Shown here one piece after another: positions 1-64,000 of a stretch of 64,000 nucleotides of DNA. Position 1 is the first letter of the stretch. Each line of letters starts with the position of its first letter. The DNA lies in the NCBI GenBank assembly GCA_964540395.1, contig CAZIME010000003.1, positions 11,800 to 75,799 of the forward strand. The letters are read 5' to 3'. The notes beneath the pieces are model-generated. The model did no database searches. It had not been told where the DNA came from and saw nothing but the letters and a program-made list of their open reading frames with translations. The stretch comes from an uncultured Bifidobacterium sp. (GTDB lineage Bacteria > Actinomycetota > Acidimicrobiia > Acidimicrobiales > Ilumatobacteraceae). A program made the position numbers and the translations under genes.

Positions 1-265
1 TCCGGTTGCGCATGATGGCAACGACGATCCCGAGTCCAACGACGACCTCGGCCGCGGCGACGACGAGCACGAAGAGCACGATGCTCTGTCCGTCGATGTC
101 GAGCAGGCGCTTCGACAGCGCAACGAACGACAGGTTCACCGCGTTGAGCATCAATTCGATGCACATGAACATGACGAGCGGGTTGCGTCGCACGAGGACC
201 CCGACGGTGCCGATCGTGAACAGGAGCGCGGCGAGAACGAGATACCAGGTGGTCGTCGGTGTCAT
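1..265 (-). CDS. nuoK: NADH-quinone oxidoreductase subunit K (C-terminal end cut by window edge)
   Basis: Own translation of the minus strand gives [53 protein letters not shown]..., which is ND4L/NuoK-like. The ATG at 263-265 overlaps the nuoJ stop (ATGA). It is absent from the ORF track because it has no stop inside the window. Confidence 0.9.
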
Positions 266-807
266 GACTGCTCCCCCGCTCCCGCACGACGACGTCGGGC
301 GAGCAGAACGGTTCCGACTACCGCCACGACGAGCAACACGGACGTGAGCTCGAATGCGACGACGTAATCTCCGAACACCGAACGGGCCAACTGCGCGATG
401 TTTGCGTCACCGTTCTCCGCATCGAGTTGGGTGGCAAGACCGCCTCCGCGCACGGCGAGAACGTCGTTGCCGCGGATCACCGCCGTGAGCAGGAGTGCGA
501 GTAGTCCCGCACCGACGACTGCGGCGAGCGAGCGTTGCGCGACGAGCGGTTCGGTCTTCAGATCCTCCGCCCGATCGACACCGAGGAGCATGATGACGAA
601 GAGAAAAAGCACGACGATTGCTCCGGCATACACGATCACCTGGACGGCGGCGAGGAAGTGCGCCTCCTGCGCGACGAAGAGGACCGCGACACCGAAAAGG
701 GTGAGAACGAGCGAGAGTGCGGCGTGAACGGGATTGCGCCGCACGATGACGCCGACGGCCCCGACGAGGCACATCGCCGCTGCGCAGAGGAAAACGAACA
801 GTTCCAT
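262..807 (-). CDS. nuoJ: NADH-quinone oxidoreductase subunit J
   Basis: 181 aa [37 protein letters not shown]..., with an ND6-like TM pattern. It sits between nuoI and nuoK. Confidence 0.92.
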
Positions 808-811
808 GCGG

Positions 812-1468
812 CTACTTCATGCCTCGCCCGTCAGCGGTGGCCTGATCGGGCTCCGCGGCGCGCACCCCGTAACCCAGCTCGCCGGCCCATGACACCACTC
901 CTTCGAACGATGCATCGCCCGCCGGGGCGGTCGCGCGCATCCACGCCGACGTGTTCGCATCTTCGCCCGGGCGCCAGTCCTCCCACGGCAGGTGCTTCGG
1001 TTTGCCGTCGTCACCGACGAGGAGTTCTTCCTTCGTGTAGATCGCATCTCGGCGGTTCGTGAACGAGAACTCGAACAACTTCGTCTCGGTGATCGCCTCG
1101 GTCGGGCATGCCTCGACGCAGAGATCACAGTGGATGCAGCGCAGATAGTTGATCTCGTAGATCCAGCCGAAGCGCTCACCGGGGGACGTCGGCGAATCTG
1201 GATCATTGTCGCGGCCGCGGACGTGGATGCACTTCGCCGGACACACGGCGGCGCACAGTTCGCACCCGATGCACTTCTCCATGCCGTCCTCGTAACGGTT
1301 GAGGACATGACGACCGTGCAAGCGCTCCGGCTTGTCGATCTTCTCATCCATCACCTCGGCCTTCTTCTTGTTGCGTCGGAAGACGCGGCCGCCCGAGTAC
1401 TGGGTGGTGACGCGGTTCTTGCGACCGTGCTGCCGGAACGTGACGAGGAATCCGCCGAGGTAACCCAT
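812..1468 (-). CDS. nuoI: NADH-quinone oxidoreductase subunit I
   Basis: Track ORF 812..2320 trimmed to the ATG at 1466-1468 ([11 protein letters not shown]...), which touches the nuoH stop. It has two 4Fe-4S motifs, [12 protein letters not shown] and [12 protein letters not shown]. Confidence 0.93.
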
Positions 1469-2685
1469 CAGAACTGTGCTCCTTCCCGTGCTCGGGTGCG
1501 TGCACTGGTGGCGAAGGCGAGGCTGAGCATCGCGTAACACGCCGCGAGAACGACGACGGCAATGACCGTCGTTGTGACGACACTCCATCCCTCGCTGCGC
1601 GCGAGGCGTTGTGCGGCGAGCAGGAGGAACCAGCCGAGCGATGCCGGGATGAGAACCTTCCACCCGAAGTCCATGAGCTGGTCGTATCGCAGCCGCGGCA
1701 GCGACGCCCGGAACCACACGTAGGCGTAGAGGAAGACGAGCACCTTGAGTACGAGCCAGATCGTCCCCTCGAGTGCGTTCGGGATGAACGGAATGTCGAG
1801 GATGTAGCCGTTGATCGCGATCGGCTGCGGGCCTCCGAAGAACAGCGTGACGATGAGCGCCGACATCGTCACCGTGTTCATGAACTCGGCGAGGAAGAAC
1901 AACGAGAAGCGCAGCGCCGAGTACTCGGTGTTGAAGCCGCCGACGAGTTCCTGCTCGGCCTCGACGAGATCGAACGGAGGTCGGTTGAGCTCGGCCGTAG
2001 CTGCAATGAGGAAGATGACGAACGGAACGACCCCGGTGGTGACGACGTGCCACGTACCGAGTGTCGACTGTGCGGCCACGATGCCGCTCGTCGACAGTGT
2101 TCCCGCGGTGAGCAGCACGGAGGCGAGCGAGAGGCCGAGCGCCGCCTCGTACGACACCATCTGGGCCGATGCCCGCACCGAGCCGAGCAACGGGTACTTC
2201 GAGCCGCTCGACCACCCTGCGAGCATGATTCCATACACCGCGATCGACGAGATCGCGAGGGCGAACAGCACACCCACGTGCGGGTCCGCGAGTTGCACCC
2301 TCGTCTCGACTCCGAACCACGTGACGATGCCGTCATTGCCGTTGCGCCAGTCACCACCGAGCGGGATGATCGCGAACGCGAGGAACGCCGGGACGAACGA
2401 GAGGAACGGAGCGAGGGCGAATACGAACCGGTCAGCACGGCTCGGAATGATGTCTTCCTTGAAAAACAACTTGATTCCGTCGGCAAGTGTCTGCAGCAAG
2501 CCGAACGGACCGGCCTTGTTCGGACCGATGCGGTTCTGCATACCGGCGACGACCTTGCGCTCGAACCAGACCATGAGCATCGTTGCGACAAGACCCGCGA
2601 CGAACACGGCGAGCACCTTGATACCGACGATTGCGAGATTCTGCCAGCCGAAGTCGCCCTGCAGTGCGGGATCGAGCGCGATCAT
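1468..2685 (-). CDS. nuoH: NADH-quinone oxidoreductase subunit H
   Basis: Track ORF 1468..2775 trimmed to the ATG at 2683-2685 (MIALDPALQ...), with an ATGA overlap on the nuoG stop. It is a multi-TM ND1-like protein ([17 protein letters not shown]). Confidence 0.93.
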
Positions 2686-5060
2686 CGAACGACCTCGATG
2701 GTGACATCCGTGACGTCGGCAGCATGGTCGATGAGTTCGCGCACGTCGGGGCCGTTCTGGTGCAGCGGCACCCATACGGTCCCGCGCGGCACGCTGACAT
2801 CCGCGTGTGCCGGGAGCGACACCGACGTCCGCTGACTGACGAGTCGAACGTGCCCGCCGGCCGAGACACCCGCGTGCACCATGTCGGCCGGGTTGAGGAA
2901 CGCACGGGACTCACCGACGAGCGGTGCGAGCGACGCGCTGCGCGCGGTACCGACGGCTCCGTCGTACAACTCACGCGACACGACGAGTCTGTGGTGGAAG
3001 CCGAGGCGCTGCGCCGGTGTCCGCGACGAGCGCGACATCGTGACGGGTTGCGGGTGCACGACGACGACACCCTCCCGGCGCACGGCGCGCGCATCGGCGG
3101 TGGGAGCGAAAGCGGGAACGCCGGCGACGAGGGCCGCATGCGCATCGGCGTAGGTCGTGACGCCGAGATCGACACCGAGCTGGGCCGCGAGCTCGACGGC
3201 AATCATCCAGTCGGGGCGGGACATGCCCGTCGCCGTCACCTTCTGGGCGACATCGCTGACGCGACCCTCGAGGTTCGTCGTCGTACCGACCTTCTCACCG
3301 AAAGCCGCGGCGGCGAGTACGACATCGGCGCGGGCCACCGACTCGGTGTGGTGCGTATCGACGGCGATGACGCTGCCGACCCGGGCGAAGGCACGACGCG
3401 CGAGGTCGGCATCCGGTACGTCGCTGAGCGGATCGGCTCCGAGCAACACGAGGCACTCGATGCGTCCCGCGGCGGCGGCCTCGAGCATGCCCACGGTGTC
3501 GAGGCCGTTACCCCGCGGCGCCAGTCCGGCGAGAACTGCGCCGCGTACGTTGGCGCGGCGCAACACGGGAAGGACACGCGCATCGGGAGCGGCGGCAAAC
3601 ACTTCGGCGAGACCGTGCAGGACGAACTCGGCCGACTCGGCGAGATTCGTGCGTCCGACGACCACGGTGACGGCACCACGACGCAACTGCTCCGCAACGG
3701 CGGGGGTGGCCACGAGATCGCGCACCACTCGCGATTGATCACCGGATTCGCACGTGACCGACTGCCATGCGTAGGGAGTGAGACCCGACGCACGTGTCGT
3801 CACTTCGATGATGCGGGCGCGACGCTTCTGCGCGGCGTCCCGCAGGCGCAGATAGAGAACCGGCGCTTCTTCCTTGAGGTCGGGTGCGAGGAGGATGACG
3901 GTCGGCGAAGATGCCGCGTCGGCGATCGTGGCCTGCGGGAGCGCAAACACCTCGTTGGGCAATCCGTCGCCCAGGTGTGCATCACGATTGGTGATGCCGA
4001 CCGCTTCGGCGAGTCGGGACCACATGTACGCGTCCTCGTTGGTACCGCGTGCGCCGCCGATGATGCCGATCGCGTTCGCGCCTTTGGACTGATCCGACAG
4101 GGTCGTTCGCAGGATCCGACCGGCGCGCTCGAGTGCCGTCGCCCAGTTCGTTGCGACGAGTGCGTCGCCTTCCCGCACGAGCGGCGCCGTGATCCGATCG
4201 TCAGATCGCAGAGCTTCGAAGTTGAAGCGTCCCTTGTCGCACAGCCATCCCCAGTTCACCGATTCGACGTCGACACCTTGGTAACGCACGATCTCGTCGC
4301 GGCTGCTCTGGACGACGACGCGACAACCAACGGAGCACGTCGTGCACGTGCTCTCCACCTGCTCGAGGTCCCACGGGCGGGCCTTGAAACGGTACGGGGT
4401 TGCGGTGAGCGCGCCGACCGGGCAGATCTGCACCGTGTTGCCGGAGAAGTACGAACTGAACGGCTCGTCCGGGAAGGTCATCACCTGCGTGTTGTTACCG
4501 CGACTGGTGAACGAAATGAGTGGATCACCGGCGACCTCGTCGGCGAATCGCGTGCACCGGTCGCAGAGGATGCAACGCTCACGGTCGAGGTACACGAGTT
4601 CGCTGATCGGGATCGGCTTCTCGTAGTGGCGCTTTTCCTCGACGAATCGACTCTCGCCGGGTCCGTGCGAGAAGGCCTGGTCCTGCAGCGGACACTCGCC
4701 TCCCTTGTCACACACCGGGCAGTCGAGCGGATGGTTGGCGAGCAGCAACTCGAGCACGCCTTCCTGCGCCCGCTTCACGGTGTCACTGTTCGTCGTCACC
4801 GCCTGGCCCTCGGCCACCGGTGTCATGCACGACACCACCATCATCTTTCCGCGCGGACCGTCGACCTCGACGAGACACTGTCGGCACATTCCGACGGGCG
4901 TCATGCGCGGGTGGTAACAGAAGTGGGGAACGTACGAGCCGGCGTCCTGACACGCATCGATGACAAGTTGACCGGGCTGCGCTTCGTGCGCCCGACCGTC
5001 GATCGTCACCGAGACCGTCGTCTTCGGTGCCGCCGTTTCCGCTGCGGATGTGTCAGCCAT
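2682..5060 (-). CDS. nuoG: NADH-quinone oxidoreductase subunit G
   Basis: Start at MADTSAAE (ATG 5058-5060). N-terminal Fe-S Cys clusters are present (CYHPRMTPVGMCRQC, HPLDCPVCDKGGEC, CILCDRCTRF), followed by a molybdopterin-oxidoreductase-like body. Confidence 0.93.
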   Translation of the reverse strand: MADTSAAETAAPKTTVSVTIDGRAHEAQPGQLVIDACQDAGSYVPHFCYHPRMTPVGMCRQCLVEVDGPRGKMMVVSCMTPVAEGQAVTTNSDTVKRAQEGVLELLLANHPLDCPVCDKGGECPLQDQAFSHGPGESRFVEEKRHYEKPIPISELVYLDRERCILCDRCTRFADEVAGDPLISFTSRGNNTQVMTFPDEPFSSYFSGNTVQICPVGALTATPYRFKARPWDLEQVESTCTTCSVGCRVVVQSSRDEIVRYQGVDVESVNWGWLCDKGRFNFEALRSDDRITAPLVREGDALVATNWATALERAGRILRTTLSDQSKGANAIGIIGGARGTNEDAYMWSRLAEAVGITNRDAHLGDGLPNEVFALPQATIADAASSPTVILLAPDLKEEAPVLYLRLRDAAQKRRARIIEVTTRASGLTPYAWQSVTCESGDQSRVVRDLVATPAVAEQLRRGAVTVVVGRTNLAESAEFVLHGLAEVFAAAPDARVLPVLRRANVRGAVLAGLAPRGNGLDTVGMLEAAAAGRIECLVLLGADPLSDVPDADLARRAFARVGSVIAVDTHHTESVARADVVLAAAAFGEKVGTTTNLEGRVSDVAQKVTATGMSRPDWMIAVELAAQLGVDLGVTTYADAHAALVAGVPAFAPTADARAVRREGVVVVHPQPVTMSRSSRTPAQRLGFHHRLVVSRELYDGAVGTARSASLAPLVGESRAFLNPADMVHAGVSAGGHVRLVSQRTSVSLPAHADVSVPRGTVWVPLHQNGPDVRELIDHAADVTDVTIEVVR

Positions 5061-6405
5061 GGCTCGCCACCGCATGTCCGAAGATCGGTTCGACGCCGGC
5101 GATGGCGTGACCGTGCTCGACGTAGTGCTCGAACTCGTGACGGAAGCGCCGCACCGCCGAGGCGATAGGCGACACGGCCGACGGACCGAGCGGGCAGATC
5201 GTCGTCTGCCTGGGCGGCCACGCGATGCCGGGGCTGATGCTCTCGCTGATTTCCATGAGAAGGTCGATGTCCTGCGCGCGACCGTGTCCGTCGAGCATGC
5301 GCTTCAGCACCTTCTCCAACCAGTTCGTTCCCTCGCGGCACGGCGTGCACTTGCCGCAGGATTCGCGCGCAAAGAAGCGCACGATGCGCCAGCATGCGGC
5401 GACCATGTCGGTGGTCTCGTCCATGACGACGATCGCACCCGATCCGAGCATCGATCCGGCCTTGTCGACCGTCGGCTTGTCGAGCGGCATGTCGAGGTGC
5501 TCATCGAAGAACCACATTGCCGATGCGCCGCCGGGAATGAAGGCCTTCACCCGTCGTCCGCCGCGTACGCCACCGCAGTACTCGTCCGCCTCGAACAACA
5601 TGCGGAAGGTCGTCACGCCGTTCGGCACCTCGAACACGCCGGGACGCTTGACGTGTCCGCTCACCGCGAACATGCGCATGCCCGTCGACGTCGGCGCACC
5701 GATCTCCTTGAACGATGCGCCGCCGCGACCGACGATCCACGGAACGTTCGAGAGCGTCTCGACGTTGTTCACGATCGTCGGCTGCATGTACAGACCCTTC
5801 ACCGCCGGGAAGAACGGGGGCTTCAGGCGCGGCATACCACGCTCCCCTTCGAGGCTCTCGATGAGTGCCGTTTCCTCGCCGACGATGTAGGCGCCCGCTC
5901 CCCATGTGAGCGTGATGTCGGCGGAAAAACCCGAGCCGCACACGTTGCGTCCGATCATTCCGTTCGCATACGCATCGTTGATCGCCGCCGCGAGACGCTC
6001 CTGCGCGAGTGCCATTTCGCCACGTACGTAGAGGAACGCGTGCGGTGCGTTGAGTGCGTAACAGGCGAGCATGATGCCCTCGATGAGCTGGTGCGGGTCG
6101 CGCTCCATGAGCAGGCGGTCCTTGTACGTGCCGGGTTCGCTCTCGTCACCGTTGATGACGAGGTAGCGCGGGTGCACACCGGCCGGGAGGAACCCCCACT
6201 TCGTTCCGGCGGGAAAACCTGCTCCGCCGCGGCCCTGGATCTCGGCTGCCTTCACTTCATCGTGTACCTGCTGCGGCGTCATCGCCGTGACGGCCTTACG
6301 CAGCGCTTCGTATCCGCCGGTGCGCACGTAACCGTCGTACGTGTGACCATCGGCCTGATCGAATCGGGTGGTGATGAGTCGGGGTCCGGTCGGTACTGCG
6401 CTCAT
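5053..6405 (-). CDS. nuoF: NADH-quinone oxidoreductase subunit F
   Basis: Track ORF trimmed to the ATG at 6403-6405 (MSAVPTGPRL...), with an ATGA overlap on the nuoE stop. It has the GRGGAGFPAGTKWGF motif and ESCGKCTPCREG. Confidence 0.95.
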   Translation of the reverse strand: MSAVPTGPRLITTRFDQADGHTYDGYVRTGGYEALRKAVTAMTPQQVHDEVKAAEIQGRGGAGFPAGTKWGFLPAGVHPRYLVINGDESEPGTYKDRLLMERDPHQLIEGIMLACYALNAPHAFLYVRGEMALAQERLAAAINDAYANGMIGRNVCGSGFSADITLTWGAGAYIVGEETALIESLEGERGMPRLKPPFFPAVKGLYMQPTIVNNVETLSNVPWIVGRGGASFKEIGAPTSTGMRMFAVSGHVKRPGVFEVPNGVTTFRMLFEADEYCGGVRGGRRVKAFIPGGASAMWFFDEHLDMPLDKPTVDKAGSMLGSGAIVVMDETTDMVAACWRIVRFFARESCGKCTPCREGTNWLEKVLKRMLDGHGRAQDIDLLMEISESISPGIAWPPRQTTICPLGPSAVSPIASAVRRFRHEFEHYVEHGHAIAGVEPIFGHAVASHG

Positions 6406-6986
6406 CGTTCGTCGGCCTTTCGCTGTGCCTCGACTCCCGCATTGCTCCACTTGTCCGTGGTGCGTTGACGCACCGTGGCGAGGGTGCCGTGTGCCGGCAC
6501 GTCGCTGCGGCGTCCGGACGCGAGATCGTCGATGAGTGCGTCGAAGGATTTGGGCGTCACCTTGTACTCGTAGCGGTAGTTCACCTGCAGTGCCGGTGCC
6601 TCCGTGCACGCGGCGATGCACTCGACGTCCTCGAGTGTGAACTTCTCGTCGTCGGTCGTGCTGCCGGCCTTGATCCCCAGTTTCTCCTCGGCATGGTGAA
6701 GGAGATCCCACGCGCCGAGCAGCTGGCACGAGATGTTCGTGCACACGTTGATGCAGTAGCGACCGACGGGTTGGAACTTGAACATCTCGTAGAAACTCGC
6801 CGTTCCGTACACATCCGCCGCCGTGGTGCCGACGAGTTCGGCGATGTGCACCATCGCGTCCTGGGTGACGTAGCCGTCCTGTTCCTGGGCGAGATGGAGC
6901 AGCGGAATGGTTGCGGACTTGCGGCGCGGAAAACGCGCGATGATCTCGTGTGCGATCTCGACGTTGGCCGGCGACAGACGACTCAT
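6402..6986 (-). CDS. nuoE: NADH-quinone oxidoreductase subunit E
   Basis: Trimmed to the ATG at 6984-6986 (MSRLSPANVEIAHEII...), with an ATGA overlap on the nuoD stop. The 2Fe-2S Cys pattern is NVCTNISC ... ECIAACTEAP. Confidence 0.93.
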   Translation of the reverse strand: MSRLSPANVEIAHEIIARFPRRKSATIPLLHLAQEQDGYVTQDAMVHIAELVGTTAADVYGTASFYEMFKFQPVGRYCINVCTNISCQLLGAWDLLHHAEEKLGIKAGSTTDDEKFTLEDVECIAACTEAPALQVNYRYEYKVTPKSFDALIDDLASGRRSDVPAHGTLATVRQRTTDKWSNAGVEAQRKADER

Positions 6987-8326
6987 CGGTCGACCTCGCC
7001 GAGCACGGGATCGATGGACGAGATGACTGCGACGGCGTCGGCGACCAGACCGCCGCGCATCATGTGCGGCAGGCACTGGACATTGACGAAGCTCGGCGCG
7101 CGCACGTGCATGCGGTACGGGGTCGACGATCCGTCGCTGGCGATGTAGCAACCGATCTCGCCGCGCGGGGACTCGATCGCCACGTACACCTCGCCCTCGG
7201 GAACCTTGAATCCCTCGGTGAAGATCTTGAAGTGGTGGATGAGAGCTTCCATCGACTCGTCGATGCGACCGCGCGGGGGCGGCGTCACCTTCTTGTTCTG
7301 GATGCGGTAGTTGCCTGCGGGCATCCGGTCGAGGATCTGGCGCACGATGCGCATGGATTCGCGGATCTCCTGCAGTCGAATGGCGTACCGGTCGTACGCA
7401 TCGCCGTGCACTCCGACAACGACGTCGAACTCGACGTCGTTGTAACGGAGGTACGGCACGTCCTTGCGCAGGTCCCACGCGATACCCGTCGAGCGCAGGA
7501 TCGGCCCCGTGGCGGCGAGGGCGACGGCCTCGTCCTGGGTGATCACACCGACGCCCTGGAGACGTTCGCGCCAGATCGGCTGACCCGTCATCAAGACTTC
7601 GTATTCCTCGAGTCGGGGCGGAATCTCGTCGAGCAGATGGAGCACGTCGTCGCGCCATCCCGCCGGCAGGTCGGCGGCGAGACCACCGGGACGGATGAAG
7701 TTGTGGTTCATCCGCAGTCCGGTCACCTTCTGGAAGAAGCGCAGCACCTGCTCGCGTTCGCGCCAGCCGTACAACATCATCGACACGGCACCGAGGTCCA
7801 TGCCGTTCGTCGCCATGAACAGGAGGTGACTGCTCATGCGGTTGAGCTCCGACAGCAGCATGCGCATCCACACGGCACGCTCGGGGATGTCACCGTCGAT
7901 GCCGAGCAGTTTCTCGGTCGCCATCGAGAACACGAGTTCGTTGTTCAGCGGCGAGAGATAGTCCATGCGCGTTACGTTCGTTCCGCCCTGCATGAACGTC
8001 AGCGACTCGCCCGTCTTTTCCATGCCGGTGTGCAGGTAACCGATGATCGGCTTGCAGCGCAGCACCGTCTCGCCCTGGAGTTCGAGCATGAGTCGCAACA
8101 CGCCGTGGGTACTCGGATGCTGAGGACCCATGTTGATGATCATCGTCTGGTCCTCATCGGGATCCGTCCCCACCGAGGTGAGTGCAGCTGCATCGGCTTC
8201 ACTCATCCGCAGAACCGCACCGGACTCGCGCATGAGTTCCTTGTGGCCGACGATCGATCGTGGCTGGAGTTCCTGAGCACCCTCGGAGGTACCCGCGGAA
8301 ACGATGCGCGGTTCGACGGTCGTCAC
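6983..8326 (-). CDS. nuoD: NADH-quinone oxidoreductase subunit D
   Basis: GTG at 8324-8326 (VTTVEPRIV...) overlaps the nuoC stop. It carries the MGPQHPSTHGVLRL signature. Confidence 0.93.
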   Translation of the reverse strand: MTTVEPRIVSAGTSEGAQELQPRSIVGHKELMRESGAVLRMSEADAAALTSVGTDPDEDQTMIINMGPQHPSTHGVLRLMLELQGETVLRCKPIIGYLHTGMEKTGESLTFMQGGTNVTRMDYLSPLNNELVFSMATEKLLGIDGDIPERAVWMRMLLSELNRMSSHLLFMATNGMDLGAVSMMLYGWREREQVLRFFQKVTGLRMNHNFIRPGGLAADLPAGWRDDVLHLLDEIPPRLEEYEVLMTGQPIWRERLQGVGVITQDEAVALAATGPILRSTGIAWDLRKDVPYLRYNDVEFDVVVGVHGDAYDRYAIRLQEIRESMRIVRQILDRMPAGNYRIQNKKVTPPPRGRIDESMEALIHHFKIFTEGFKVPEGEVYVAIESPRGEIGCYIASDGSSTPYRMHVRAPSFVNVQCLPHMMRGGLVADAVAVISSIDPVLGEVDR

Positions 8327-8820
8327 GACGCCGCTCCCTTGAACTGCACGGGAATCCGGCCTTGCGCGTAATCCTTGCGCAACGGATGCCCCTCCCAATC
8401 CTCGGGCATGAGGATTCGCGTGAGGTCGGGGTGTCCGTCGAAACGGATGCCGAACATGTCGTACACCTCGCGCTCCATCGCCTCGGTTGCGGGATAAAGA
8501 TCGAACAACGACGCAACCGTCTCGCCGTCGGCAACCTGGGTGCGTACCCGGACGCGGCGTTTGTGCTGCAGCGAAAGCAGGTTGACGACGACCTCGAATC
8601 GCTCGGCCGTCACACCGACGGGTAGCGACCGCTGCGGGTGAACGAGGTAATCGACCGCGGTGAGGTCGACGCACATCTGGTAGCCGTCCTCGTACAGCCC
8701 GCGACAAAGGTTGAGGTGCTCGGTACGTGCGGCGTGCACGACGTGCTGACCGAAGCGCGTTTCGCTCGGGCAACCGTGCACGAGCACAGGGCTCGCCTGC
8801 GTCGTCGCGTCGTCGGACAC
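8323..8820 (-). CDS. nuoC: NADH-quinone oxidoreductase subunit C
   Basis: GTG at 8818-8820 lies just after the nuoB stop. It has the 30-kDa subunit motif EREVYDMFGIRFDGHPDLTRILMPEDWEGHPLRKDY. The start is uncertain. Confidence 0.88.
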   Translation of the reverse strand: MSDDATTQASPVLVHGCPSETRFGQHVVHAARTEHLNLCRGLYEDGYQMCVDLTAVDYLVHPQRSLPVGVTAERFEVVVNLLSLQHKRRVRVRTQVADGETVASLFDLYPATEAMEREVYDMFGIRFDGHPDLTRILMPEDWEGHPLRKDYAQGRIPVQFKGAAS

Positions 8821-8821
8821 G

Positions 8822-9406
8822 TCAGCGGCCCTGCAATGCGACGGGCACGGTGAGACCAGCGGGCACCTCTTGAATGTGGACGTCGGCGCCCGCGCCGGTC
8901 GCTGCACGGCGACGCATGATCTCGCCGTCCTCGATGAGCTGGTGCAGGGTTTCGATCGCATGGATGAGGGTCTCCGGTGTCGGTGGACAACCCGGTGCGT
9001 ACACGTCGACGGGGACGATCTGATCGACGCCCTGCACGATGGCGTAGTTGTTGAACATTCCGCCGCTGCTCGCGCAGACGCCCATAGAGATGACCCACTT
9101 CGGTTCCATCATCTGGTCGTACACCTGTCGCAGTACCGGGGCCATCTTCTGGCTGACGCGGCCGGCAACGATCATGATGTCGGCCTGGCGCGGTGACGCA
9201 CGGAACACTTCCATGCCGAAGCGGGCGATGTCGTAGTGCGGTGCCCCGGTGCCCATCATCTCGATGGCGCAACACGCAAGCCCGAACGTCGCACCCCAGC
9301 TTGAACGCGAACGCGACCACTTCACGAGATCCTCGATGCGACCGGTGAGGAAGTTGTGGCGCATCCCTCCGAGACCCTCGTCGGCAATGTCGCGCAGGAC
9401 GCTCAC
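8822..9406 (-). CDS. nuoB: NADH-quinone oxidoreductase subunit B
   Basis: GTG at 9404-9406 overlaps the nuoA stop; an alternative ATG ends at 9364. Motifs are [20 protein letters not shown] and APGCPP. Confidence 0.92.
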
Positions 9407-9873
9407 CGTGAACCCACCAGTTCGGAGTTGCGCTCGCGACCTTCGAGACCCACGATTCGTACGTTGCAACCGGGCTCGGCAACGACTCCGACGTCGACGA
9501 GAGGGGCATCCTTCTTTATCGGACCCCAATCGAGTGCACCACGCGCCACGACGTACACGAACGCAACGAAGAACACCGCGCTGAACGCGACGATCTCCCA
9601 GAAGACGAATGCACCGAGTTCACGTTGCGAAACGGCGTACGGGTAGGCAAAGACGATCTCGATGTCGAACATGATGAACAACATCGCAACGACGTAGAAC
9701 GACACCGGGAAGCGCTCGGGGGCCTCGCGACTCGGCACGATGCCGCATTCGTACGGCGCGAGCTTTGCGCTGTTCGGCCGACGCGGCGCGAGGAGCTTCG
9801 ATGCGACGATGCTGATTGCGCCGAATCCGATGGCAAGCACCATCAGCACGATGATCGGAAGATACTGACCCAC
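9403..9873 (-). CDS. nuoA: NADH-quinone oxidoreductase subunit A (with C-terminal extension)
   Basis: 156 aa, ND3-like (PYECG, FDIEIVF). About 35 extra hydrophilic residues follow the last TM. Confidence 0.9.
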
Positions 9874-9891
9874 GTGCCGCTGTGCCCCGGA

Positions 9892-10725
9892 TCAGACCTT
9901 GTCGAGTTCTCGGTCGAGTTCTCGCGCAGCAGCCAGGTTCTGGCGCAGGATGAGATCGCGACGGTGCAACATCCAGCACAGGATGAGGAAGATCAGCGTC
10001 GAGCCGAGCGTGATGAAAATCGCCGGCTGACGTTTGTTGCCGAGGTCGCGAATCATGTGCACGTAACGGCGGTCCTGCGTCTCGTCGATCTTCGGTCGCG
10101 AGGGGGCACGACCCGGTTCGACGCGCTGCGGAAGCACCGGGGCGACTTCGACGAGCGCGTAACGCGGCTCGTGGAAGAAGGCGAAGAAGTCGAGTGTCTC
10201 GTTGACCTTCGGCCAACGCTCGCCGCCGCGTTCGTAGACAGCGACAGAGACGAACTCACCGGCGTCGAATTCACCCGCCTCGTTGATGAGGATGACGTCC
10301 GACGAGGCGACTGCCTGACCACGCTGAGGGTCCGACTCTTCGAGGCGCACCCATCCGTCCGCTTCGAGCGCAGTGGCGACGTTCGCCGCGGTTTCCACCG
10401 GGGTGGCACCGGGCTGCACCGAACCTGCGACGATCTCGGCGTTCTGCAGGAGTCGTGCATCGCGCACGATCGTTGCCGGTTCGGCGGGCTGCCAGGTGGG
10501 TGAGGCACCGGTGAGACCGATTCCGTATATCCACCACACGGCTCCCATGATCGCCATCCAGCCGAAGAATCCGCCGAGGATGACGAGAATGCCGAGTCGG
10601 GCGCCGAGGTTCGAGCCGACGATGAGGTACGTGCCGCCGATGAGCGCCACCGCCATCGTGATGACGACGATGATTCCGCGGAGGGTCGGCTCCCAGTTGA
10701 TTGCGAGGAGTGTTGCCAACGTCAT
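9892..10725 (-). CDS. Integral membrane protein, family not recognised
   Basis: 277 aa with three N-terminal TM helices, a hydrophilic middle and one C-terminal TM. Its ATG directly abuts the TAA of the upstream cytochrome c gene, and it ends 18 bp before nuoA. Confidence 0.7.
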   Translation of the reverse strand: MTLATLLAINWEPTLRGIIVVITMAVALIGGTYLIVGSNLGARLGILVILGGFFGWMAIMGAVWWIYGIGLTGASPTWQPAEPATIVRDARLLQNAEIVAGSVQPGATPVETAANVATALEADGWVRLEESDPQRGQAVASSDVILINEAGEFDAGEFVSVAVYERGGERWPKVNETLDFFAFFHEPRYALVEVAPVLPQRVEPGRAPSRPKIDETQDRRYVHMIRDLGNKRQPAIFITLGSTLIFLILCWMLHRRDLILRQNLAAARELDRELDKV

Positions 10726-11799
10726 TTAGAGACCTCGCACGTAGTCAACGATTGCCGCGATCTGATCCTCGGTGAGCATGCCGCCGAATCCGGGCATGCG
10801 TCCGCCACCCTGACCTTGTTCGCCGTAACGCTTGCCGTACTCACTGCCGGCGGTGATGAACGCGATCATGTCGGCTCTGTTCGGGAACTGACGGATCGTC
10901 GAACCGCCCGTGAGGTTCGGTCCGAATGCACCGCCACCGGTGATCTGCGGTTCACCGTATGACCAGCCCTTGGTGTGGCAGCGGGCGCACGAGTACTGGC
11001 CGCCGCCGAGATCGAGGTTGAACAATGCTTCACCGAGGGATCCGTACGTGCCGGCCGCGACGAGGCGTTCGGCTTCTTCCTGGATCTGATCCTTCGTCGA
11101 CGCGGGCAGCGTTCCCCCGGCACACGTGCGCGGATCGGCGTCCGCCACGTCGCAGTTCTCGCGCGGCACCTGGATCGACTTCATGTATTCGATGATCGTC
11201 TGGATCTGTTGCTCGTTCAGCGGGCCACCACCGACGAGACCCCACGCCGACATCGGCGAGAACGGACGTCCGTAGTTGAGGATGAAGCGAACTTCTTCCT
11301 CGTCGAATCGCGAAAACACCGTGTTCAGGGCCGGGGCCTTCCAGTTCACCGACTTCACTTCCCCGGTCGTCGGGTCGGTGACGGCGTACGAGGCGACGCC
11401 ACCGGCACCGCTCATGCCGCCGTGACATCCCGCGCAATTGAAACCACCGTCGGCGGTCGAGGCAAAGAGTCCCGAACCCCAACGCTCGAACTTGTGCTGG
11501 AAGTCCTTCTCTGCACCGACCTGTCGACCCGGTTCGAGGATCCAGTACAGCGGCAGCGCGATCGTGAGTACGGCGAGGAAACCGAGACCGAGCAACTGGG
11601 TGCGCTCGAGCTTCTTTCCCTCGAGGATTTCGTCGTCGTAGTACGGCTTGCGGTTCGCCGCGAGCTCGATCTCCGAACCGATTTCCTTGCGGCTCGAACG
11701 GATGTTGAAGATGCCGTAGAGCGCCCAGCCGCCGAGAGCGACGAAGAGGACGATCCACGCGAGCGTGGTCGTGACGGCGGCGAGCAATGGTGCGTTCAT
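10726..11799 (-). CDS. Membrane-anchored dihaem cytochrome c
   Basis: Track ORF trimmed to the ATG at 11797-11799 (MNAPLLAAVTTTLAWIVLFVALGG..., a TM anchor). It has two haem c motifs, CAGCH and CARCH. Confidence 0.88.
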   Translation of the reverse strand: MNAPLLAAVTTTLAWIVLFVALGGWALYGIFNIRSSRKEIGSEIELAANRKPYYDDEILEGKKLERTQLLGLGFLAVLTIALPLYWILEPGRQVGAEKDFQHKFERWGSGLFASTADGGFNCAGCHGGMSGAGGVASYAVTDPTTGEVKSVNWKAPALNTVFSRFDEEEVRFILNYGRPFSPMSAWGLVGGGPLNEQQIQTIIEYMKSIQVPRENCDVADADPRTCAGGTLPASTKDQIQEEAERLVAAGTYGSLGEALFNLDLGGGQYSCARCHTKGWSYGEPQITGGGAFGPNLTGGSTIRQFPNRADMIAFITAGSEYGKRYGEQGQGGGRMPGFGGMLTEDQIAAIVDYVRGL

Positions 11800-11809
11800 G
11801 CCCGTGACC

Positions 11810-12649
11810 TCAGTGCGCGCCCGCGGCACCGACGCAATGCGGTCCCTCGGCTTCCTGTCCGGTGGTGTTCGTGCCGATCGGCGGGCCACCGAAAACGGTT
11901 CCCGTATCGATGATCACCTGGCCGTTGACGACGGAGATGCCGAAGTGGTCCATACCTCGCGGCGCCGGGCCGGCCTTCTTCTCACCGACGCGGTTGTACT
12001 GCGAGCCGTGGCACGGGCATTCGAACCACTGCGATGTCTCGCACACCGGCACGCGGCAACCGAGGTGCGGGCACTTCTGGTACGACGCGACGACTCCCGC
12101 CTGCATTCCGGCGAACACGGGAGCCTGACTGCCGTACGCAGCTTCGGCCTTTGCGAGCGATTCCTTCGGGTATTCCGACACCCACGAGCGCGCTTCGGGA
12201 AGGTACAAGAAACCCTTGTTCGAACGGATCGCGGCGATGACGTCGTCGATCTTGCCCGCATTGATCTTCGATCCGAATCCACCCGACGCACCTCGCCAGA
12301 GGAACGCGACGACCGCGGCACCGAAACCGCCGAGACCTGCGCTCATCAGGGTCACCGTCGCACGGTTGAAGAACTGACGACGCGACACGCCGATGACTTC
12401 GGGATCCGGCGGCGACCACGGGGCAACCTCAGCAGCCTTGGGAACCGCCACCGCCGTCGAGGTTGCGCGAGCGTTCACCGCAGCTGCTTCCGCCGCGCGT
12501 GACGCCTTGCGCGACACGCGATCACGCAACTTCGTCTCACGCGAAAGCACGCCCACTCGGTCGCGACGACGGGTCGCGGTGACGGCGATGACGACGCCGA
12601 GCACGAAGAGCACGGCGACTGCGATGGAAATGATGGTGATGCTGCTCAT
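11810..12649 (-). CDS. Rieske 2Fe-2S protein of a cytochrome bc/b6-type complex
   Basis: 279 aa with an N-terminal TM. Rieske boxes are CPHLGC and CPCHGS. Confidence 0.9.
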   Translation of the reverse strand: MSSITIISIAVAVLFVLGVVIAVTATRRRDRVGVLSRETKLRDRVSRKASRAAEAAAVNARATSTAVAVPKAAEVAPWSPPDPEVIGVSRRQFFNRATVTLMSAGLGGFGAAVVAFLWRGASGGFGSKINAGKIDDVIAAIRSNKGFLYLPEARSWVSEYPKESLAKAEAAYGSQAPVFAGMQAGVVASYQKCPHLGCRVPVCETSQWFECPCHGSQYNRVGEKKAGPAPRGMDHFGISVVNGQVIIDTGTVFGGPPIGTNTTGQEAEGPHCVGAAGAH

Positions 12650-12661
12650 GGTGACCGCCGA

Positions 12662-13396
12662 TCAGAGCTCGAAGAAGATTCCGTCACGCCACGGGAACGT
12701 GAAGTTGAAGCCGGGACCGCGGAAGAACGAGCCAATGATGACGAGGATCGCCCAGAACATCATGTGAACCGTCATCAGACTCGTGATGAACTTGCGGTCT
12801 TCGGGTTTGTTCGACGGGTTGCGATCGAGGTACGGCGCGAACATCAACGCGATGAGTCCCATTCCCGGGATGGTGACGCCCGCGATCATCGGATGGAACA
12901 TCGTGAGCAGTTCCTGCAGCCCGAGGAAGTACCACGGGGCCTTCGACGGGTTCGGGGTCGCATTGAAGTTCGCTGCCTGCAGCAACGGCGCGTTGACGAA
13001 CCACGAGAACATGAACGTGAATGCGAGGCACGCGAGCGCGGCGACGAACTCGACGGACAGCAGGTGCGGCCACGTGTGCACCTTGTCGACCGGCACGGCC
13101 TTCACGTCCTGGATCGATCCCGACTTAACAACGGTGAGCAGGCGCTGGGTGTGACCTCCGGGGCCGGCACCCATCGGTACGCCACCGCCGACGGGGGCAG
13201 CAACGACCGGAGCCTTCGGTGCGTCGGCAACGGCGACGCCGCCGGCACGGGCAGCCTTCGAACGATCGAGGAGTTCCTGCGGGATGCGCGACGCGCCGGC
13301 ACTCTGCGCCGACGACGCGTCGTCACCGCCGGTCGATGCGGCCTTTTCGCGGGCCGCTTGGGCGCGCTTGAGAAGGTGTTCGGGGATCTCCGTCAT
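12662..13396 (-). CDS. Cytochrome b C-terminal half (subunit IV / PetD-like) with a long N-terminal extension
   Basis: 244 aa with three TM helices. The Qo-region motif is KAPWYFLGLQELL (PEWY-equivalent). About 100 hydrophilic residues precede the first TM. Confidence 0.85.
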   Translation of the reverse strand: MTEIPEHLLKRAQAAREKAASTGGDDASSAQSAGASRIPQELLDRSKAARAGGVAVADAPKAPVVAAPVGGGVPMGAGPGGHTQRLLTVVKSGSIQDVKAVPVDKVHTWPHLLSVEFVAALACLAFTFMFSWFVNAPLLQAANFNATPNPSKAPWYFLGLQELLTMFHPMIAGVTIPGMGLIALMFAPYLDRNPSNKPEDRKFITSLMTVHMMFWAILVIIGSFFRGPGFNFTFPWRDGIFFEL

Positions 13397-13420
13397 GGTC
13401 GTTGGGCTCCTTTCACCGGC

Positions 13421-14206
13421 TCACAGCGGTCCGGAAATTCCGCCGTCCTTGCGGACGCGCCAGAAGTGAATGGCGAGGAAGATCACCGTGACGAACGGGA
13501 ACAAGATGACGTGGAGTACGTACCAACGCAACAGCGTTTCCGGTCCGATCTCGGTTCCGCCGAGGAGCACGAACCGCACCTGCGATCCGATCACCGGTGA
13601 GTAGCCCATCATGTTCGTTCCCACTGCGACTGCCCACAGTGCGAGCTGGTCCCACGGCAACAGGTAGCCGGTGAACGACAGCAGCAAGGTGAGCGTGAGG
13701 AGGATGACGCCGACGACCCAGTTGAACTCGCGGGGTGCCTTGTATGCGCCGTGGTAGAAGACGCGCGCCATGTGGAGGAACACCGAGAGGACCATGAGGT
13801 GCGCGCCCCAGCGGTGCATGTTGCGCACCATGAGGCCGAAGGTCACCGACGTGTGCAACGACTGGATGTCGTCCCACGCGTTGGCGGCGGTCGGACGGTA
13901 GAAGAACATCAGGAAAATGCCCGTAATCGTGAGCAAAATGAACAGGAAGAAGGAAAGCCCGCCGAGACACAGCGTGTAGCTCACCTTCACCGCGTGTCGC
14001 TTCACCTTCACCGGGTGGAGGTGGTACAGCACCGAGTTCATGACGACGTACGAACGGTTGCGCGGTGAATCGGTGTATCCCTTGCGGAAGATCGAACCGG
14101 GGCGGAAGATGGAGTTCCACACCTGGCTGCCCTGCAGGGACTCGTTCACCTTGGCAATGCGCTCCTTCAGCGAAGGGCGGGGCTTTTCTTCAACGACGCT
14201 GGCCAT
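13421..14206 (-). CDS. Cytochrome b6-like protein (N-terminal four-helix half of cytochrome b)
   Basis: 261 aa. The haem ligand pairs are H130-x13-H144 and H231-x14-H246. It also has YTLCLGG (Cys80). Confidence 0.9.
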   Translation of the reverse strand: MASVVEEKPRPSLKERIAKVNESLQGSQVWNSIFRPGSIFRKGYTDSPRNRSYVVMNSVLYHLHPVKVKRHAVKVSYTLCLGGLSFFLFILLTITGIFLMFFYRPTAANAWDDIQSLHTSVTFGLMVRNMHRWGAHLMVLSVFLHMARVFYHGAYKAPREFNWVVGVILLTLTLLLSFTGYLLPWDQLALWAVAVGTNMMGYSPVIGSQVRFVLLGGTEIGPETLLRWYVLHVILFPFVTVIFLAIHFWRVRKDGGISGPL

Positions 14207-14217
14207 GAATCGCTCCT

Positions 14218-14631
14218 TTAGAACCGCATCCCGTAGGCGTAACCGTGATTGTTCGTGCGCGCGTGGGGGTCACCGTTTGCCGGTGCCACACCGACCTTGC
14301 CCAACACGATGACGCCGGTCGGGCAACGGTCGACGCACAGTGCGCATCGCGTGCAGATGTCGTCGTCGATGACGAACACGACGTGGTCGGAGGGATCGGC
14401 GCCGGGCATCTCGGTGCCGGTCGATTCGACGACGGCTCCCGGGTTCACCATGTGGATGCACTTCCACGGGCAGATGTCGACGCAGCCCTCGCACATGATG
14501 CATTCGCTCTGATCGATGTGGATGAACTGCTTCGGCTTCACTGCCTTGCTGAGGTAGTCGGCATCGACCTCGACGAGGTGGTACTCGTCGGTGAACGGCA
14601 TCATCGGCGGATTGGCATCAGTGCGAGTCAC
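14218..14631 (-). CDS. 2[4Fe-4S] ferredoxin-like protein
   Basis: 137 aa with no TM or signal peptide. Motifs are CIMCEGCVDICP and CTRCALCVDRCP. Confidence 0.85.
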   Translation of the reverse strand: MTRTDANPPMMPFTDEYHLVEVDADYLSKAVKPKQFIHIDQSECIMCEGCVDICPWKCIHMVNPGAVVESTGTEMPGADPSDHVVFVIDDDICTRCALCVDRCPTGVIVLGKVGVAPANGDPHARTNNHGYAYGMRF

Positions 14632-14637
14632 GGTCGA

Positions 14638-15114
14638 TCACCCCTTCCTCACGAGCGGACGGCCATACGTGCTGGTCGGCAGGGCCTTCGGCTTCTGTTC
14701 GCCGCGCTTCTGCCACCAAGCAAACAGGTAAATCATCAGGCCGATGTAGAAGGCGTGGATGACGATGACGATGATGTCGCGAATCGCCTCGTAAGAAATG
14801 GTGAAGGCGAAGGGGCCCCCGAGTTCCTGGGGCTTCAGGAGATCGAAGGGTCCGAAGATGATCTTGTCCTTGCGCCAGCCGAGATCCTTGTCGGCATGGT
14901 CGATCCATTGGTGGGGCACGACTCCGAAGGCAAGGAACAACACGAAGAAGGCGTACGCGGAACCGAACATCGCCTCACCCCACGTCGCCTTGCGGTCGGA
15001 GCGACGGCGCTTGCCGACGGGAATGATGACGAGAGCGAGGGCGGTGGTGATGATGAACGAGAAGAGGAACGCCTGGTTCATCCCCGGCCATCTCAGAACG
15101 TCGACTGCCAACAT
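14638..15114 (-). CDS. Small integral membrane protein, family not recognised
   Basis: 158 aa with 3-4 hydrophobic helices. It is the first gene of the string; an alternative ATG ends at 15081 (MNQAFLF...). Confidence 0.65.
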   Translation of the reverse strand: MLAVDVLRWPGMNQAFLFSFIITTALALVIIPVGKRRRSDRKATWGEAMFGSAYAFFVLFLAFGVVPHQWIDHADKDLGWRKDKIIFGPFDLLKPQELGGPFAFTISYEAIRDIIVIVIHAFYIGLMIYLFAWWQKRGEQKPKALPTSTYGRPLVRKG

Positions 15115-15298
15115 GCGTGTCGAAGCCTAGTAGGGGTGCCGATCGCAGGCATATCGTGGAGATAAGTGCGCTCGTGCATGAACTTCGGTCGTCGACTCCC
15201 ATCGGGTTAGTCTCTTCGGTTGTGTTTGCAGCTCATCGTGCCGCGCTCGTGCTCTCCACGGTTGCAGTGAGGCTGCCCGTCGAAAAGGCATCGCTGTC

Positions 15299-16123
15299 AT
15301 GACCGAAGTACCCGATTATCTCCTCAAGCGCTCGCGCGACCGGCGCGCGGTTCTGCAGGGTGGAACTCCGTCCGCCGACGCACCCGCCGCATCGAGCGCA
15401 GCCGTTGAAAAGGCGACGAGTTCGTCCGCTGCACCCGCCGTCGCAGCAGAGCCGACTCCTCCGCCGCCCCCGAAACCCGATCCTGCATACGTCGTTGCGG
15501 CAAAGACCCGCAAGAAGATTCCGTTCTGGGCAATGGCCACGCTGAGTTTGTTGCCGTTGTGGGCATTTCTCTATCTCCTCGCATTGTCGCCGCAGGAAGA
15601 AACCGTCGAAGGTCCGATGGCCATCGGTGCCGAGGTCTACGGATCGTGCGCAAGCTGCCACGGTGCCGCCGGACAGGGCGGTGCGGGTCGCATTCTCCAC
15701 GAAGGCGAAGTACTCCTCACCTTCCCGCACATCGAAGACATGCTGAACTTCGTCTACACGGGCAGCCAGCCGTACGTATCGGCCGGACTCAACGTGTACG
15801 GCAACCCCGAGCGCGAAGGTGGCGTGCACGCGCCGTTGTCGTACAACGGCAACGCGATGCCGTCACAGGGTGCCAAGTGGGGCGGCGGTCTCACCGAGTA
15901 CGAAATTCTCGGCGTCGTGTGCCACGTGCGCTACGCCATTTCGGGTGCCGATCCGGCGAGCGAGGAATGGCTCGAGGAATACGAGCGGTGGTGCTCACCG
16001 GAATCGGAGATCTTCGCCGGACTGCAGGACGGAACGACGACGTTCGACACGGTCGCCGACACGTTCAACATGCTCGAGAATCCGCCGCGCATCGTCGGCA
16101 CCGAAGCGCGCGCGTCGAAGTAA
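15299..16123 (+). CDS. Membrane-anchored monohaem cytochrome c
   Basis: 274 aa with an Ala/Pro-rich linker, one TM (IPFWAMATLSLLPLWAFLYLLAL) and a single CASCH motif. Confidence 0.85.
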   Translation: MTEVPDYLLKRSRDRRAVLQGGTPSADAPAASSAAVEKATSSSAAPAVAAEPTPPPPPKPDPAYVVAAKTRKKIPFWAMATLSLLPLWAFLYLLALSPQEETVEGPMAIGAEVYGSCASCHGAAGQGGAGRILHEGEVLLTFPHIEDMLNFVYTGSQPYVSAGLNVYGNPEREGGVHAPLSYNGNAMPSQGAKWGGGLTEYEILGVVCHVRYAISGADPASEEWLEEYERWCSPESEIFAGLQDGTTTFDTVADTFNMLENPPRIVGTEARASK

Positions 16124-16222
16124 CCGCCTCGCGGTAACTTCCGTCACCTCGTCTCGACTCCGCTTCGGATATCGCTGCTGCGTGCCGTCCGTGAACGGCG
16201 CACACCGTACGCTGACGGTCAT

Positions 16223-17476
16223 ATGACGACCCCCGATTCGTCGCGCGTACTCGTCATCGGTGCGGGTCCGGGCGGTGCGGCGATGGGTTACTGGCTCGCC
16301 CGGCACGGCCACGACGTCACCCTCGTCGAGAAGAAGCACTTTCCCCGCGACAAGACGTGCGGTGACGGCCTCACCCCACGTGCCGTGAAGCAACTCGAGG
16401 ACATGGGGCTCACCGACGCGTTGTCGAAGCACCATCGTTACGACGGACTTCGCGCCACGGCCCACGGTCGGCAACTCGAGTTGCAGTGGCCGAGCCATCC
16501 GATCTATCCGCAGCACGGCTACGTCGTGCGACGCCGCGACCTCGACATGATGGTCGCGCACAATGCCCGCGATGCCGGCGCCACGTTGCTCGAGGGACAC
16601 GAAGCCACCCAGCCGATCGTCGAGCGAGGGTGCGTGCGCGGAGCGGTCGTGCGCGATCTCGATCGCGACGTCACGACGGAGATGCGCGCCGACTACGTCG
16701 TCATCGCCGACGGGGCGAACAGCCGGTTCGGACGGTCGCTCGGGACGTCGCGCACGAAGGAATGGCCGTACGGCACCGCGATTCGCACGTACTGGCAGAG
16801 TCCGCGCCATGCCGACCCGTGGATCGAATCGGCCCTCGACGTGAAGGATCGCAACGGCGACTCGATGCCGGGCTACGGATGGATCTTCCCCGTCGGCGAC
16901 GGCACGATCAACGTCGGTGTCGGACTTCTCTCCACCTTCAAGAACTTCCGCCAGGTGAACACGTCGCATCTGCTCGATTCGTACGCGCACATGATCGCCG
17001 ATACGTGGGGCATCGATCCGTCGTCACCCGAATGCCGGGCGACGAGCGGCAAGATTCCGATGGGCGGATCGGTTTTCCCGAAGCAAGGTGCAACGCACCT
17101 CGTCATCGGTGATGCAGCAGGCAGTGTGAACCCCTTCAACGGCGAGGGCATCGACTATGCGTACGAAACTGCGCGCATCGGTGCCGACGTTCTGCACGAG
17201 GCGATCATGACGAACGACGCCACGATTCTCACCCGTTACCCGACGTTGCTCGATGCCGAGTACGGGCAGTACTTCAAGGTGGCCCGCCTGTTCGCGCGGG
17301 TGATCGGGCGACCGGCGCTCATGCGCGAACTGTCGCGCGTCGGAATTCGCAGCCACACGCTCATGGAATGGGTGCTGCGTATCATGGCCAACTTGTTGCG
17401 ACCCGACGAGCGCGGTCCTGCTGAAGTTGCGTACAAGATGGCTGCGGCGATCGTGCGCCTCGCGCCGAACGCCTGA
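16223..17476 (+). CDS. Geranylgeranyl reductase family FAD-dependent oxidoreductase (possible menaquinone side-chain reductase)
   Basis: 417 aa. It has the VLVIGAGPGGAAMGYWLARHGHDVTLVEKK dinucleotide fold and CGDGLTPRA. Confidence 0.85.
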   Translation: MTTPDSSRVLVIGAGPGGAAMGYWLARHGHDVTLVEKKHFPRDKTCGDGLTPRAVKQLEDMGLTDALSKHHRYDGLRATAHGRQLELQWPSHPIYPQHGYVVRRRDLDMMVAHNARDAGATLLEGHEATQPIVERGCVRGAVVRDLDRDVTTEMRADYVVIADGANSRFGRSLGTSRTKEWPYGTAIRTYWQSPRHADPWIESALDVKDRNGDSMPGYGWIFPVGDGTINVGVGLLSTFKNFRQVNTSHLLDSYAHMIADTWGIDPSSPECRATSGKIPMGGSVFPKQGATHLVIGDAAGSVNPFNGEGIDYAYETARIGADVLHEAIMTNDATILTRYPTLLDAEYGQYFKVARLFARVIGRPALMRELSRVGIRSHTLMEWVLRIMANLLRPDERGPAEVAYKMAAAIVRLAPNA

Positions 17477-17495
17477 CTGCCCCGCTGCGTCGCGC

Positions 17496-18104
17496 TCAGC
17501 CCGCGGCGGGCACGCACACGACCTCGATAATCTCGTCGCGATCGACGTCGAGGATCGTGCGTATTCCGCGGCTCGCATAGCGCTCGATGAACTGGCGCAG
17601 CGTTCGCGTCGTCTCCTCGCCCGCACAGGTGCGCACGACACCGTTCGTCAGCGGGACGATCCAGTCGTTGGCGAGCACGCCCCGATCACCGTCGTCGACC
17701 ATGTCGACGAGCGTCGGCAGCGTGAGCACGCGCGACTCGGGGTCATCGGCGGGAACGACGGCGAACCACACGACCGCGGGTCCGAGAGTGTCGGCGAGCA
17801 GAACACACGCGGCCGGAGTGCCTCGATCGGTGCAGGATGCTTCACCCGGGGTGCCGTCGGTGATCGCCACGCGTCGTCCGTCGTCGAGCAGCAGCGTGGC
17901 CGTGCCGACGGAGCGACCGTCGGCGGTCGTCCACGCGTCGGCCCCTTCCCAGGCCATCACCGATGCGGTGGTATCGACGTTGCGTCGCGGGATGTCGGTC
18001 GACGGAGATTCACCGCCGCCGAGCACCACGGCAGCCAGGACGACCGTGGCCAGGATGACCGCGGCGAGTGCTGCCCACGTGCGCCACGCGAGCAGTTGAC
18101 GCAC
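17496..18104 (-). CDS. Hypothetical membrane-anchored or secreted protein
   Basis: 202 aa with an N-terminal hydrophobic helix (AALAAVILATVVLAAVVL). Composition is protein-like; no family recognised. Confidence 0.55.
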   Translation of the reverse strand: MRQLLAWRTWAALAAVILATVVLAAVVLGGGESPSTDIPRRNVDTTASVMAWEGADAWTTADGRSVGTATLLLDDGRRVAITDGTPGEASCTDRGTPAACVLLADTLGPAVVWFAVVPADDPESRVLTLPTLVDMVDDGDRGVLANDWIVPLTNGVVRTCAGEETTRTLRQFIERYASRGIRTILDVDRDEIIEVVCVPAAG

Positions 18105-18113
18105 GACGCGAGG

Positions 18114-18812
18114 TTAGACGCCGACCGCGTCGGTTCGGGGCGACGAGCCCGCCGACCGCATCTGCTCGTGGTAACCGAGGATCTGCAGTTCGACGCCGAG
18201 GTCGACATTGCGCACCGACACGCCGTTCGGAACCGTCAGTACGACGGGTGCGAAGTTGAGCAACGATCCGATACCGGCGGCGATGAGATCATCGGCGACG
18301 CTCTGTGCCGCCGTCGACGGGACGGCGACGACTCCGATTCGTACGCCCATCGATTGCACCACTTCCTTCATGTCATCCATGTGTCGCACGGTTGCTCCAC
18401 CGATCTTCGTGCCCACCTTCTTCGGGTCGACGTCGAACAGACACGCAACGGGAAATCCGCGCGACGCGAAGCCACCGTTCGTCGCCAGGGCCGAGCCCAG
18501 GTTCCCCGCGCCGGCGACGACGACTTTCCACTCGGTGAGCAGGCCGAGCTCGCGCTTGATTTGGTAGACGAGGTAGGTCACCTCGTACCCCACCCCGCGC
18601 GTTCCGTACGTGCCGAGGTACGACAGGTCCTTGCGGACCTTCGCCGCATTGACACCGGCGAGTGCCGCGAGCTGATCACTGGAGATTTGGTGCGTCTCGG
18701 TCATCTGCAAGTCGCTGAGAATCTGCAGATAGACGGGTAGCCGATTGACGGCGGCATCGGGAATGCGCCGTGACCGGCGTGGGCTGGTGGGAACGTCGGG
18801 AGGGGTCGACAT
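18114..18812 (-). CDS. rex: Redox-sensing transcriptional repressor Rex
   Basis: Start set at MSTPPDV (ATG ends 18812; an alternative ends 18842). Motifs are RLPVYLQIL, SYLGTYGTRGVGYEV and the Rossmann VVVAGAGNLGSALA. Confidence 0.9.
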   Translation of the reverse strand: MSTPPDVPTSPRRSRRIPDAAVNRLPVYLQILSDLQMTETHQISSDQLAALAGVNAAKVRKDLSYLGTYGTRGVGYEVTYLVYQIKRELGLLTEWKVVVAGAGNLGSALATNGGFASRGFPVACLFDVDPKKVGTKIGGATVRHMDDMKEVVQSMGVRIGVVAVPSTAAQSVADDLIAAGIGSLLNFAPVVLTVPNGVSVRNVDLGVELQILGYHEQMRSAGSSPRTDAVGV

Positions 18813-18952
18813 GGCCCCAAGGGTAGGTGCCTCGTGCAGCATTTCACGAAGTCGGGCGCCCGACGTGCCGCATGCCACGCGCTGCGGGACGATACGTCTG
18901 GATGACCCGTCCACGATGCATCGCGGCGTTCCGGACGTGAAGACTGTGCGGG

Positions 18953-19723
18953 ATGAACACCGACATGACGAACGTCGTCCTTGCGACCATTGCGACGCTC
19001 GTCGCGACGCTCTTCGCTCTCGTCACCATCGACCGCTGGCGACGCCGTCGCCAGCGCCACACGAATGCATGGGCGATCGCAATGACACTGTTCGCCGTCG
19101 GTGCCGCAGCACTGTGGTGGGCAGAAGCCGACGGTTGGTCGATGCCCGTGTTTCGTGTGTTCTTTCTCGTGGGTGCCGTGCTCAACGTCGCGTGGTTGGC
19201 ACTCGGCTCGCTGTACCTGCTCATCGGCGCACGGTTCACGAATCGCATCCGGGCGTTCGTCGTGGCGGCATCCTTCTTCGCCACGGGCGTCGTTCTCACC
19301 ACCCCCGCCCGCGGCGCCGTACCCGTTGAAGGTCTGCCGCGCGCCAGGGAGTTGTTCGGAGCGCTTCCTCGACTGCTCGTTGCGATCGGGTCCGGAGTTC
19401 CGGCGCTCGTCATCATCGCCGGGGCCGCATGGTCGGTATGGCGACTCGTGCGCCGCCGGACCCCTGCGCTCGCCGCGGCACAGCGATCCGCGCCACTGTC
19501 GGCGCGCCGACTCGTCGCGAGCAACGTAATCATCATGCTCGGCACGCTCATCTTGTCGGCAAGCGGCACGCTCGCCGGCCGTCTCGGCGAGGATCGTTCC
19601 TTCGTGGTTACTCTCACCGTCGGCGTTGTCGTTCTCTTCGCGGGATTCCTCGTCGCCGGCACCCGGCGCAGTGACGGCAGCGCGCTCGCCGACGTGACGG
19701 GCGATTCCCGTCTGCACACGTAG
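18953..19723 (+). CDS. Integral membrane protein, family not recognised
   Basis: 256 aa with about 6-7 hydrophobic helices. The ORFs on the opposite strand here are Arg/Ser-rich junk. Confidence 0.6.
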   Translation: MNTDMTNVVLATIATLVATLFALVTIDRWRRRRQRHTNAWAIAMTLFAVGAAALWWAEADGWSMPVFRVFFLVGAVLNVAWLALGSLYLLIGARFTNRIRAFVVAASFFATGVVLTTPARGAVPVEGLPRARELFGALPRLLVAIGSGVPALVIIAGAAWSVWRLVRRRTPALAAAQRSAPLSARRLVASNVIIMLGTLILSASGTLAGRLGEDRSFVVTLTVGVVVLFAGFLVAGTRRSDGSALADVTGDSRLHT

Positions 19724-19904
19724 CGAATCAACCGACTTCCCGAACGACTGCCGCCGCGTCGCATCGGCTGCGTGCGTCGGGGCGTGATCGGTGGGCGGTC
19801 AGCCCATCGTCAGCGAAACGATGCCCGCGATGAAGATCGCCGCAAGGAGCAGACCGAGAGCGAGAGTCGTTGCGGGACGCACGACTCCGACTGTAGCGGC
19901 GCAA

Positions 19905-20810
19905 CTAATGGCGCCGTTCGTCGCCCGCGCGCGAGCCGAGTTGTACGGCAACGGTGACGCCGGGTGTCGCGCCGGCAGCGGCTGATCGCAGCTGCACCGA
20001 GTCGCCGGCAGCGAGACGCAGCTCGTCTGCCGCCGACCGCTGGCGCATGCAGACGGCGAGCATCCCGTACGAGTCGAGGACGAGACCGAGTCCGCCGCCG
20101 ACTCCCTCGAACGACGTTGCGCGCTGCACGGAACGCGTGACGCTCTCGCCGGTCGCCGTCGTGCACGAGAGGGAGAGCACGTCGCCCCACTCCGCGACGT
20201 CGTCGGATGACACGTTCAACTGGCAATTTCCGTAGCGATCGACCCACGTCACTTCGGCAATGAGCACGTCGCCCTCCCGGCGCGACAGAGGAAGGACACC
20301 CGGCATGAGCAACGCGGGGTCGACTGCGGGTCCGAGTTCGCGCAGCGGAACGCCGTTGCACACATGTGCGGCGACGGGCGCAAAAATGTCGCGACCGGCG
20401 AAGGTTGCGCCGGGTGCGACGAGGTGGTAATCGTCGTTCGTCAACTCGACGGCATCGTCGGCTCCACCGGCGAGGGCGACCGCCATCGACAACAGCCCGT
20501 TGTCGGGACCGATGAGGACTCCCCGCCCGGCGGCGACGGAGACGGCGATCGCACGGCGACTCGTGCCGACGCCCGGGTCAACGACGGCAAGGACGACACC
20601 TTCCGGGACGTACGTGATGCTGCGGGCGAGAGCGAGTGAACCGGCCCTCACGTCGAACGCCGGGATCTCATGGGTGAGATCGAGCACCGTCACGTGCGGG
20701 GCGATGTCGGCGATGACGCCCTTTACGACACCGACGAACTCGTCACTCACTCCGTAGTCGGAAAGAAACGACACGTGCTGATACCTCGGTGCCGGCGACG
20801 GGGAATTCAT
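19905..20810 (-). CDS. SAM hydrolase / SAM-dependent halogenase family protein (DUF62, SAM hydroxide adenosyltransferase-like)
   Basis: 301 aa. Motifs are SFLSDYGVSDEFVGVVKGVI, THEIPAFDV, VVDPGVGTSRR and GPDNGLL. Confidence 0.8.
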   Translation of the reverse strand: MNSPSPAPRYQHVSFLSDYGVSDEFVGVVKGVIADIAPHVTVLDLTHEIPAFDVRAGSLALARSITYVPEGVVLAVVDPGVGTSRRAIAVSVAAGRGVLIGPDNGLLSMAVALAGGADDAVELTNDDYHLVAPGATFAGRDIFAPVAAHVCNGVPLRELGPAVDPALLMPGVLPLSRREGDVLIAEVTWVDRYGNCQLNVSSDDVAEWGDVLSLSCTTATGESVTRSVQRATSFEGVGGGLGLVLDSYGMLAVCMRQRSAADELRLAAGDSVQLRSAAAGATPGVTVAVQLGSRAGDERRH

Positions 20811-21110
20811 CAGCGATCACAGTACCGAGCAGCCGCAGATTCGAAGGTCCTGCTGCCGCACGCAGTGCATGGTTCCCGCACATGTGAACGTGGGAGCCGA
20901 TGCCAACCCCCCGACGGCATCGACTCCCACGGCGCGGCCCTTGCGGGCGCGTCTCCCGGAGCGGAGTGACCCCCGTCCGGTGATCTGAAAACGCGTCATA
21001 CGTTAGGCACGAAATCCCGCCGGCAACACCGTTCCGCGGGGAAATTTTTTCCGCCGGTGACGATGGCATCACCGTGCGCCAACCGTGCACGGCCGTGCAG
21101 TAATCCGCGT

Positions 21111-21920
21111 CTACCGCGGCAACGTACCGAGTTCCCTGCTTCGGGCGGTGGCACGCTCAACTGCAGCAACGAAAGCATCGTGAACTCCCCGCTCCTCGAG
21201 TGCGGCGATGCCGGCCGCCGTCGTGCCGTTCGGTGAAGTGACGCGACGACGAAGTTCCGCGGGCGACTCGGGCTCGCGCTCGACGAGGGCAGCAGCGCCG
21301 GAGAGCAAACTCGCCACGAGCATCTCGGGCTGGGGCAGGTCGGCGTTTCGGGCCGCATCGAGTAGTGCCTCGGCCACGTAGAAGACATATGCCGGGCCGG
21401 ATCCGATGAGTCCGGTGAATGCATCGATGGCGGACTCGGGCAACTCGACGACCATTCCGACCGCCCCGAGTATCGTGCGCGCCCACCCAATGTCGTCGGC
21501 AGTGCAGTTGGCACTCGTCGCAATGGCCGTCGTCGACTTGCCGACGACCGCGGGTGTGTTCGGCATCGCCCGGACGATCGCGGTATCGCTACCGCAGCAT
21601 TCCTGCAGTCGGGTCAGCGTTACACCTGCGGCGATCGAGATGATGCGGCGGACTCCGCGTGCCGCAAGCGCCGTGCATGCCATGTCGACGTCGCCCGGCT
21701 TCACCGCGATGACGGCACCGCCGATCGCACCATCGTGCGCATCGATTGACGCGACGATGCGTGCCGGTGGATACGCCGTTGCAAGCTGCATCCTGCGCCC
21801 GGCGTTCGCTTCGACGAGAACGAGCGTTCGCGCATCGACTCCGGCCCGCAACAGTCCGTCGACCATGGCCGAGCCCATATTGCCGACACCAACGATCGCG
21901 AGATCGCCGAGGTGCTTCAC
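21111..21920 (-). CDS. proC: Pyrroline-5-carboxylate reductase
   Basis: Track ORF trimmed to the GTG at 21918-21920 (VKHLGDLAIVGVGNMGSAMV...). Motifs are RAMPNTPA and TSPNGTT. Confidence 0.88.
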   Translation of the reverse strand: MKHLGDLAIVGVGNMGSAMVDGLLRAGVDARTLVLVEANAGRRMQLATAYPPARIVASIDAHDGAIGGAVIAVKPGDVDMACTALAARGVRRIISIAAGVTLTRLQECCGSDTAIVRAMPNTPAVVGKSTTAIATSANCTADDIGWARTILGAVGMVVELPESAIDAFTGLIGSGPAYVFYVAEALLDAARNADLPQPEMLVASLLSGAAALVEREPESPAELRRRVTSPNGTTAAGIAALEERGVHDAFVAAVERATARSRELGTLPR

Positions 21921-21930
21921 CTCGCCGAGG

Positions 21931-22398
21931 CTACCGAGACGGCCGACGTAGCCCGGGAAACGCGAGATCAACGAGCGTGGCGAAGTGTTGCTCGATGGTC
22001 GCGTACACCGATCCGATGATGCGGTCGAGCTCCGCGTCGTCGAGCGACTCGAGCAACAGCTCACCGTACAGATGCAGTGCGTCCTCCGCACCGATGCCGA
22101 AGTGGTGCCCGACGAGACGCTCGTTGCGCCGCAAGCAGTAGCGCATCAATTCCTCGGAGTGCATCGGCGGGGTTGGAAGCACGTACGTCTCGTGGCGAAG
22201 GGTGCGCTGCCCCAGGAGGAACCACACCGTCATTGTTTCCTTCGCCTCCCCGCGCAGGCGCACGAACCAGCGGTCCGGTTCGTCGGTGGAGCGACCGGCT
22301 GCGAGAACGCTCGACCATTCACCTCGCACGCGGGCGCACCATTCGTCGATCCGCCGCTCGAGGACGGCCCGCGACGAATCGTCGAACAGGTCGGTCAT
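21931..22398 (-). CDS. YbjN-like domain protein (conserved partner of mshA)
   Basis: Trimmed to the ATG ending at 22398 (MTDLFDDSSRAVLERRIDEW...). It lies immediately downstream of mshA, as in other actinobacteria. Confidence 0.65.
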   Translation of the reverse strand: MTDLFDDSSRAVLERRIDEWCARVRGEWSSVLAAGRSTDEPDRWFVRLRGEAKETMTVWFLLGQRTLRHETYVLPTPPMHSEELMRYCLRRNERLVGHHFGIGAEDALHLYGELLLESLDDAELDRIIGSVYATIEQHFATLVDLAFPGLRRPSR

Positions 22399-22405
22399 CG
22401 CCTGT

Positions 22406-23614
22406 TCACGAGCACGTGACGGGTGTGCGTGCTGACACCTCGGCGTAGATCCTGCGGAGTCGCATCGCAGCGGAGTTCCAGGTGTAGCGCCTGCTGCGAT
22501 CGTGAGCGGCAGCACCCATGTCGCGCGCGACGGTGGGTGAATCGATGACCCGGCGCAGGGCGTGGGCGAACGAGTTCACCTCGCGGTCCGTGACGAGCAC
22601 ACCCGTCGCACCGTCGTCGACGAGAGACAAGAGTCCGCCGACAGCACTGGCGACGACCGGTCGACCGCTCGCCATCGCCTCGAGGGCGACGAGACCAAAA
22701 CTCTCGCTGCGCGACGGCACCACGACGACGTCGGCTGCACGGAAGTAGGTGGAGAGCAGGTGGTGCGGCTGCGGGTCGACGTGCCGCACGCGTGCCGACA
22801 TGCCCAGTCGCTCGACGAGTGAACGAACGGCGGTCACTTCGCGCGCACCGTCCGGACCGCTCGCACCGCCGACGACGACGAGTTGGACGTCGCTGCGGCC
22901 GAGCGCCGCAACAGCGCGGATGGCGAGGTCGACCCCCTTCAGCGGCTGGATCCGACCGACGAAGAGAACGACGGGGGAATCACCCAGACCAATCGCCGCG
23001 CGCGCACCGCGCACGTCACCCGGGGAGAAAACGGCATGTTCGACACCCGGTGCGACGACGTCGGCGGCTCCGGTCCACTGCGGGTACAACGTTCGTAGCT
23101 GATTGCGTTCTTCTGCGCACGACACGACGACCGTGTCGGAGCAACCCATCACGGCCACCTCGCCCGCATCGCGCTCGGGTGACTCACCGTCACCGAACAG
23201 CGACTTCACCCGGGCAAGCGTGTGGAACGTCGTCACCAGCGGCAGACCGAGATCGTGCTTCAGGGCGTGCCCGGAGATGCCGGACAGCCAATAATTGGCG
23301 TGGATGACGTGCGGCTCGCTGCGCAACAGATGGTGCCGAACCTCGGCAGTGAAGACATCGACGACGTTCGGCAAGTCTTCCTTTTCGACGTCGTAGTCCC
23401 CTGCTTCGACGTGGACGAGCGTGTTGTTCGGTTCGCGCACGATGACCGAGGGCAACCCCGGTTTCCACGCACGGGTGTACGTCGTCACCTCGACCCCGAG
23501 ACGGGCGAGCGCAGATGCAATCTCGCGCACGTAGACGTTCATGCCGCCGCCGTCACCGACACCGGGCTGGGCCAACGGCGAGGTGTGCATCGAAAGAAGA
23601 GCTACGCGTTGCAT
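22406..23614 (-). CDS. mshA: D-inositol-3-phosphate glycosyltransferase (mycothiol biosynthesis)
   Basis: 402 aa. The N-terminus MQRVALLSMHTSPLAQPGVGDGGGMNVYV is typical of MshA; GT4 fold. Confidence 0.88.
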   Translation of the reverse strand: MQRVALLSMHTSPLAQPGVGDGGGMNVYVREIASALARLGVEVTTYTRAWKPGLPSVIVREPNNTLVHVEAGDYDVEKEDLPNVVDVFTAEVRHHLLRSEPHVIHANYWLSGISGHALKHDLGLPLVTTFHTLARVKSLFGDGESPERDAGEVAVMGCSDTVVVSCAEERNQLRTLYPQWTGAADVVAPGVEHAVFSPGDVRGARAAIGLGDSPVVLFVGRIQPLKGVDLAIRAVAALGRSDVQLVVVGGASGPDGAREVTAVRSLVERLGMSARVRHVDPQPHHLLSTYFRAADVVVVPSRSESFGLVALEAMASGRPVVASAVGGLLSLVDDGATGVLVTDREVNSFAHALRRVIDSPTVARDMGAAAHDRSRRYTWNSAAMRLRRIYAEVSARTPVTCS

Positions 23615-23671
23615 CGTGCAACGAGCAACCTATCGGCGGACATCCCTCGCGAATCCGCCGCAGCGGGCGGA

Positions 23672-24388
23672 TCAGTCGTCGAGCAGCTCGTCGACGGCGG
23701 AATCGTGCGTCTTGTAACGCTTCACCAACTCCGCGGACAGCGCGTCGATCGCGGCGAACAACTCGCGGCGCTGACGGGACACCTCTGCCTCGAAGCTCGA
23801 CAGTTCGTCGATGCACACGGTGAGTTCGTCGTCATCGAGGCCGTGCACCGATCCGAATCCGACGCGGTCACACAGCGCATCGAGCTGTGCGACCAGTGGA
23901 TCGTCGATGCTCGGTTCGGTGTCGCGCGGCGGCCGTTGTGAGCCTCCCGCGCTTTCCGCAGCGAATACTCGCGTGATCTCACCCGACACGTCGATGTCGC
24001 CGCCCCGATTCTCCGCGCGTCGCTCTCTTTCGGCGCGCGCAATATCCAGTCGACCCTGCACCATTCGCCGCACGTACGACACCGAGTCCTCGCGCTGCTG
24101 GAGATCGTTGCGTGTCGTGCGCAAATCGGCGAGGGACAACGTGGTCGGATCGCTTCCACCCGACACCGGCGGCAGGATCGCAACTTCGTCGAGCGCACCG
24201 ACGACACAATGTTTCTCCGCAGGTTCACCGTTCACCCAAATGCGACTCATCGACAGGACGTTCTCGAACGCCGGGCCGCAGCGGCCGATCACGTGTGCGA
24301 GCACCTCGGCGACGGTTTCACCCGGAACGTCGTCGCTCGCGCGACCCGCGACGTCGCGTGCCTGGGCGAAATACAGCACGCGCGGCAT
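23672..24388 (-). CDS. Fusion protein: N-terminal MoaD/ThiS-type beta-grasp (ends ...PPVSGG at residues 77-78) joined to a C-terminal RsiG-like domain
   Basis: Single 238-codon ORF. Residues 1-78 resemble MoaD. Residues 85-238 contain EDSVSYVRRMVQGRLD, an exact E-x3-S-x2-R-x3-Q-x3-D, plus a second degenerate copy EAEVSRQRRELFAAID and the tail RYKTHDSAVDELLDD. Confidence 0.75.
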   Translation of the reverse strand: MPRVLYFAQARDVAGRASDDVPGETVAEVLAHVIGRCGPAFENVLSMSRIWVNGEPAEKHCVVGALDEVAILPPVSGGSDPTTLSLADLRTTRNDLQQREDSVSYVRRMVQGRLDIARAERERRAENRGGDIDVSGEITRVFAAESAGGSQRPPRDTEPSIDDPLVAQLDALCDRVGFGSVHGLDDDELTVCIDELSSFEAEVSRQRRELFAAIDALSAELVKRYKTHDSAVDELLDD

Positions 24389-24424
24389 GTCGCAACTGTA
24401 CCCAAGGCACTACCCTGCGTCGGC

Positions 24425-25039
24425 GTGCACGGCCAGGCTTCACCGACGATCACCCGCGTGCTCGTGCTCCGTCACGGCGAATCCGAGTGGAACGTTGCCG
24501 GTCGCTGGCAGGGTCGCGCCGACGTACCCCTCACGGAGCGTGGACGTCGACAAGCTCTGCTCGCGGCCGCGCGTCTCGATCCCGTCGACGCGATCGTCGC
24601 GAGCACGTTGCAGCGCGCGTCCAGAACTGCCGAGCTCATCGGTGCCGCACTCGGTGCGACGACTCCGGTGCTCGACGCTCGCCTTGTTGAGACCGATGTC
24701 GGCCCTTGGGAGGGTTTGACGCGCGACGATATCGACGCGCAATGGCCCGGGTACCTCGATTCGATGCGCATTCCGCAGGGATTCGAACCGACGCACTCCG
24801 TCGTCGGGCGCGTCCACGAATCGTTCGTCGACCTTGCACGCCGCCATCCCGGTTCGACTCTGCTCGTCATCAGCCATAGCGGCGTCATTCGCACCTTGCG
24901 TCGGCACCACGGAGTCGCCGATAAGCGCTTGCACAATCTCGAAGGTTGCTGGTTCGACGTCTCCGCCGAGGGAGTCCTCTCGGTCGGTTCGTTCGTGTCA
25001 CCGCTCGCCACGACGGGGGGCGCAACCGAGTCGCTCTGA
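24425..25039 (+). CDS. Histidine phosphatase (phosphoglycerate mutase-like) family protein
   Basis: Track ORF trimmed to the in-frame GTG at 24425; an alternative GTG is at 24458. It has the catalytic motif VLVLRHGESEWN and a later ISHSGVI. Confidence 0.8.
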   Translation: MHGQASPTITRVLVLRHGESEWNVAGRWQGRADVPLTERGRRQALLAAARLDPVDAIVASTLQRASRTAELIGAALGATTPVLDARLVETDVGPWEGLTRDDIDAQWPGYLDSMRIPQGFEPTHSVVGRVHESFVDLARRHPGSTLLVISHSGVIRTLRRHHGVADKRLHNLEGCWFDVSAEGVLSVGSFVSPLATTGGATESL

Positions 25040-25042
25040 GAC

Positions 25043-25090
25043 CGTGTCATTACAAGATCGTGTCATTACAAGACCGTGTGATTGCAGCGA
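25043..25090. repeat. Three tandem 16-bp units, CGTGTCATTACAAGA(T/C) twice then a degenerate CGTGTGATTGCAGCGA
   Basis: Read directly at 25043-25058, 25059-25074 and 25075-25090. Each unit contains TGT-N4-ACA. The region is locally AT-rich and intergenic, upstream of the MFS gene. Confidence 0.85.
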
Positions 25091-26368
25091 GCGAGCGCCG
25101 GATCATGCACGACCGCACCATCGGCAAATGGATCAACCGCAGTAGCGTCGTGCGTCGTGCCACGACGAATCATCGATGCGTCGTACGCACCAATCGTTCG
25201 CGAAAGCATTGCACCGCTCACGACGAGCAGGCTCACTGCGAATGCGGCCTACCGCTTCGCCCCGCCGTTCATCGCGATCATTGCCGCGGGAAGTGCCGGA
25301 TTCGACGTGTCGGTCGTCGACGTCGGAATCGCCATCTCCGTGTCGGAACTCACCGGGTTCCTTGCACCGGCACTCGGCTCGCTCGTCGATCGCGTATCAC
25401 GTCGCGTCGCGATGGCACTCGGCCTCCTCGGCTGCATCACGGGCACATTTGTCGTCGCCGCCAGCCCGAACGTCGCAGTATTCGCGGTGGGGCTCACGAT
25501 GATCAATCTCCTGAAGTCGCTGTACGACCTCGGTATGGCGGCGTGGATCGCCGACCACGTCGAATACGAGAAGCGCGGCCGGATCGTCGGAATCACCGAA
25601 ACATCGTGGGCACTGGGTTTGCTCGTCGGTGTGTCGGCAATGGGTATCGTCACGGCGCTGTCATCGTGGCGCTGGGGGTACGTCGCAGGCGCGGTCGCCG
25701 TCGCCGTGACCGGCGTCTGGCTCGACTCCAGGTTGCGCCACGACACCGTCGCCACGGTGCGTCGTGGTCGTACCCGGGGCGACACCCCGTCGCACGATTC
25801 GAAGATGCGCGGACGCTCGTGGTTCGTACCACTGTCGATGTTCGGGCTGATGGGTGCGAGTCAGTGCATATTCGTCACGTTCGGGGCCTGGCTAGCTGAC
25901 GATTTCGGTGTCGGTGCGTTCGGTCTTGCGGCGATCGGTTTCGTGCTCGGCGCGGTCGAGCTCGCATCATCGTTGACGAGTGCGCGCAAAACCGATGCGT
26001 GGGGCAAGGAACGCAGCGTGCTCATGGGATCCGTGATCATGATTCCAACCGCACTCGCGCTCGCGCTCACCTCCGAATTCATGTACCCGGGTCTGCTCGC
26101 CATCGCTCTGCTCATTCTCGGATTCGAGTTCGCCGTCGTCAGCATGCTGCCGCTCGCGACGCATCTCGTCCCGAGCTCACCGGGCAAGGGATTCGGAATC
26201 GTCATCGGCGCGGGGACGTTCGGACGCGGAGTGATGTCCCTCGTCGCGACGGCGGCATACGAGTACTCGGGCATCGCCGCCGCGGCAATAGCCTCGATTG
26301 TCTGTGCGGTGCTCGCCGGCGCGGCTATCGCCGCGTACGGACGTACGGGCGTCGGGCATCGCCACTGA
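25082..26368 (+). CDS. MFS transporter
   Basis: 428 aa track ORF with about 12 hydrophobic helices. The start is uncertain because the ATG at 25082 lies inside the tandem repeat; an in-frame GTG at 25157 is an alternative. Confidence 0.75.
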   Translation: MQRASAGSCTTAPSANGSTAVASCVVPRRIIDASYAPIVRESIAPLTTSRLTANAAYRFAPPFIAIIAAGSAGFDVSVVDVGIAISVSELTGFLAPALGSLVDRVSRRVAMALGLLGCITGTFVVAASPNVAVFAVGLTMINLLKSLYDLGMAAWIADHVEYEKRGRIVGITETSWALGLLVGVSAMGIVTALSSWRWGYVAGAVAVAVTGVWLDSRLRHDTVATVRRGRTRGDTPSHDSKMRGRSWFVPLSMFGLMGASQCIFVTFGAWLADDFGVGAFGLAAIGFVLGAVELASSLTSARKTDAWGKERSVLMGSVIMIPTALALALTSEFMYPGLLAIALLILGFEFAVVSMLPLATHLVPSSPGKGFGIVIGAGTFGRGVMSLVATAAYEYSGIAAAAIASIVCAVLAGAAIAAYGRTGVGHRH

Positions 26369-26421
26369 GGTTGTTGGCTGCAGACGGGAACCGGTCGCGA
26401 TAACCAGGGGCTCGGTGCGGT

Positions 26422-28116
26422 CTAGCCGCGGTAACCGTGAGTGATCGGCAATCGTCGATCCTTGCCGAACGCCTTCGTCGTCACTCGCACACCCGGCGGC
26501 AACTGTCGCCGCTTGTACTCGTTCGCATCGACGAGTCGTACGATTCGCGCAACGAGCTGCGCGTCGACGCCGCTCGCGACGATGTCCGCCGCGGTGCGAT
26601 CCTCCTCGACGTACGCACGCAGGATCGGGTCGAGTACGTCGTACGGGGGGAGGCTCTGGTCGTCGCGTTGGTCCGGGCGCAACTCAGCGGACGGTGGCTT
26701 CGTCAACGTCGATACGGGGATAACTTCGCGACCGGCGCGCTCGTTGATCCGCCGGCACAGGTCGTACACCTCGGTCTTGAAGACGTCCTTGATCACCGCG
26801 TACCCGCCGACCGAGTCGCCGTACAAAGTGAAGTAGCCGACCGCCAGCTCGCTCTTGTTCCCCGTCGTGAGCACCATCCACCCGAACTTGTTCGACAGCG
26901 CCATCAGCGTCGTACCTCGCACGCGACTCTGCAGGTTCTCCTCGGCGAGATCGTGTGCACGCCCCGCGAACGACGGTGCCGTCATCTCGAGGTACGACGC
27001 GAACGCGGGCTCGATGGGAATCGTGCGGAAATCGATGCCGAGGTTGCGCGCGAGTGCCGCCGCATCGACGAGCGAACCCTCGCTCGAGTAACGCGACGGC
27101 ATTGCCACCCCATGCACGTGATCGGCACCCAACGCATCGACTGCAATTGCAGCGACGAGTGCCGAATCGATTCCGCCGGACAAACCGACGACGACGTCCG
27201 TGAATTTGTTCTTGCGCACGTAGTCGCGCGTTCCGAGCGCAAGTGCACCGAGCACCTGGTCGACTTCGGATGCACGTTCGACGATCCTCGCAGCGCCCCG
27301 TTGTGCGGCGCCCGATGGCACTCTCGACACCGCACGTGACACCGAACCTTCAACGTCGACGTCGACGACTTCGCACCGCTCCTCGAACTGCTCGAGTCGT
27401 GCAATGACCGCACCGTCGGGTCCGACGACGACGGAGCCGCCGTCGAAGACGAGTTCGTCCTGCCCGCACACCTGGTTGACGTAGACGACGGGAATTCCCG
27501 TTTCGCGCGCACGATCGACGATCGTCGTTTCGCGTCGTGACGCTTTTCTGCGATCGAACGGCGAACCGTTGATGTTCAGTGCAATTCGCGCTCCGGCGTC
27601 CCGTTGCCGTGCGAGTGGACCGTTCTCCACCCACAGGTCCTCGCAGATGCTCACACCGACCGGAACGCCGGCGATCGGCACGGTGAAGCCGGGAACGTTT
27701 CCCGGTGCGAAGTAGCGCACCTCGTCGAACACCGAGTAGTTCGGCAGCATCACCTTGTGGTACACCGCTTCGACGCGTCCATGGCGGCACACAGCGGCCG
27801 CATTTGCGAGTCGCGCGGGTTGGGCACTCGACGGTGTCGAGTCGGATCGGCCACCTGCCGAAGCGTCGACGAACCCGACAATCGCAACGCAGTCGGAGAC
27901 CGCCCGCGCGACATCGTCGAGGGCGCGGCGCACGTCGTCGACGAATCCCGACTTGAAGACGAGATCCTCAGGTGGATAGCCGGTGAGTGCGAGTTCGGGA
28001 AAGACGACGACATCGCAGCCCGCCTGCGTTGCCTCGGAGATCCTCTCGCCGATCTTGCGGGCATTTGCCGCGAGATCCCCGACGTGCGGGTTCATCTGGG
28101 CGATGCCGATGCGCAT
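26422..28116 (-). CDS. nadE: Glutamine-dependent NAD+ synthetase
   Basis: Trimmed to MRIGIAQMNPHVGD (ATG ends 28116). It has an N-terminal nitrilase-like domain (FPELALTGYPPEDL) and a C-terminal synthetase domain (GLSGGIDSAL). Confidence 0.92.
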   Translation of the reverse strand: MRIGIAQMNPHVGDLAANARKIGERISEATQAGCDVVVFPELALTGYPPEDLVFKSGFVDDVRRALDDVARAVSDCVAIVGFVDASAGGRSDSTPSSAQPARLANAAAVCRHGRVEAVYHKVMLPNYSVFDEVRYFAPGNVPGFTVPIAGVPVGVSICEDLWVENGPLARQRDAGARIALNINGSPFDRRKASRRETTIVDRARETGIPVVYVNQVCGQDELVFDGGSVVVGPDGAVIARLEQFEERCEVVDVDVEGSVSRAVSRVPSGAAQRGAARIVERASEVDQVLGALALGTRDYVRKNKFTDVVVGLSGGIDSALVAAIAVDALGADHVHGVAMPSRYSSEGSLVDAAALARNLGIDFRTIPIEPAFASYLEMTAPSFAGRAHDLAEENLQSRVRGTTLMALSNKFGWMVLTTGNKSELAVGYFTLYGDSVGGYAVIKDVFKTEVYDLCRRINERAGREVIPVSTLTKPPSAELRPDQRDDQSLPPYDVLDPILRAYVEEDRTAADIVASGVDAQLVARIVRLVDANEYKRRQLPPGVRVTTKAFGKDRRLPITHGYRG

Positions 28117-28182
28117 CTTTCCGGCATGTGGCGTGGCACCGGGCACGCCGTGAGGCTACCGAGCGGGTCGATCGTCGGATCT

Positions 28183-28204
28183 GTTCACACACCGTTCACA
28201 CTCG
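28183..28204 (+). promoter_or_regulatory. Two direct 11-nt repeat units GTTCACACACC / GTTCACACTCG (candidate OmpR/PhoB-family site, PHO-box or GlnR-type)
   Basis: The exact 8-mer GTTCACAC is repeated with 11-bp periodicity in the nadE/glnII divergent intergenic region. Confidence 0.4.
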
Positions 28205-28266
28205 GATGACGGAACCGATACGCCGGGCGACCAACATGGATGGGTCACTCCATGAAAGGAACCCCT

Positions 28267-29340
28267 ATGCCCTATCAGGCTGAATACATCTGGATCGACG
28301 GCACGAAGCCAACGCCGTTGCTCCGCTCGAAGACGAAGGTCCTCGACAATTCGGTGAAGACTCCGCCGATCTGGGGCTTCGACGGTTCGTCGACGGAGCA
28401 AGCGACCGGCGAGTCGTCGGACTGCATGCTCAAGCCTGTCTATTGGTGCAAGGATCCGATTCGCGGCGGCAAGAACATCCTCGTCATGTGCGAGGTATAT
28501 CTCGCATCGACGGGTTTGCCGCACCCGACGAACACCCGTGCCGCGTGCGCCGCGGCAGCGGAGAAGTACAAGAAGCACGGGATGATCTACGGCATCGAGC
28601 AGGAGTACACGTTCATGCGCCTGAACGGTCGTCCGTACGGCTTCCCCGAACTCGACGGCGAGCCCGGGCCGCAGGGTCCCTATTACTGCGGCGTCGGTGC
28701 CGGACGCGTCATGGGCCGCGACATCGTCGAGTTGCACACCGAGGCGTGCATCGAGGCGGGACTCACCATCTCGGGAACGAACGCCGAAGTCATGCCCGGG
28801 CAGTGGGAATTCCAGATCGGACCGCTCGATGCGCTGAAGGTCAGCGACGAGATGTACGTCGCACGTTGGCTGTTGCATCGCATCGCCGAGGACTTCGACG
28901 TGGTCGCGTCGTTCGATGCCAAACCCCAGAAGGGTGACTGGAACGGTGCCGGTGCACATACGAACTTCTCGACGAAGGCGATGCGCGAGGGATACGACGC
29001 GATCGAGTCGGCGTGCAAGGCTCTCGAAGGTCGCGTGATGGAACACGTGGACAACTACGGTCACGACATCCAGAGCCGCCTCACCGGCAAGCACGAGACG
29101 GCGCCGTGGAACAAGTTCAGCTATGGCGTGTCGAATCGCGGTGCGTCAATCCGAATTCCGTGGCAGGTCGCCAAGGATCGCAAGGGTTACGCCGAGGACC
29201 GTCGTCCGAACGCGAACATGGATCCGTACGTCGTCACCCGACTCATCCTCGAGACGGTGTGCAGCAAGGAGAAGCTGCCCGCCGCCGATGCGAAGAAGAG
29301 CAAGAAGGGCGACAAGAAGAAGTCCGGAAAGAAGAAGTAG
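28267..29340 (+). CDS. glnII: Glutamine synthetase type II (eukaryote-like GSII) with a Lys-rich C-terminal tail
   Basis: Start at MPYQAEYIWIDG (ATG 28267, preceded by AAAGGA). Motifs are GIEQEYT, NAEVMPGQWEFQIGP, GAGAHTNFS and RGASIRIP. The tail is KKSKKGDKKKSGKKK. Confidence 0.9.
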   Translation: MPYQAEYIWIDGTKPTPLLRSKTKVLDNSVKTPPIWGFDGSSTEQATGESSDCMLKPVYWCKDPIRGGKNILVMCEVYLASTGLPHPTNTRAACAAAAEKYKKHGMIYGIEQEYTFMRLNGRPYGFPELDGEPGPQGPYYCGVGAGRVMGRDIVELHTEACIEAGLTISGTNAEVMPGQWEFQIGPLDALKVSDEMYVARWLLHRIAEDFDVVASFDAKPQKGDWNGAGAHTNFSTKAMREGYDAIESACKALEGRVMEHVDNYGHDIQSRLTGKHETAPWNKFSYGVSNRGASIRIPWQVAKDRKGYAEDRRPNANMDPYVVTRLILETVCSKEKLPAADAKKSKKGDKKKSGKKK

Positions 29341-29385
29341 GTAGCGGTTGCGCGGCGCACGCGTCGCACGATCATCGGTTCACGA

Positions 29386-29423
29386 GGGCCCGGGGCGTCA
29401 CCACACGGTGGCACCCCGGGCCC
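29386..29423 (+). terminator. GC-rich hairpin downstream of glnII
   Basis: GGGCCCGGGG cgt CACC acac GGTG gca CCCCGGGCCC, followed by TTGCCGCTT. The U-tract is weak. Confidence 0.5.
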
Positions 29424-29452
29424 TTGCCGCTTGACTGAGAGGAGAGGTTCGG

Positions 29453-30790
29453 ATGCTCGAGCAACAGCGCGAATACGTTCTACGCACCGTCGAGGAGCGC
29501 GGGATTCGTCTCGTGCGCCTGTGGTTCACCGACGTCCTCGGCAACCTGAAGAGTTTCGCCATCAGCCCGGCCGAGTTGGAGAATGCCCTCGTCGACGGAA
29601 TGAGTTTCGACGGTTCGTCGATCGACGGCTACGGCCGCGTCCAGGAAACCGACGTGCTCGCAATGCCCGACCCGAACACCTTCGAGGTGCTGCCGTGGGT
29701 CGATCCGAAAGGCGCTGAAGCCCGGGTGTTCTGCGATATCGGTCAGCTCGATGGCTCACCGTTCAATGGCGACCCACGTCAGGTGCTGCGCCGCAACTTG
29801 GAGGCTGCGCGAGCGCTCGGCTTTCAGTTCTACGTCGCACCCGACGTCGAGTTCTTCTACTTCGCACCGCCCGAGGACGGTGTGGCACCGCGACCGCTCG
29901 ATTCCGGCGGATTCTTCGACCTCACCACCACCGACATTTCGTCGTCGCTGCGCAAGGAGACCATCCGCACGCTCGAGACGATGAGCATCCCCGTTGAGTA
30001 CAGCTTCCACGAGGACGCACCGAGCCAGCACGAGATCGACCTGCGCCACACCGACGCCCTCACGATGGCCGACAGCATCATGACGTTCCGGTTCGTCGTG
30101 AAGGAGATTGCCTCGCTGCACGGCGTCCATGCGACGTTCATGCCCAAGCCGCTCGAGGGGGTGCAGGGTTCGGGCATGCACCTTCACCTGTCGCTGTTCA
30201 AGGGTGACACGAATGCATTCCACTCAGACGACGACAAGTACAACCTCTCCGACACTGCACGATCGTTCATGGCCGGACTCCTTCATCACGCACCGGAGAT
30301 CACCGCCGTCACGAACCAGACGGTGAACAGTTACAAGCGTCTCGTTCCCGGTTTCGAGGCACCCGTGCACATCTCATGGGCTCGCAACAATCGCAGCGGC
30401 CTCATTCGCGTTCCGATGCCCAAACGCGGCAGCGAACTCGCGACGCGCATCGAGTACCGCTCGCCTGATGCAACGTGCAACCCGTATCTTGCGTTCTCCG
30501 TGATCCTTGCCGCGGGTCTGCGCGGTATCGAACAGGGATACACCCTGCCCGACGAAGCCGACTCGAACCTCTTCGAAATGGGTGACGACATGCTCGCCAA
30601 GATGGGAATCGAGCAACTGCCACAGTCACTCAACGACGCGCTGCGCGTCATGGAGAAGTCCGAACTCGTAGCGGAGGCACTCGGCGAGCACATCTTCGAG
30701 TGGTTCCTGCGCAACAAGCGTGCCGAGTGGCGCTCGTACAAGACCCACGTCTCGCAGTTCGAACTGGACCGGTACCTGCGCGCTCTATGA
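29453..30790 (+). CDS. glnA: Glutamine synthetase type I (445 aa, GlnA2/GSI-alpha-like size)
   Basis: Begins MLEQQREYVLRTVEERGIRLVRLWFTDVLG. Motifs are FDGSSI, HHE-region SFHEDAPSQHEID, GSGMHLHLSL and NSYKRLVPGFEAP. Confidence 0.9.
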   Translation: MLEQQREYVLRTVEERGIRLVRLWFTDVLGNLKSFAISPAELENALVDGMSFDGSSIDGYGRVQETDVLAMPDPNTFEVLPWVDPKGAEARVFCDIGQLDGSPFNGDPRQVLRRNLEAARALGFQFYVAPDVEFFYFAPPEDGVAPRPLDSGGFFDLTTTDISSSLRKETIRTLETMSIPVEYSFHEDAPSQHEIDLRHTDALTMADSIMTFRFVVKEIASLHGVHATFMPKPLEGVQGSGMHLHLSLFKGDTNAFHSDDDKYNLSDTARSFMAGLLHHAPEITAVTNQTVNSYKRLVPGFEAPVHISWARNNRSGLIRVPMPKRGSELATRIEYRSPDATCNPYLAFSVILAAGLRGIEQGYTLPDEADSNLFEMGDDMLAKMGIEQLPQSLNDALRVMEKSELVAEALGEHIFEWFLRNKRAEWRSYKTHVSQFELDRYLRAL

Positions 30791-31476
30791 CGACGCTCGG
30801 ATTCCTCGCCGTCTATCCCGATCATCCGACGGTCGAGCTCGCCCGCACCCTCGATCTTTCGGGTTATCCGTGGAAGGGCGTGTCGAGTGCCGACACGCTC
30901 ACCCGACTCGAACCTGCCGACGGTTGGGCGGGTGCCGTCATCATGTGCGACGACGATCCCGAAGGTGGCTGGGCGATGTGCCGCGCATTGCGTCGCCGCG
31001 ACAGACCGGTGCAACGGGTGCTCGTCGTCGTCACCGGCGCGCAACTCGCCGATCTCGAACTGCGCGACGATCTCTTCGATGACTTCTGCCTCTCCCCGTT
31101 CCACCCCCGCGAACTCGACGCCCGCTTGCGCCACCTCTTCTTCACCCACCTCACGGTGAAGCCCGAGTCGCTCATCGAGTACGGCGGTCTGCGTCTGAAC
31201 ACCGAGACGTACCAGGCGTCGTTCGGCGGTCGTCCGCTCGACCTCACGTACATGGAGTACGAATTGCTGAAGTTCCTCGCGCAGAACCCCGGCAAGGTGT
31301 TCACCCGCGAAACGTTGCTGTCGCGCGTATGGGGCTACGAGTACTTCGGCGGAGCGCGAACCGTCGACGTACACATTCGCCGCCTGCGCGCCAAGCTCGG
31401 CGAGGAGCATGCACACCTCATCGAGACGGTGCGCAGCGTGGGCTACCGCTTCGGACAATCGAAGTGGAGCATTTGA
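30787..31476 (+). CDS. glnR: OmpR-family regulator with an atypical receiver domain, GlnR-like
   Basis: The ATG at 30787 overlaps the glnA stop (ATGA). The C-terminal winged helix is LTYMEYELLKFLAQNPGKVFTRETLLSRVWGYEYFGGARTVDVHIRRLRAKLG. The receiver lacks the usual acidic-pocket pattern. Confidence 0.75.
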   Translation: MTTLGFLAVYPDHPTVELARTLDLSGYPWKGVSSADTLTRLEPADGWAGAVIMCDDDPEGGWAMCRALRRRDRPVQRVLVVVTGAQLADLELRDDLFDDFCLSPFHPRELDARLRHLFFTHLTVKPESLIEYGGLRLNTETYQASFGGRPLDLTYMEYELLKFLAQNPGKVFTRETLLSRVWGYEYFGGARTVDVHIRRLRAKLGEEHAHLIETVRSVGYRFGQSKWSI

Positions 31477-31522
31477 CGGCTCCTGTCGCCAAATGAGGTG
31501 ACGCTCTTGGTGACTCCCGACG

Positions 31523-32098
31523 TCAGATGAGAGCGACGATGCCGAGCACGATGAACAGTGCTCCGGCACCGCGCTGAACGAAGCGCAGCGGTACGCGCGA
31601 TACCAGCCATCGCCCCGCAAGTACCGCAAGACCCGACACGCTGATGAGTGCTGCCGCGGCACCGAGACCGACGGCAAACGGGCGACCCGTCGATGCGGCG
31701 AATCCGGCGGTTGCAAGTTGCGTGATGTCGGCGAACTCGGCGACTCCGACCGTCGACACCGCCACGGTGAACGTGCGGCGCCACGTCACCCGAGCCGGCA
31801 TGGCGCTCGCATCGGACTCTTCACGTTCCGGGGCGCGCGACGACCACAACACCCACGCACCGGCGACGATGAACAGAAAGCCGATCGTCGCTTGCACCGG
31901 ACCGCGCGGCAACCGCGAGAGAAATCCGCCGAGGGCCGATGCGACGACGACGTGACCGACGTACGCGACCGACACCCCCGACCACACCGCCGATCGCGAG
32001 GGAAAGCGCGTCGACAGCAACAAGGTCGCGAACATCGTCTTGTCGGGAAGTTCCGCCAGGAACACCGCCGCGAAGACGACGGCGATCGTCGACAACAC
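31523..32098 (-). CDS. UPF0016 / GDT1 / TMEM165 family cation (Mn2+/Ca2+) transporter
   Basis: Track ORF trimmed to the GTG ending at 32098 (VLSTIAVVFAAVFLAELPDKTM...). It has two E-x-x-D-(K/I)-T motifs, ELPDKT and EFADIT. Confidence 0.8.
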   Translation of the reverse strand: MLSTIAVVFAAVFLAELPDKTMFATLLLSTRFPSRSAVWSGVSVAYVGHVVVASALGGFLSRLPRGPVQATIGFLFIVAGAWVLWSSRAPEREESDASAMPARVTWRRTFTVAVSTVGVAEFADITQLATAGFAASTGRPFAVGLGAAAALISVSGLAVLAGRWLVSRVPLRFVQRGAGALFIVLGIVALI

Positions 32099-32105
32099 GG
32101 TCGCG

Positions 32106-33482
32106 TCAGCTCCGCTCGCCGAGTCGTTGCATCCGTCGCGACAGCCGCTCGTGGCGGGAGAGCATCTCGTCGAGTGCATCGTGAACCAGTTCGTGGTTGC
32201 GAACGACGGGCTTTCCGTTGACGATGGTGTCGCGTGCCGATGCGGGCCCGCAGCGCAACCATGCCTCGATCGGATCGGCAACGGCGCCGGCGAATCGCGG
32301 CCCATCAAGGGACCACACCGCGATGTCCCCCACCGCACCGACGCTGATTTCGCCGATCTCGCCGATGCGACCGAGACATCCGGCGCCGCCGCGGGTCGCG
32401 CATTCGAGTGCGACTCGTGCCGATGCCGCACCGGCACCGTCACGCAATTTCGCCAGCAGCAGCGCCTGTCGGGCTTCGAGCCACAACGATGCCGAGTCGG
32501 CCGACGACGATCCGTCGACGCCAAGTCCGACGTGCACACCAGCATTGCGCAGCGGCACGATGGGTGCGATCCCCGACGCAAGGATGAGGTTGCTGCTCGG
32601 GCAGTGTGCCACGCCAACCTCGGCTGCACCGAGTCGCGCGATTTCGGCGTCGTTCGGCATGACGCAGTGCGCCAACCACGTCCGCGACGACACCCAGCCG
32701 ACATCCTCGAGATACTCCATCGGACGACACCCGAACGTCGCGAGTGAATATGCGTCGTCCTCGGCATTTTCGGCGAAGTGGGTGTGCAACCGAACGTCGA
32801 GCTTCTCCGCCAAGTGCGCACTCTCGATCATCAGCCGCTTCGTGACGCTGAACGGTGAACACGGTGCGAGCGCAATGCGCACCATCGCTCCGTGCGAACG
32901 ATCGTGATGGCGCTCGACGGCACGCTGCGAATCGGCGAGGATCTCGTCATCGTCCTGCACGACGTCATCCGGAGGCAGACCTCCGTCTTTTTCCGACAGT
33001 GACATCGACCCGCGGGTGGGATGGAAACGCATGCCCAAGTCACGCGCGGCCGCAATCTCGGCCGACAGAAGGTCGCCCCCACCGCGTGGATGGAGATAGA
33101 GATGATCGGTCGACGTCGTGCACCCCGACAATGCCAACTCGGCGAGTCCGATCCAGGCGGACACGTACGCCGATTCCTCATCAAGCGCACTCCACAACGG
33201 ATACAAGGTGCGCAACCAACCGAACAGCGGAGCGTTCGTCATGGCGGGAAATGCACGCGTGAGGTTCTGGTACAGGTGATGATGCGTGTTCACGAGCCCC
33301 GGCGTGACCAGGCAATTCGCCGCATCAATCGCGACCGGGGCCGCGGGTGGAGTCCCGGTTCCGATCGCGGTGACCAATCCATCTGTCAACGCGACCCAAC
33401 CGTTCGCGAGTTCGCGCCGCTGCGCATCCATCGTCGCGACGAGTCGTGCCGAATGCACGACGAGATCGGGCCGCGCGGTCAT
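32106..33482 (-). CDS. Amidohydrolase superfamily deaminase (8-oxoguanine deaminase / SsnA-like)
   Basis: 458 aa. It has the GLVNTHHHLYQ metal motif, plus HTHFAEN and HCPSSN. Confidence 0.8.
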   Translation of the reverse strand: MTARPDLVVHSARLVATMDAQRRELANGWVALTDGLVTAIGTGTPPAAPVAIDAANCLVTPGLVNTHHHLYQNLTRAFPAMTNAPLFGWLRTLYPLWSALDEESAYVSAWIGLAELALSGCTTSTDHLYLHPRGGGDLLSAEIAAARDLGMRFHPTRGSMSLSEKDGGLPPDDVVQDDDEILADSQRAVERHHDRSHGAMVRIALAPCSPFSVTKRLMIESAHLAEKLDVRLHTHFAENAEDDAYSLATFGCRPMEYLEDVGWVSSRTWLAHCVMPNDAEIARLGAAEVGVAHCPSSNLILASGIAPIVPLRNAGVHVGLGVDGSSSADSASLWLEARQALLLAKLRDGAGAASARVALECATRGGAGCLGRIGEIGEISVGAVGDIAVWSLDGPRFAGAVADPIEAWLRCGPASARDTIVNGKPVVRNHELVHDALDEMLSRHERLSRRMQRLGERS

Positions 33483-33658
33483 GATGCGACCACCCGAGGG
33501 TTACCGATTGAGTTCGAGAAGTTCGCTCCCGGCGTGACGCTTCGTCGCGTCGCGATCGAGGGACGTGCCGAGCAATGCTGCGAGCGCGACCGAACCGAGT
33601 CCGACGATGACCGGAAACGCGAGAAGTACCGCAACGAGGACGATTGCACCGGCCACGA

Positions 33659-34138
33659 TCAGCGACCCGTGCGACGCGACTTCTTCGCCGTAACTTTTTC
33701 CGACACGGCTTTTTTCGCTGCGGTTTTCTTCCCACTCGTGCTCTGCGCCGTTCGGGCAGGCGCCGCCGTTGCGCGCTGCGGCTTGTACGCCCACGCCTCG
33801 ATTTCCACGGCCCCTCCGGCCGGCAGGGCCGAGACCTGCACGGTGCTGCGCGCGGGGCGCGCGGTACCGAAGCCCTCGACGTACGACTCGTTGAACGTGG
33901 CAAACGTGTCGAGATCGGTGAGGAAACACATCGTCTTCTTCACGTCGGCGATCGTCGCACCGACGCTCGCGAGGTGGGCCTTCAGGTTGACGATCGCCTG
34001 CGCCGTTTGCGTCTTCACACCACCGGCAACGATGGCTCCATCGCGCAATCCGAGTTGACCCGACACGATGATCCAATCGCCCGCACGAACGACGGGTGTG
34101 TACGGTCCGATGGGAGTTGCCCCTGTGGAAGTTGCCAT
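33659..34138 (-). CDS. RidA/YjgF family deaminase with a Lys/Ala-rich C-terminal tail
   Basis: 159 aa. The RidA core has GPYTPVVRAGDWIIVSGQLG and VEIEAWA. About 40 extra residues follow: ...SGKKTAAKKAVSEKVTAKKSRRTGR. Confidence 0.82.
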   Translation of the reverse strand: MATSTGATPIGPYTPVVRAGDWIIVSGQLGLRDGAIVAGGVKTQTAQAIVNLKAHLASVGATIADVKKTMCFLTDLDTFATFNESYVEGFGTARPARSTVQVSALPAGGAVEIEAWAYKPQRATAAPARTAQSTSGKKTAAKKAVSEKVTAKKSRRTGR

Positions 34139-34218
34139 ATGTTCAGGTTAGACGGAGCGTCACGCAACACCGTCGCCGGGTGGCCGTCCGCGAGGGTGGC
34201 AGCGTTACCCTGCGGGTG

Positions 34219-35142
34219 ATGAACGACGTGTCACGGCGCCGATTCCTACGCAACGGTATGTTCTTCACGCTCGCTGCGGGTACCACCACCGGTTTCGGCA
34301 CGATTCTCGCGGCATGCGGTGGGTCGCCGGAACCGCAGGATGCAGGCGGCGCGATCGGTGAACTACCCGACGACATCCAGATCATCCAGCGATTCCCGCA
34401 GATCCTCGTGCCGGGTGACGTGCGCATTCCCGTGTCGCTCGCGTTCGGCGGTGGCCTGCTCACGACGAACGGTGACATGAAGCTGCCGGACCTGCTCACC
34501 GGTCGACTCGAGCGACTGGTCGGTGCCGATTTCGTTGCCTACCGCGACTCACTCACCGCGGAACGGCACGACGAGAATCTCGTGACGCCGTACTGGCCGT
34601 TCCGACTCACCATCGACGAACCGGGCGTGTACCAACTCGTCCTCGACGGTGGTCCGATCGAGGGCGCTGCAGTTCAGGTGTCGCCACGCGACTCGATCGC
34701 CGTGCCGAAGGTTGGCGAACCGCTTCCGGCGCTCGACACTCCGACGACGACCGATACACGCGGAGTCGATCCGTTGTGCACACGAACGCCGGAACCATGT
34801 GCACTTCACGACACGTCTTTGCGCGAGGCGCTTTCGCTCGGCCGACCGATCGCGTACCTCATCGGCACACCCGCTCATTGCTCAACGGGTACGTGCGCAC
34901 CGGCGCTCGATGCGTTGCTCGCCATGCACGCCGAATTCGGTGACGTCGCCACTTTCATCCACGCCGAGGTGTACGCCGACCGTGCCGCGACGACTCCGTC
35001 ACCGGCGATCAGTGATTTCGCGATGACCTACGAACCGGCGTTGTTCGTCACCGACACCAGTGGCACGATCATCGACCGCTTGGATGCGGTCTTCGATGCG
35101 CGGGAGTTGCGCGCGAGCCTGGCCCGCGCGGGGATCAGCTGA
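34219..35142 (+). CDS. Tat-signal lipoprotein, function unknown (thioredoxin-like C-terminal region suspected)
   Basis: Trimmed to MNDVSRRRFLRNG (twin-arginine). It has the lipobox LAAC|GG and a CSTGTC motif in the C-terminal part. Confidence 0.65.
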   Translation: MNDVSRRRFLRNGMFFTLAAGTTTGFGTILAACGGSPEPQDAGGAIGELPDDIQIIQRFPQILVPGDVRIPVSLAFGGGLLTTNGDMKLPDLLTGRLERLVGADFVAYRDSLTAERHDENLVTPYWPFRLTIDEPGVYQLVLDGGPIEGAAVQVSPRDSIAVPKVGEPLPALDTPTTTDTRGVDPLCTRTPEPCALHDTSLREALSLGRPIAYLIGTPAHCSTGTCAPALDALLAMHAEFGDVATFIHAEVYADRAATTPSPAISDFAMTYEPALFVTDTSGTIIDRLDAVFDARELRASLARAGIS

Positions 35143-35455
35143 AGCTCTGACCGCAGCCGCAGGTGCGTGACGCGTTCGGGTTCGTGATCTTGAACCCCGA
35201 TTCGGTCAACCCGTCGGTGTAGTCGAGGCTCGCACCGGCGAGCAGTTGCGCCGACGCCGAGTCGACGACGACCTTCACGTCGCCGAACGCTTCGACCTTG
35301 TCCTCGGGGGTGAAGTCACCGTCGAAGTACATCTCATACGAGTAGCCCGAGCATCCGCCGGGGCGAACTGCGACGCGCAGCGCGAGGTCGCTGGCGTTTT
35401 CCGTCTCGAGGAGTTGTTTCACCTTCGTCACGGCGGTTGGCGTGAGAGTGATCAT
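35135..35455 (-). CDS. erpA: Fe-S cluster insertion protein, HesB/IscA/ErpA family
   Basis: 106 aa with GGCSGYSY and a C-terminal CGCGQSF. Confidence 0.88.
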   Translation of the reverse strand: MITLTPTAVTKVKQLLETENASDLALRVAVRPGGCSGYSYEMYFDGDFTPEDKVEAFGDVKVVVDSASAQLLAGASLDYTDGLTESGFKITNPNASRTCGCGQSFS

Positions 35456-35585
35456 CGTCCGGTCTCCTTTTGACTCGGTGATTGCGGCGGTCTTTCGACC
35501 AATGAACTCAGGATACAGCGCCCGTCACACGACGAATCGAACGGTGCGTCGACTCGTGGCATCCCTCCGCGGATAGGTTCGGAGC

Positions 35586-36785
35586 GTGACCGGTCGCACG
35601 GTTTCCCCTCCCACAGCCGACGAGGTCCGCAACATGTTGCGGGCCGTCATCGACCCCGAGCTCGGCGAGAACATCGTCGACCTCGGCATGGCGGGTGACG
35701 TCACGGTCTCCGCGACGGGACTCGTCACCATCGGGGTAAAACTCACGATCAAGGGCTGCCCGCTGCGCGCACAGATCAAGAAGGACGTCGAATCACGGGT
35801 CCTCACCCATCCCGGTGTGACGAAAGTGTCGATCGACTGGGGCGAGATGACGAGCGAGGAGCGCTCGGCGGTGATGACCCGTGCCCGATGGAGTGCCCGT
35901 GAACGGGCCGTCGACACGGCGGTACCCACGTCGGCCCGCGTACTCGCAGTCGCGAGCGGCAAGGGAGGAGTCGGCAAGAGTTCGGTAACGGCGAACCTCG
36001 CCGTTGCGCTCGCTGCCGAGGGATTCGTCGTCGGTGTCCTCGATGCCGACATCTGGGGATTCTCCATTCCCCGCATGCTCGGAATATCGGATCGCCTAGA
36101 AGCGCGGCGCATCGACGGAATCGACAAGCCACGTATCATTCCCAACGAGCGCACAGTCGGCGACGGCTTGCTGAAAGTCGTGAGCACGGGCATGCTCGTC
36201 GAGGACGAAGAGACCGCACTCATGTGGCGGGGGCTCATGCTCACCAAGGCGGTCGAGCAGTTCCTCAATGACGTGCATTGGGGTGAGCTCGACTACCTAC
36301 TCATCGACATGCCCCCGGGAACCGGGGACGTCCAGATGGGTCTGGCGCGCATGTTGCCCCGCACCGACTTGCTCATCGTCACCACGCCGGCGGTGTCGGC
36401 GCAGAAGGTGGCGATTCGGGCCGCCGACATGGCGCGACGCAGTTTCTTGCGCGTCGCCGGCGTCATCGAGAACATGAGTTTCTTCGTCTGCGAACACGGA
36501 ACGCCGACACCGCTCTTCGGTGAAGGTGGAGGTGCGACCCTCGCCCGTGACGTCGGAGTCGAACTGCTCGGTCGGATCCCCATCGAAAACGCCGTGGCGC
36601 ACGGCAGCGATACCGGCGAACCGGTGGCCCTCGGCGGCACGACGATGGCGGCTCTCGAGTTCCGCACGATCGCGAAGAAGCTCATCGCCGACACCGTTCC
36701 GTCGGTCGACATGGCCGGGTGTTCGGCACGCATGCTCGAGTCGGTTGCTCTCGCGCTCGGTCCGAAGCCCGCACCCAGGTCCTGA
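35586..36785 (+). CDS. mrp: Mrp/ApbC/NBP35 family Fe-S cluster carrier ATPase
   Basis: GTG start at 35586; an alternative ATG is at 35634. It has an N-terminal DUF59-like region (VIDPELGENIVDLGM), the P-loop SGKGGVGKSS and a CEHG motif. Confidence 0.88.
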   Translation: MTGRTVSPPTADEVRNMLRAVIDPELGENIVDLGMAGDVTVSATGLVTIGVKLTIKGCPLRAQIKKDVESRVLTHPGVTKVSIDWGEMTSEERSAVMTRARWSARERAVDTAVPTSARVLAVASGKGGVGKSSVTANLAVALAAEGFVVGVLDADIWGFSIPRMLGISDRLEARRIDGIDKPRIIPNERTVGDGLLKVVSTGMLVEDEETALMWRGLMLTKAVEQFLNDVHWGELDYLLIDMPPGTGDVQMGLARMLPRTDLLIVTTPAVSAQKVAIRAADMARRSFLRVAGVIENMSFFVCEHGTPTPLFGEGGGATLARDVGVELLGRIPIENAVAHGSDTGEPVALGGTTMAALEFRTIAKKLIADTVPSVDMAGCSARMLESVALALGPKPAPRS

Positions 36786-36869
36786 CGTTCGGTTTCCGAC
36801 TCGTACGTCGGTTGGTGCGGCACCCCATCGGCGCACGTCACCGCGCAGCGAACTCAGTCGGTACGCACG

Positions 36870-37718
36870 TCAGTCAGGGAGTGAGTCGTACCCGGGTTCA
36901 CCCGGCAATACCACACCGATGACGTGACCGCGCGCGTCAACCTTGAACTTCGGAAGGATCGGCGCGGGAGATCCAACCGCATCGGCCGCGGCGAGAACGG
37001 TGCCGATGTCGTTGTGACCGGCAAGGAACTGCAGATTGCTCGCGGTCGGCGGGAACATCGCAAGTTCTCCCCGCGTTGCACGCTCGAGTGCCTCGCTCGG
37101 TTCCACCCACAAGCTGTCGATCGTTTCGAGATCGTCGTGCAACGGTTCCTGGCCGGGCGGCGCGGGAGCGACGAAGAATCGGGTATCGAAACGGCGGGAT
37201 TCCCCGCGCGGTGTAACCCAGTTGCTGACATAGCGCACGTCGCCGAGGGCCAGCCGCAGTCCCTCCTCACGGCACACGTCGAGCAGCGTTGCCGTGCCAT
37301 CATGCACGGCGTGACGCGCCTCGGCGAATCGTCGGGCAGTTGCCGCATCGTCGCTCCGCACGAGCTCACCGCTGCGGGCGTGACGCGCGAGCAGGATTCC
37401 CGATTCCTCGAAGCACTCCCGCAAGGCCCCGACCCAGTACGCCAACCCGCCGCGCTCCACACGCAACAGTGCACTCGCTCGCTCGTCGTCGAGCCCGTCG
37501 CACAATGCATGCAGTCGCGGATCGGCGTCAGCGTCATCGACTCTTCCGCCGGGGAATACGTACATTCCGCGGGCGAAGCTCGCGTTGTGCGTTCGTTGCA
37601 CCATGAACACCTCGAGCGTGGTTGGCGAATCGGAACGTCCGCGCACGAGCATCACCGTCGATGCAGGCCTGATCGGCTCGTCGTGACGATCGGCGTGGAA
37701 TTCGCGTTCGATGGCCAT
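36870..37718 (-). CDS. NUDIX hydrolase family protein
   Basis: 282 aa. The Nudix-box remnant is GGRVD...LRECFEESGILL. Confidence 0.7.
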   Translation of the reverse strand: MAIEREFHADRHDEPIRPASTVMLVRGRSDSPTTLEVFMVQRTHNASFARGMYVFPGGRVDDADADPRLHALCDGLDDERASALLRVERGGLAYWVGALRECFEESGILLARHARSGELVRSDDAATARRFAEARHAVHDGTATLLDVCREEGLRLALGDVRYVSNWVTPRGESRRFDTRFFVAPAPPGQEPLHDDLETIDSLWVEPSEALERATRGELAMFPPTASNLQFLAGHNDIGTVLAAADAVGSPAPILPKFKVDARGHVIGVVLPGEPGYDSLPD

Positions 37719-37724
37719 CGGCGG

Positions 37725-38687
37725 TTACCGCTGCATCGGAGCTGACACGTCCGGCGCCGGCACGTTCGGTGTGGATACCGCCGCGGATGCCGGTGTGCGT
37801 CCGAGCAACCAGGCCCCACCGACGGTGACGGCACTTCCGACGACGCTGACGACGTCGAGGCGCTCACCGCGCAGCACGACACCGAGGAACAGCGATACGG
37901 GTGGCATGAGGTACAGGCTTGCCGACGCCCTCGTGGAACCGATACGACCGGCCAGCGTCGCCATCATGTAGTGGGCGAGGGCCGTTCCGAGGGCACCGAG
38001 CACGAGCACCGCACCCGCGGCCTTCCACGCGAACCTGCTCTCGTCGAGCGAGACGATTCCGAGCGGCAGGACGCACAGGAACGCGATGCCCTGCGCACGC
38101 CAGAGCACGGGAAGGGCACCGAATTTGCGCTGTAGCGGTGCGGCGACGTTCAACGCGAACCCGTAGAGAACGAGAGCGCCGAGCACGAGCATGACGCCGA
38201 ACACGCTCGACGAGCCGCGACCGAGGCTCGGCACCGCAATGAGAACGACGCCGGCCGTGCCGACGAGGAGTCCCGTGCGCTGCATCGGCGGTGGCAGACG
38301 ACGCAGCATGCCGATCGCAACGAGGGCCACGAACACGGGCGACGCACCGTTGAGCATGCCGATGACGCTGCTCGATACGTGCAGCTCGGCGTATGGGAAT
38401 GCGGTGAGCGGAATTGCGAGCCAGACGAGTGCAAGAACGACGACTTTGCGCCACTCGGAAGCTGGAAGGCTCTGCCGTGACTTCGGGAAGAATGCGAGCG
38501 TGACGAATCCGATCGCGATTCGCAACGGCGTGATGAGACCGGGTGAAACGTCGTCGAGTGCGATCGCAATGAAATAGAACGACGAGCCCCAGATCGTTCC
38601 CGGAAGAACGAGCAAGAGCCACTCGACGGGGCGCAGAGCCCGGTGTTCGTTCGCGCTCACCCGCGCAGAGCTCGGGTCGATCGTCAT
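37725..38687 (-). CDS. EamA/DMT family transporter
   Basis: Trimmed to MTIDPSSARV (ATG ends 38687, ATGA overlap with the upstream stop). It has 10 hydrophobic helices. Confidence 0.78.
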   Translation of the reverse strand: MTIDPSSARVSANEHRALRPVEWLLLVLPGTIWGSSFYFIAIALDDVSPGLITPLRIAIGFVTLAFFPKSRQSLPASEWRKVVVLALVWLAIPLTAFPYAELHVSSSVIGMLNGASPVFVALVAIGMLRRLPPPMQRTGLLVGTAGVVLIAVPSLGRGSSSVFGVMLVLGALVLYGFALNVAAPLQRKFGALPVLWRAQGIAFLCVLPLGIVSLDESRFAWKAAGAVLVLGALGTALAHYMMATLAGRIGSTRASASLYLMPPVSLFLGVVLRGERLDVVSVVGSAVTVGGAWLLGRTPASAAVSTPNVPAPDVSAPMQR

Positions 38688-39991
38688 TGACTGCGGCGCT
38701 CGCGATAATCGCGTGCGGCGCCTTCGAGGGGCTCGATTTCGAGCGTCACTCCGTCGATCGAAACGACGCGACATTCCTCGCCGTTGCGCACGGGAGTGGC
38801 ACGATTGGTGCGTGCGCGCCACCGGGCGTCGCGCACGATGACGATTCCGTCCGGATCGACATCGTTCGCAGCTACGCCGCGTTCACCGATCAGCCATTCA
38901 CGTCCGATCGTCGGGGTGGCGAATCGGGTTCGCACCATCGACGGCATGCCGACGACGAACGCAAGGGTGACCGACGCAATTCCCGCGATGAGCGGCAACC
39001 ACCCGAGACGCAGCGACTGCATCTGGGCGGATTCGAAGAGAAAGAACGCTCCGACAACGTGGATGATGACTCCGACACCCGTCCAGAAACGGGGGATCCC
39101 AACCTGGACGTCGACGGCGAAGGCCAGCGTCGCGAGGATGAGCAAGGCAACCGCCCACCCGCGCGCCGGGAGTTCGGCAAGCCCGTAGCTACCGAGAAGG
39201 GTGGTGATCGCACCGACGGCTCCGGCGATGCCGATACCCGCGGTGAAGAACTCGAACACGAGGAGCGCCAACCCGAATGCGAACAACAGGTACGCGAGGG
39301 GCGGACTCGCGACGGTGTGCATGAACTGAGCACCCGTGCCGAGCTTGAAGAATCGTGTCGTCGTCGCTTCGCGTGTGATCTGACCGTCGGCATCGAGGGT
39401 CTCGACGACCGTGTCTAGCGCCCGACCCTTGATCGTGAGTCCGTCCATCGCAAGGAGCATGTTCTTCAGCACGGGCACACCCTCGTCGGGTGTGGTGAGG
39501 CGCAGCGCACCCGTCTCACGGGCCTCGCGGTAGTCGAGTGTGCGGGTGCGCAACAAACTCGTCGCATCGCCGAAGTCGACCATGTCGCCATCGACGACAA
39601 GTGGCTGACCGATGCGACCGATGAACGCAGTCGGCGCCATAGCTGATACGTCGGCAACGGCGAGCAGCTGCGCAGACCAGCCGAGAGCGCGGGCACCGCT
39701 CGGACCCACCCACATTCCGACGGGGATGTCGGAGTTGCGGATCGTGGCGAGCAGACTTTCCATGCGGGCGCGATCAACGATCGCACCGGTCGAGTTGATC
39801 TGGAGGATGAGGGCTTGCGCACCGTTTTCCTGCGATCTGGCGACGGCCGTATCGATACCGTGGGCGACGACGTTGTCGATGAGTCCGGTGACTTCGACGA
39901 CGTCGACCTTCGCAAGTCGGTCGATCGGGTCATCGGTCGCGCGAACGCCGCCCACGAATGCGAGCAGGGCGAGCAGTACGGTGCTGAACAC
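38684..39991 (-). CDS. NfeD-like membrane-bound serine protease (ClpP-class N-domain, TM region, C-terminal OB)
   Basis: Track ORF trimmed to the GTG ending at 39991 (VFSTVLLALLAFVGG...). An alternative GTG ends at 40036 (VHAARLPSEHYRGRAVFST...). The C-terminal part is ...VIVRDARWRARTN...CRVVSIDGVTLEIEPL. Confidence 0.75.
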   Translation of the reverse strand: MFSTVLLALLAFVGGVRATDDPIDRLAKVDVVEVTGLIDNVVAHGIDTAVARSQENGAQALILQINSTGAIVDRARMESLLATIRNSDIPVGMWVGPSGARALGWSAQLLAVADVSAMAPTAFIGRIGQPLVVDGDMVDFGDATSLLRTRTLDYREARETGALRLTTPDEGVPVLKNMLLAMDGLTIKGRALDTVVETLDADGQITREATTTRFFKLGTGAQFMHTVASPPLAYLLFAFGLALLVFEFFTAGIGIAGAVGAITTLLGSYGLAELPARGWAVALLILATLAFAVDVQVGIPRFWTGVGVIIHVVGAFFLFESAQMQSLRLGWLPLIAGIASVTLAFVVGMPSMVRTRFATPTIGREWLIGERGVAANDVDPDGIVIVRDARWRARTNRATPVRNGEECRVVSIDGVTLEIEPLEGAARDYRERRSQ

Positions 39992-40030
39992 GGCACGACC
40001 ACGGTAGTGCTCGCTTGGTAACCTTGCTGC

Positions 40031-40438
40031 GTGCACGTGCTCGTCGCCACCGACGCCCAGTGGGTTCTCGACGAGGTGTTGTCGGCGCTCGGCACGGCCG
40101 AGACGTCTTTCACGGTGTGTCGTGACGGTCGCAACGTCACGCGCGCCGTACTCCAGCGCACTCCCGATCTCGCGGTGCTCGACCTTCAGGTCGGTTCGAT
40201 GGGTGCGATGGCCGTGACGATGAACCTGCGCCTCGACCACAGTGGCGGTCGTATTCCGCACGTCCCCGTGCTCATGCTCCTCGACCGTCTCGCCGACGTT
40301 CATCTCGCCCGCCGCAGCGGTGCCGAAGGGTGGATCATCAAGCCGCTCGATTCGCTGCGCTTGCGCCGCGCCGCAACGGAGATTCTCGGCGGAGGCTCGT
40401 GGCACGAAAGTGCCGCACCGATGACGCAGCTCGCCTGA
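40031..40438 (+). CDS. Stand-alone response-regulator receiver (CheY-like) protein
   Basis: 135 aa. Motifs are HVLVATD, PDLAVLDLQVGSMG and WIIKPLD. Confidence 0.75.
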   Translation: MHVLVATDAQWVLDEVLSALGTAETSFTVCRDGRNVTRAVLQRTPDLAVLDLQVGSMGAMAVTMNLRLDHSGGRIPHVPVLMLLDRLADVHLARRSGAEGWIIKPLDSLRLRRAATEILGGGSWHESAAPMTQLA

Positions 40439-40493
40439 GCCCGTCCCGTCCGCTCGTACGACCGTTAGGCTGATCGGGCGTTTACTTCGAATC

Positions 40494-40568
40494 CGGGGAG
40501 TAGCGCAGCTTGGTTAGCGCGCCACGTTCGGGACGTGGAGGCCGGGAGTTCAAATCTCCCCTCCCCGA
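40494..40568 (+). tRNA. tRNA-Pro (anticodon CGG)
   Basis: Hand-folded cloverleaf. The acceptor CGGGGAG pairs with CTCCCCG. The D arm is GCGC/GCGC. The anticodon stem CCACG/CGTGG closes the loop TTCGGGA. The T arm is GGGAG-TTCAAAT-CTCCC, with discriminator A and no encoded CCA. Confidence 0.88.
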
Positions 40569-40569
40569 C

Positions 40570-42488
<1,919 letters not shown>

Positions 42489-42494
42489 CGCGAC

Positions 42495-43760
42495 CTACTT
42501 GCGTTCCGGCAGGGGTGCGCTGTACTCGGATCCACCGTCGAGATCGAACGCCGAATGAAGGGCGCGCACCGCGGTCTGCATCGATCCCCCACGCACGACC
42601 ACGGAGATACGGATCGTGCTCGTCGAGATCATCTCGATGTTCACGCCGTTGTCGGCGAGAACGCGGAACATCTTCGCCGCGACGCCGGGGCTCGTCTTCA
42701 TTCCCGCACCGACGAGCGACACCTTGGCGATGTCGTCATCGTGCTGCACTCCGCGCGCACCCAACCCGCTCGCCACCTTCCCGACGATCGGCTCGGCCGT
42801 CTCGCGGTCGGCCTTCGGGACGGTGAACGAGATGTCGGTCGTGCCTTGTATCGACGTGTTCTGCACGATCATGTCGACGTTGACGTTCGCGTTCGCGAGA
42901 CTCTCGAAGATCTCGGCGGAAACGCCCGGGCGGTCGGGGACTCCGAGGATCATGATTTTCGATTCGGAGGCATCCTGCACGACGCCGGAGATGATCGGTG
43001 CTTCCATGGCCTTGTACTGCCTTTCGTGATTGCGATGGGTGATCCACGTGCCCGGTTCCCAGGTGAAACTCGAGCGGACGTGAATGGGTACGTCGTGGTT
43101 GCGGGCGAACTCGACCGAACGCAAGGCGAGCACCTTGCTACCGGCGCCTGCCATCTCGAGCATCTCGTCGAACTCGAGCGAGGCAAGTTTGCGCGCACGG
43201 GGAACGATGCGCGGATCGGCACTGAACACGCCCGTGACGTCGGTGTAGATCTCGCAGGCGTCGGCGCGCAATGCAGCGGCGAGTGCAACGGCGGTGGTGT
43301 CGCTGCCGCCGCGGCCGAGCGTCGTGATCTCCTTCTCCGTGCTGATGCCCTGGAAACCGGCGACGACGGCAACCTTCCCCGCGGCGAGTGCTTCGCGCAC
43401 GCGATCGCCCTTCACTTCGAGGATCTTCGCCTTCGTGTGCACGGTATCGGTGATGATGCCCACCTGGCTTCCCGTGAAACTCATTGCATCGACATCGCAG
43501 TCGTGCAGAGCCATGCACAGCAGCGCCATGCTGATGCGCTCACCCGTCGTCAGCAACATATCCATCTCGCGGCTCGGGGGATTCGACGACACCTGGCGGG
43601 CGAGCTCGAGCAGATTGTCCGTTGCTTTACCCATCGCCGATACGACGACGACCACGTCGTTGCCCGCACGGCGGGTTTCGGCGACGTGGCGGGCCACGTT
43701 GCGCATGCGCTCCGGATCGGCAACCGACGTCCCGCCATATTTCTGAACGATGAGAGCCAC
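42495..43760 (-). CDS. lysC: Aspartate kinase
   Basis: 421 aa beginning [19 protein letters not shown], with C-terminal tandem ACT domains. Confidence 0.93.
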
Positions 43761-43861
43761 GGCGGCTTCACGCTAGCCGTGCAGGTTTTTCCGAACCGGT
43801 CGTCGGGCGGAATCCGTCTACTGGCATCCATCGCATCGTCGACCAATAGGCTTCGTTCAGC

Positions 43862-44674
43862 ATGGGAACGTCAAAGCGCCAACGCCAGAAACAGAATCGT
43901 CAGCAGGTCGTCGAGGCGCGTGCGAAATCGGTCCAGCGCCGTCGCACCCGCTCGCGCGGCATCCGCATCGCCATCGTCGCCGCGATCATCATCGGCATGG
44001 TCGGGGTTGTGTTCGTCTCGGGAGGCAGTGATTCCTCCCCCACAGCCGACTCCGCGACGACCGTCGCTCCCGCGCCGACAGCGGGTGCTCGTGACTTCGT
44101 GTATGGCGACGGGGAATGCCCACCCGTTGACGGCTCGGCACCGCAACGGCGCGAGTTCGGATCGGCGCCGCAGTTGTGCATCGACCCGGCAAGGTCGTAC
44201 GAAGCCGATGTCGTCACCAACCTCGGTGAATTCACTATTCGCCTCGCCCCCGATCGGGCACCCGGCACGGTGAACAACTTCGTGTCGCTCGCCCGCTGGA
44301 AGTACTACGACGACACGACGTGCCACCGAGTCATCGCCGATTTCGTCGTCCAGTGCGGTGATCCGACTGCGACCGGGTCCGGCGGTCCCGGTTATCAGTT
44401 CGCCGACGAACTGCCGCAGGCAGGTGAGTACAAGATCGGATCAATTGCCATGGCAAACGCCGGACCAGATACGAACGGCAGTCAGTTCTTCATCATCACC
44501 GGCAACGACGGTGCGGGCCTCCCGCCGAACTACACGCTGTTCGGCGAGGTGATCAACGGACTCGATACGACAGTTCCCGCAATGGCCGCGTTGTTCAACC
44601 CCGATCCGAGTGCCAACGGCGTGCCGCCCGCGGGAGAGATTCGCATCGAGTCGGTGACGATTCGCGAGAGCTGA
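43862..44674 (+). CDS. Membrane-anchored cyclophilin-type peptidyl-prolyl isomerase
   Basis: 270 aa with a basic N-terminus and one TM. Motifs are HRVIADFVVQCGDP and MANAGPDTNGSQFFI. Confidence 0.88.
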   Translation: MGTSKRQRQKQNRQQVVEARAKSVQRRRTRSRGIRIAIVAAIIIGMVGVVFVSGGSDSSPTADSATTVAPAPTAGARDFVYGDGECPPVDGSAPQRREFGSAPQLCIDPARSYEADVVTNLGEFTIRLAPDRAPGTVNNFVSLARWKYYDDTTCHRVIADFVVQCGDPTATGSGGPGYQFADELPQAGEYKIGSIAMANAGPDTNGSQFFIITGNDGAGLPPNYTLFGEVINGLDTTVPAMAALFNPDPSANGVPPAGEIRIESVTIRES

Positions 44675-44685
44675 GTCGTCGCACG

Positions 44686-45486
44686 GTGCCGATCCCGGCA
44701 CATGCGCAAGCGATGACGTCGGTGAGCGGAGTCGACATCACGTTCTTCAACGAGAACGAGCGACGCAGCGGTCGATGGGATGGGCCGCCATCCCCCGTCG
44801 ATCCGTCGAAGTACGCGTGGCCGGACGCCGGATCATGGCCGACGAAGGGCGACGTCGTCGCCCGCGGCGCGGACCTCCACCCGTCGACGCTCATCGATGC
44901 ATACCGACGCGGCCTCTTTCCGATGGAGGGTGTCGACGACGAGAACCCGACGGAGATCTACTGGTGGTCACCGCAACGACGCGGAATCATTCCCCTCGAC
45001 GGATTGCGCATCACCCGGTCGATGCGGCGCAGTGCACGGCGGTACTCCGTACGCATCAACCACGACTTCGTGCGCACGGTGCTCGGCTGTGCATCCCGTG
45101 CGCGGGACGGTGATCGCGACACCAACGGCGACGACGACGGAGAATGGATCACCGACCGCTTCGTCGACGCCTATGCGCGGCTGCACGAACTCGGATGGGC
45201 GCACAGCATCGAGACGTACGATGCCGACGGCGTGCTCGTCGGCGGTCTGTACGGTGTGCGGATCGGCGGATTCTTCGCGGGCGAGTCCATGTTCCACCTC
45301 GCACGCGACGCATCGAAAGTCGCCCTCATGGCACTCGTCGAGCTGATGCAGGTGAGCGACATGTCGTTGCTCGACACCCAATGGTTGACGCCCCATCTCG
45401 AGTCCCTCGGCGCGGTCGCGGTTCCCCGGGACGACTATCTCCGGCTTCTCGCGTCGGCCACGGGGACGGGCCGACGCTTATCCTGA
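44686..45486 (+). CDS. aat: Leucyl/phenylalanyl-tRNA--protein transferase
   Basis: GTG start at 44686; an alternative ATG is at 44713. Motifs are LIDAYRRGLFPM, YWWSPQRRGIIPL and GGFFAGESMF. Confidence 0.8.
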   Translation: MPIPAHAQAMTSVSGVDITFFNENERRSGRWDGPPSPVDPSKYAWPDAGSWPTKGDVVARGADLHPSTLIDAYRRGLFPMEGVDDENPTEIYWWSPQRRGIIPLDGLRITRSMRRSARRYSVRINHDFVRTVLGCASRARDGDRDTNGDDDGEWITDRFVDAYARLHELGWAHSIETYDADGVLVGGLYGVRIGGFFAGESMFHLARDASKVALMALVELMQVSDMSLLDTQWLTPHLESLGAVAVPRDDYLRLLASATGTGRRLS

Positions 45487-45490
45487 TCGC

Positions 45491-47464
45491 ATGACTAACG
45501 CATCCGCGACGCCTCGGCCGCGACGCGACGAGCCGTGGATGATGCGCACCTACTCGGGCCACTCGAGCGCCGAGGCATCGAACGAGTTGTACCGCCTGAA
45601 CCTCTCGAAGGGGCAGACGGGTCTGTCCATTGCATTCGATCTCCCGACACAGACCGGCTACGACCCCGATCATGAACTCGCGCGCGGCGAGGTCGGAAAG
45701 GTCGGCGTGCCCGTCGCGCACCTCGGACACATGCGCACCCTGCTCGCCGGCATTCCACCCGGGGACATGAACACGTCGATGACGATCAACGCAACCGCGC
45801 CGTGGCTGCTCGCCCTGTACGTCGCCAACGCCCGCGAACAAGGAGTGCAGGACCATCACCTGCGCGGCACGACGCAGAACGACCTGCTGAAGGAATACCT
45901 CTCGCGCGGCACGTACATCCTCCCGCCGCTCGCGTCGCGCCGGCTCATCGTCGACATGATCGCCTGGTGCGCGAAGAACTCACCGAAGTGGAATCCGATG
46001 AACGTGTGCTCGTACCACCTGCAGGAGGTGGGTGCGACTCCGACGCAGGAGCTGGCCTTCGCGCTCGTCAATGCCGTCGACATTCTCGATGCCGTTCGCG
46101 ACAGTGGGCAGGTGTCCCCCGACGACTTTGTCGGGGTCTTCGGTTCGATTTCCTTCTTCGTCAACGCCGGAATCCGCTTCGTCGAGGAGACGTGCAAGAT
46201 GCGCGCCTTCGTCGAGCTGTGGGAGCGCATCGGTCGCGAGCGCTACGGAATCACCGATGACAAGGCTCTGCGCTTCCGTTACGGAATGCAGGTGAACTCG
46301 CTCGGACTCACCGAGGCACAGCCCGAAAACAACGTCCAGCGAATCGTCCTTGAAATGCTCGCGGTGACGTTGTCGAAGCGGGCCCGTGCCCGCAGCGTGC
46401 AGTTGCCGACGTGGAACGAGGCCCTCGGGTTGCCGCGCCCGTGGGACCAGCAATGGTCGCTGCGCATGCAACAGGTGCTCGCGTACGAGACCGACCTGCT
46501 CGAGTACGACGACATCTTCGACGGCTCACGGGTCATCAACGAAACCACCCGCAAACTCGTCGACGGTGCATGGGCCGAAGTGAACGAGATCCTCGCTCTC
46601 GGCGGGGCGTACGCGAACGTCGAGGAACTGAAGTCGCGGCTCGTCGCATCGATGGCCGAGCGCGTTCGCCGCATCGAGTCGGGCGACCAAACGGTGGTCG
46701 GCGTCAACCGCTTCACCGAATCGGAGACGTCGCCGCTCGGTGGCAGCGACAACATCTTGCGCGTCGACCCCGGTGTCGAGGCGCGGCTCGTCGCCGACAT
46801 CGAGCAGTGGCGCGCACGACGCGATGGAGCCGCCGTGCAGCGGGCCCTCGATGCACTGCGAACCGCGGTGGAACGCGGTGACAACGTCATGCCGCCGTCG
46901 ATCGAGCTCGCCATTGCGGGTGGCACGACGGGCGAGTGGGCCGCCGCAATGCGCGACGTTTTCGGTGAGTACCGCGCACCGACAGGTGTCGGTGTCCGCA
47001 GCGTCGCCGGCAGCGAGCGCCTCGCGGCGATCGCCCGGCGCAGCGCGTCACTTGCCGGCGGACCGCCGCGCTTCCTCGTCGCCAAACCCGGGCTCGACGG
47101 TCACTCCAGCGGCGCCGAGCAGATTGCCGTCGCCGCCCGCGACGCCGGCATGGAAGTGATCTACAGCGGAATCCGTCTCACACCGCACCAGATCGCCGCA
47201 TCGGCACGCGACGAGGACCCCGATGTCGTCGGTTTGTCGATCTTGTCGGGATCGCACCTCGAACTCGTGCCCGTCGTCGTCGCCGAGCTGCGCAAGAACG
47301 GCGTCCAGGCTCCCGTCATCGTCGGTGGAATCATTCCCGAGGAGGATCGCGATCGCCTCATCGACATCGGCGTTCACCGCGTGTACACGCCGAAGGACTT
47401 CGACATTCCCGCGATCATGGACGACATCGTCGACTTGGTGTCTTCCACGCGCTCGGCGCGCTGA
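45491..47464 (+). CDS. Adenosylcobalamin-dependent acyl-CoA mutase, single-chain (ICM/ECM-like catalytic domain plus C-terminal B12 domain)
   Basis: 657 aa. Motifs are MMRTYSGHSSAEASNELYR and AFDLPTQTGYDPDH. The C-terminal GLDGHSSGAEQ is a DxHxxG motif. Confidence 0.85.
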   Translation: MTNASATPRPRRDEPWMMRTYSGHSSAEASNELYRLNLSKGQTGLSIAFDLPTQTGYDPDHELARGEVGKVGVPVAHLGHMRTLLAGIPPGDMNTSMTINATAPWLLALYVANAREQGVQDHHLRGTTQNDLLKEYLSRGTYILPPLASRRLIVDMIAWCAKNSPKWNPMNVCSYHLQEVGATPTQELAFALVNAVDILDAVRDSGQVSPDDFVGVFGSISFFVNAGIRFVEETCKMRAFVELWERIGRERYGITDDKALRFRYGMQVNSLGLTEAQPENNVQRIVLEMLAVTLSKRARARSVQLPTWNEALGLPRPWDQQWSLRMQQVLAYETDLLEYDDIFDGSRVINETTRKLVDGAWAEVNEILALGGAYANVEELKSRLVASMAERVRRIESGDQTVVGVNRFTESETSPLGGSDNILRVDPGVEARLVADIEQWRARRDGAAVQRALDALRTAVERGDNVMPPSIELAIAGGTTGEWAAAMRDVFGEYRAPTGVGVRSVAGSERLAAIARRSASLAGGPPRFLVAKPGLDGHSSGAEQIAVAARDAGMEVIYSGIRLTPHQIAASARDEDPDVVGLSILSGSHLELVPVVVAELRKNGVQAPVIVGGIIPEEDRDRLIDIGVHRVYTPKDFDIPAIMDDIVDLVSSTRSAR

Positions 47465-47478
47465 CATCGACCGAATCG

Positions 47479-47826
47479 CTACGGCAGCATCGTCGTCGAC
47501 GGCGCAACGGGGACAAATCCCGTCGCCGGCGGCATCTCAAGTATCTGCCCCGCCTCGATGCGATCGGGATTCGTGATGCCGTTGAGACTCATCAGCGCGC
47601 TCATGTCGACGTTGAACATCTGTGCGATCTGAAAGAGGTTGTCCCCGGGTTGGATCGCATAGAAGATCGGCGCCTGGTACACGGTCGTCGTTGTCGTCGA
47701 CGTGGTCGTCGTCGTCTCCGGAACGGCCTCGGTCTGCGATGCGACCCGGGCGGTGACGAGAGCAAGGACTCCCGACACGAGCGACACGACGAGCAGCGTC
47801 CACTGCAGTCGACCGCGGAGGAACAT
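47479..47826 (-). CDS. LysM domain protein with N-terminal anchor and Thr-rich linker
   Basis: Trimmed to MFLRGRLQWTLLVVSL (ATG ends 47826). The LysM domain is YAIQPGDNLFQIAQMFNVDMSALMSLNGITNPDRIEAGQIL. Confidence 0.75.
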   Translation of the reverse strand: MFLRGRLQWTLLVVSLVSGVLALVTARVASQTEAVPETTTTTSTTTTTVYQAPIFYAIQPGDNLFQIAQMFNVDMSALMSLNGITNPDRIEAGQILEMPPATGFVPVAPSTTMLP

Positions 47827-47831
47827 CGTGC

Positions 47832-48275
47832 TCAGGCTAGGCGCGCGAGACGATGGCGGTTGAACCGCGTAACGACGATCGGCGGAACGTTGACGACGAG
47901 CGAGAAACCGACGTTGGCGATGAATGGCAGCGGATCGTTCCACAGCAGGAACACGGGCGTGACTGCGAGCATCGTGAGGTGCGTTTTTTCCGCGCGTAGC
48001 GACTCGACGGCGAGGCGCTGCAGTCCGCCTTCGTGCATTTGAGGGAGCCGCCGCTTGCTCATGCCGCCGAACCACGTACCCGCCTCGGGAACGAGACGCT
48101 TCCATGCGCGTATGCGAAAGACCCGGACGTACAGCTCGCCACCGCGCTCGAACGACCGCAGTCGAGTCCAGCGTCCCACTCGCGCGATACTGGCGAGCGG
48201 CTGACGGGCCCGCCACACACCGACGACGGAGCCGATGACGACCCACGCGACGACGTTGACGATGAAGATCGTCAT
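47832..48275 (-). CDS. Membrane protein of the CrtO-like (glycosyl-4,4'-diaponeurosporenoate acyltransferase) family
   Basis: 147 aa. FERGGELYVRVFRIRAWKRL, ESLRAEKTHL and NVPPIVVTRFNRHRL resemble, from memory, conserved blocks of staphylococcal CrtO. Confidence 0.55.
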   Translation of the reverse strand: MTIFIVNVVAWVVIGSVVGVWRARQPLASIARVGRWTRLRSFERGGELYVRVFRIRAWKRLVPEAGTWFGGMSKRRLPQMHEGGLQRLAVESLRAEKTHLTMLAVTPVFLLWNDPLPFIANVGFSLVVNVPPIVVTRFNRHRLARLA

Positions 48276-48310
48276 GTTGACGGCATCATGACGCGGTTTT
48301 CGCTGCCGCC

Positions 48311-49315
48311 TCAGCGGCGCGCGTCCATGAACATCCCGCGCAACGCCTGGTAGTTCTCGACGCAGTGACCGGCCCCGAGCACGACGGCTTCGAGCGGCTG
48401 GTCGGAGAGGTTGACGGGGACACGGGTATCACGCTGCAATCGTTCGGCGAGTCCGCGCAGCAGCGCACCTCCACCGACGAGATAGATGCCGCGCGTGAGG
48501 AGGTCCTGCGCCAGCTCGGGAGGCGTCGCTGCGAGGCACTCCTTCACCGAATCGATGATCCGCGTGACGACCTCGTCGAGCGCAGTCCGGATCTCCGCCG
48601 CGGTGAGGACGACGATTTTCGGCAAACCGGTGACGAGATCACGACCGCGCACCTCGGCATCGCGATCGGTCGGCGACGCAAGCGCGCTGCCGATGCTGAT
48701 CTTGATCTCCTCGGCAGTGCGTTCTCCGATCGCCAGGCCGTGCTCGCGACGAACGTGGGTCTGGATCGCTTCGTCAAGGGTGAAACCGCCGACGCGCTCG
48801 GCTTTCAGGGTGACGATTCCACCGAGACTGATGACGGCCGTTTCGGTCGTGCCACCGCCGATATCGACGACCATGTTCCCCACCGGTTCGTCGATCGGCA
48901 GGTCCGCGCCGATCGCGGCGGCCATCGGCTGTTCGAGCAACTGGGCGTCGGCGGCACCGGCTCGACGCGTCGCGTCCGTGACCGCGCGGCGCTCGACCTC
49001 GGTGATCGCCGAGGGCACGCAAATGAGAACCTTCGGTCGCTGGAATCGCGACACGCCCGCACGCTTCAGCAGGAGACGGATCATCTGCTCGGTCGTTTCG
49101 AAGTCGGTGATCGCCCCGCCGCGCAACGGTCGCACGGCGACGATCGAACTCGGCGTGCGCCCGATCATGTCCCATGCCTCGCGACCGGTTGCGAGTACCT
49201 CGTTGGTGCGGCGGTTCTTCGCAATGACGGTTGGTTCGTTCATGACGATGCCGCGTCCCTGCATGTACACGAGGGTGTTTGCGGTACCGAGGTCGATGGC
49301 GAGGTCGCGTGCCAC
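48311..49315 (-). CDS. mreB: Rod-shape determining actin homologue MreB
   Basis: 334 aa with a GTG start. Motifs are DLAIDLGTANTLVY and VVDIGGGTTE. Confidence 0.93.
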   Translation of the reverse strand: MARDLAIDLGTANTLVYMQGRGIVMNEPTVIAKNRRTNEVLATGREAWDMIGRTPSSIVAVRPLRGGAITDFETTEQMIRLLLKRAGVSRFQRPKVLICVPSAITEVERRAVTDATRRAGAADAQLLEQPMAAAIGADLPIDEPVGNMVVDIGGGTTETAVISLGGIVTLKAERVGGFTLDEAIQTHVRREHGLAIGERTAEEIKISIGSALASPTDRDAEVRGRDLVTGLPKIVVLTAAEIRTALDEVVTRIIDSVKECLAATPPELAQDLLTRGIYLVGGGALLRGLAERLQRDTRVPVNLSDQPLEAVVLGAGHCVENYQALRGMFMDARR

Positions 49316-49317
49316 GG

Positions 49318-49536
49318 TCAGACCGACTTTCCGGATCGCGTACCTGCACGCAGTTGTTCGCGCAAGTGGGCGCGCGAGTCGTCCGACAGCGCCTGCAGGT
49401 GCTGGCGGAACCGCTCCGCACCGTCGACCTGGCGGGTGCGACCGCCGTCGGCGGCGACGAGATACGCGAGGATGCCCGCGGACACGATGGAAATCGCGGC
49501 AAACATGATGCTCAAGGTTCCCGCCACGCCGATCAC
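49318..49536 (-). CDS. Small membrane protein (72 aa), unknown
   Basis: The GTG at 49534-49536 overlaps the moaE stop (GTGA), and the stop at 49318-49320 lies 2 nt before the mreB start. The sequence is VIGVAGTLSIMFAAISIVSAGILAYLVAADGG..., one TM followed by a charged helix. An alternative ATG ends at 49506. Confidence 0.45.
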   Translation of the reverse strand: MIGVAGTLSIMFAAISIVSAGILAYLVAADGGRTRQVDGAERFRQHLQALSDDSRAHLREQLRAGTRSGKSV

Positions 49537-50033
49537 CGGCGACTCGTCGCTGACACGTCGATGATCGGCTGCGCGTTGGTTCCCCAATCGCTGCCGTCGG
49601 CCCATGTCTCGCGCTTCCAGATCGGAACCGTGTCCTTCAACGTGTCGATCGCGAAGCGTGCCGCCTCGAATGCCGACGGTCGGTGCGGTGCCGACACGAC
49701 GACGACGACTGCGGAATCGGTGAGCTGCAGGAGTCCGACCCGGTGCACCATGCCGATGCGACCGAGATCGGGCCATCGCCGTCGCATCTCGGCGGCGATG
49801 TCGAGCATGCGGCGGCGTGCAGGTTCTTCGTACGCCTCGTAGGCGAGCGTCGAAACGTCGTGGCGACCGTCTGCGTGGTCGCGCACCGTTCCGGAGAACA
49901 GCACCACCGCTCCGCACGACTTCGTCACCGCCCAGTCGTACATGTCGGCGACGTCGATTGCATCGGTGATGAGCTCGATTCGATCGCTCGCATCGCCGGA
50001 AACTGCGTGATCGTGACGCGGCATCGGCATCAT
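49533..50033 (-). CDS. moaE: Molybdopterin synthase catalytic subunit
   Basis: Trimmed to MMPMPRHDH (ATG ends 50033; alternatives end at 50030 and 50024). Motifs are VLFSGTVRDH, YEAYEEPA, SAPHRPSAFEAARFAID and PIWKRE. Confidence 0.85.
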   Translation of the reverse strand: MMPMPRHDHAVSGDASDRIELITDAIDVADMYDWAVTKSCGAVVLFSGTVRDHADGRHDVSTLAYEAYEEPARRRMLDIAAEMRRRWPDLGRIGMVHRVGLLQLTDSAVVVVVSAPHRPSAFEAARFAIDTLKDTVPIWKRETWADGSDWGTNAQPIIDVSATSRR

Positions 50034-50088
50034 CGTACCGCGCACCGCACGACCGACCGTCCAAAACCGGCGCCATAGCATCGTCGTC

Positions 50089-51237
50089 GTGAGCGACGAC
50101 TCGGGTGTCGATCCGCTGCGCCATCCCCTGTTCGGTCCGATGGCCCGTGCCCTCGCCGGCAGCGGCCCCATCCACTGGGACGTCGCCCGACAGACGGCGA
50201 TGATGATCGCAACCGGTGGTTCACCCGAGATGAACGTCGATCCCACCACCCGTATCGCCGTCGAACGACTCGCACCGATCGCCGAGATGCACGTTCGCGA
50301 CGTCACCCAACTCGAGGTGAGCGCCTCGAGTGTCGCGGTCGTCGATCGGTCGACGTGGGTCCACCACACTCTCGCCGAATGGCGCACCTTCTTTTCGTCG
50401 CTCGCCGGATCGCTTCAGCCATCCGCCGATCGCGATGCCGATCCCGTTGCGGCGATGCTCGCCAACGTCGGGCGAATGATTGCGCCGGCAATGACCGGAA
50501 TGTCGATCGGATCCATGATCGGCACCCTCTCAACGACGTCGTTCGGTTGCTACGACCTGCCCCTGCCCCGTGACCCGCACGGTGCGATCCGCATCATCGG
50601 GCGCAACGTCGACGAGTTCGCGCATGAATGGTCGCTCGAGGCCGACGACGTCCGCCTGTGGGTCGTCGCGCATGAACTCGCCACCCATGCCGTGTTCAAC
50701 GTCGCCGACATTCGCAACCACGTCGTCGCATTGATCACCGGATTTGCCGGCGCATTCCGTCCCGATCCCGAGGCATTGATGCACGGGCTCACCGACGTCG
50801 ATCCGTCATCGGCCGATCCGATGGCGCTCATGCAACGCTTCGTCGACGATCCGACACTGCTCACCGGCGCCGTCCGGTCACCCGAACAGGACCGGATCCA
50901 GCCGATTCTCGATGCAGCAATGACCGCGCTCATCGGCTTCGTCGATGTCGCAGTCGACGAGGTGACGAACCGTGTACTGGGTTCGTCATCGCGCATCAGC
51001 GAAGCCGTTCGACGACGCCGGGTGGAGGAATCGAGTCAACGTACGGTCGTCGAGAACCTGCTCGGTCTGCGCCTCGACCGCGACGGCATCGCCGCCGGGC
51101 GAGCATTCGTCAACGGTGTCATCGAGAGGGGCGGTCGGGACGCCCTGGCGCGCATGTTCACGGCCGCACACCGACTGCCGACTCCCGCCGAGATCGCGGC
51201 ACCGGGTTTGTGGTTGGCGCGGGTCGAATTCGACTAG
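50089..51237 (+). CDS. Zincin-like putative metalloprotease (DUF2342-like)
   Basis: 382 aa. The motif VAHELATHAV is HExxH-like with one extra residue. The family assignment is from memory. Confidence 0.5.
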   Translation: MSDDSGVDPLRHPLFGPMARALAGSGPIHWDVARQTAMMIATGGSPEMNVDPTTRIAVERLAPIAEMHVRDVTQLEVSASSVAVVDRSTWVHHTLAEWRTFFSSLAGSLQPSADRDADPVAAMLANVGRMIAPAMTGMSIGSMIGTLSTTSFGCYDLPLPRDPHGAIRIIGRNVDEFAHEWSLEADDVRLWVVAHELATHAVFNVADIRNHVVALITGFAGAFRPDPEALMHGLTDVDPSSADPMALMQRFVDDPTLLTGAVRSPEQDRIQPILDAAMTALIGFVDVAVDEVTNRVLGSSSRISEAVRRRRVEESSQRTVVENLLGLRLDRDGIAAGRAFVNGVIERGGRDALARMFTAAHRLPTPAEIAAPGLWLARVEFD

Positions 51238-51938
51238 ACGCGTTCGAACTTGTAGCCGAGACCGCGGATCGTGACGATCGACCGCGGTGCAGCGGGATCG
51301 GACTCAACCTTCGAGCGGAGGCGCTTGATGTGTACGTCGAGGGTCTTCGTGTCGCCGTAGTAATCGCTGCCCCACACACGATCGATGAGTTGCTCGCGCG
51401 TCATCACTCGACCGGCGTTCACCATGAGAACGTAGAGGAGCTCGAACTCCTTCAGCGGCAACTTCGTACGATCGCCGCGGATGACGACGACGTGCTGCTC
51501 CGGGTCGATCGACACGTCGCCGACGACGACTGCACTGTCCGACGAACCGGTGCCGGTATCGGACGGCAACGTGCGTCGCAGCGCCGCACGGATGCGGGCA
51601 GTCAACTCGCGCATACGGTACGGCTTCACGACATAGTCGTCGGCACCGACTTCGAGACCCACGACCGTGTCGAGTTCGGTGCCCTTCGCCGACACCATGA
51701 TGATCGGTACCGCGCTGCGCTTGCGGATCTCACGACACACGTCGGTTCCCGACACCTTCGGCAGCATGACGTCGAGCAGGATGACGTCGGGATTGACGGC
51801 TTCCCAGGTACGCAAGGCTTCGGCACCGTCACGAGCCACCTCGACGCTGAATCCTTCGCGCTTCAAGCCGACGACGAGTGCATCGACGAACGACTCCTCG
51901 TCCTCAACGACGAGGACCGTGGGCTGCGTGGTGCTCAT
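51234..51938 (-). CDS. regX3: OmpR/PhoB-family response regulator, RegX3-like
   Basis: 234 aa. Motifs are TVLVVEDEESFVDAL, ILLDVMLPKVSGTDVC, VGADDYVVKPY and a winged helix. Confidence 0.88.
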   Translation of the reverse strand: MSTTQPTVLVVEDEESFVDALVVGLKREGFSVEVARDGAEALRTWEAVNPDVILLDVMLPKVSGTDVCREIRKRSAVPIIMVSAKGTELDTVVGLEVGADDYVVKPYRMRELTARIRAALRRTLPSDTGTGSSDSAVVVGDVSIDPEQHVVVIRGDRTKLPLKEFELLYVLMVNAGRVMTREQLIDRVWGSDYYGDTKTLDVHIKRLRSKVESDPAAPRSIVTIRGLGYKFERV

Positions 51939-53167
51939 GCATCGACTCCCGGTGCGTAGGTGCGGTCAATGACCGGGGTCGACGGGTCGACGGTGCCGGT
52001 TGTTCCGACGGAGACGTGACGCGGAAGGACGACCGTGAACGTGGCACCGCGACCCTCCTCCGAAATCACACTCACGGTTCCCCCATGATGCGCAACGACA
52101 TGGCGCACGATCGAGAGACCGAGTCCCGATCCACCCGTTGCGCGACTGCGGGCCCTGTCGACACGGTAGAACCGCTCGAAGATCCGCTGCTGGTCCTTGG
52201 CGGCGATGCCGATGCCCTGATCGATCACTTCGATCGCCACCGACGTGTCGGCAACCTTGACGAGCAGCTGGACGAGTTTCCCGTCACCGCTGTACTTGAT
52301 CGCATTCTCGACGAGGTTGGCGACCGCCGACACGAGCTGATTGCGGTCGCCCTTGACGTAAACGCCCTTCGGGCAGTCGGTCTTCAGAACGATCCCCGTT
52401 CGCGCACATTCGTGCTGCATCCGTGCCGTCACTTCGTCGACGACGAGCGACATGTCGACGGCTTCCCAATGTTCGGCGCCGCCGAACTCGATCCGCGATA
52501 GGTCGAGCAGGTCGTCGACGGTGCTCGAGAGACGGTACGCCTCGCCGACGATGCGACCGGCGAATCGCGAGAGCACCTGCGGATCAGTCTCCTCGACCAT
52601 GGCATCGGCGAGCGCGGCGATGCCGCCGATCGGGGTTTTCAGCTCGTGGCTGAGGTTCGCAACGAAGTCGGTACGCACGGTGTCGATTCGCATGCGCTCG
52701 GTGACGTCCTCGATCGTCACGATGCCGCCACCGGACAGCAGCAGACGTCCGCGCAGATCGAACGAGCGCATCGGTTGCCCGGCGGTCTGCAGGAGACGCT
52801 GTGTCTCACCGCCGGTCAGCGTGCTCTTCAGCAACACTTCCGCCGCCTCCTCGACAAGTACGTCGACATGGCGCACACCGGTTATCGCCGCGGCAGCGAC
52901 GTTCTTGAACGTGATGACACCCGTCCGGTCGGCTACGACGACACCGGCCGGTAGGGCGTCGAGCGCCGAGCGCAACACGACTAGCGAATCCTCGATCGAC
53001 GAACGCGCCTCAGCCGCGACGCGTGGTGCTTCGCCAACCAACGACGTCGGTTCGAGGTGAGCGGCATCACGCACATCGGCCGGCGATTGGTGCGATGTCT
53101 GACGGCGCACGGAGATGCCGAGTCCGGCACCCACCAGGAAGATGACCAGTGCGAGCAGCAGTTCCAT
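51935..53167 (-). CDS. senX3: Sensor histidine kinase, SenX3-like
   Basis: Trimmed to MELLLALVIFLVG (ATG ends 53167). It has the H-box SHELKTPIG, N/G boxes and a 4-bp overlap with regX3. Confidence 0.85.
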   Translation of the reverse strand: MELLLALVIFLVGAGLGISVRRQTSHQSPADVRDAAHLEPTSLVGEAPRVAAEARSSIEDSLVVLRSALDALPAGVVVADRTGVITFKNVAAAAITGVRHVDVLVEEAAEVLLKSTLTGGETQRLLQTAGQPMRSFDLRGRLLLSGGGIVTIEDVTERMRIDTVRTDFVANLSHELKTPIGGIAALADAMVEETDPQVLSRFAGRIVGEAYRLSSTVDDLLDLSRIEFGGAEHWEAVDMSLVVDEVTARMQHECARTGIVLKTDCPKGVYVKGDRNQLVSAVANLVENAIKYSGDGKLVQLLVKVADTSVAIEVIDQGIGIAAKDQQRIFERFYRVDRARSRATGGSGLGLSIVRHVVAHHGGTVSVISEEGRGATFTVVLPRHVSVGTTGTVDPSTPVIDRTYAPGVDA

Positions 53168-53181
53168 CGGTATGCGCGACC

Positions 53182-53901
53182 TCAGGCGGTCGGCAGGGGG
53201 AACTCTCCCGTCGCGTCGCGTTGACGCTGACGATCGATCGCCTTCAATTCGGGCTTCCATCCCGTGAGGGCGAAGCGCACGCGTTCACCGACGTTCACGG
53301 CATGGTCACCGATGCGCTCGTAGAAACGGGCGACGACGGCAAGCTGCACGGCGAGCTGTAGATCCATCCGCTCGCGCGCATGTGTCTCGAAGATCGATCC
53401 GACGAACTGACGGTGCAGACCGTCAAGGAAGGAGTCCATGTCCTCGAGCGCCGCGGCAGTTGCCGCATCGTTCTCGGCAAACGAATTGATCGCTGCGGTG
53501 AAGAGTTGTTCACCCTGCTCACTCATCTTCGAGATGAGTCCGCGCAGGACCGGATCGATTTCCTTTCCGTAAATGCGTCGCGCTGCCTTGCAGATGTTGA
53601 CCGCGAGATCCGCCGAGCGCTCGAGATCGCTGACAATCTTCAGGATCGAGACGAGCTGGCGGAGCTCGCCGGCGACCGGTGCCTGCAGTGCGAGTATCTC
53701 GAAGACGCGGTTCTCGATGTCGTGCGAACGGGCGTCGATTTCGTCGTCGGACTGCACGAGGTAGTCGGCACCCTCGAGATCACCGTTGAGCAGAACCGCC
53801 GTCGCCCGAGGAATCGCTTCGATGACCGAGGCTCCGAGACGGACCACTTCGGCACGTAGAGCCTCCATTTCGGAGTGGAAAGTCTTCCTCGTCTCTTCCA
53901 T
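53182..53901 (-). CDS. phoU: Phosphate signalling accessory protein PhoU
   Basis: Trimmed to MEETRKTFHSEMEAL (ATG ends 53901). It has two PhoU repeats with E/D-x3-D motifs (ERIGDHAVN, ERSADLAVN). Confidence 0.88.
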   Translation of the reverse strand: MEETRKTFHSEMEALRAEVVRLGASVIEAIPRATAVLLNGDLEGADYLVQSDDEIDARSHDIENRVFEILALQAPVAGELRQLVSILKIVSDLERSADLAVNICKAARRIYGKEIDPVLRGLISKMSEQGEQLFTAAINSFAENDAATAAALEDMDSFLDGLHRQFVGSIFETHARERMDLQLAVQLAVVARFYERIGDHAVNVGERVRFALTGWKPELKAIDRQRQRDATGEFPLPTA

Positions 53902-53988
53902 TGGCGGTCTCCCGTCATACGACCTTGGGCACAAGGGTACGGGGTCGACGAAGCGCCCCGGTGAGATTGCGCTGAATGCCGTCTTTCG

Positions 53989-54010
53989 GCAATCTGAACG
54001 TTGGGTGAAC
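53989..54010 (-). promoter_or_regulatory. Two direct 11-nt units GTTCACCCAAC / GTTCAGATTGC (PHO-box-like) upstream of phoU-senX3-regX3
   Basis: Read on the minus strand, about 90-110 nt upstream of the phoU ATG. The GTTCA core is repeated with 11-bp periodicity. Confidence 0.4.
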
Positions 54011-54021
54011 GTCGCCGACGA

Positions 54022-56148
54022 CTACCGCACCTGCGTGCGCACGACCCACTCGTGCAACTGCCGCTGGGCGTCGTTCGTTCCGCCGTGCTCACCGACGAGA
54101 CGCCACGAGTCGTCGGGGTTGAGTCGGTAATGCACGTTTCCGTCGTCAAGAAGGAAGCCGAGCACAGTGTCGAGCCAGGCGCGGTGTTTCGGGTGCGTGA
54201 GACGCACGAGTGTCTCGATGCGTCCGTCGAGATTGCGACTCATGAGGTCGGCGGAACCGATGAGATGCAGTGGTTCACCATCGGTGTGCCCGTGCTCGAA
54301 GCGGTAGATCCGTGAGTGCTCGAGGTAACGACCGAGGATCGAACGCACGGTGACGTTCTCCGACATCCCTGCGATGCCGGGTCGCACGGAGCAGATCCCG
54401 CGGACGATGAGGTTGATCCGAACACCCGCATTGCTCGCCGAATAGAGAGCTTCGATGACGTCGGGTTCCTGGATCGCATTCAGCTTCAGCGTGATACGTC
54501 CGGCATCGCCGTACGACGCCTCTTTGTATATGAGGTCGACGATCCGTGACTTCATTTGGTGCGGAGCGACGAGCAACTCCTCGTAGCGGGGTTCACGTCC
54601 GTAGCCGGTGAGGTAGTTGAAGAGTTCCGTTGCGTCGCGTCCGACATGGTCCTCGCACGTGAAGAAACCGATGTCCTCGTACACCTTCGCGGTCGTCGAG
54701 TTGTAGTTTCCGGTCGCGAGGTGGACGTACCGCTTCATGCCGGTCGGTTCGTCGCGCACGACGAGGATGCACTTCGCATGCGTCTTCAGACCGACGAGAC
54801 CGTACGTGACGTGGACGCCCGAGTACTCGAGCTCGCGTGCCCACGACACGTTGCGCGCCTCGTCGAATCGTGCCTTCAGTTCGAGTACCACGGCAACTTG
54901 TTTTCCCGCTTCGGCGGCTGCGATGAGGTGTCGCGCGACCGCGCTGTCACCCGACGTGCGGTACAGGGTCATCTTGATCGAGAGGACCTTCGGATCGCGT
55001 GCCGCCTGTTCGACGAATGCCTCCGTCGAGGATGCGAAAGACTCGTAGGGGTGATGGACGAGCAGCTGGCGTGCAGTGATGACGTCGAAGATGCTCCTCC
55101 CCGAGTCGTGCGCAGCGACGAGACGCCCCGCGGTGACGGAGGTCCACGGTTCGTAGCGCAGCCGCGGAACGTCGAGGTTCGACAATTGCTGCAGCAGTGT
55201 GAGGTCGATCCACGAGCGGTGCCGGATGACGTCGACGGGCTGGAGTTCGAGCTCGTCGAGGAGCAACTCGAGTACGCGCGCCGGCATCGACTCCTCTACT
55301 TCGAGACGCACGGCACGGCCGAAGCGGCGGCGGCGCAGCTCCAACTCGACTGCGGCGAGGAGATCCTCGGCGTCCTCGTCGTCGAGGCTGAGGTCGGCAT
55401 TGCGCGTCACCCGGAACCTCGAGACGCTCTCGACGTTCATGCCGGGGAACAGGCGGCCGAGATGCGCCGCGATGACGTCCTCGAGCAGGACGAATTCACC
55501 CGACGATGCGGTGAGCAGGCGCGGAAAGTTGCGTGGCACCTTCAGTCGTGCAAATCCCTCGCGACCCGTGTCGGGGTCGCGCAGGAGTACGGCGAGGTTG
55601 AGAGCGAGATTCGAGATATAGGGAAATGGGTGCGACGGATCGACGGCGAGCGGCGTGAGAACGGGGAAGATGCGCGCCTCGAAGTCGGCGGACAACTCGT
55701 CGCGCGAGCGGCGCGACAGCTTCGACCATGCGACGATTCGAATTCCCTCCGCGTCGAGCGTCGGGCGCAGTACGTCGATGAGCAGACGTTCCTGCTGCTC
55801 GACGAACCATTGCACTCGTGAGGCAATCTCGCGGATCTGCTGCGCGGGCGAGCGACCGTCGGGACTCCGCGTCGCAACATCGCCGGCCACCTGATCCTTC
55901 AGTGCTGCGACGCGGATTTGGTAGAACTCGTCGAGATTCGAGGCGGATATCGCAACGAACCTGCACCGCTCGAGCAGGGGTACTCCGTCGCTCGACGCGA
56001 GGGTGAGTACACGCTCGTTGAAGTCGAGCCAACTCAGTTCACGATTGATGTATCGGGACTCGATGGGCTCAAGGTACCGAGGTGGAGCCGCCGCGGACCC
56101 GGAATTGCGCGATACTTTGCGAGACTTCATCCGCCGTTCACCGCTCAT
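54022..56148 (-). CDS. ppk: Polyphosphate kinase 1
   Basis: 708 aa. It has YINRELSWLDFNERVL and two PLD-like HKD regions (LKTHAKCILV). An alternative ATG ends at 56130. Confidence 0.93.
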   Translation of the reverse strand: MSGERRMKSRKVSRNSGSAAAPPRYLEPIESRYINRELSWLDFNERVLTLASSDGVPLLERCRFVAISASNLDEFYQIRVAALKDQVAGDVATRSPDGRSPAQQIREIASRVQWFVEQQERLLIDVLRPTLDAEGIRIVAWSKLSRRSRDELSADFEARIFPVLTPLAVDPSHPFPYISNLALNLAVLLRDPDTGREGFARLKVPRNFPRLLTASSGEFVLLEDVIAAHLGRLFPGMNVESVSRFRVTRNADLSLDDEDAEDLLAAVELELRRRRFGRAVRLEVEESMPARVLELLLDELELQPVDVIRHRSWIDLTLLQQLSNLDVPRLRYEPWTSVTAGRLVAAHDSGRSIFDVITARQLLVHHPYESFASSTEAFVEQAARDPKVLSIKMTLYRTSGDSAVARHLIAAAEAGKQVAVVLELKARFDEARNVSWARELEYSGVHVTYGLVGLKTHAKCILVVRDEPTGMKRYVHLATGNYNSTTAKVYEDIGFFTCEDHVGRDATELFNYLTGYGREPRYEELLVAPHQMKSRIVDLIYKEASYGDAGRITLKLNAIQEPDVIEALYSASNAGVRINLIVRGICSVRPGIAGMSENVTVRSILGRYLEHSRIYRFEHGHTDGEPLHLIGSADLMSRNLDGRIETLVRLTHPKHRAWLDTVLGFLLDDGNVHYRLNPDDSWRLVGEHGGTNDAQRQLHEWVVRTQVR

Positions 56149-56221
56149 TGGTGTGCACGTCTTCCCGATGTCATTTCCGCGGAACGCACCGTGTACGTGG
56201 GGTGCGTCGCGGCGGCAAGTC

Positions 56222-56485
56222 CTACGAGTTCACCTCTGCCGGGAACCACTCGACACTGATGTTCTCGCGCAATGCATCGCCGTTGATCCGCTCGCGGTTG
56301 CGACGGAACTGCGAATCCTTCCATGGGATGAAGGCAAGTCGGGCAAGTACGCGAGCCTGGAACTCCTCGAGCACCGAACGATCGCCGTAGTCGCCGATGA
56401 CCTCCCAATGGGGGTACACGGGTCCGACGTACGTGATCCGGACGTGCGCCCGGGGCGGTTCCTTGTGCGTGGTGACGTCGGACAT
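56222..56485 (-). CDS. Hypothetical protein (87 aa)
   Basis: Protein-like composition (MSDVTTHKEPPRAHVRITYVGPVYPHWEVIGDYGDRSVLEEF...). It is co-directional with ppk1, 73 nt upstream. No family recognised. Confidence 0.45.
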   Translation of the reverse strand: MSDVTTHKEPPRAHVRITYVGPVYPHWEVIGDYGDRSVLEEFQARVLARLAFIPWKDSQFRRNRERINGDALRENISVEWFPAEVNS

Positions 56486-56609
56486 TGCGACCTCCAGGCG
56501 TTGCAGGCTATCGCTGTCCCGACTACTTCACGGTGGCCGCGTCTGTTGCTGATGCGGTCCGCGACGATACCCGCAAGAAGAGCCTGCAGAAGTGCTGGAA
56601 TGAAGGCCG

Positions 56610-58151
56610 ATGTCCGACCTCATCGCCGCACTCGACGTGGGAACGAACAGTTTCCACCTCGTCGTCGCCAAGCCGACGTCAACCGGCTTCGAAGTGGTGA
56701 CCCGTGAACGCGAGGTCATCCGTCTGGGTCGCGGCGGCGGGGACATGAAGGAGATCTCCGACGACGCCATGGATCGTGGTGTGCGCAGTCTCGTGCGCAT
56801 GCACGAGATCGCCGACTCACACGGGGCGATGTTGCGCGCCGTGGCAACGAGTGCCGTGCGCGAGGCGACGAACCGCGGCGACTTCATCAGGCGTGCACGC
56901 AAGGAGGCCGGCGTCGATCTCGAGGTGGTCTCGGGAACCGAGGAGGCCCGCCTCATTCACCTCGGTGTGCTCAATGCAATCGGCGTCCATGATCAGGTGA
57001 TGTTCATGTGCGACATCGGTGGCGGATCCACCGAGATCGTCGTCGGACTCGACGATGAAGTGATGTTCGCCCGCAGCTTCAAGGTCGGCGCCGTTCGTCT
57101 CACCGATCGCTTCTTCACCCACGAGACGCTGCATCCGAGTGCGGTGTCGAGTTGCCGACAATTCGTGCGCTCGACGTTTTCGGTCGTTGCGCCCGAAGTG
57201 CGCGGTCTCGGTTTCCAGGTAGCCGCCGCTTCGTCGGGTACGGCGGAGACGGTTGCGAGGCTCGTCATCCGCGAGCGGGGAATCGACGAACCCCGTTCGC
57301 TCAACCGCTTCGACTTCTCCGCCGACGAGGTGCGCCGCGTCGTCGAACGTCTCTACTCGGTACCGACGGTCGACGAGCGTCAGGCGATATTCGGGCTCGA
57401 CCGCAGCAGGGCCGAGATCATCCTCGCCGGCGCACTCATCCTCGAATCGGTCACCGAGATTTTCGGTGTCACGACACTCACGTTCTCCGACTATGCGTTG
57501 CGCGAAGGAGTCCTGTTCGACACCCTCCGTCGTGACGGTCGGATCGTCGTCGCCGACGAGGACGATGCCGCACGACGCAGCGTGCATCAACTCGCGGAAC
57601 GCTGCGACGATCGTCCGGACCATTCTCAGCACGTTGCACGTTTGGCAGGTGACTTGTTCGACCAGTTGTTCGCACCGCTGCGTCTCAGTTCCCAATGGCG
57701 CCGTTACCTCGAATTTGCCGCGCTTCTCGCCAACGTCGGGGTGGTCGTCGCGCACGCCAAGCACCACCTTCACTCGTATTACGTCATCCGCAACTCGGAA
57801 CTCGTCGGTCTCACCGACCGTGAAATCGAGATCGTCGCCCAGATCGCCCGGTACCACCGCAAGAGCGTCCCGAAGGAATCACACCCCGAATTCCTCGCCC
57901 TGTCCGAGTCCGATCGCTACGTCGTGCGGTCGATGGCCGCGATCCTGCGCATCGCCATCGGACTCGATCGCACCCAGGACGGCAGGGTGAAGTCGGCATT
58001 GGTATCGACCGGCGACGACACGATCACGATTTCACTCCGTGCCACCGGCAGGAAGCGTGGTGAACTCGGACTGAACGTCTACGCGGCCAATGAACGCAAG
58101 GGTTTGCTCGCCGACATCAGCGGGAGCAAGGTGAAGATCGTCGAGGAATGA
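56610..58151 (+). CDS. ppx: Exopolyphosphatase / pppGpp phosphohydrolase (Ppx/GppA) with HD domain
   Basis: 513 aa. Motifs are IAALDVGTNSFHLVV and DIGGGSTE. The C-terminal HD region is HAKHHLHSYYVI. Confidence 0.9.
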   Translation: MSDLIAALDVGTNSFHLVVAKPTSTGFEVVTREREVIRLGRGGGDMKEISDDAMDRGVRSLVRMHEIADSHGAMLRAVATSAVREATNRGDFIRRARKEAGVDLEVVSGTEEARLIHLGVLNAIGVHDQVMFMCDIGGGSTEIVVGLDDEVMFARSFKVGAVRLTDRFFTHETLHPSAVSSCRQFVRSTFSVVAPEVRGLGFQVAAASSGTAETVARLVIRERGIDEPRSLNRFDFSADEVRRVVERLYSVPTVDERQAIFGLDRSRAEIILAGALILESVTEIFGVTTLTFSDYALREGVLFDTLRRDGRIVVADEDDAARRSVHQLAERCDDRPDHSQHVARLAGDLFDQLFAPLRLSSQWRRYLEFAALLANVGVVVAHAKHHLHSYYVIRNSELVGLTDREIEIVAQIARYHRKSVPKESHPEFLALSESDRYVVRSMAAILRIAIGLDRTQDGRVKSALVSTGDDTITISLRATGRKRGELGLNVYAANERKGLLADISGSKVKIVEE

Positions 58152-58154
58152 CGA

Positions 58155-58361
58155 TCAGGAGTGCGAGGACCCCGAGTCGTCCTTCGATGCCTCGTTCTTC
58201 ACGCCCTCGGCCTTCTTCGCCTCGGCATTGCCCTCGGCGAGACCCTTGCGCAACTCACCCTGAGCGCGGCCGAGGTTGCGTGCGATCTTCGGCAGTCGCG
58301 AACCGCCGAACAATAGAACGATGACACCGATGATGATCCACAGTTCGATTCCGCTGGGCAT
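58155..58361 (-). CDS. tatA: Sec-independent translocase subunit TatA/E
   Basis: 68 aa beginning MPSGIELWIIIGVIVLLFGGSRLPKIARNLG. Confidence 0.9.
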   Translation of the reverse strand: MPSGIELWIIIGVIVLLFGGSRLPKIARNLGRAQGELRKGLAEGNAEAKKAEGVKNEASKDDSGSSHS

Positions 58362-58387
58362 GGCGTCACCCTAACAGGGCTGGTGAG

Positions 58388-58666
58388 TTACGCAGTCGCG
58401 ATGACGCGCGTGGCCTGCGCACGCTGACGACGCAAGCGGCGTCGTTCGCGTTCCGACAACCCGCCCCAAATGCCGAACTTTTCACCGTTCTCGAGGGCGT
58501 AATCAAGGCACTGCTGTCGCACTTCGCAGCCACGACATACTTCCTTCGCTTCGCGCGTCGATGCGCCGCGCTCGGGGAAGAACAAATCGGGGTCGACACC
58601 GAGGCAATTCGCCCGGTCCTGCCACGAGCGATCCTCGCTCGCAGGCAACAGTTCACTCTCTTTCAC
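58388..58666 (-). CDS. whiB: WhiB-family transcription factor (WhiB/WhiB2-like)
   Basis: 92 aa. The four Cys are in ANCLGVDPDLFFPERGASTREAKEVCRGCEVRQQC, followed by FGIWGGLSERERRRL. Confidence 0.9.
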   Translation of the reverse strand: MKESELLPASEDRSWQDRANCLGVDPDLFFPERGASTREAKEVCRGCEVRQQCLDYALENGEKFGIWGGLSERERRRLRRQRAQATRVIATA

Positions 58667-58768
58667 GTACGGAACCTCTTTCCCCCCGAACTACAGCGAT
58701 GTCATTCTGACAGAAAGTTAACTCCGAATGCAAATAGGACGCCCGTGATCGTCGAGGGGATCCGATGA

Positions 58769-60748
58769 TCACCCTGCACGTCGTGACGACCGGCGGGACC
58801 TCTCGTGGCGCTTGCCGTCGAGGAAGTCGATGAGCACGTACTCACCGAGTGTGTCGGGGGAGGCGAAGAAGGCGCGGCCGCCGTTGAACCGGGCCATCTT
58901 TTCGATGAAGTCGCGTAGTGCGGTCGTCGCATCGAGCATGAAGGTGTTGATACGGATGCCCTCACGGGTGCACCGTGCCACTTCGCGCATCGTCGCTTCG
59001 ACGGTCTCGTACACCGGCGGATAGTGGAAGAACACCTCGCCATCATCCATGACGTGGGCCGTCGGCTCGCCGTCGGTGATCATGACGATCTGGCGGGTTC
59101 CGGGCTTGCCCGCGAGCAGTTGCCGGGCGAGGCGCAGACCATGCTGCATGTTCGTGCCGTACACGAAATCCCAGGAAACCGCGGGCAAGTCGACCGGGTT
59201 GAGGACCCGCGCAACTTCGCTGAACCCGACGATTCCGAGGTAATCGCGCGGAAAACGGGATGTGATGAGCGCGTGGAGGGCGACTGCCACCTTCTTCGCC
59301 GGAAGGAAGTTGTCACGCATCGGCATCGACAGCGAGAGGTCGACCATGAGCACGGTCGACGAACGCGTCTGGTGTTCCGTGCGCTCGACTTCGAAATCGT
59401 CGGGATGGAGTTCGATCGGCACACCGGCGCCTCCCCTGCGCAACGAATTGCGCAATGTCGTGCGCAAATCGAGGTGGAATGGATCGCCGAACTCGTAGGG
59501 CTTGGTGTCCTCGGCGCGCTCGAGCCCCGTGCCGAGTTCGTCGAGTCGGTGACCCCCGAAGACGTCCCGACCGAGCCGACCGAAGATCTCGCGCAGGGCA
59601 TTGTTCCCGATCTGTCGAAGGCCCCGGGCGGTGAGTTCGAGACGACCCTCGGTCGTGTCGATGAGACCTGCCTCGGCAAGCGACTCCGCGAGTCCGGCAA
59701 GACGGCGCAAGGAATCGGCGGAGTCTTCACCGAGATGTCGGGCAACGGCCTCGAGGTCGACGTCGGCGAGCTGGCCCGGAGCAGCTGCCCGGGACAGGAA
59801 CGCCTCGAGGTCCTCCAGCCGGGCCATCTCTTCGGCCGCCCGTAGCGCGTCGCGCATCGACAGCGGGTCGCCTCCGCTGAACTCGGCGGCGTCGTTCCAA
59901 CCGAGATTCGGATACATCGCCTGGAGGTTTTCCGCCAGTTGGTCCATCTGCCAGCGCAGGTCCATGTCGCCGAGGAGCTCGTTCGACAGGGCCTCGAGCT
60001 GCGCGCGTTGCTCGGGCGACATCGCGTTGAGCACGGACCGCGCCGCAGCCATTCGGCGGGCGAGCAACTCGAGCAGATCGTCGATGTTGGCAGGGTTTTC
60101 CGGGAAATGCGCCCCGAAGCGTTCCATGAACGCCTCGAACTGTGGGTCTTCTCCGCGGCCGTGTCGGGCGAGCATCTCGTTGAGCGCGGCGAGCATGTCC
60201 TTGATCTCTGCGAGCTGCACATCGTCGAGCTGCTGCATCGCCCCGGAAATCTGATCGACGTGGCGCTGCATGATCTGTTCGCGAACGTCGCTGAGCAGCG
60301 CCTCGAAGCGTCGTCGCGCATCGTCGGAGACGAAGTCGTAGCCCCGCAGTTCCTCGATTCTTGCGGCGAGCGGATCAGGCAACAGGTCGAGTTGCAGCGC
60401 CCGGGCATCGGCGCGATCGGCGTCGGTCGGACGCAACCGGTCGAGTGCCAGCCGCTCCTCGTCGAGGATGTCGTTGAGTTGCTCGTTGAGTCGGGTGAAC
60501 ATCCCGCCGGGGTCGCCCTTTGCGAGTTCGGCACGTCTTTGCCGCAGCCGCTCAATCATCGAGCGCAGCCCTTCGATGTTGCGGCCGTCGCCCCGGTCGA
60601 GTCCACCGTGCATGATCCGTCTCAGGGCGGCGGCAACGTCACCGTGGTGGATGACCTCGTCGGTGATCTCGGCGAGGAGATGATCAGAGTCGGGGGCAAG
60701 TACGCGCTGTGTGCCGTCCCATCGTGAATACGTGAATCGGCGTCCCAC
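58769..60748 (-). CDS. VWA domain protein with a long helical N-terminal region
   Basis: 659 aa. The C-terminal VWA has the MIDAS motif VLMVDLSLSM. It is the partner of the AAA+ gene at 61367-62821. Confidence 0.8.
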   Translation of the reverse strand: MGRRFTYSRWDGTQRVLAPDSDHLLAEITDEVIHHGDVAAALRRIMHGGLDRGDGRNIEGLRSMIERLRQRRAELAKGDPGGMFTRLNEQLNDILDEERLALDRLRPTDADRADARALQLDLLPDPLAARIEELRGYDFVSDDARRRFEALLSDVREQIMQRHVDQISGAMQQLDDVQLAEIKDMLAALNEMLARHGRGEDPQFEAFMERFGAHFPENPANIDDLLELLARRMAAARSVLNAMSPEQRAQLEALSNELLGDMDLRWQMDQLAENLQAMYPNLGWNDAAEFSGGDPLSMRDALRAAEEMARLEDLEAFLSRAAAPGQLADVDLEAVARHLGEDSADSLRRLAGLAESLAEAGLIDTTEGRLELTARGLRQIGNNALREIFGRLGRDVFGGHRLDELGTGLERAEDTKPYEFGDPFHLDLRTTLRNSLRRGGAGVPIELHPDDFEVERTEHQTRSSTVLMVDLSLSMPMRDNFLPAKKVAVALHALITSRFPRDYLGIVGFSEVARVLNPVDLPAVSWDFVYGTNMQHGLRLARQLLAGKPGTRQIVMITDGEPTAHVMDDGEVFFHYPPVYETVEATMREVARCTREGIRINTFMLDATTALRDFIEKMARFNGGRAFFASPDTLGEYVLIDFLDGKRHERSRRSSRRAG

Positions 60749-60774
60749 GGCTGAACCGTAGCATTGGTCACACC

Positions 60775-61326
60775 ATGAGGTTCCCGCGCACGATCATTTT
60801 CGTCGACCTCTCCGGCTTCACGGAATACATCGAAACGCGCGGCGACGAGGCGGCGGTCGAACTGCTCCACCGCTTCCGACGCATCGCCCGCGACCTCGCA
60901 GCCGAGCTCGGCGTGCGCATCGACAAGTTTCTCGGCGACGGTTTCATGGCGATCTCCGTCGAGCCGGACAGCGGCATCGTGTTCGCCACCGAACTGCGCC
61001 GCCGTACCGCGGGCGAACTGTCACCGCTGAAATTGCGCATCGGCATCGCGTCCGGCGACACGATGCTCTTCGACGGCGACGACTACATCGGCACGGCACC
61101 GAATCTTGCCGCGCGTCTGTGCGACGAGGCGACCGACTTCGGCATCCTCATTCCCACCGATCAAACGGCTTCCTTGCCGCGCGGAGTGCGCGCCGAGCCG
61201 ATCGGCAAGTTGCGGTTGCGCGGGTTCCCCCGCCGCATCGCGGTGTCGGCGCTCCGCGGTGACGCCGAGGTGCTCGAACGCAACGACACCGGCGAGTTGT
61301 GGACGCGCGCACCGTTCCCGGTGTGA
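60775..61326 (+). CDS. Minimal class III adenylate/guanylate cyclase (catalytic domain only)
   Basis: 183 aa. Motifs are IIFVDLSGFT, KFLGDGFMAI, IGIASGD and YIGTAPNLAARL. Confidence 0.8.
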   Translation: MRFPRTIIFVDLSGFTEYIETRGDEAAVELLHRFRRIARDLAAELGVRIDKFLGDGFMAISVEPDSGIVFATELRRRTAGELSPLKLRIGIASGDTMLFDGDDYIGTAPNLAARLCDEATDFGILIPTDQTASLPRGVRAEPIGKLRLRGFPRRIAVSALRGDAEVLERNDTGELWTRAPFPV

Positions 61327-61366
61327 TCACCACGGCAGTTCGCAGCGCTTACCCCGTACGAACGAT

Positions 61367-62821
61367 TCAGCGAGCGGTTCGGGATCGGTAGACGCCGCCG
61401 GCTGACCCGGTCGAGTCCTTGTTCAGACGCTTCGCGAGGTGAAGACCCTCGAGCACGAATTCGACGGCACTCGCCCGCACGGCCGATGATGCGTCGGCGC
61501 CGACGAGCGAGTCGACGACTCCGCTGAACGCGGGAATTGCGGCAGCCTGGGCGACAAGATCGTTTGATGCGACGTCATGACCGGTCGCCGCGGTGAGACC
61601 GTCCTCGAACGCTGCAACGATGTCCCGCGTCGCCGGCGAGGTGACACGTCGCTTGAACACGGCGAGTGTGGCTGCCGCCAGGATCGCCCCGAATACGTCT
61701 CCCTCGCGGTGCTCGTCGATTCCCTCGAACTCGATCTTTCCCGCACTCGACGCGACGAGTGCATCGAGGTCGCTTATTCGCGGTACGACGAGGGACTCAC
61801 CGGCCCGCAGTGCGCGGCGCATTGCACTCGCCACCATCACTTCGCGGTTGCTCACGGTGAGACGGACCGACACGCCGCTGCGCTGGTTGACGTTGTTGTG
61901 CTGCCGCGCCGCCTGACTCATTTCAGCAACGATCTCGTCCATGAAGTCGGGGATCTCCGTCGCGACGTCGCCGACGTCGGGGTCGCGTGCCTCCTGGCGC
62001 ATGATCGCCATCTCGGTGGTGACGTCGAGCGGATAGTGCGTACGGATCTGCGAACCGAACCGGTCCTTGAGTGGCGTGATGATGCGCCCGCGGTTCGTGT
62101 AGTCCTCGGGGTTCGCCGACGCGACGAGAAGGATGTCGAGCGGTAGCCGCACCTTGTAGCCGCGCACCTGGATGTCGCGCTCCTCGAGGACGTTGAGCAG
62201 ACCGACCTGGATGCGCTCGCTGAGATCCGGCAACTCGTTGATGGCGAAGATGCCGCGGTTCGTGCGCGGCACGAGACCGTAGTGAAGCGTGAGTTCGTCG
62301 CTGAGGTACCGACCTTCGGCGACCTTGATCGGATCCACCTCACCGATGAGATCGGCGATCGACGTGTCGGGCGTGGCGAGTTTCTCACCGAAGCGTGCGT
62401 CGCGGTGCACCCATGCAATCGGGGTTGCATCCCCTTTCTGGTTCACGAGGTCACGTGCGTAGCGGGAAACGGGGTGATACGGGTCGTCGTTGATCTCGCT
62501 GCCTTCGACGATCGGCATCCACTCGTCGAGCAGTCCCGTGAGCGACCGAATGATTCGGGTCTTTGCCTGTCCCCGCTCGCCGAGGAAGACGATGTCGTGA
62601 CCGGCAAGAATCGCATTTTCCAGCTGCGGAATGACCGTGTCTTCGTATCCCATCACCCCGGCGACGAGCGGCTCGCCCCGCGTCATGCGCGCAACGGCGT
62701 TCGCACGGATCTCCTCTTTCACGGGTCGTGACATCCATCCGGATGCACGCAGTTCACCGAGGGTGCGAATGGCGGGGGACATGCGCTCAACCATAGGCGT
62801 GGACGACGTACGAAGAACCAT
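61367..62821 (-). CDS. AAA+ ATPase of the ChlI/MoxR-like type
   Basis: The start is ambiguous (ATGs ending at 62821, 62794 or 62782). It has the Walker A FLGERGQAKTR, a Walker-B-like GIFAINELPDL and a sensor region. Confidence 0.78.
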   Translation of the reverse strand: MVLRTSSTPMVERMSPAIRTLGELRASGWMSRPVKEEIRANAVARMTRGEPLVAGVMGYEDTVIPQLENAILAGHDIVFLGERGQAKTRIIRSLTGLLDEWMPIVEGSEINDDPYHPVSRYARDLVNQKGDATPIAWVHRDARFGEKLATPDTSIADLIGEVDPIKVAEGRYLSDELTLHYGLVPRTNRGIFAINELPDLSERIQVGLLNVLEERDIQVRGYKVRLPLDILLVASANPEDYTNRGRIITPLKDRFGSQIRTHYPLDVTTEMAIMRQEARDPDVGDVATEIPDFMDEIVAEMSQAARQHNNVNQRSGVSVRLTVSNREVMVASAMRRALRAGESLVVPRISDLDALVASSAGKIEFEGIDEHREGDVFGAILAAATLAVFKRRVTSPATRDIVAAFEDGLTAATGHDVASNDLVAQAAAIPAFSGVVDSLVGADASSAVRASAVEFVLEGLHLAKRLNKDSTGSAGGVYRSRTAR

Positions 62822-62841
62822 CGCGTCGTTAGCCTGACAAT

Positions 62842-63591
62842 GTGACCCCCACCAACGCATCTTCCTCCACTGCCGCCGCGCGTGCCGAACAGGCGACGAA
62901 GCACTACGGATCCGGCGACAACCTCGTTCGTGCCCTCGACGGAATCGACGTCTCCTTCGAGCGCGGAAAGTTCAGCGCGATCATGGGCCCGAGTGGTTCG
63001 GGCAAGTCGACGCTCATGCACTGCCTCGCCGGGCTCGACTCACTCACGTCGGGTCGGGTATACATCGGCGACGTCGAGCTGTCGGCTCTCAACGACCGCG
63101 AGCTCACGAAGTTGCGTCGCGCCAAGGTCGGGTTCGTCTTCCAGGCGTTCAACCTCATCCCGACGCTCACCGCCGAGGAGAACATCGTCCTTCCGCTCAC
63201 TCTGGGCAACGAACAAGGCGACAAGGAATGGATCGACCGGGTGGTGCGGACCATCTCGCTGCAGGACCGTCTCGATCACCGTCCGAGCGAACTCTCCGGC
63301 GGCCAGCAACAGCGCGTCGCCGTTGCCCGCGCTCTCGCAAGCAAGCCAGAGATCATCTTCGCCGACGAACCCACGGGAAACCTTGACTCGCGCACGGGCG
63401 GCGAGGTGCTGAAGTTCATGCGCCAGGCCGTCGACGAACTCGGACAGACGATCGTCATGGTGACGCACGATGCAGTGGCGGCGAGCTTTGCCGATCGCAT
63501 CGTCTTCCTCGCCGACGGTCGACTCGCCGGTGAACTCCTCGAACCGACTCCCGAGCGCGTCCTCGACCGGTTGAAGAACCTCGGCAGCTGA
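62842..63591 (+). CDS. ABC transporter ATP-binding protein (MacB/LolD/FtsE-like)
   Basis: GTG start. Motifs are GPSGSGKST, LSGGQQQRVAVARAL and IIFADEPTGNLD. Confidence 0.9.
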   Translation: MTPTNASSSTAAARAEQATKHYGSGDNLVRALDGIDVSFERGKFSAIMGPSGSGKSTLMHCLAGLDSLTSGRVYIGDVELSALNDRELTKLRRAKVGFVFQAFNLIPTLTAEENIVLPLTLGNEQGDKEWIDRVVRTISLQDRLDHRPSELSGGQQQRVAVARALASKPEIIFADEPTGNLDSRTGGEVLKFMRQAVDELGQTIVMVTHDAVAASFADRIVFLADGRLAGELLEPTPERVLDRLKNLGS

Positions 63592-63600
63592 GGCACCCCG

Positions 63601-64000
63601 GTGATCCGTCTCGCACTGAAAATGACGCTGGCCCGCAAGGGTCGGTTGCTCCTCACGGCACTTGCCGTCATCCTCGGAACGTCGTTCCTCTCGGGAACGT
63701 TCATCTTCCGCGACACGATCAACAAGACCTTCGACGAGCTCTTCTCCGACGTCTTCCGCGACGTCGATGCCTACGTACGCTCGACGAACTTCATCGAGAC
63801 GAACTTCGGCGGCGAGCAGCGCTCCCCGGTTCCCGTTGCCTTGCGCGACGAGGTGCTGAAGGTCCCCGGCGTCACCAACGCCGTCGGCGACATGCAGGTG
63901 TTCGCACGTGTCATCGGCAAGGACGGCAAGCCTCTCGGAAGCGAGGGGAACGGTCCGCCGACTTTCGGCGGTATCGCCATCGAGGAATCGGTGTTCTGGA
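63601..64000 (+). CDS. ABC transporter permease, FtsX/MacB-like (N-terminal part, runs off the right edge)
   Basis: The GTG at 63601 is 9 nt after the ATPase stop. It begins VIRLALKMTLARKGRLLLTALAVILGTSFLSG, followed by an extracytoplasmic domain. Confidence 0.8.
   Translation, partial: MIRLALKMTLARKGRLLLTALAVILGTSFLSGTFIFRDTINKTFDELFSDVFRDVDAYVRSTNFIETNFGGEQRSPVPVALRDEVLKVPGVTNAVGDMQVFARVIGKDGKPLGSEGNGPPTFGGIAIEESVFW

Follow-up and report, generated by a model that had tools for sequence, protein, structure and literature searches.

A MoaD-type sulfur-carrier domain fused to an RsiG-like protein in Ilumatobacteraceae, a possible polyprotein cut after its internal di-glycine

MoaD is the small, sulfur-carrying subunit of molybdopterin synthase, and its adenylation and thiocarboxylation need a free Gly-Gly carboxylate. 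In the MoaD-MoaE fusion MoaX of M. tuberculosis, cleavage between Gly82 and Ser83 is required for activity (PMC4326299). The Deinococcus protease DRJAMM likewise cleaves a MoaD-MoaE fusion, and in archaea JAMM proteases process linear fusions irrespective of which protein follows (PMC8832034). RsiG is an anti-sigma factor that depends on c-di-GMP and acts on WhiG-type sigma-28. Its c-di-GMP motif has been defined and the Gln of motif 2 shown to stack on guanine (PMC7005675). According to the literature on RsiG evolution, RsiG always co-occurs with WhiG and is found in three of four Acidimicrobiales species. The twin-motif (monomeric) type of RsiG has been reported for Acidimicrobiales and the protein described here is of this type.

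In the window, by which we mean the whole 64-kb stretch of DNA analysed, a single open reading frame joins these two proteins. We know of no described RsiG with a MoaD domain. A literature search for RsiG together with MoaD returned only irrelevant papers, and the two main papers on RsiG evolution are without any mention of a link to MoaD, ThiS or molybdopterin. The features of the fused gene, with the evidence for each, are as follows.

23672–24388, minus strand: fused moaD-rsiG open reading frame, 238 residues plus stop codon, ATG start (ORF list, sequence, Pfam)
24155–24388, minus strand: MoaD-type β-grasp, residues 1–78, ending LPPVSGG (Pfam ThiS, AlphaFold2, Foldseek)
24155–24160, minus strand: internal di-glycine Gly77-Gly78, with the predicted cut between Gly78 and Ser79 (conservation, AlphaFold2, likeness to MoaX)
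24134–24154, minus strand: linker SDPTTLS, residues 79–85 (alignment of fused and separate proteins, junction DNA, AlphaFold2)
23675–24142, minus strand: RsiG domain of the twin-motif type, residues 83–238 (alignment with 6pfj_T, Foldseek, Pfam)
24044–24091, minus strand: c-di-GMP motif 1, E100-x3-S104-x2-R107-x3-Q111-x3-D115, on helix 86–125 (sequence)
23744–23791, minus strand: c-di-GMP motif 2, E200-x3-S204-x2-R207-x3-F211-x3-D215, on helix 186–237 (sequence; aromatic in place of Q/H)

The recomputed positions of the reading frame, the di-glycine and both motifs all agree with those in an earlier note on this DNA, and the sequence is identical. That note had also read the protein as a MoaD/ThiS β-grasp joined to RsiG, and the Pfam ThiS and RsiG-like matches bear out both assignments, with scores well above what chance would give. 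The residues spanning the junction are ...LPPVSGGSDPTTL..., with VSGG to the left of the predicted cut and SDPTTL to the right. When fused and separate proteins are aligned, linker residues 79–85 are the counterpart of the N-terminal tail of stand-alone RsiG. The AlphaFold2 model of the fused protein has a pLDDT of 82.8 and a pTM of 0.57. Its pLDDT falls below 50 at residues 76–78 and the first RsiG helix begins at residue 86, such that the GG lies in the sole low-confidence stretch between two confident domains. The model places the GG in a disordered linker.

The C-terminal part matches the Pfam RsiG-like family (PF22802) in two stretches with an E-value of 1.2e-29 and 102 bits against a cutoff of 27, which places it in the RsiG family as had been proposed. 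Residues 83–236 align with residues 24–175 of S. venezuelae RsiG (AmfC; 6PFJ/6PFV; PMC7005675, PMC8325347) with an E-value of 1.9e-15 (PDB chain 6pfj_T), so that nearly the whole crystallised chain is covered. In Foldseek the AlphaFold2 model matches the RsiG structures 6pfv and 6pfj with a TM score of 0.66–0.74 relative to the target. The predicted fold, like that of S. venezuelae RsiG, consists of two long antiparallel motif-bearing helices with a helical linker; of the two, only the fused protein has the N-terminal MoaD domain.

The earlier reading of the c-di-GMP motifs also holds: motif 1 is exact, and motif 2 keeps E, S, R and D with F in place of Q. The S, R, Q and D of motif 1 are invariant in both homologue alignments (A1 and A2). 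Across 85 acidimicrobial sequences the E, S, R and D of motif 2 are likewise invariant, while 84 of the sequences have F at the fourth position and the remaining one has Y. All the motif residues that contact base and phosphate are conserved, with F or Y for Gln at the fourth position of motif 2. The published motif 2 has Q or H at the stacking position and described RsiGs have Q, whereas residue 211 here is F. On these alignments F211 is a lineage-wide state and no defect of the window copy. As the Gln of motif 2 stacks on guanine (PMC7005675), it is plausible that an aromatic residue at 211 is equivalent.

The N-terminal part matches Pfam ThiS (PF02597) over residues 4–78, covering positions 1–76 of the 76-position profile with an E-value of 3.8e-10 and 40.6 bits against a cutoff of 22.5. 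On the NCBIfam moaD model TIGR01682 its score is 46.8 bits, under the equivalog cutoff of 66.15. The MoaD domain of a moaA-moaD~moaB-moaE operon falls equally short at 46.1 bits, so that the low score is a trait of the lineage. The pLDDT of this half is approximately 90, and Foldseek matches it to MoaD, SAMP1 and CysO structures with TM scores of 0.69–0.81 (0.77–0.81 for the MoaD structures 1fm0_D, 6jbz_B and 2q5w_D). The MoaD signature, FA.AR..AG followed by DEVA.LPPVSGG, is kept in the fused lineages. Canonical MoaD has a C-terminal GG with a free carboxylate, whereas the GG here is internal, at residues 77–78 of 238, so that a C-terminal free carboxylate would arise only after cleavage.

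A presumed partner for a released MoaD domain lies elsewhere in the window.

49533–50033, minus strand: orphan moaE, whose product would presumably pair with the MoaD domain after its release (Pfam MoaE, E 3.7e-35; NCBIfam MoaE)

This gene is approximately 25 kb from the fused reading frame and not in one operon with it. Its neighbours are a small membrane ORF with mreB to one side and Zincin_2 to the other. The Pfam match and inspection of the flanks confirm the claim of the earlier note that moaE stands there without a neighbouring moaD, and moaE is arranged in the same way, without an adjacent moaD, in two relatives (L092 and L093). We considered whether a moaD might be hidden beside moaE, but the small ORF between moaE and mreB, in the window and in both relatives, encodes a membrane peptide and not a β-grasp. 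The 64-kb window gave no further MoaD/ThiS-like ORF that ends in GG.

An identical protein of 238 residues is encoded by contigs of two independent sequencing runs (L006 and L007), which excludes the assembly error that the earlier note had allowed for, and a fused copy of 92% identity occurs in a Lake Mendota MAG (L008). ThiS and RsiG-like Pfam domains occur together in 31 fused protein clusters of 41–91% identity drawn from JGI, ENA, NCBI and Logan. To place the fusion among its relatives we searched by tblastn with the complete fused sequence and used the best 80 matches among at least 587 relatives, a set which is biased to loci with both parts. Among these best 80, the same fusion is found in 15 other species-level Ilumatobacteraceae MAGs. 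The tree contains 16 fused sequences, namely these 15 genome loci and the window; the fused clade spans about 50% sequence divergence. The fused two-part protein is real, conserved and stably inherited in its clade.

A moaD-like ORF ending P-P-[VI]-S-G-G lies directly upstream of rsiG in all of the best 80 of at least 587 relatives. Within this set the two are fused in 15 loci and separate in about 64. The separate genes overlap at ATGA or GTGA or are divided by spacers of 0–20 nt, and the separate moaD-like genes carry 0, 1, 2, 3, 6 or 12–15 unconserved residues after the GG. The earlier note had taken a stop codon directly after GG in orthologues as the mark of two ordinary genes. Such a stop just after GG is indeed found in about 64 of the best 80 of at least 587, and two ordinary genes are accordingly the ancestral state; the fusion is nonetheless real in its clade. 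The GG itself is present in all 31 fused clusters and in all 80 loci (the best 80 of at least 587), its invariance in the locus set being partly by construction, since an SGG pattern served to parse the loci; every locus matched that pattern. The alignments from the protein searches, which also show the GG, are independent of that pattern. The ratio of MoaD to RsiG identity is 1.10 in fused and 1.08 in separate lineages and the same residues are conserved, so that the MoaD part is under equal constraint whether fused or separate.

In the sister clade (L033 and L034) the junction reads GGx-NNN-stop-ATG in one frame, and a single point mutation of the stop codon would therefore fuse the genes. 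These comparisons show that the fused protein is derived and arose from a pair of adjacent genes coupled in translation, the moaD stop codon having been lost in an ancestor with a GG-X-stop-ATG junction in one frame. An internal restart for RsiG in the fused reading frame is unlikely, given that the old ATG is gone and the junction has no conserved start codon. The RsiG fusion arose at least three independent times, with P0028 and P0029/P0030 nesting among unfused lineages, and P0222 and P0229 are RsiG fusions with different linkers. This MoaD family has three different fusion partners, each joined at GG-[A/S/T], namely RsiG, a polytopic membrane protein and MoaB. The MoaB fusion sits inside the moaA-moaD~moaB-moaE operon. 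In one relative (L091) the polytopic membrane protein is a separate downstream gene, and two membrane-protein genes lie between the moaD-like gene and rsiG.

The best reading of these data, and one to which we would give an even chance, is that the fused product is a polyprotein which is cut behind Gly78 to give MoaD and RsiG. A peptidase recognising the β-grasp and the di-glycine would cut between Gly78 and Ser79. MoaD would be released with a free Gly-Gly carboxylate, to be adenylated, thiocarboxylated and used with the orphan MoaE. RsiG would be released with a near-native N-terminus, beginning SDPTTLSLADLR; its motif 1 (Q111) and motif 2 (with F211 taking the stacking role of Gln) would together hold a c-di-GMP dimer, and it would sequester a WhiG-type sigma factor (sigma-28). 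On this proposal the two halves would be functionally unrelated and the fusion would be tolerated because trimming of MoaD at its C-terminus was already present in these bacteria. The variable tails after GG follow the pattern of ubiquitin-like precursors that need trimming, though the short tails of the unfused genes might instead be mere by-products of the overlapping start and stop codons.

The likeness to MoaX and to D. radiodurans DR2607 (PMC4326299, PMC8832034) is close: in each an N-terminal MoaD ends in an internal ...PPVSGG with a second protein after it, and with MoaX, which is also actinobacterial, the GG/S junction is shared as well. Unlike in those proteins, the partner is the signalling protein RsiG and not MoaE or any Moco enzyme, and cleavage of the window protein is predicted. 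Eukaryotic fusions of ubiquitin to ribosomal proteins (UBA52, RPS27A) and JAMM-cut archaeal SAMP fusions offer a further parallel. There too a β-grasp with a GG heads an unrelated protein, tails or partners past the GG are variable, and recognition is expected to be through the β-grasp and not the partner. The window protein carries a bacterial sulfur carrier and not a protein modifier, however, and this analogy is functional only. The T. thermophilus 'MoaD related protein' (1V8C) also has an N-terminal MoaD-like β-grasp and a second domain (Foldseek E 2.5e-4), although its C-terminal domain is unrelated to RsiG.

Alternatively the protein may be an uncleaved two-domain regulator in which the β-grasp serves RsiG as a module for input or interaction. 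By docking on MoeB/MoeZ or MoaE, for example, or by sensing the status of sulfur or Moco, it might modulate the sequestration of WhiG. The earlier note had set a ubiquitin-like precursor cut after GG against such a regulatory module, and on balance we infer that the precursor is the better supported of the two. The adjacency and translational coupling of moaD-like gene and rsiG in all of the best 80 of at least 587 loci, together with at least three fusions, a 'Rosetta stone' signature of functional linkage, is also what would be expected from a true functional partnership. The linker of just about seven residues and the existence of a MoaD-related two-domain protein in the PDB (1v8c) would also fit an uncleaved protein, as would the failure to find a processing protease nearby in the 64-kb window and the fetched loci. 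Pfam scans of about 55 ORFs of the window, which are nearly all of those picked by a crude caller, gave no JAMM/MPN, MoeB/ThiF or GGDEF gene and no sigma-factor gene. A crude regular expression for the JAMM motif, H-x-H-x(6-8)-S-x2-D, run on the window and the fetched loci, gave two implausible matches only. Of the companion genes named in the earlier note, moaE is present in the 64-kb window, while whiG, JAMM/MPN, MoeB and another moaD were not found in it.

Against an uncleaved regulator, the same MoaD family is equally fused to the unrelated membrane protein and MoaB, Streptomyces rsiG has no moaD neighbour, and in L091 the two genes are parted by the two membrane-protein genes. An interaction module would need neither an invariant di-glycine nor the full MoaD signature. 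In addition, the pTM of 0.57 and the disordered junction of the AlphaFold2 model give no confident interdomain interface. We therefore regard an uncleaved regulator as rather unlikely. A broader form of the idea is that in the Acidimicrobiia the moaD-like gene heading the rsiG operon belongs specifically to the RsiG-WhiG-c-di-GMP switch and is not a housekeeping Moco carrier, which we think improbable. It seems similarly improbable that such a component, as a sulfur-carrier or ubiquitin-like input in uncleaved, thiocarboxylated or conjugated form, couples sulfur, Moco or redox status to the release of a sigma-28-type factor. If so, the conserved coupling and repeated fusion would be the result of a MoaD-RsiG partnership.

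The fusion could also be a neutral or slightly harmful accident that has left MoaD as an inert appendage, with only RsiG mattering and Moco either supplied through another moaD or dispensable. A single point mutation suffices for fusion and moaE lies 25 kb off, outside the operon of the fused gene; a second canonical moaD elsewhere in the genome, if present, would free the fused domain from having to work as a sulfur carrier. An inert appendage would be expected to decay or vanish, however, and the fused clade comprises 15 species-level genomes besides the window, at about 50% divergence, in which MoaD, set against RsiG, shows the same degree of conservation as in unfused lineages, with its GG and signature intact. 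No other MoaD-like ORF is found in the 64-kb window, nor beside moaE in the relatives, and an accident is accordingly improbable.

A further reading has the MoaD-like domain as a ubiquitin-like modifier of the SAMP/TtuB type, with RsiG/WhiG as its target or regulator, making a conjugation-controlled sigma switch. The MoaD half matches SAMP1 structures and scores 27.9 bits on the SAMP1 model, and tails past the GG are typical of modifier precursors. The MoaD model scores above SAMP1, though, an E1-like or JAMM gene was found in neither the operon nor the 64-kb window, the orphan moaE needs a MoaD, and the literature searched holds no link between RsiG and conjugation, all of which make a modifier very hard to credit. 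An assembly or sequencing artefact, with a stop lost or a frameshift where two genes meet, might be suggested by the two separate genes in most relatives among the best 80 of at least 587 and by an apparent frameshift in the moaD-like gene of L091, but it is rejected as practically negligible given the agreement of two independent runs, the 92%-identical copy from a separate MAG, the 31 fused clusters from JGI, ENA, NCBI and Logan, and the single clade of fused sequences whose junctions have diverged yet are all in frame.

If the polyprotein is cleaved after Gly78, an actinobacterial MoaD would behave like a ubiquitin precursor. It could then head essentially any protein, be it RsiG, a membrane protein, MoaB or MoaE, and be freed by a peptidase that recognises the β-grasp and GG. 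No protease is known to us for the cleavage of mycobacterial MoaX, and the natural MoaD-X fusions and GG-tail variants across many genomes offer a comparative handle on it through genes that co-occur with them. If the protein is instead uncleaved, it would represent the first case of an RsiG that carries an additional sensory domain. The data add two points for c-di-GMP biology. In abundant freshwater actinobacteria of the Ilumatobacteraceae type (among the best 80 of at least 587), rsiG is invariably expressed along with MoaD, either in a 1:1 ratio or within a single chain. Across the lineage, moreover, the second RsiG motif has an aromatic residue at its stacking position.

The fused gene is surrounded by the following genes.

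22406–23614, minus strand: MshA-like GT4 glycosyltransferase gene, downstream in the same direction (Pfam GT4 families)
21931–22515, minus strand: YbjN-domain gene (Pfam YbjN; bounds are those of the listed ORF, the true start probably being later)
24449–25039, plus strand: histidine phosphatase (His_Phos_1) gene, the divergent upstream neighbour (Pfam, E 2.1e-41; start approximate)

The MshA-like gene matches the NCBIfam mycothiol_MshA model over its full length with 377 bits, where the cutoff is 462, and it comes next after rsiG in nearly all related loci. In Streptomyces, by contrast, rsiG is next to dtd and an eis-like gene. We considered whether the link between moaD and rsiG might reach Streptomyces and rejected this, as S. 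venezuelae rsiG is in a different locus without moaD. Loss of an HTH_31 gene downstream of rsiG showed no correlation with the fusion. The divergent His_Phos_1 neighbour is also present in L001, L003 and L091, and the synteny of the YbjN gene is the same in L001 and L003.

Matches that appeared to give a third architecture, with ThiS only and a length of about 250 residues, proved to be over-extended calls of stand-alone moaD-like ORFs running antisense to the phosphatase gene. Stand-alone moaD-like genes of 80 residues are missed or mis-called in public MAG annotations.

The earlier note had described a single ORF joining a complete MoaD-type domain to an RsiG-like part. This is indeed what is present; the residues it transcribed are exact, and its coordinates for the Gly-Gly and both c-di-GMP motifs are correct.

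23672..24388, minus strand: fused moaD-rsiG ORF, ATG start, 238 residues

ILPPVSGG closes residues 1–78 and, without a stop codon, the frame runs on for a further 160 residues. Pfam finds both domains, ThiS/MoaD at full length over residues 4–78 (profile positions 1–76 of 76, E 3.8e-10) and RsiG-like PF22802 in two stretches (E 1.2e-29), and moaD is the top-ranked NCBIfam model. In a sequence search of solved structures residues 3–78 match S. aureus MoaD, while residues 83–236 match nearly the whole chain of S. venezuelae RsiG (6pfj_T, E 1.9e-15). The AlphaFold2 model, built with 76 homologues (mean pLDDT 82.8), has a confident beta-grasp at residues 1–72 and RsiG helices at 86–125, 134–148, 164–183 and 186–237; the only interdomain residues of low confidence are 76–78 (Ser-Gly-Gly). 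Foldseek with this model ranks RsiG-WhiG-c-di-GMP complexes first, followed by MoaD, SAMP1 and CysO.

That the fusion is an artefact, the assembly error against which the earlier note had advised a check, can be dismissed with near certainty: the identical protein was called on contigs of two different sequencing runs, a Lake Mendota Ilumatobacteraceae MAG (L008) holds a 92% identical fused copy, and 31 protein clusters, at 41–91% identity, carry both Pfam domains. Ser or Ala follows LPP[VI]SGG in all 31. Such proteins are present in the databases as 'molybdopterin converting factor small subunit'. A further related protein, P0042 (278 aa), in which a PP2C-like N-terminus abruptly meets mid-RsiG sequence, appears to come from a chimeric contig and not to be a genuine architecture.

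The closest stand-alone RsiG homologues are 160–170 aa long, 46–53% identical and lie in the same neighbourhood as the fused ORF: a divergent histidine phosphatase, rsiG, often an HTH_31 gene, an MshA-like glycosyltransferase, YbjN and ProC. Directly upstream of the stand-alone rsiG is an 80-aa MoaD-like ORF ending ...LPPVSGGAC or ...VSGGCR, as at two loci where annotators did not call it:

L001 5749–5991: stand-alone moaD-like gene upstream of rsiG
L003 5762–6004: stand-alone moaD-like gene upstream of rsiG

In public MAG annotations this gene is either uncalled or replaced by an over-extended ORF of 165–255 aa antisense to the phosphatase gene (proteins P0069–P0078), so that existing annotation hides the moaD-rsiG pairing. 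An interposed HTH_31 (XRE-type) gene separates rsiG from the mshA-like gene at 12 of 14 fused loci and at 33 of 61 separate ones (e.g. L003 6490–6840); it is absent in the window and in L008, and the gap from rsiG to the mshA-like gene is 57 nt (window 23615–23671).

A species-level scan, with one genome per species, gave at least 587 relatives, the best 80 of which all belong to Ilumatobacteraceae or other acidimicrobial freshwater MAGs. The moaD-like ORF immediately precedes rsiG in 80/80 of these loci, which are the top matches to the full fused query, a choice biased towards loci holding both parts, and which were parsed with patterns including SGG and part of motif 1. Fifteen of the loci have the two genes fused. 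In the others the moaD-like stop lies 0, 1, 2, 3, 6 or 12–15 residues past the Gly-Gly, and the two ordinary genes that the earlier note had weighed against a fusion are thus found in most orthologous loci, though not in those 15. At the DNA level the separate pairs mostly show an ATGA or GTGA overlap or a gap of 0–20 nt, and the GGN-GGN glycine codons of moaD occupy the ribosome-binding-site position for rsiG.

When the concatenated proteins were placed on a neighbour-joining tree, the fused genome copies grouped together as one clade. The group next to this clade, its sister (L033–L035), has GGx-NNN-TAG/TGA-ATG in one frame, as inspected in the DNA of L033 and L034, so that just one stop-codon substitution would yield the fused ORF. 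The origin of the fusion is mundane. Two other cases, P0028 and P0029/P0030, have their nearest relatives in unfused lineages and therefore represent separate fusion events; P0031, like the representatives P0222 and P0229, has a different, longer linker, and these may be further ones.

The MoaD family concerned (signature LFA.AREAAG...DEVAVLPPVSGG) includes members ending exactly at GG (78 aa) and long-tailed members of 103–120 aa. In P0270, P0274, P0316 and P0362 it is joined to a polytopic membrane domain through GG-A or GG-T, and in other genomes it is joined to MoaB at GG-S, within a moaA-moaD~moaB-moaE operon. In a more distant actinobacterium (L091) the homologue of the membrane domain is a separate gene after the moaD-like one.

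L091 gene order: phosphatase / moaD-like, membrane protein, second membrane protein, rsiG, HTH_31
L091 4067–5199: moaD-like and membrane protein region, the membrane gene lying between moaD-like and rsiG
L088 5810–6559: MoaD~MoaB/MogA-type fusion (P0088), ...LPPVSGG-S junction, between moaA and moaE in a Moco operon

Since one MoaD family is joined to RsiG, a membrane protein and MoaB, it fuses with whichever gene happens to come next. With its internal GG, the MoaD of P0088 would require cleavage for function. P0080 also belongs to the membrane protein fusions, and the polytopic membrane protein in these has no Pfam family. The L091 moaD-like ORF (4067–4564, on a 2.4-Mb contig) has a frame shift just before ...DEVAVLPPVSGG, so that it is a pseudogene unless the shift is an indel from sequencing.

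Motif 1 of the RsiG half is exact. For motif 2 (window 23744–23791) the replacement of Gln by Phe reported in the earlier note holds across the lineage: in 85 acidimicrobial sequences E, S, R and D are invariant while the fourth position is Phe in 84 and Tyr in one. Described RsiGs have the Gln form, whereas in Acidimicrobiia the motif is E-x3-S-x2-R-x3-[F/Y]-x3-D and the published motif does not apply literally. Crystallography shows the equivalent glutamines stacked on rotated guanines, and His can take their place (PMC7005675), so an aromatic residue is a plausible equivalent, and the conserved Phe/Tyr may functionally replace Gln in this predicted c-di-GMP motif. RsiG with twin motifs was reported in three of four Acidimicrobiales species, and RsiG is always accompanied by WhiG (PMC8325347). 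The Streptomyces rsiG lies at a different locus without moaD, and none of the papers found links RsiG to MoaD.

The MoaD half scores 46.8 bits on the NCBIfam moaD model (cutoff 66). Since the MoaD of a Moco operon scores 46.1 bits, this is a lineage trait rather than a loss of identity. As the earlier note had stated, moaE is 25 kb from the fused ORF with no moaD beside it.

49533–50033, minus strand: moaE, between a small membrane ORF plus mreB and a divergent zincin-like hydrolase
50089–51237, plus strand: zincin-like metallopeptidase (Pfam Zincin_2, NCBIfam TIGR03624 'putative hydrolase')

The order moaE-small membrane ORF-mreB recurs in relatives, where a zincin-like hydrolase is encoded no more than a few kb away and moaD was never seen beside moaE. 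All MoaE homologues among the matches listed are single-domain, and a C-terminal GG motif of MoaD/ThiS-like type occurs in none of the other ORFs of the 64-kb window.

Adenylation and thiocarboxylation of MoaD require a free Gly-Gly carboxylate, a point established with the E. coli protein and with MoaX. The latter is a MoaD-MoaE fusion of M. tuberculosis that needs proteolysis between Gly82 and Ser83, by an enzyme yet to be identified, in order to be active (PMC4326299). Its GG/S junction is like that of the fused ORF. Deinococcus DRJAMM cleaves its own MoaD-MoaE fusion, and archaeal JAMMs cleave linear fusions whatever the partner (PMC8832034). We give an even chance to processing of the fused protein between Gly78 and Ser79 into MoaD and RsiG, which fits the GG/S junction, the disordered linker, the invariant GG, the variable GG tails in relatives and the partner-independent fusion. 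The released MoaD would serve MoaE, and the cut would also free a near-native RsiG. Among about 55 ORFs of the 64-kb window scanned with Pfam, none was a JAMM, MoeB or whiG-type gene as suggested in the earlier note, nor any other sigma-factor gene, and the protease therefore remains hypothetical. The Zincin_2 protein, or the PDZ/trypsin-like protease of locus L092, is a speculative candidate for a GG-directed peptidase. Both L092 and L093 also have a Zincin_2 gene at most a few kb from moaE; in L092 the protease gene is one of those between the two.

Chief among the alternatives is a regulator that stays uncleaved and whose beta-grasp modulates RsiG; the conserved moaD-rsiG coupling and the repetition of the fusion favour it, though we consider it unlikely. 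It is more doubtful still that the MoaD half is an inert appendage; the MoaD/RsiG identity ratio is 1.10 in fused and 1.08 in separate lineages, and the same signature residues are retained. A SAMP-like modifier seems very improbable.

The families of both halves are already known, as is cleavage of MoaD-X fusions at GG. In the literature searched we found no MoaD-RsiG combination, conserved Acidimicrobiia moaD-rsiG operon, variable GG tails or Phe/Tyr variant of motif 2. With its predicted cleavage, the fusion is an elegant experiment of nature on how bacteria may process ubiquitin-like proteins, and it might lead to the protease of MoaX.

No GGDEF or EAL genes were seen in the window, which also has ordinary respiratory and phosphate genes and a single nucleotide-cyclase-like gene:

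262–9529 and 10726–14631: NADH dehydrogenase (nuo) genes and Rieske/cytochrome b/cytochrome c cluster
51234–58151: phosphate/polyphosphate block with OmpR-type response regulator, PAS histidine kinase, PhoU, polyphosphate kinase and Ppx/GppA
60775–61326, plus strand: small ORF, 183 aa, with a weak adenylate/guanylate cyclase domain match (E 1.4e-6)
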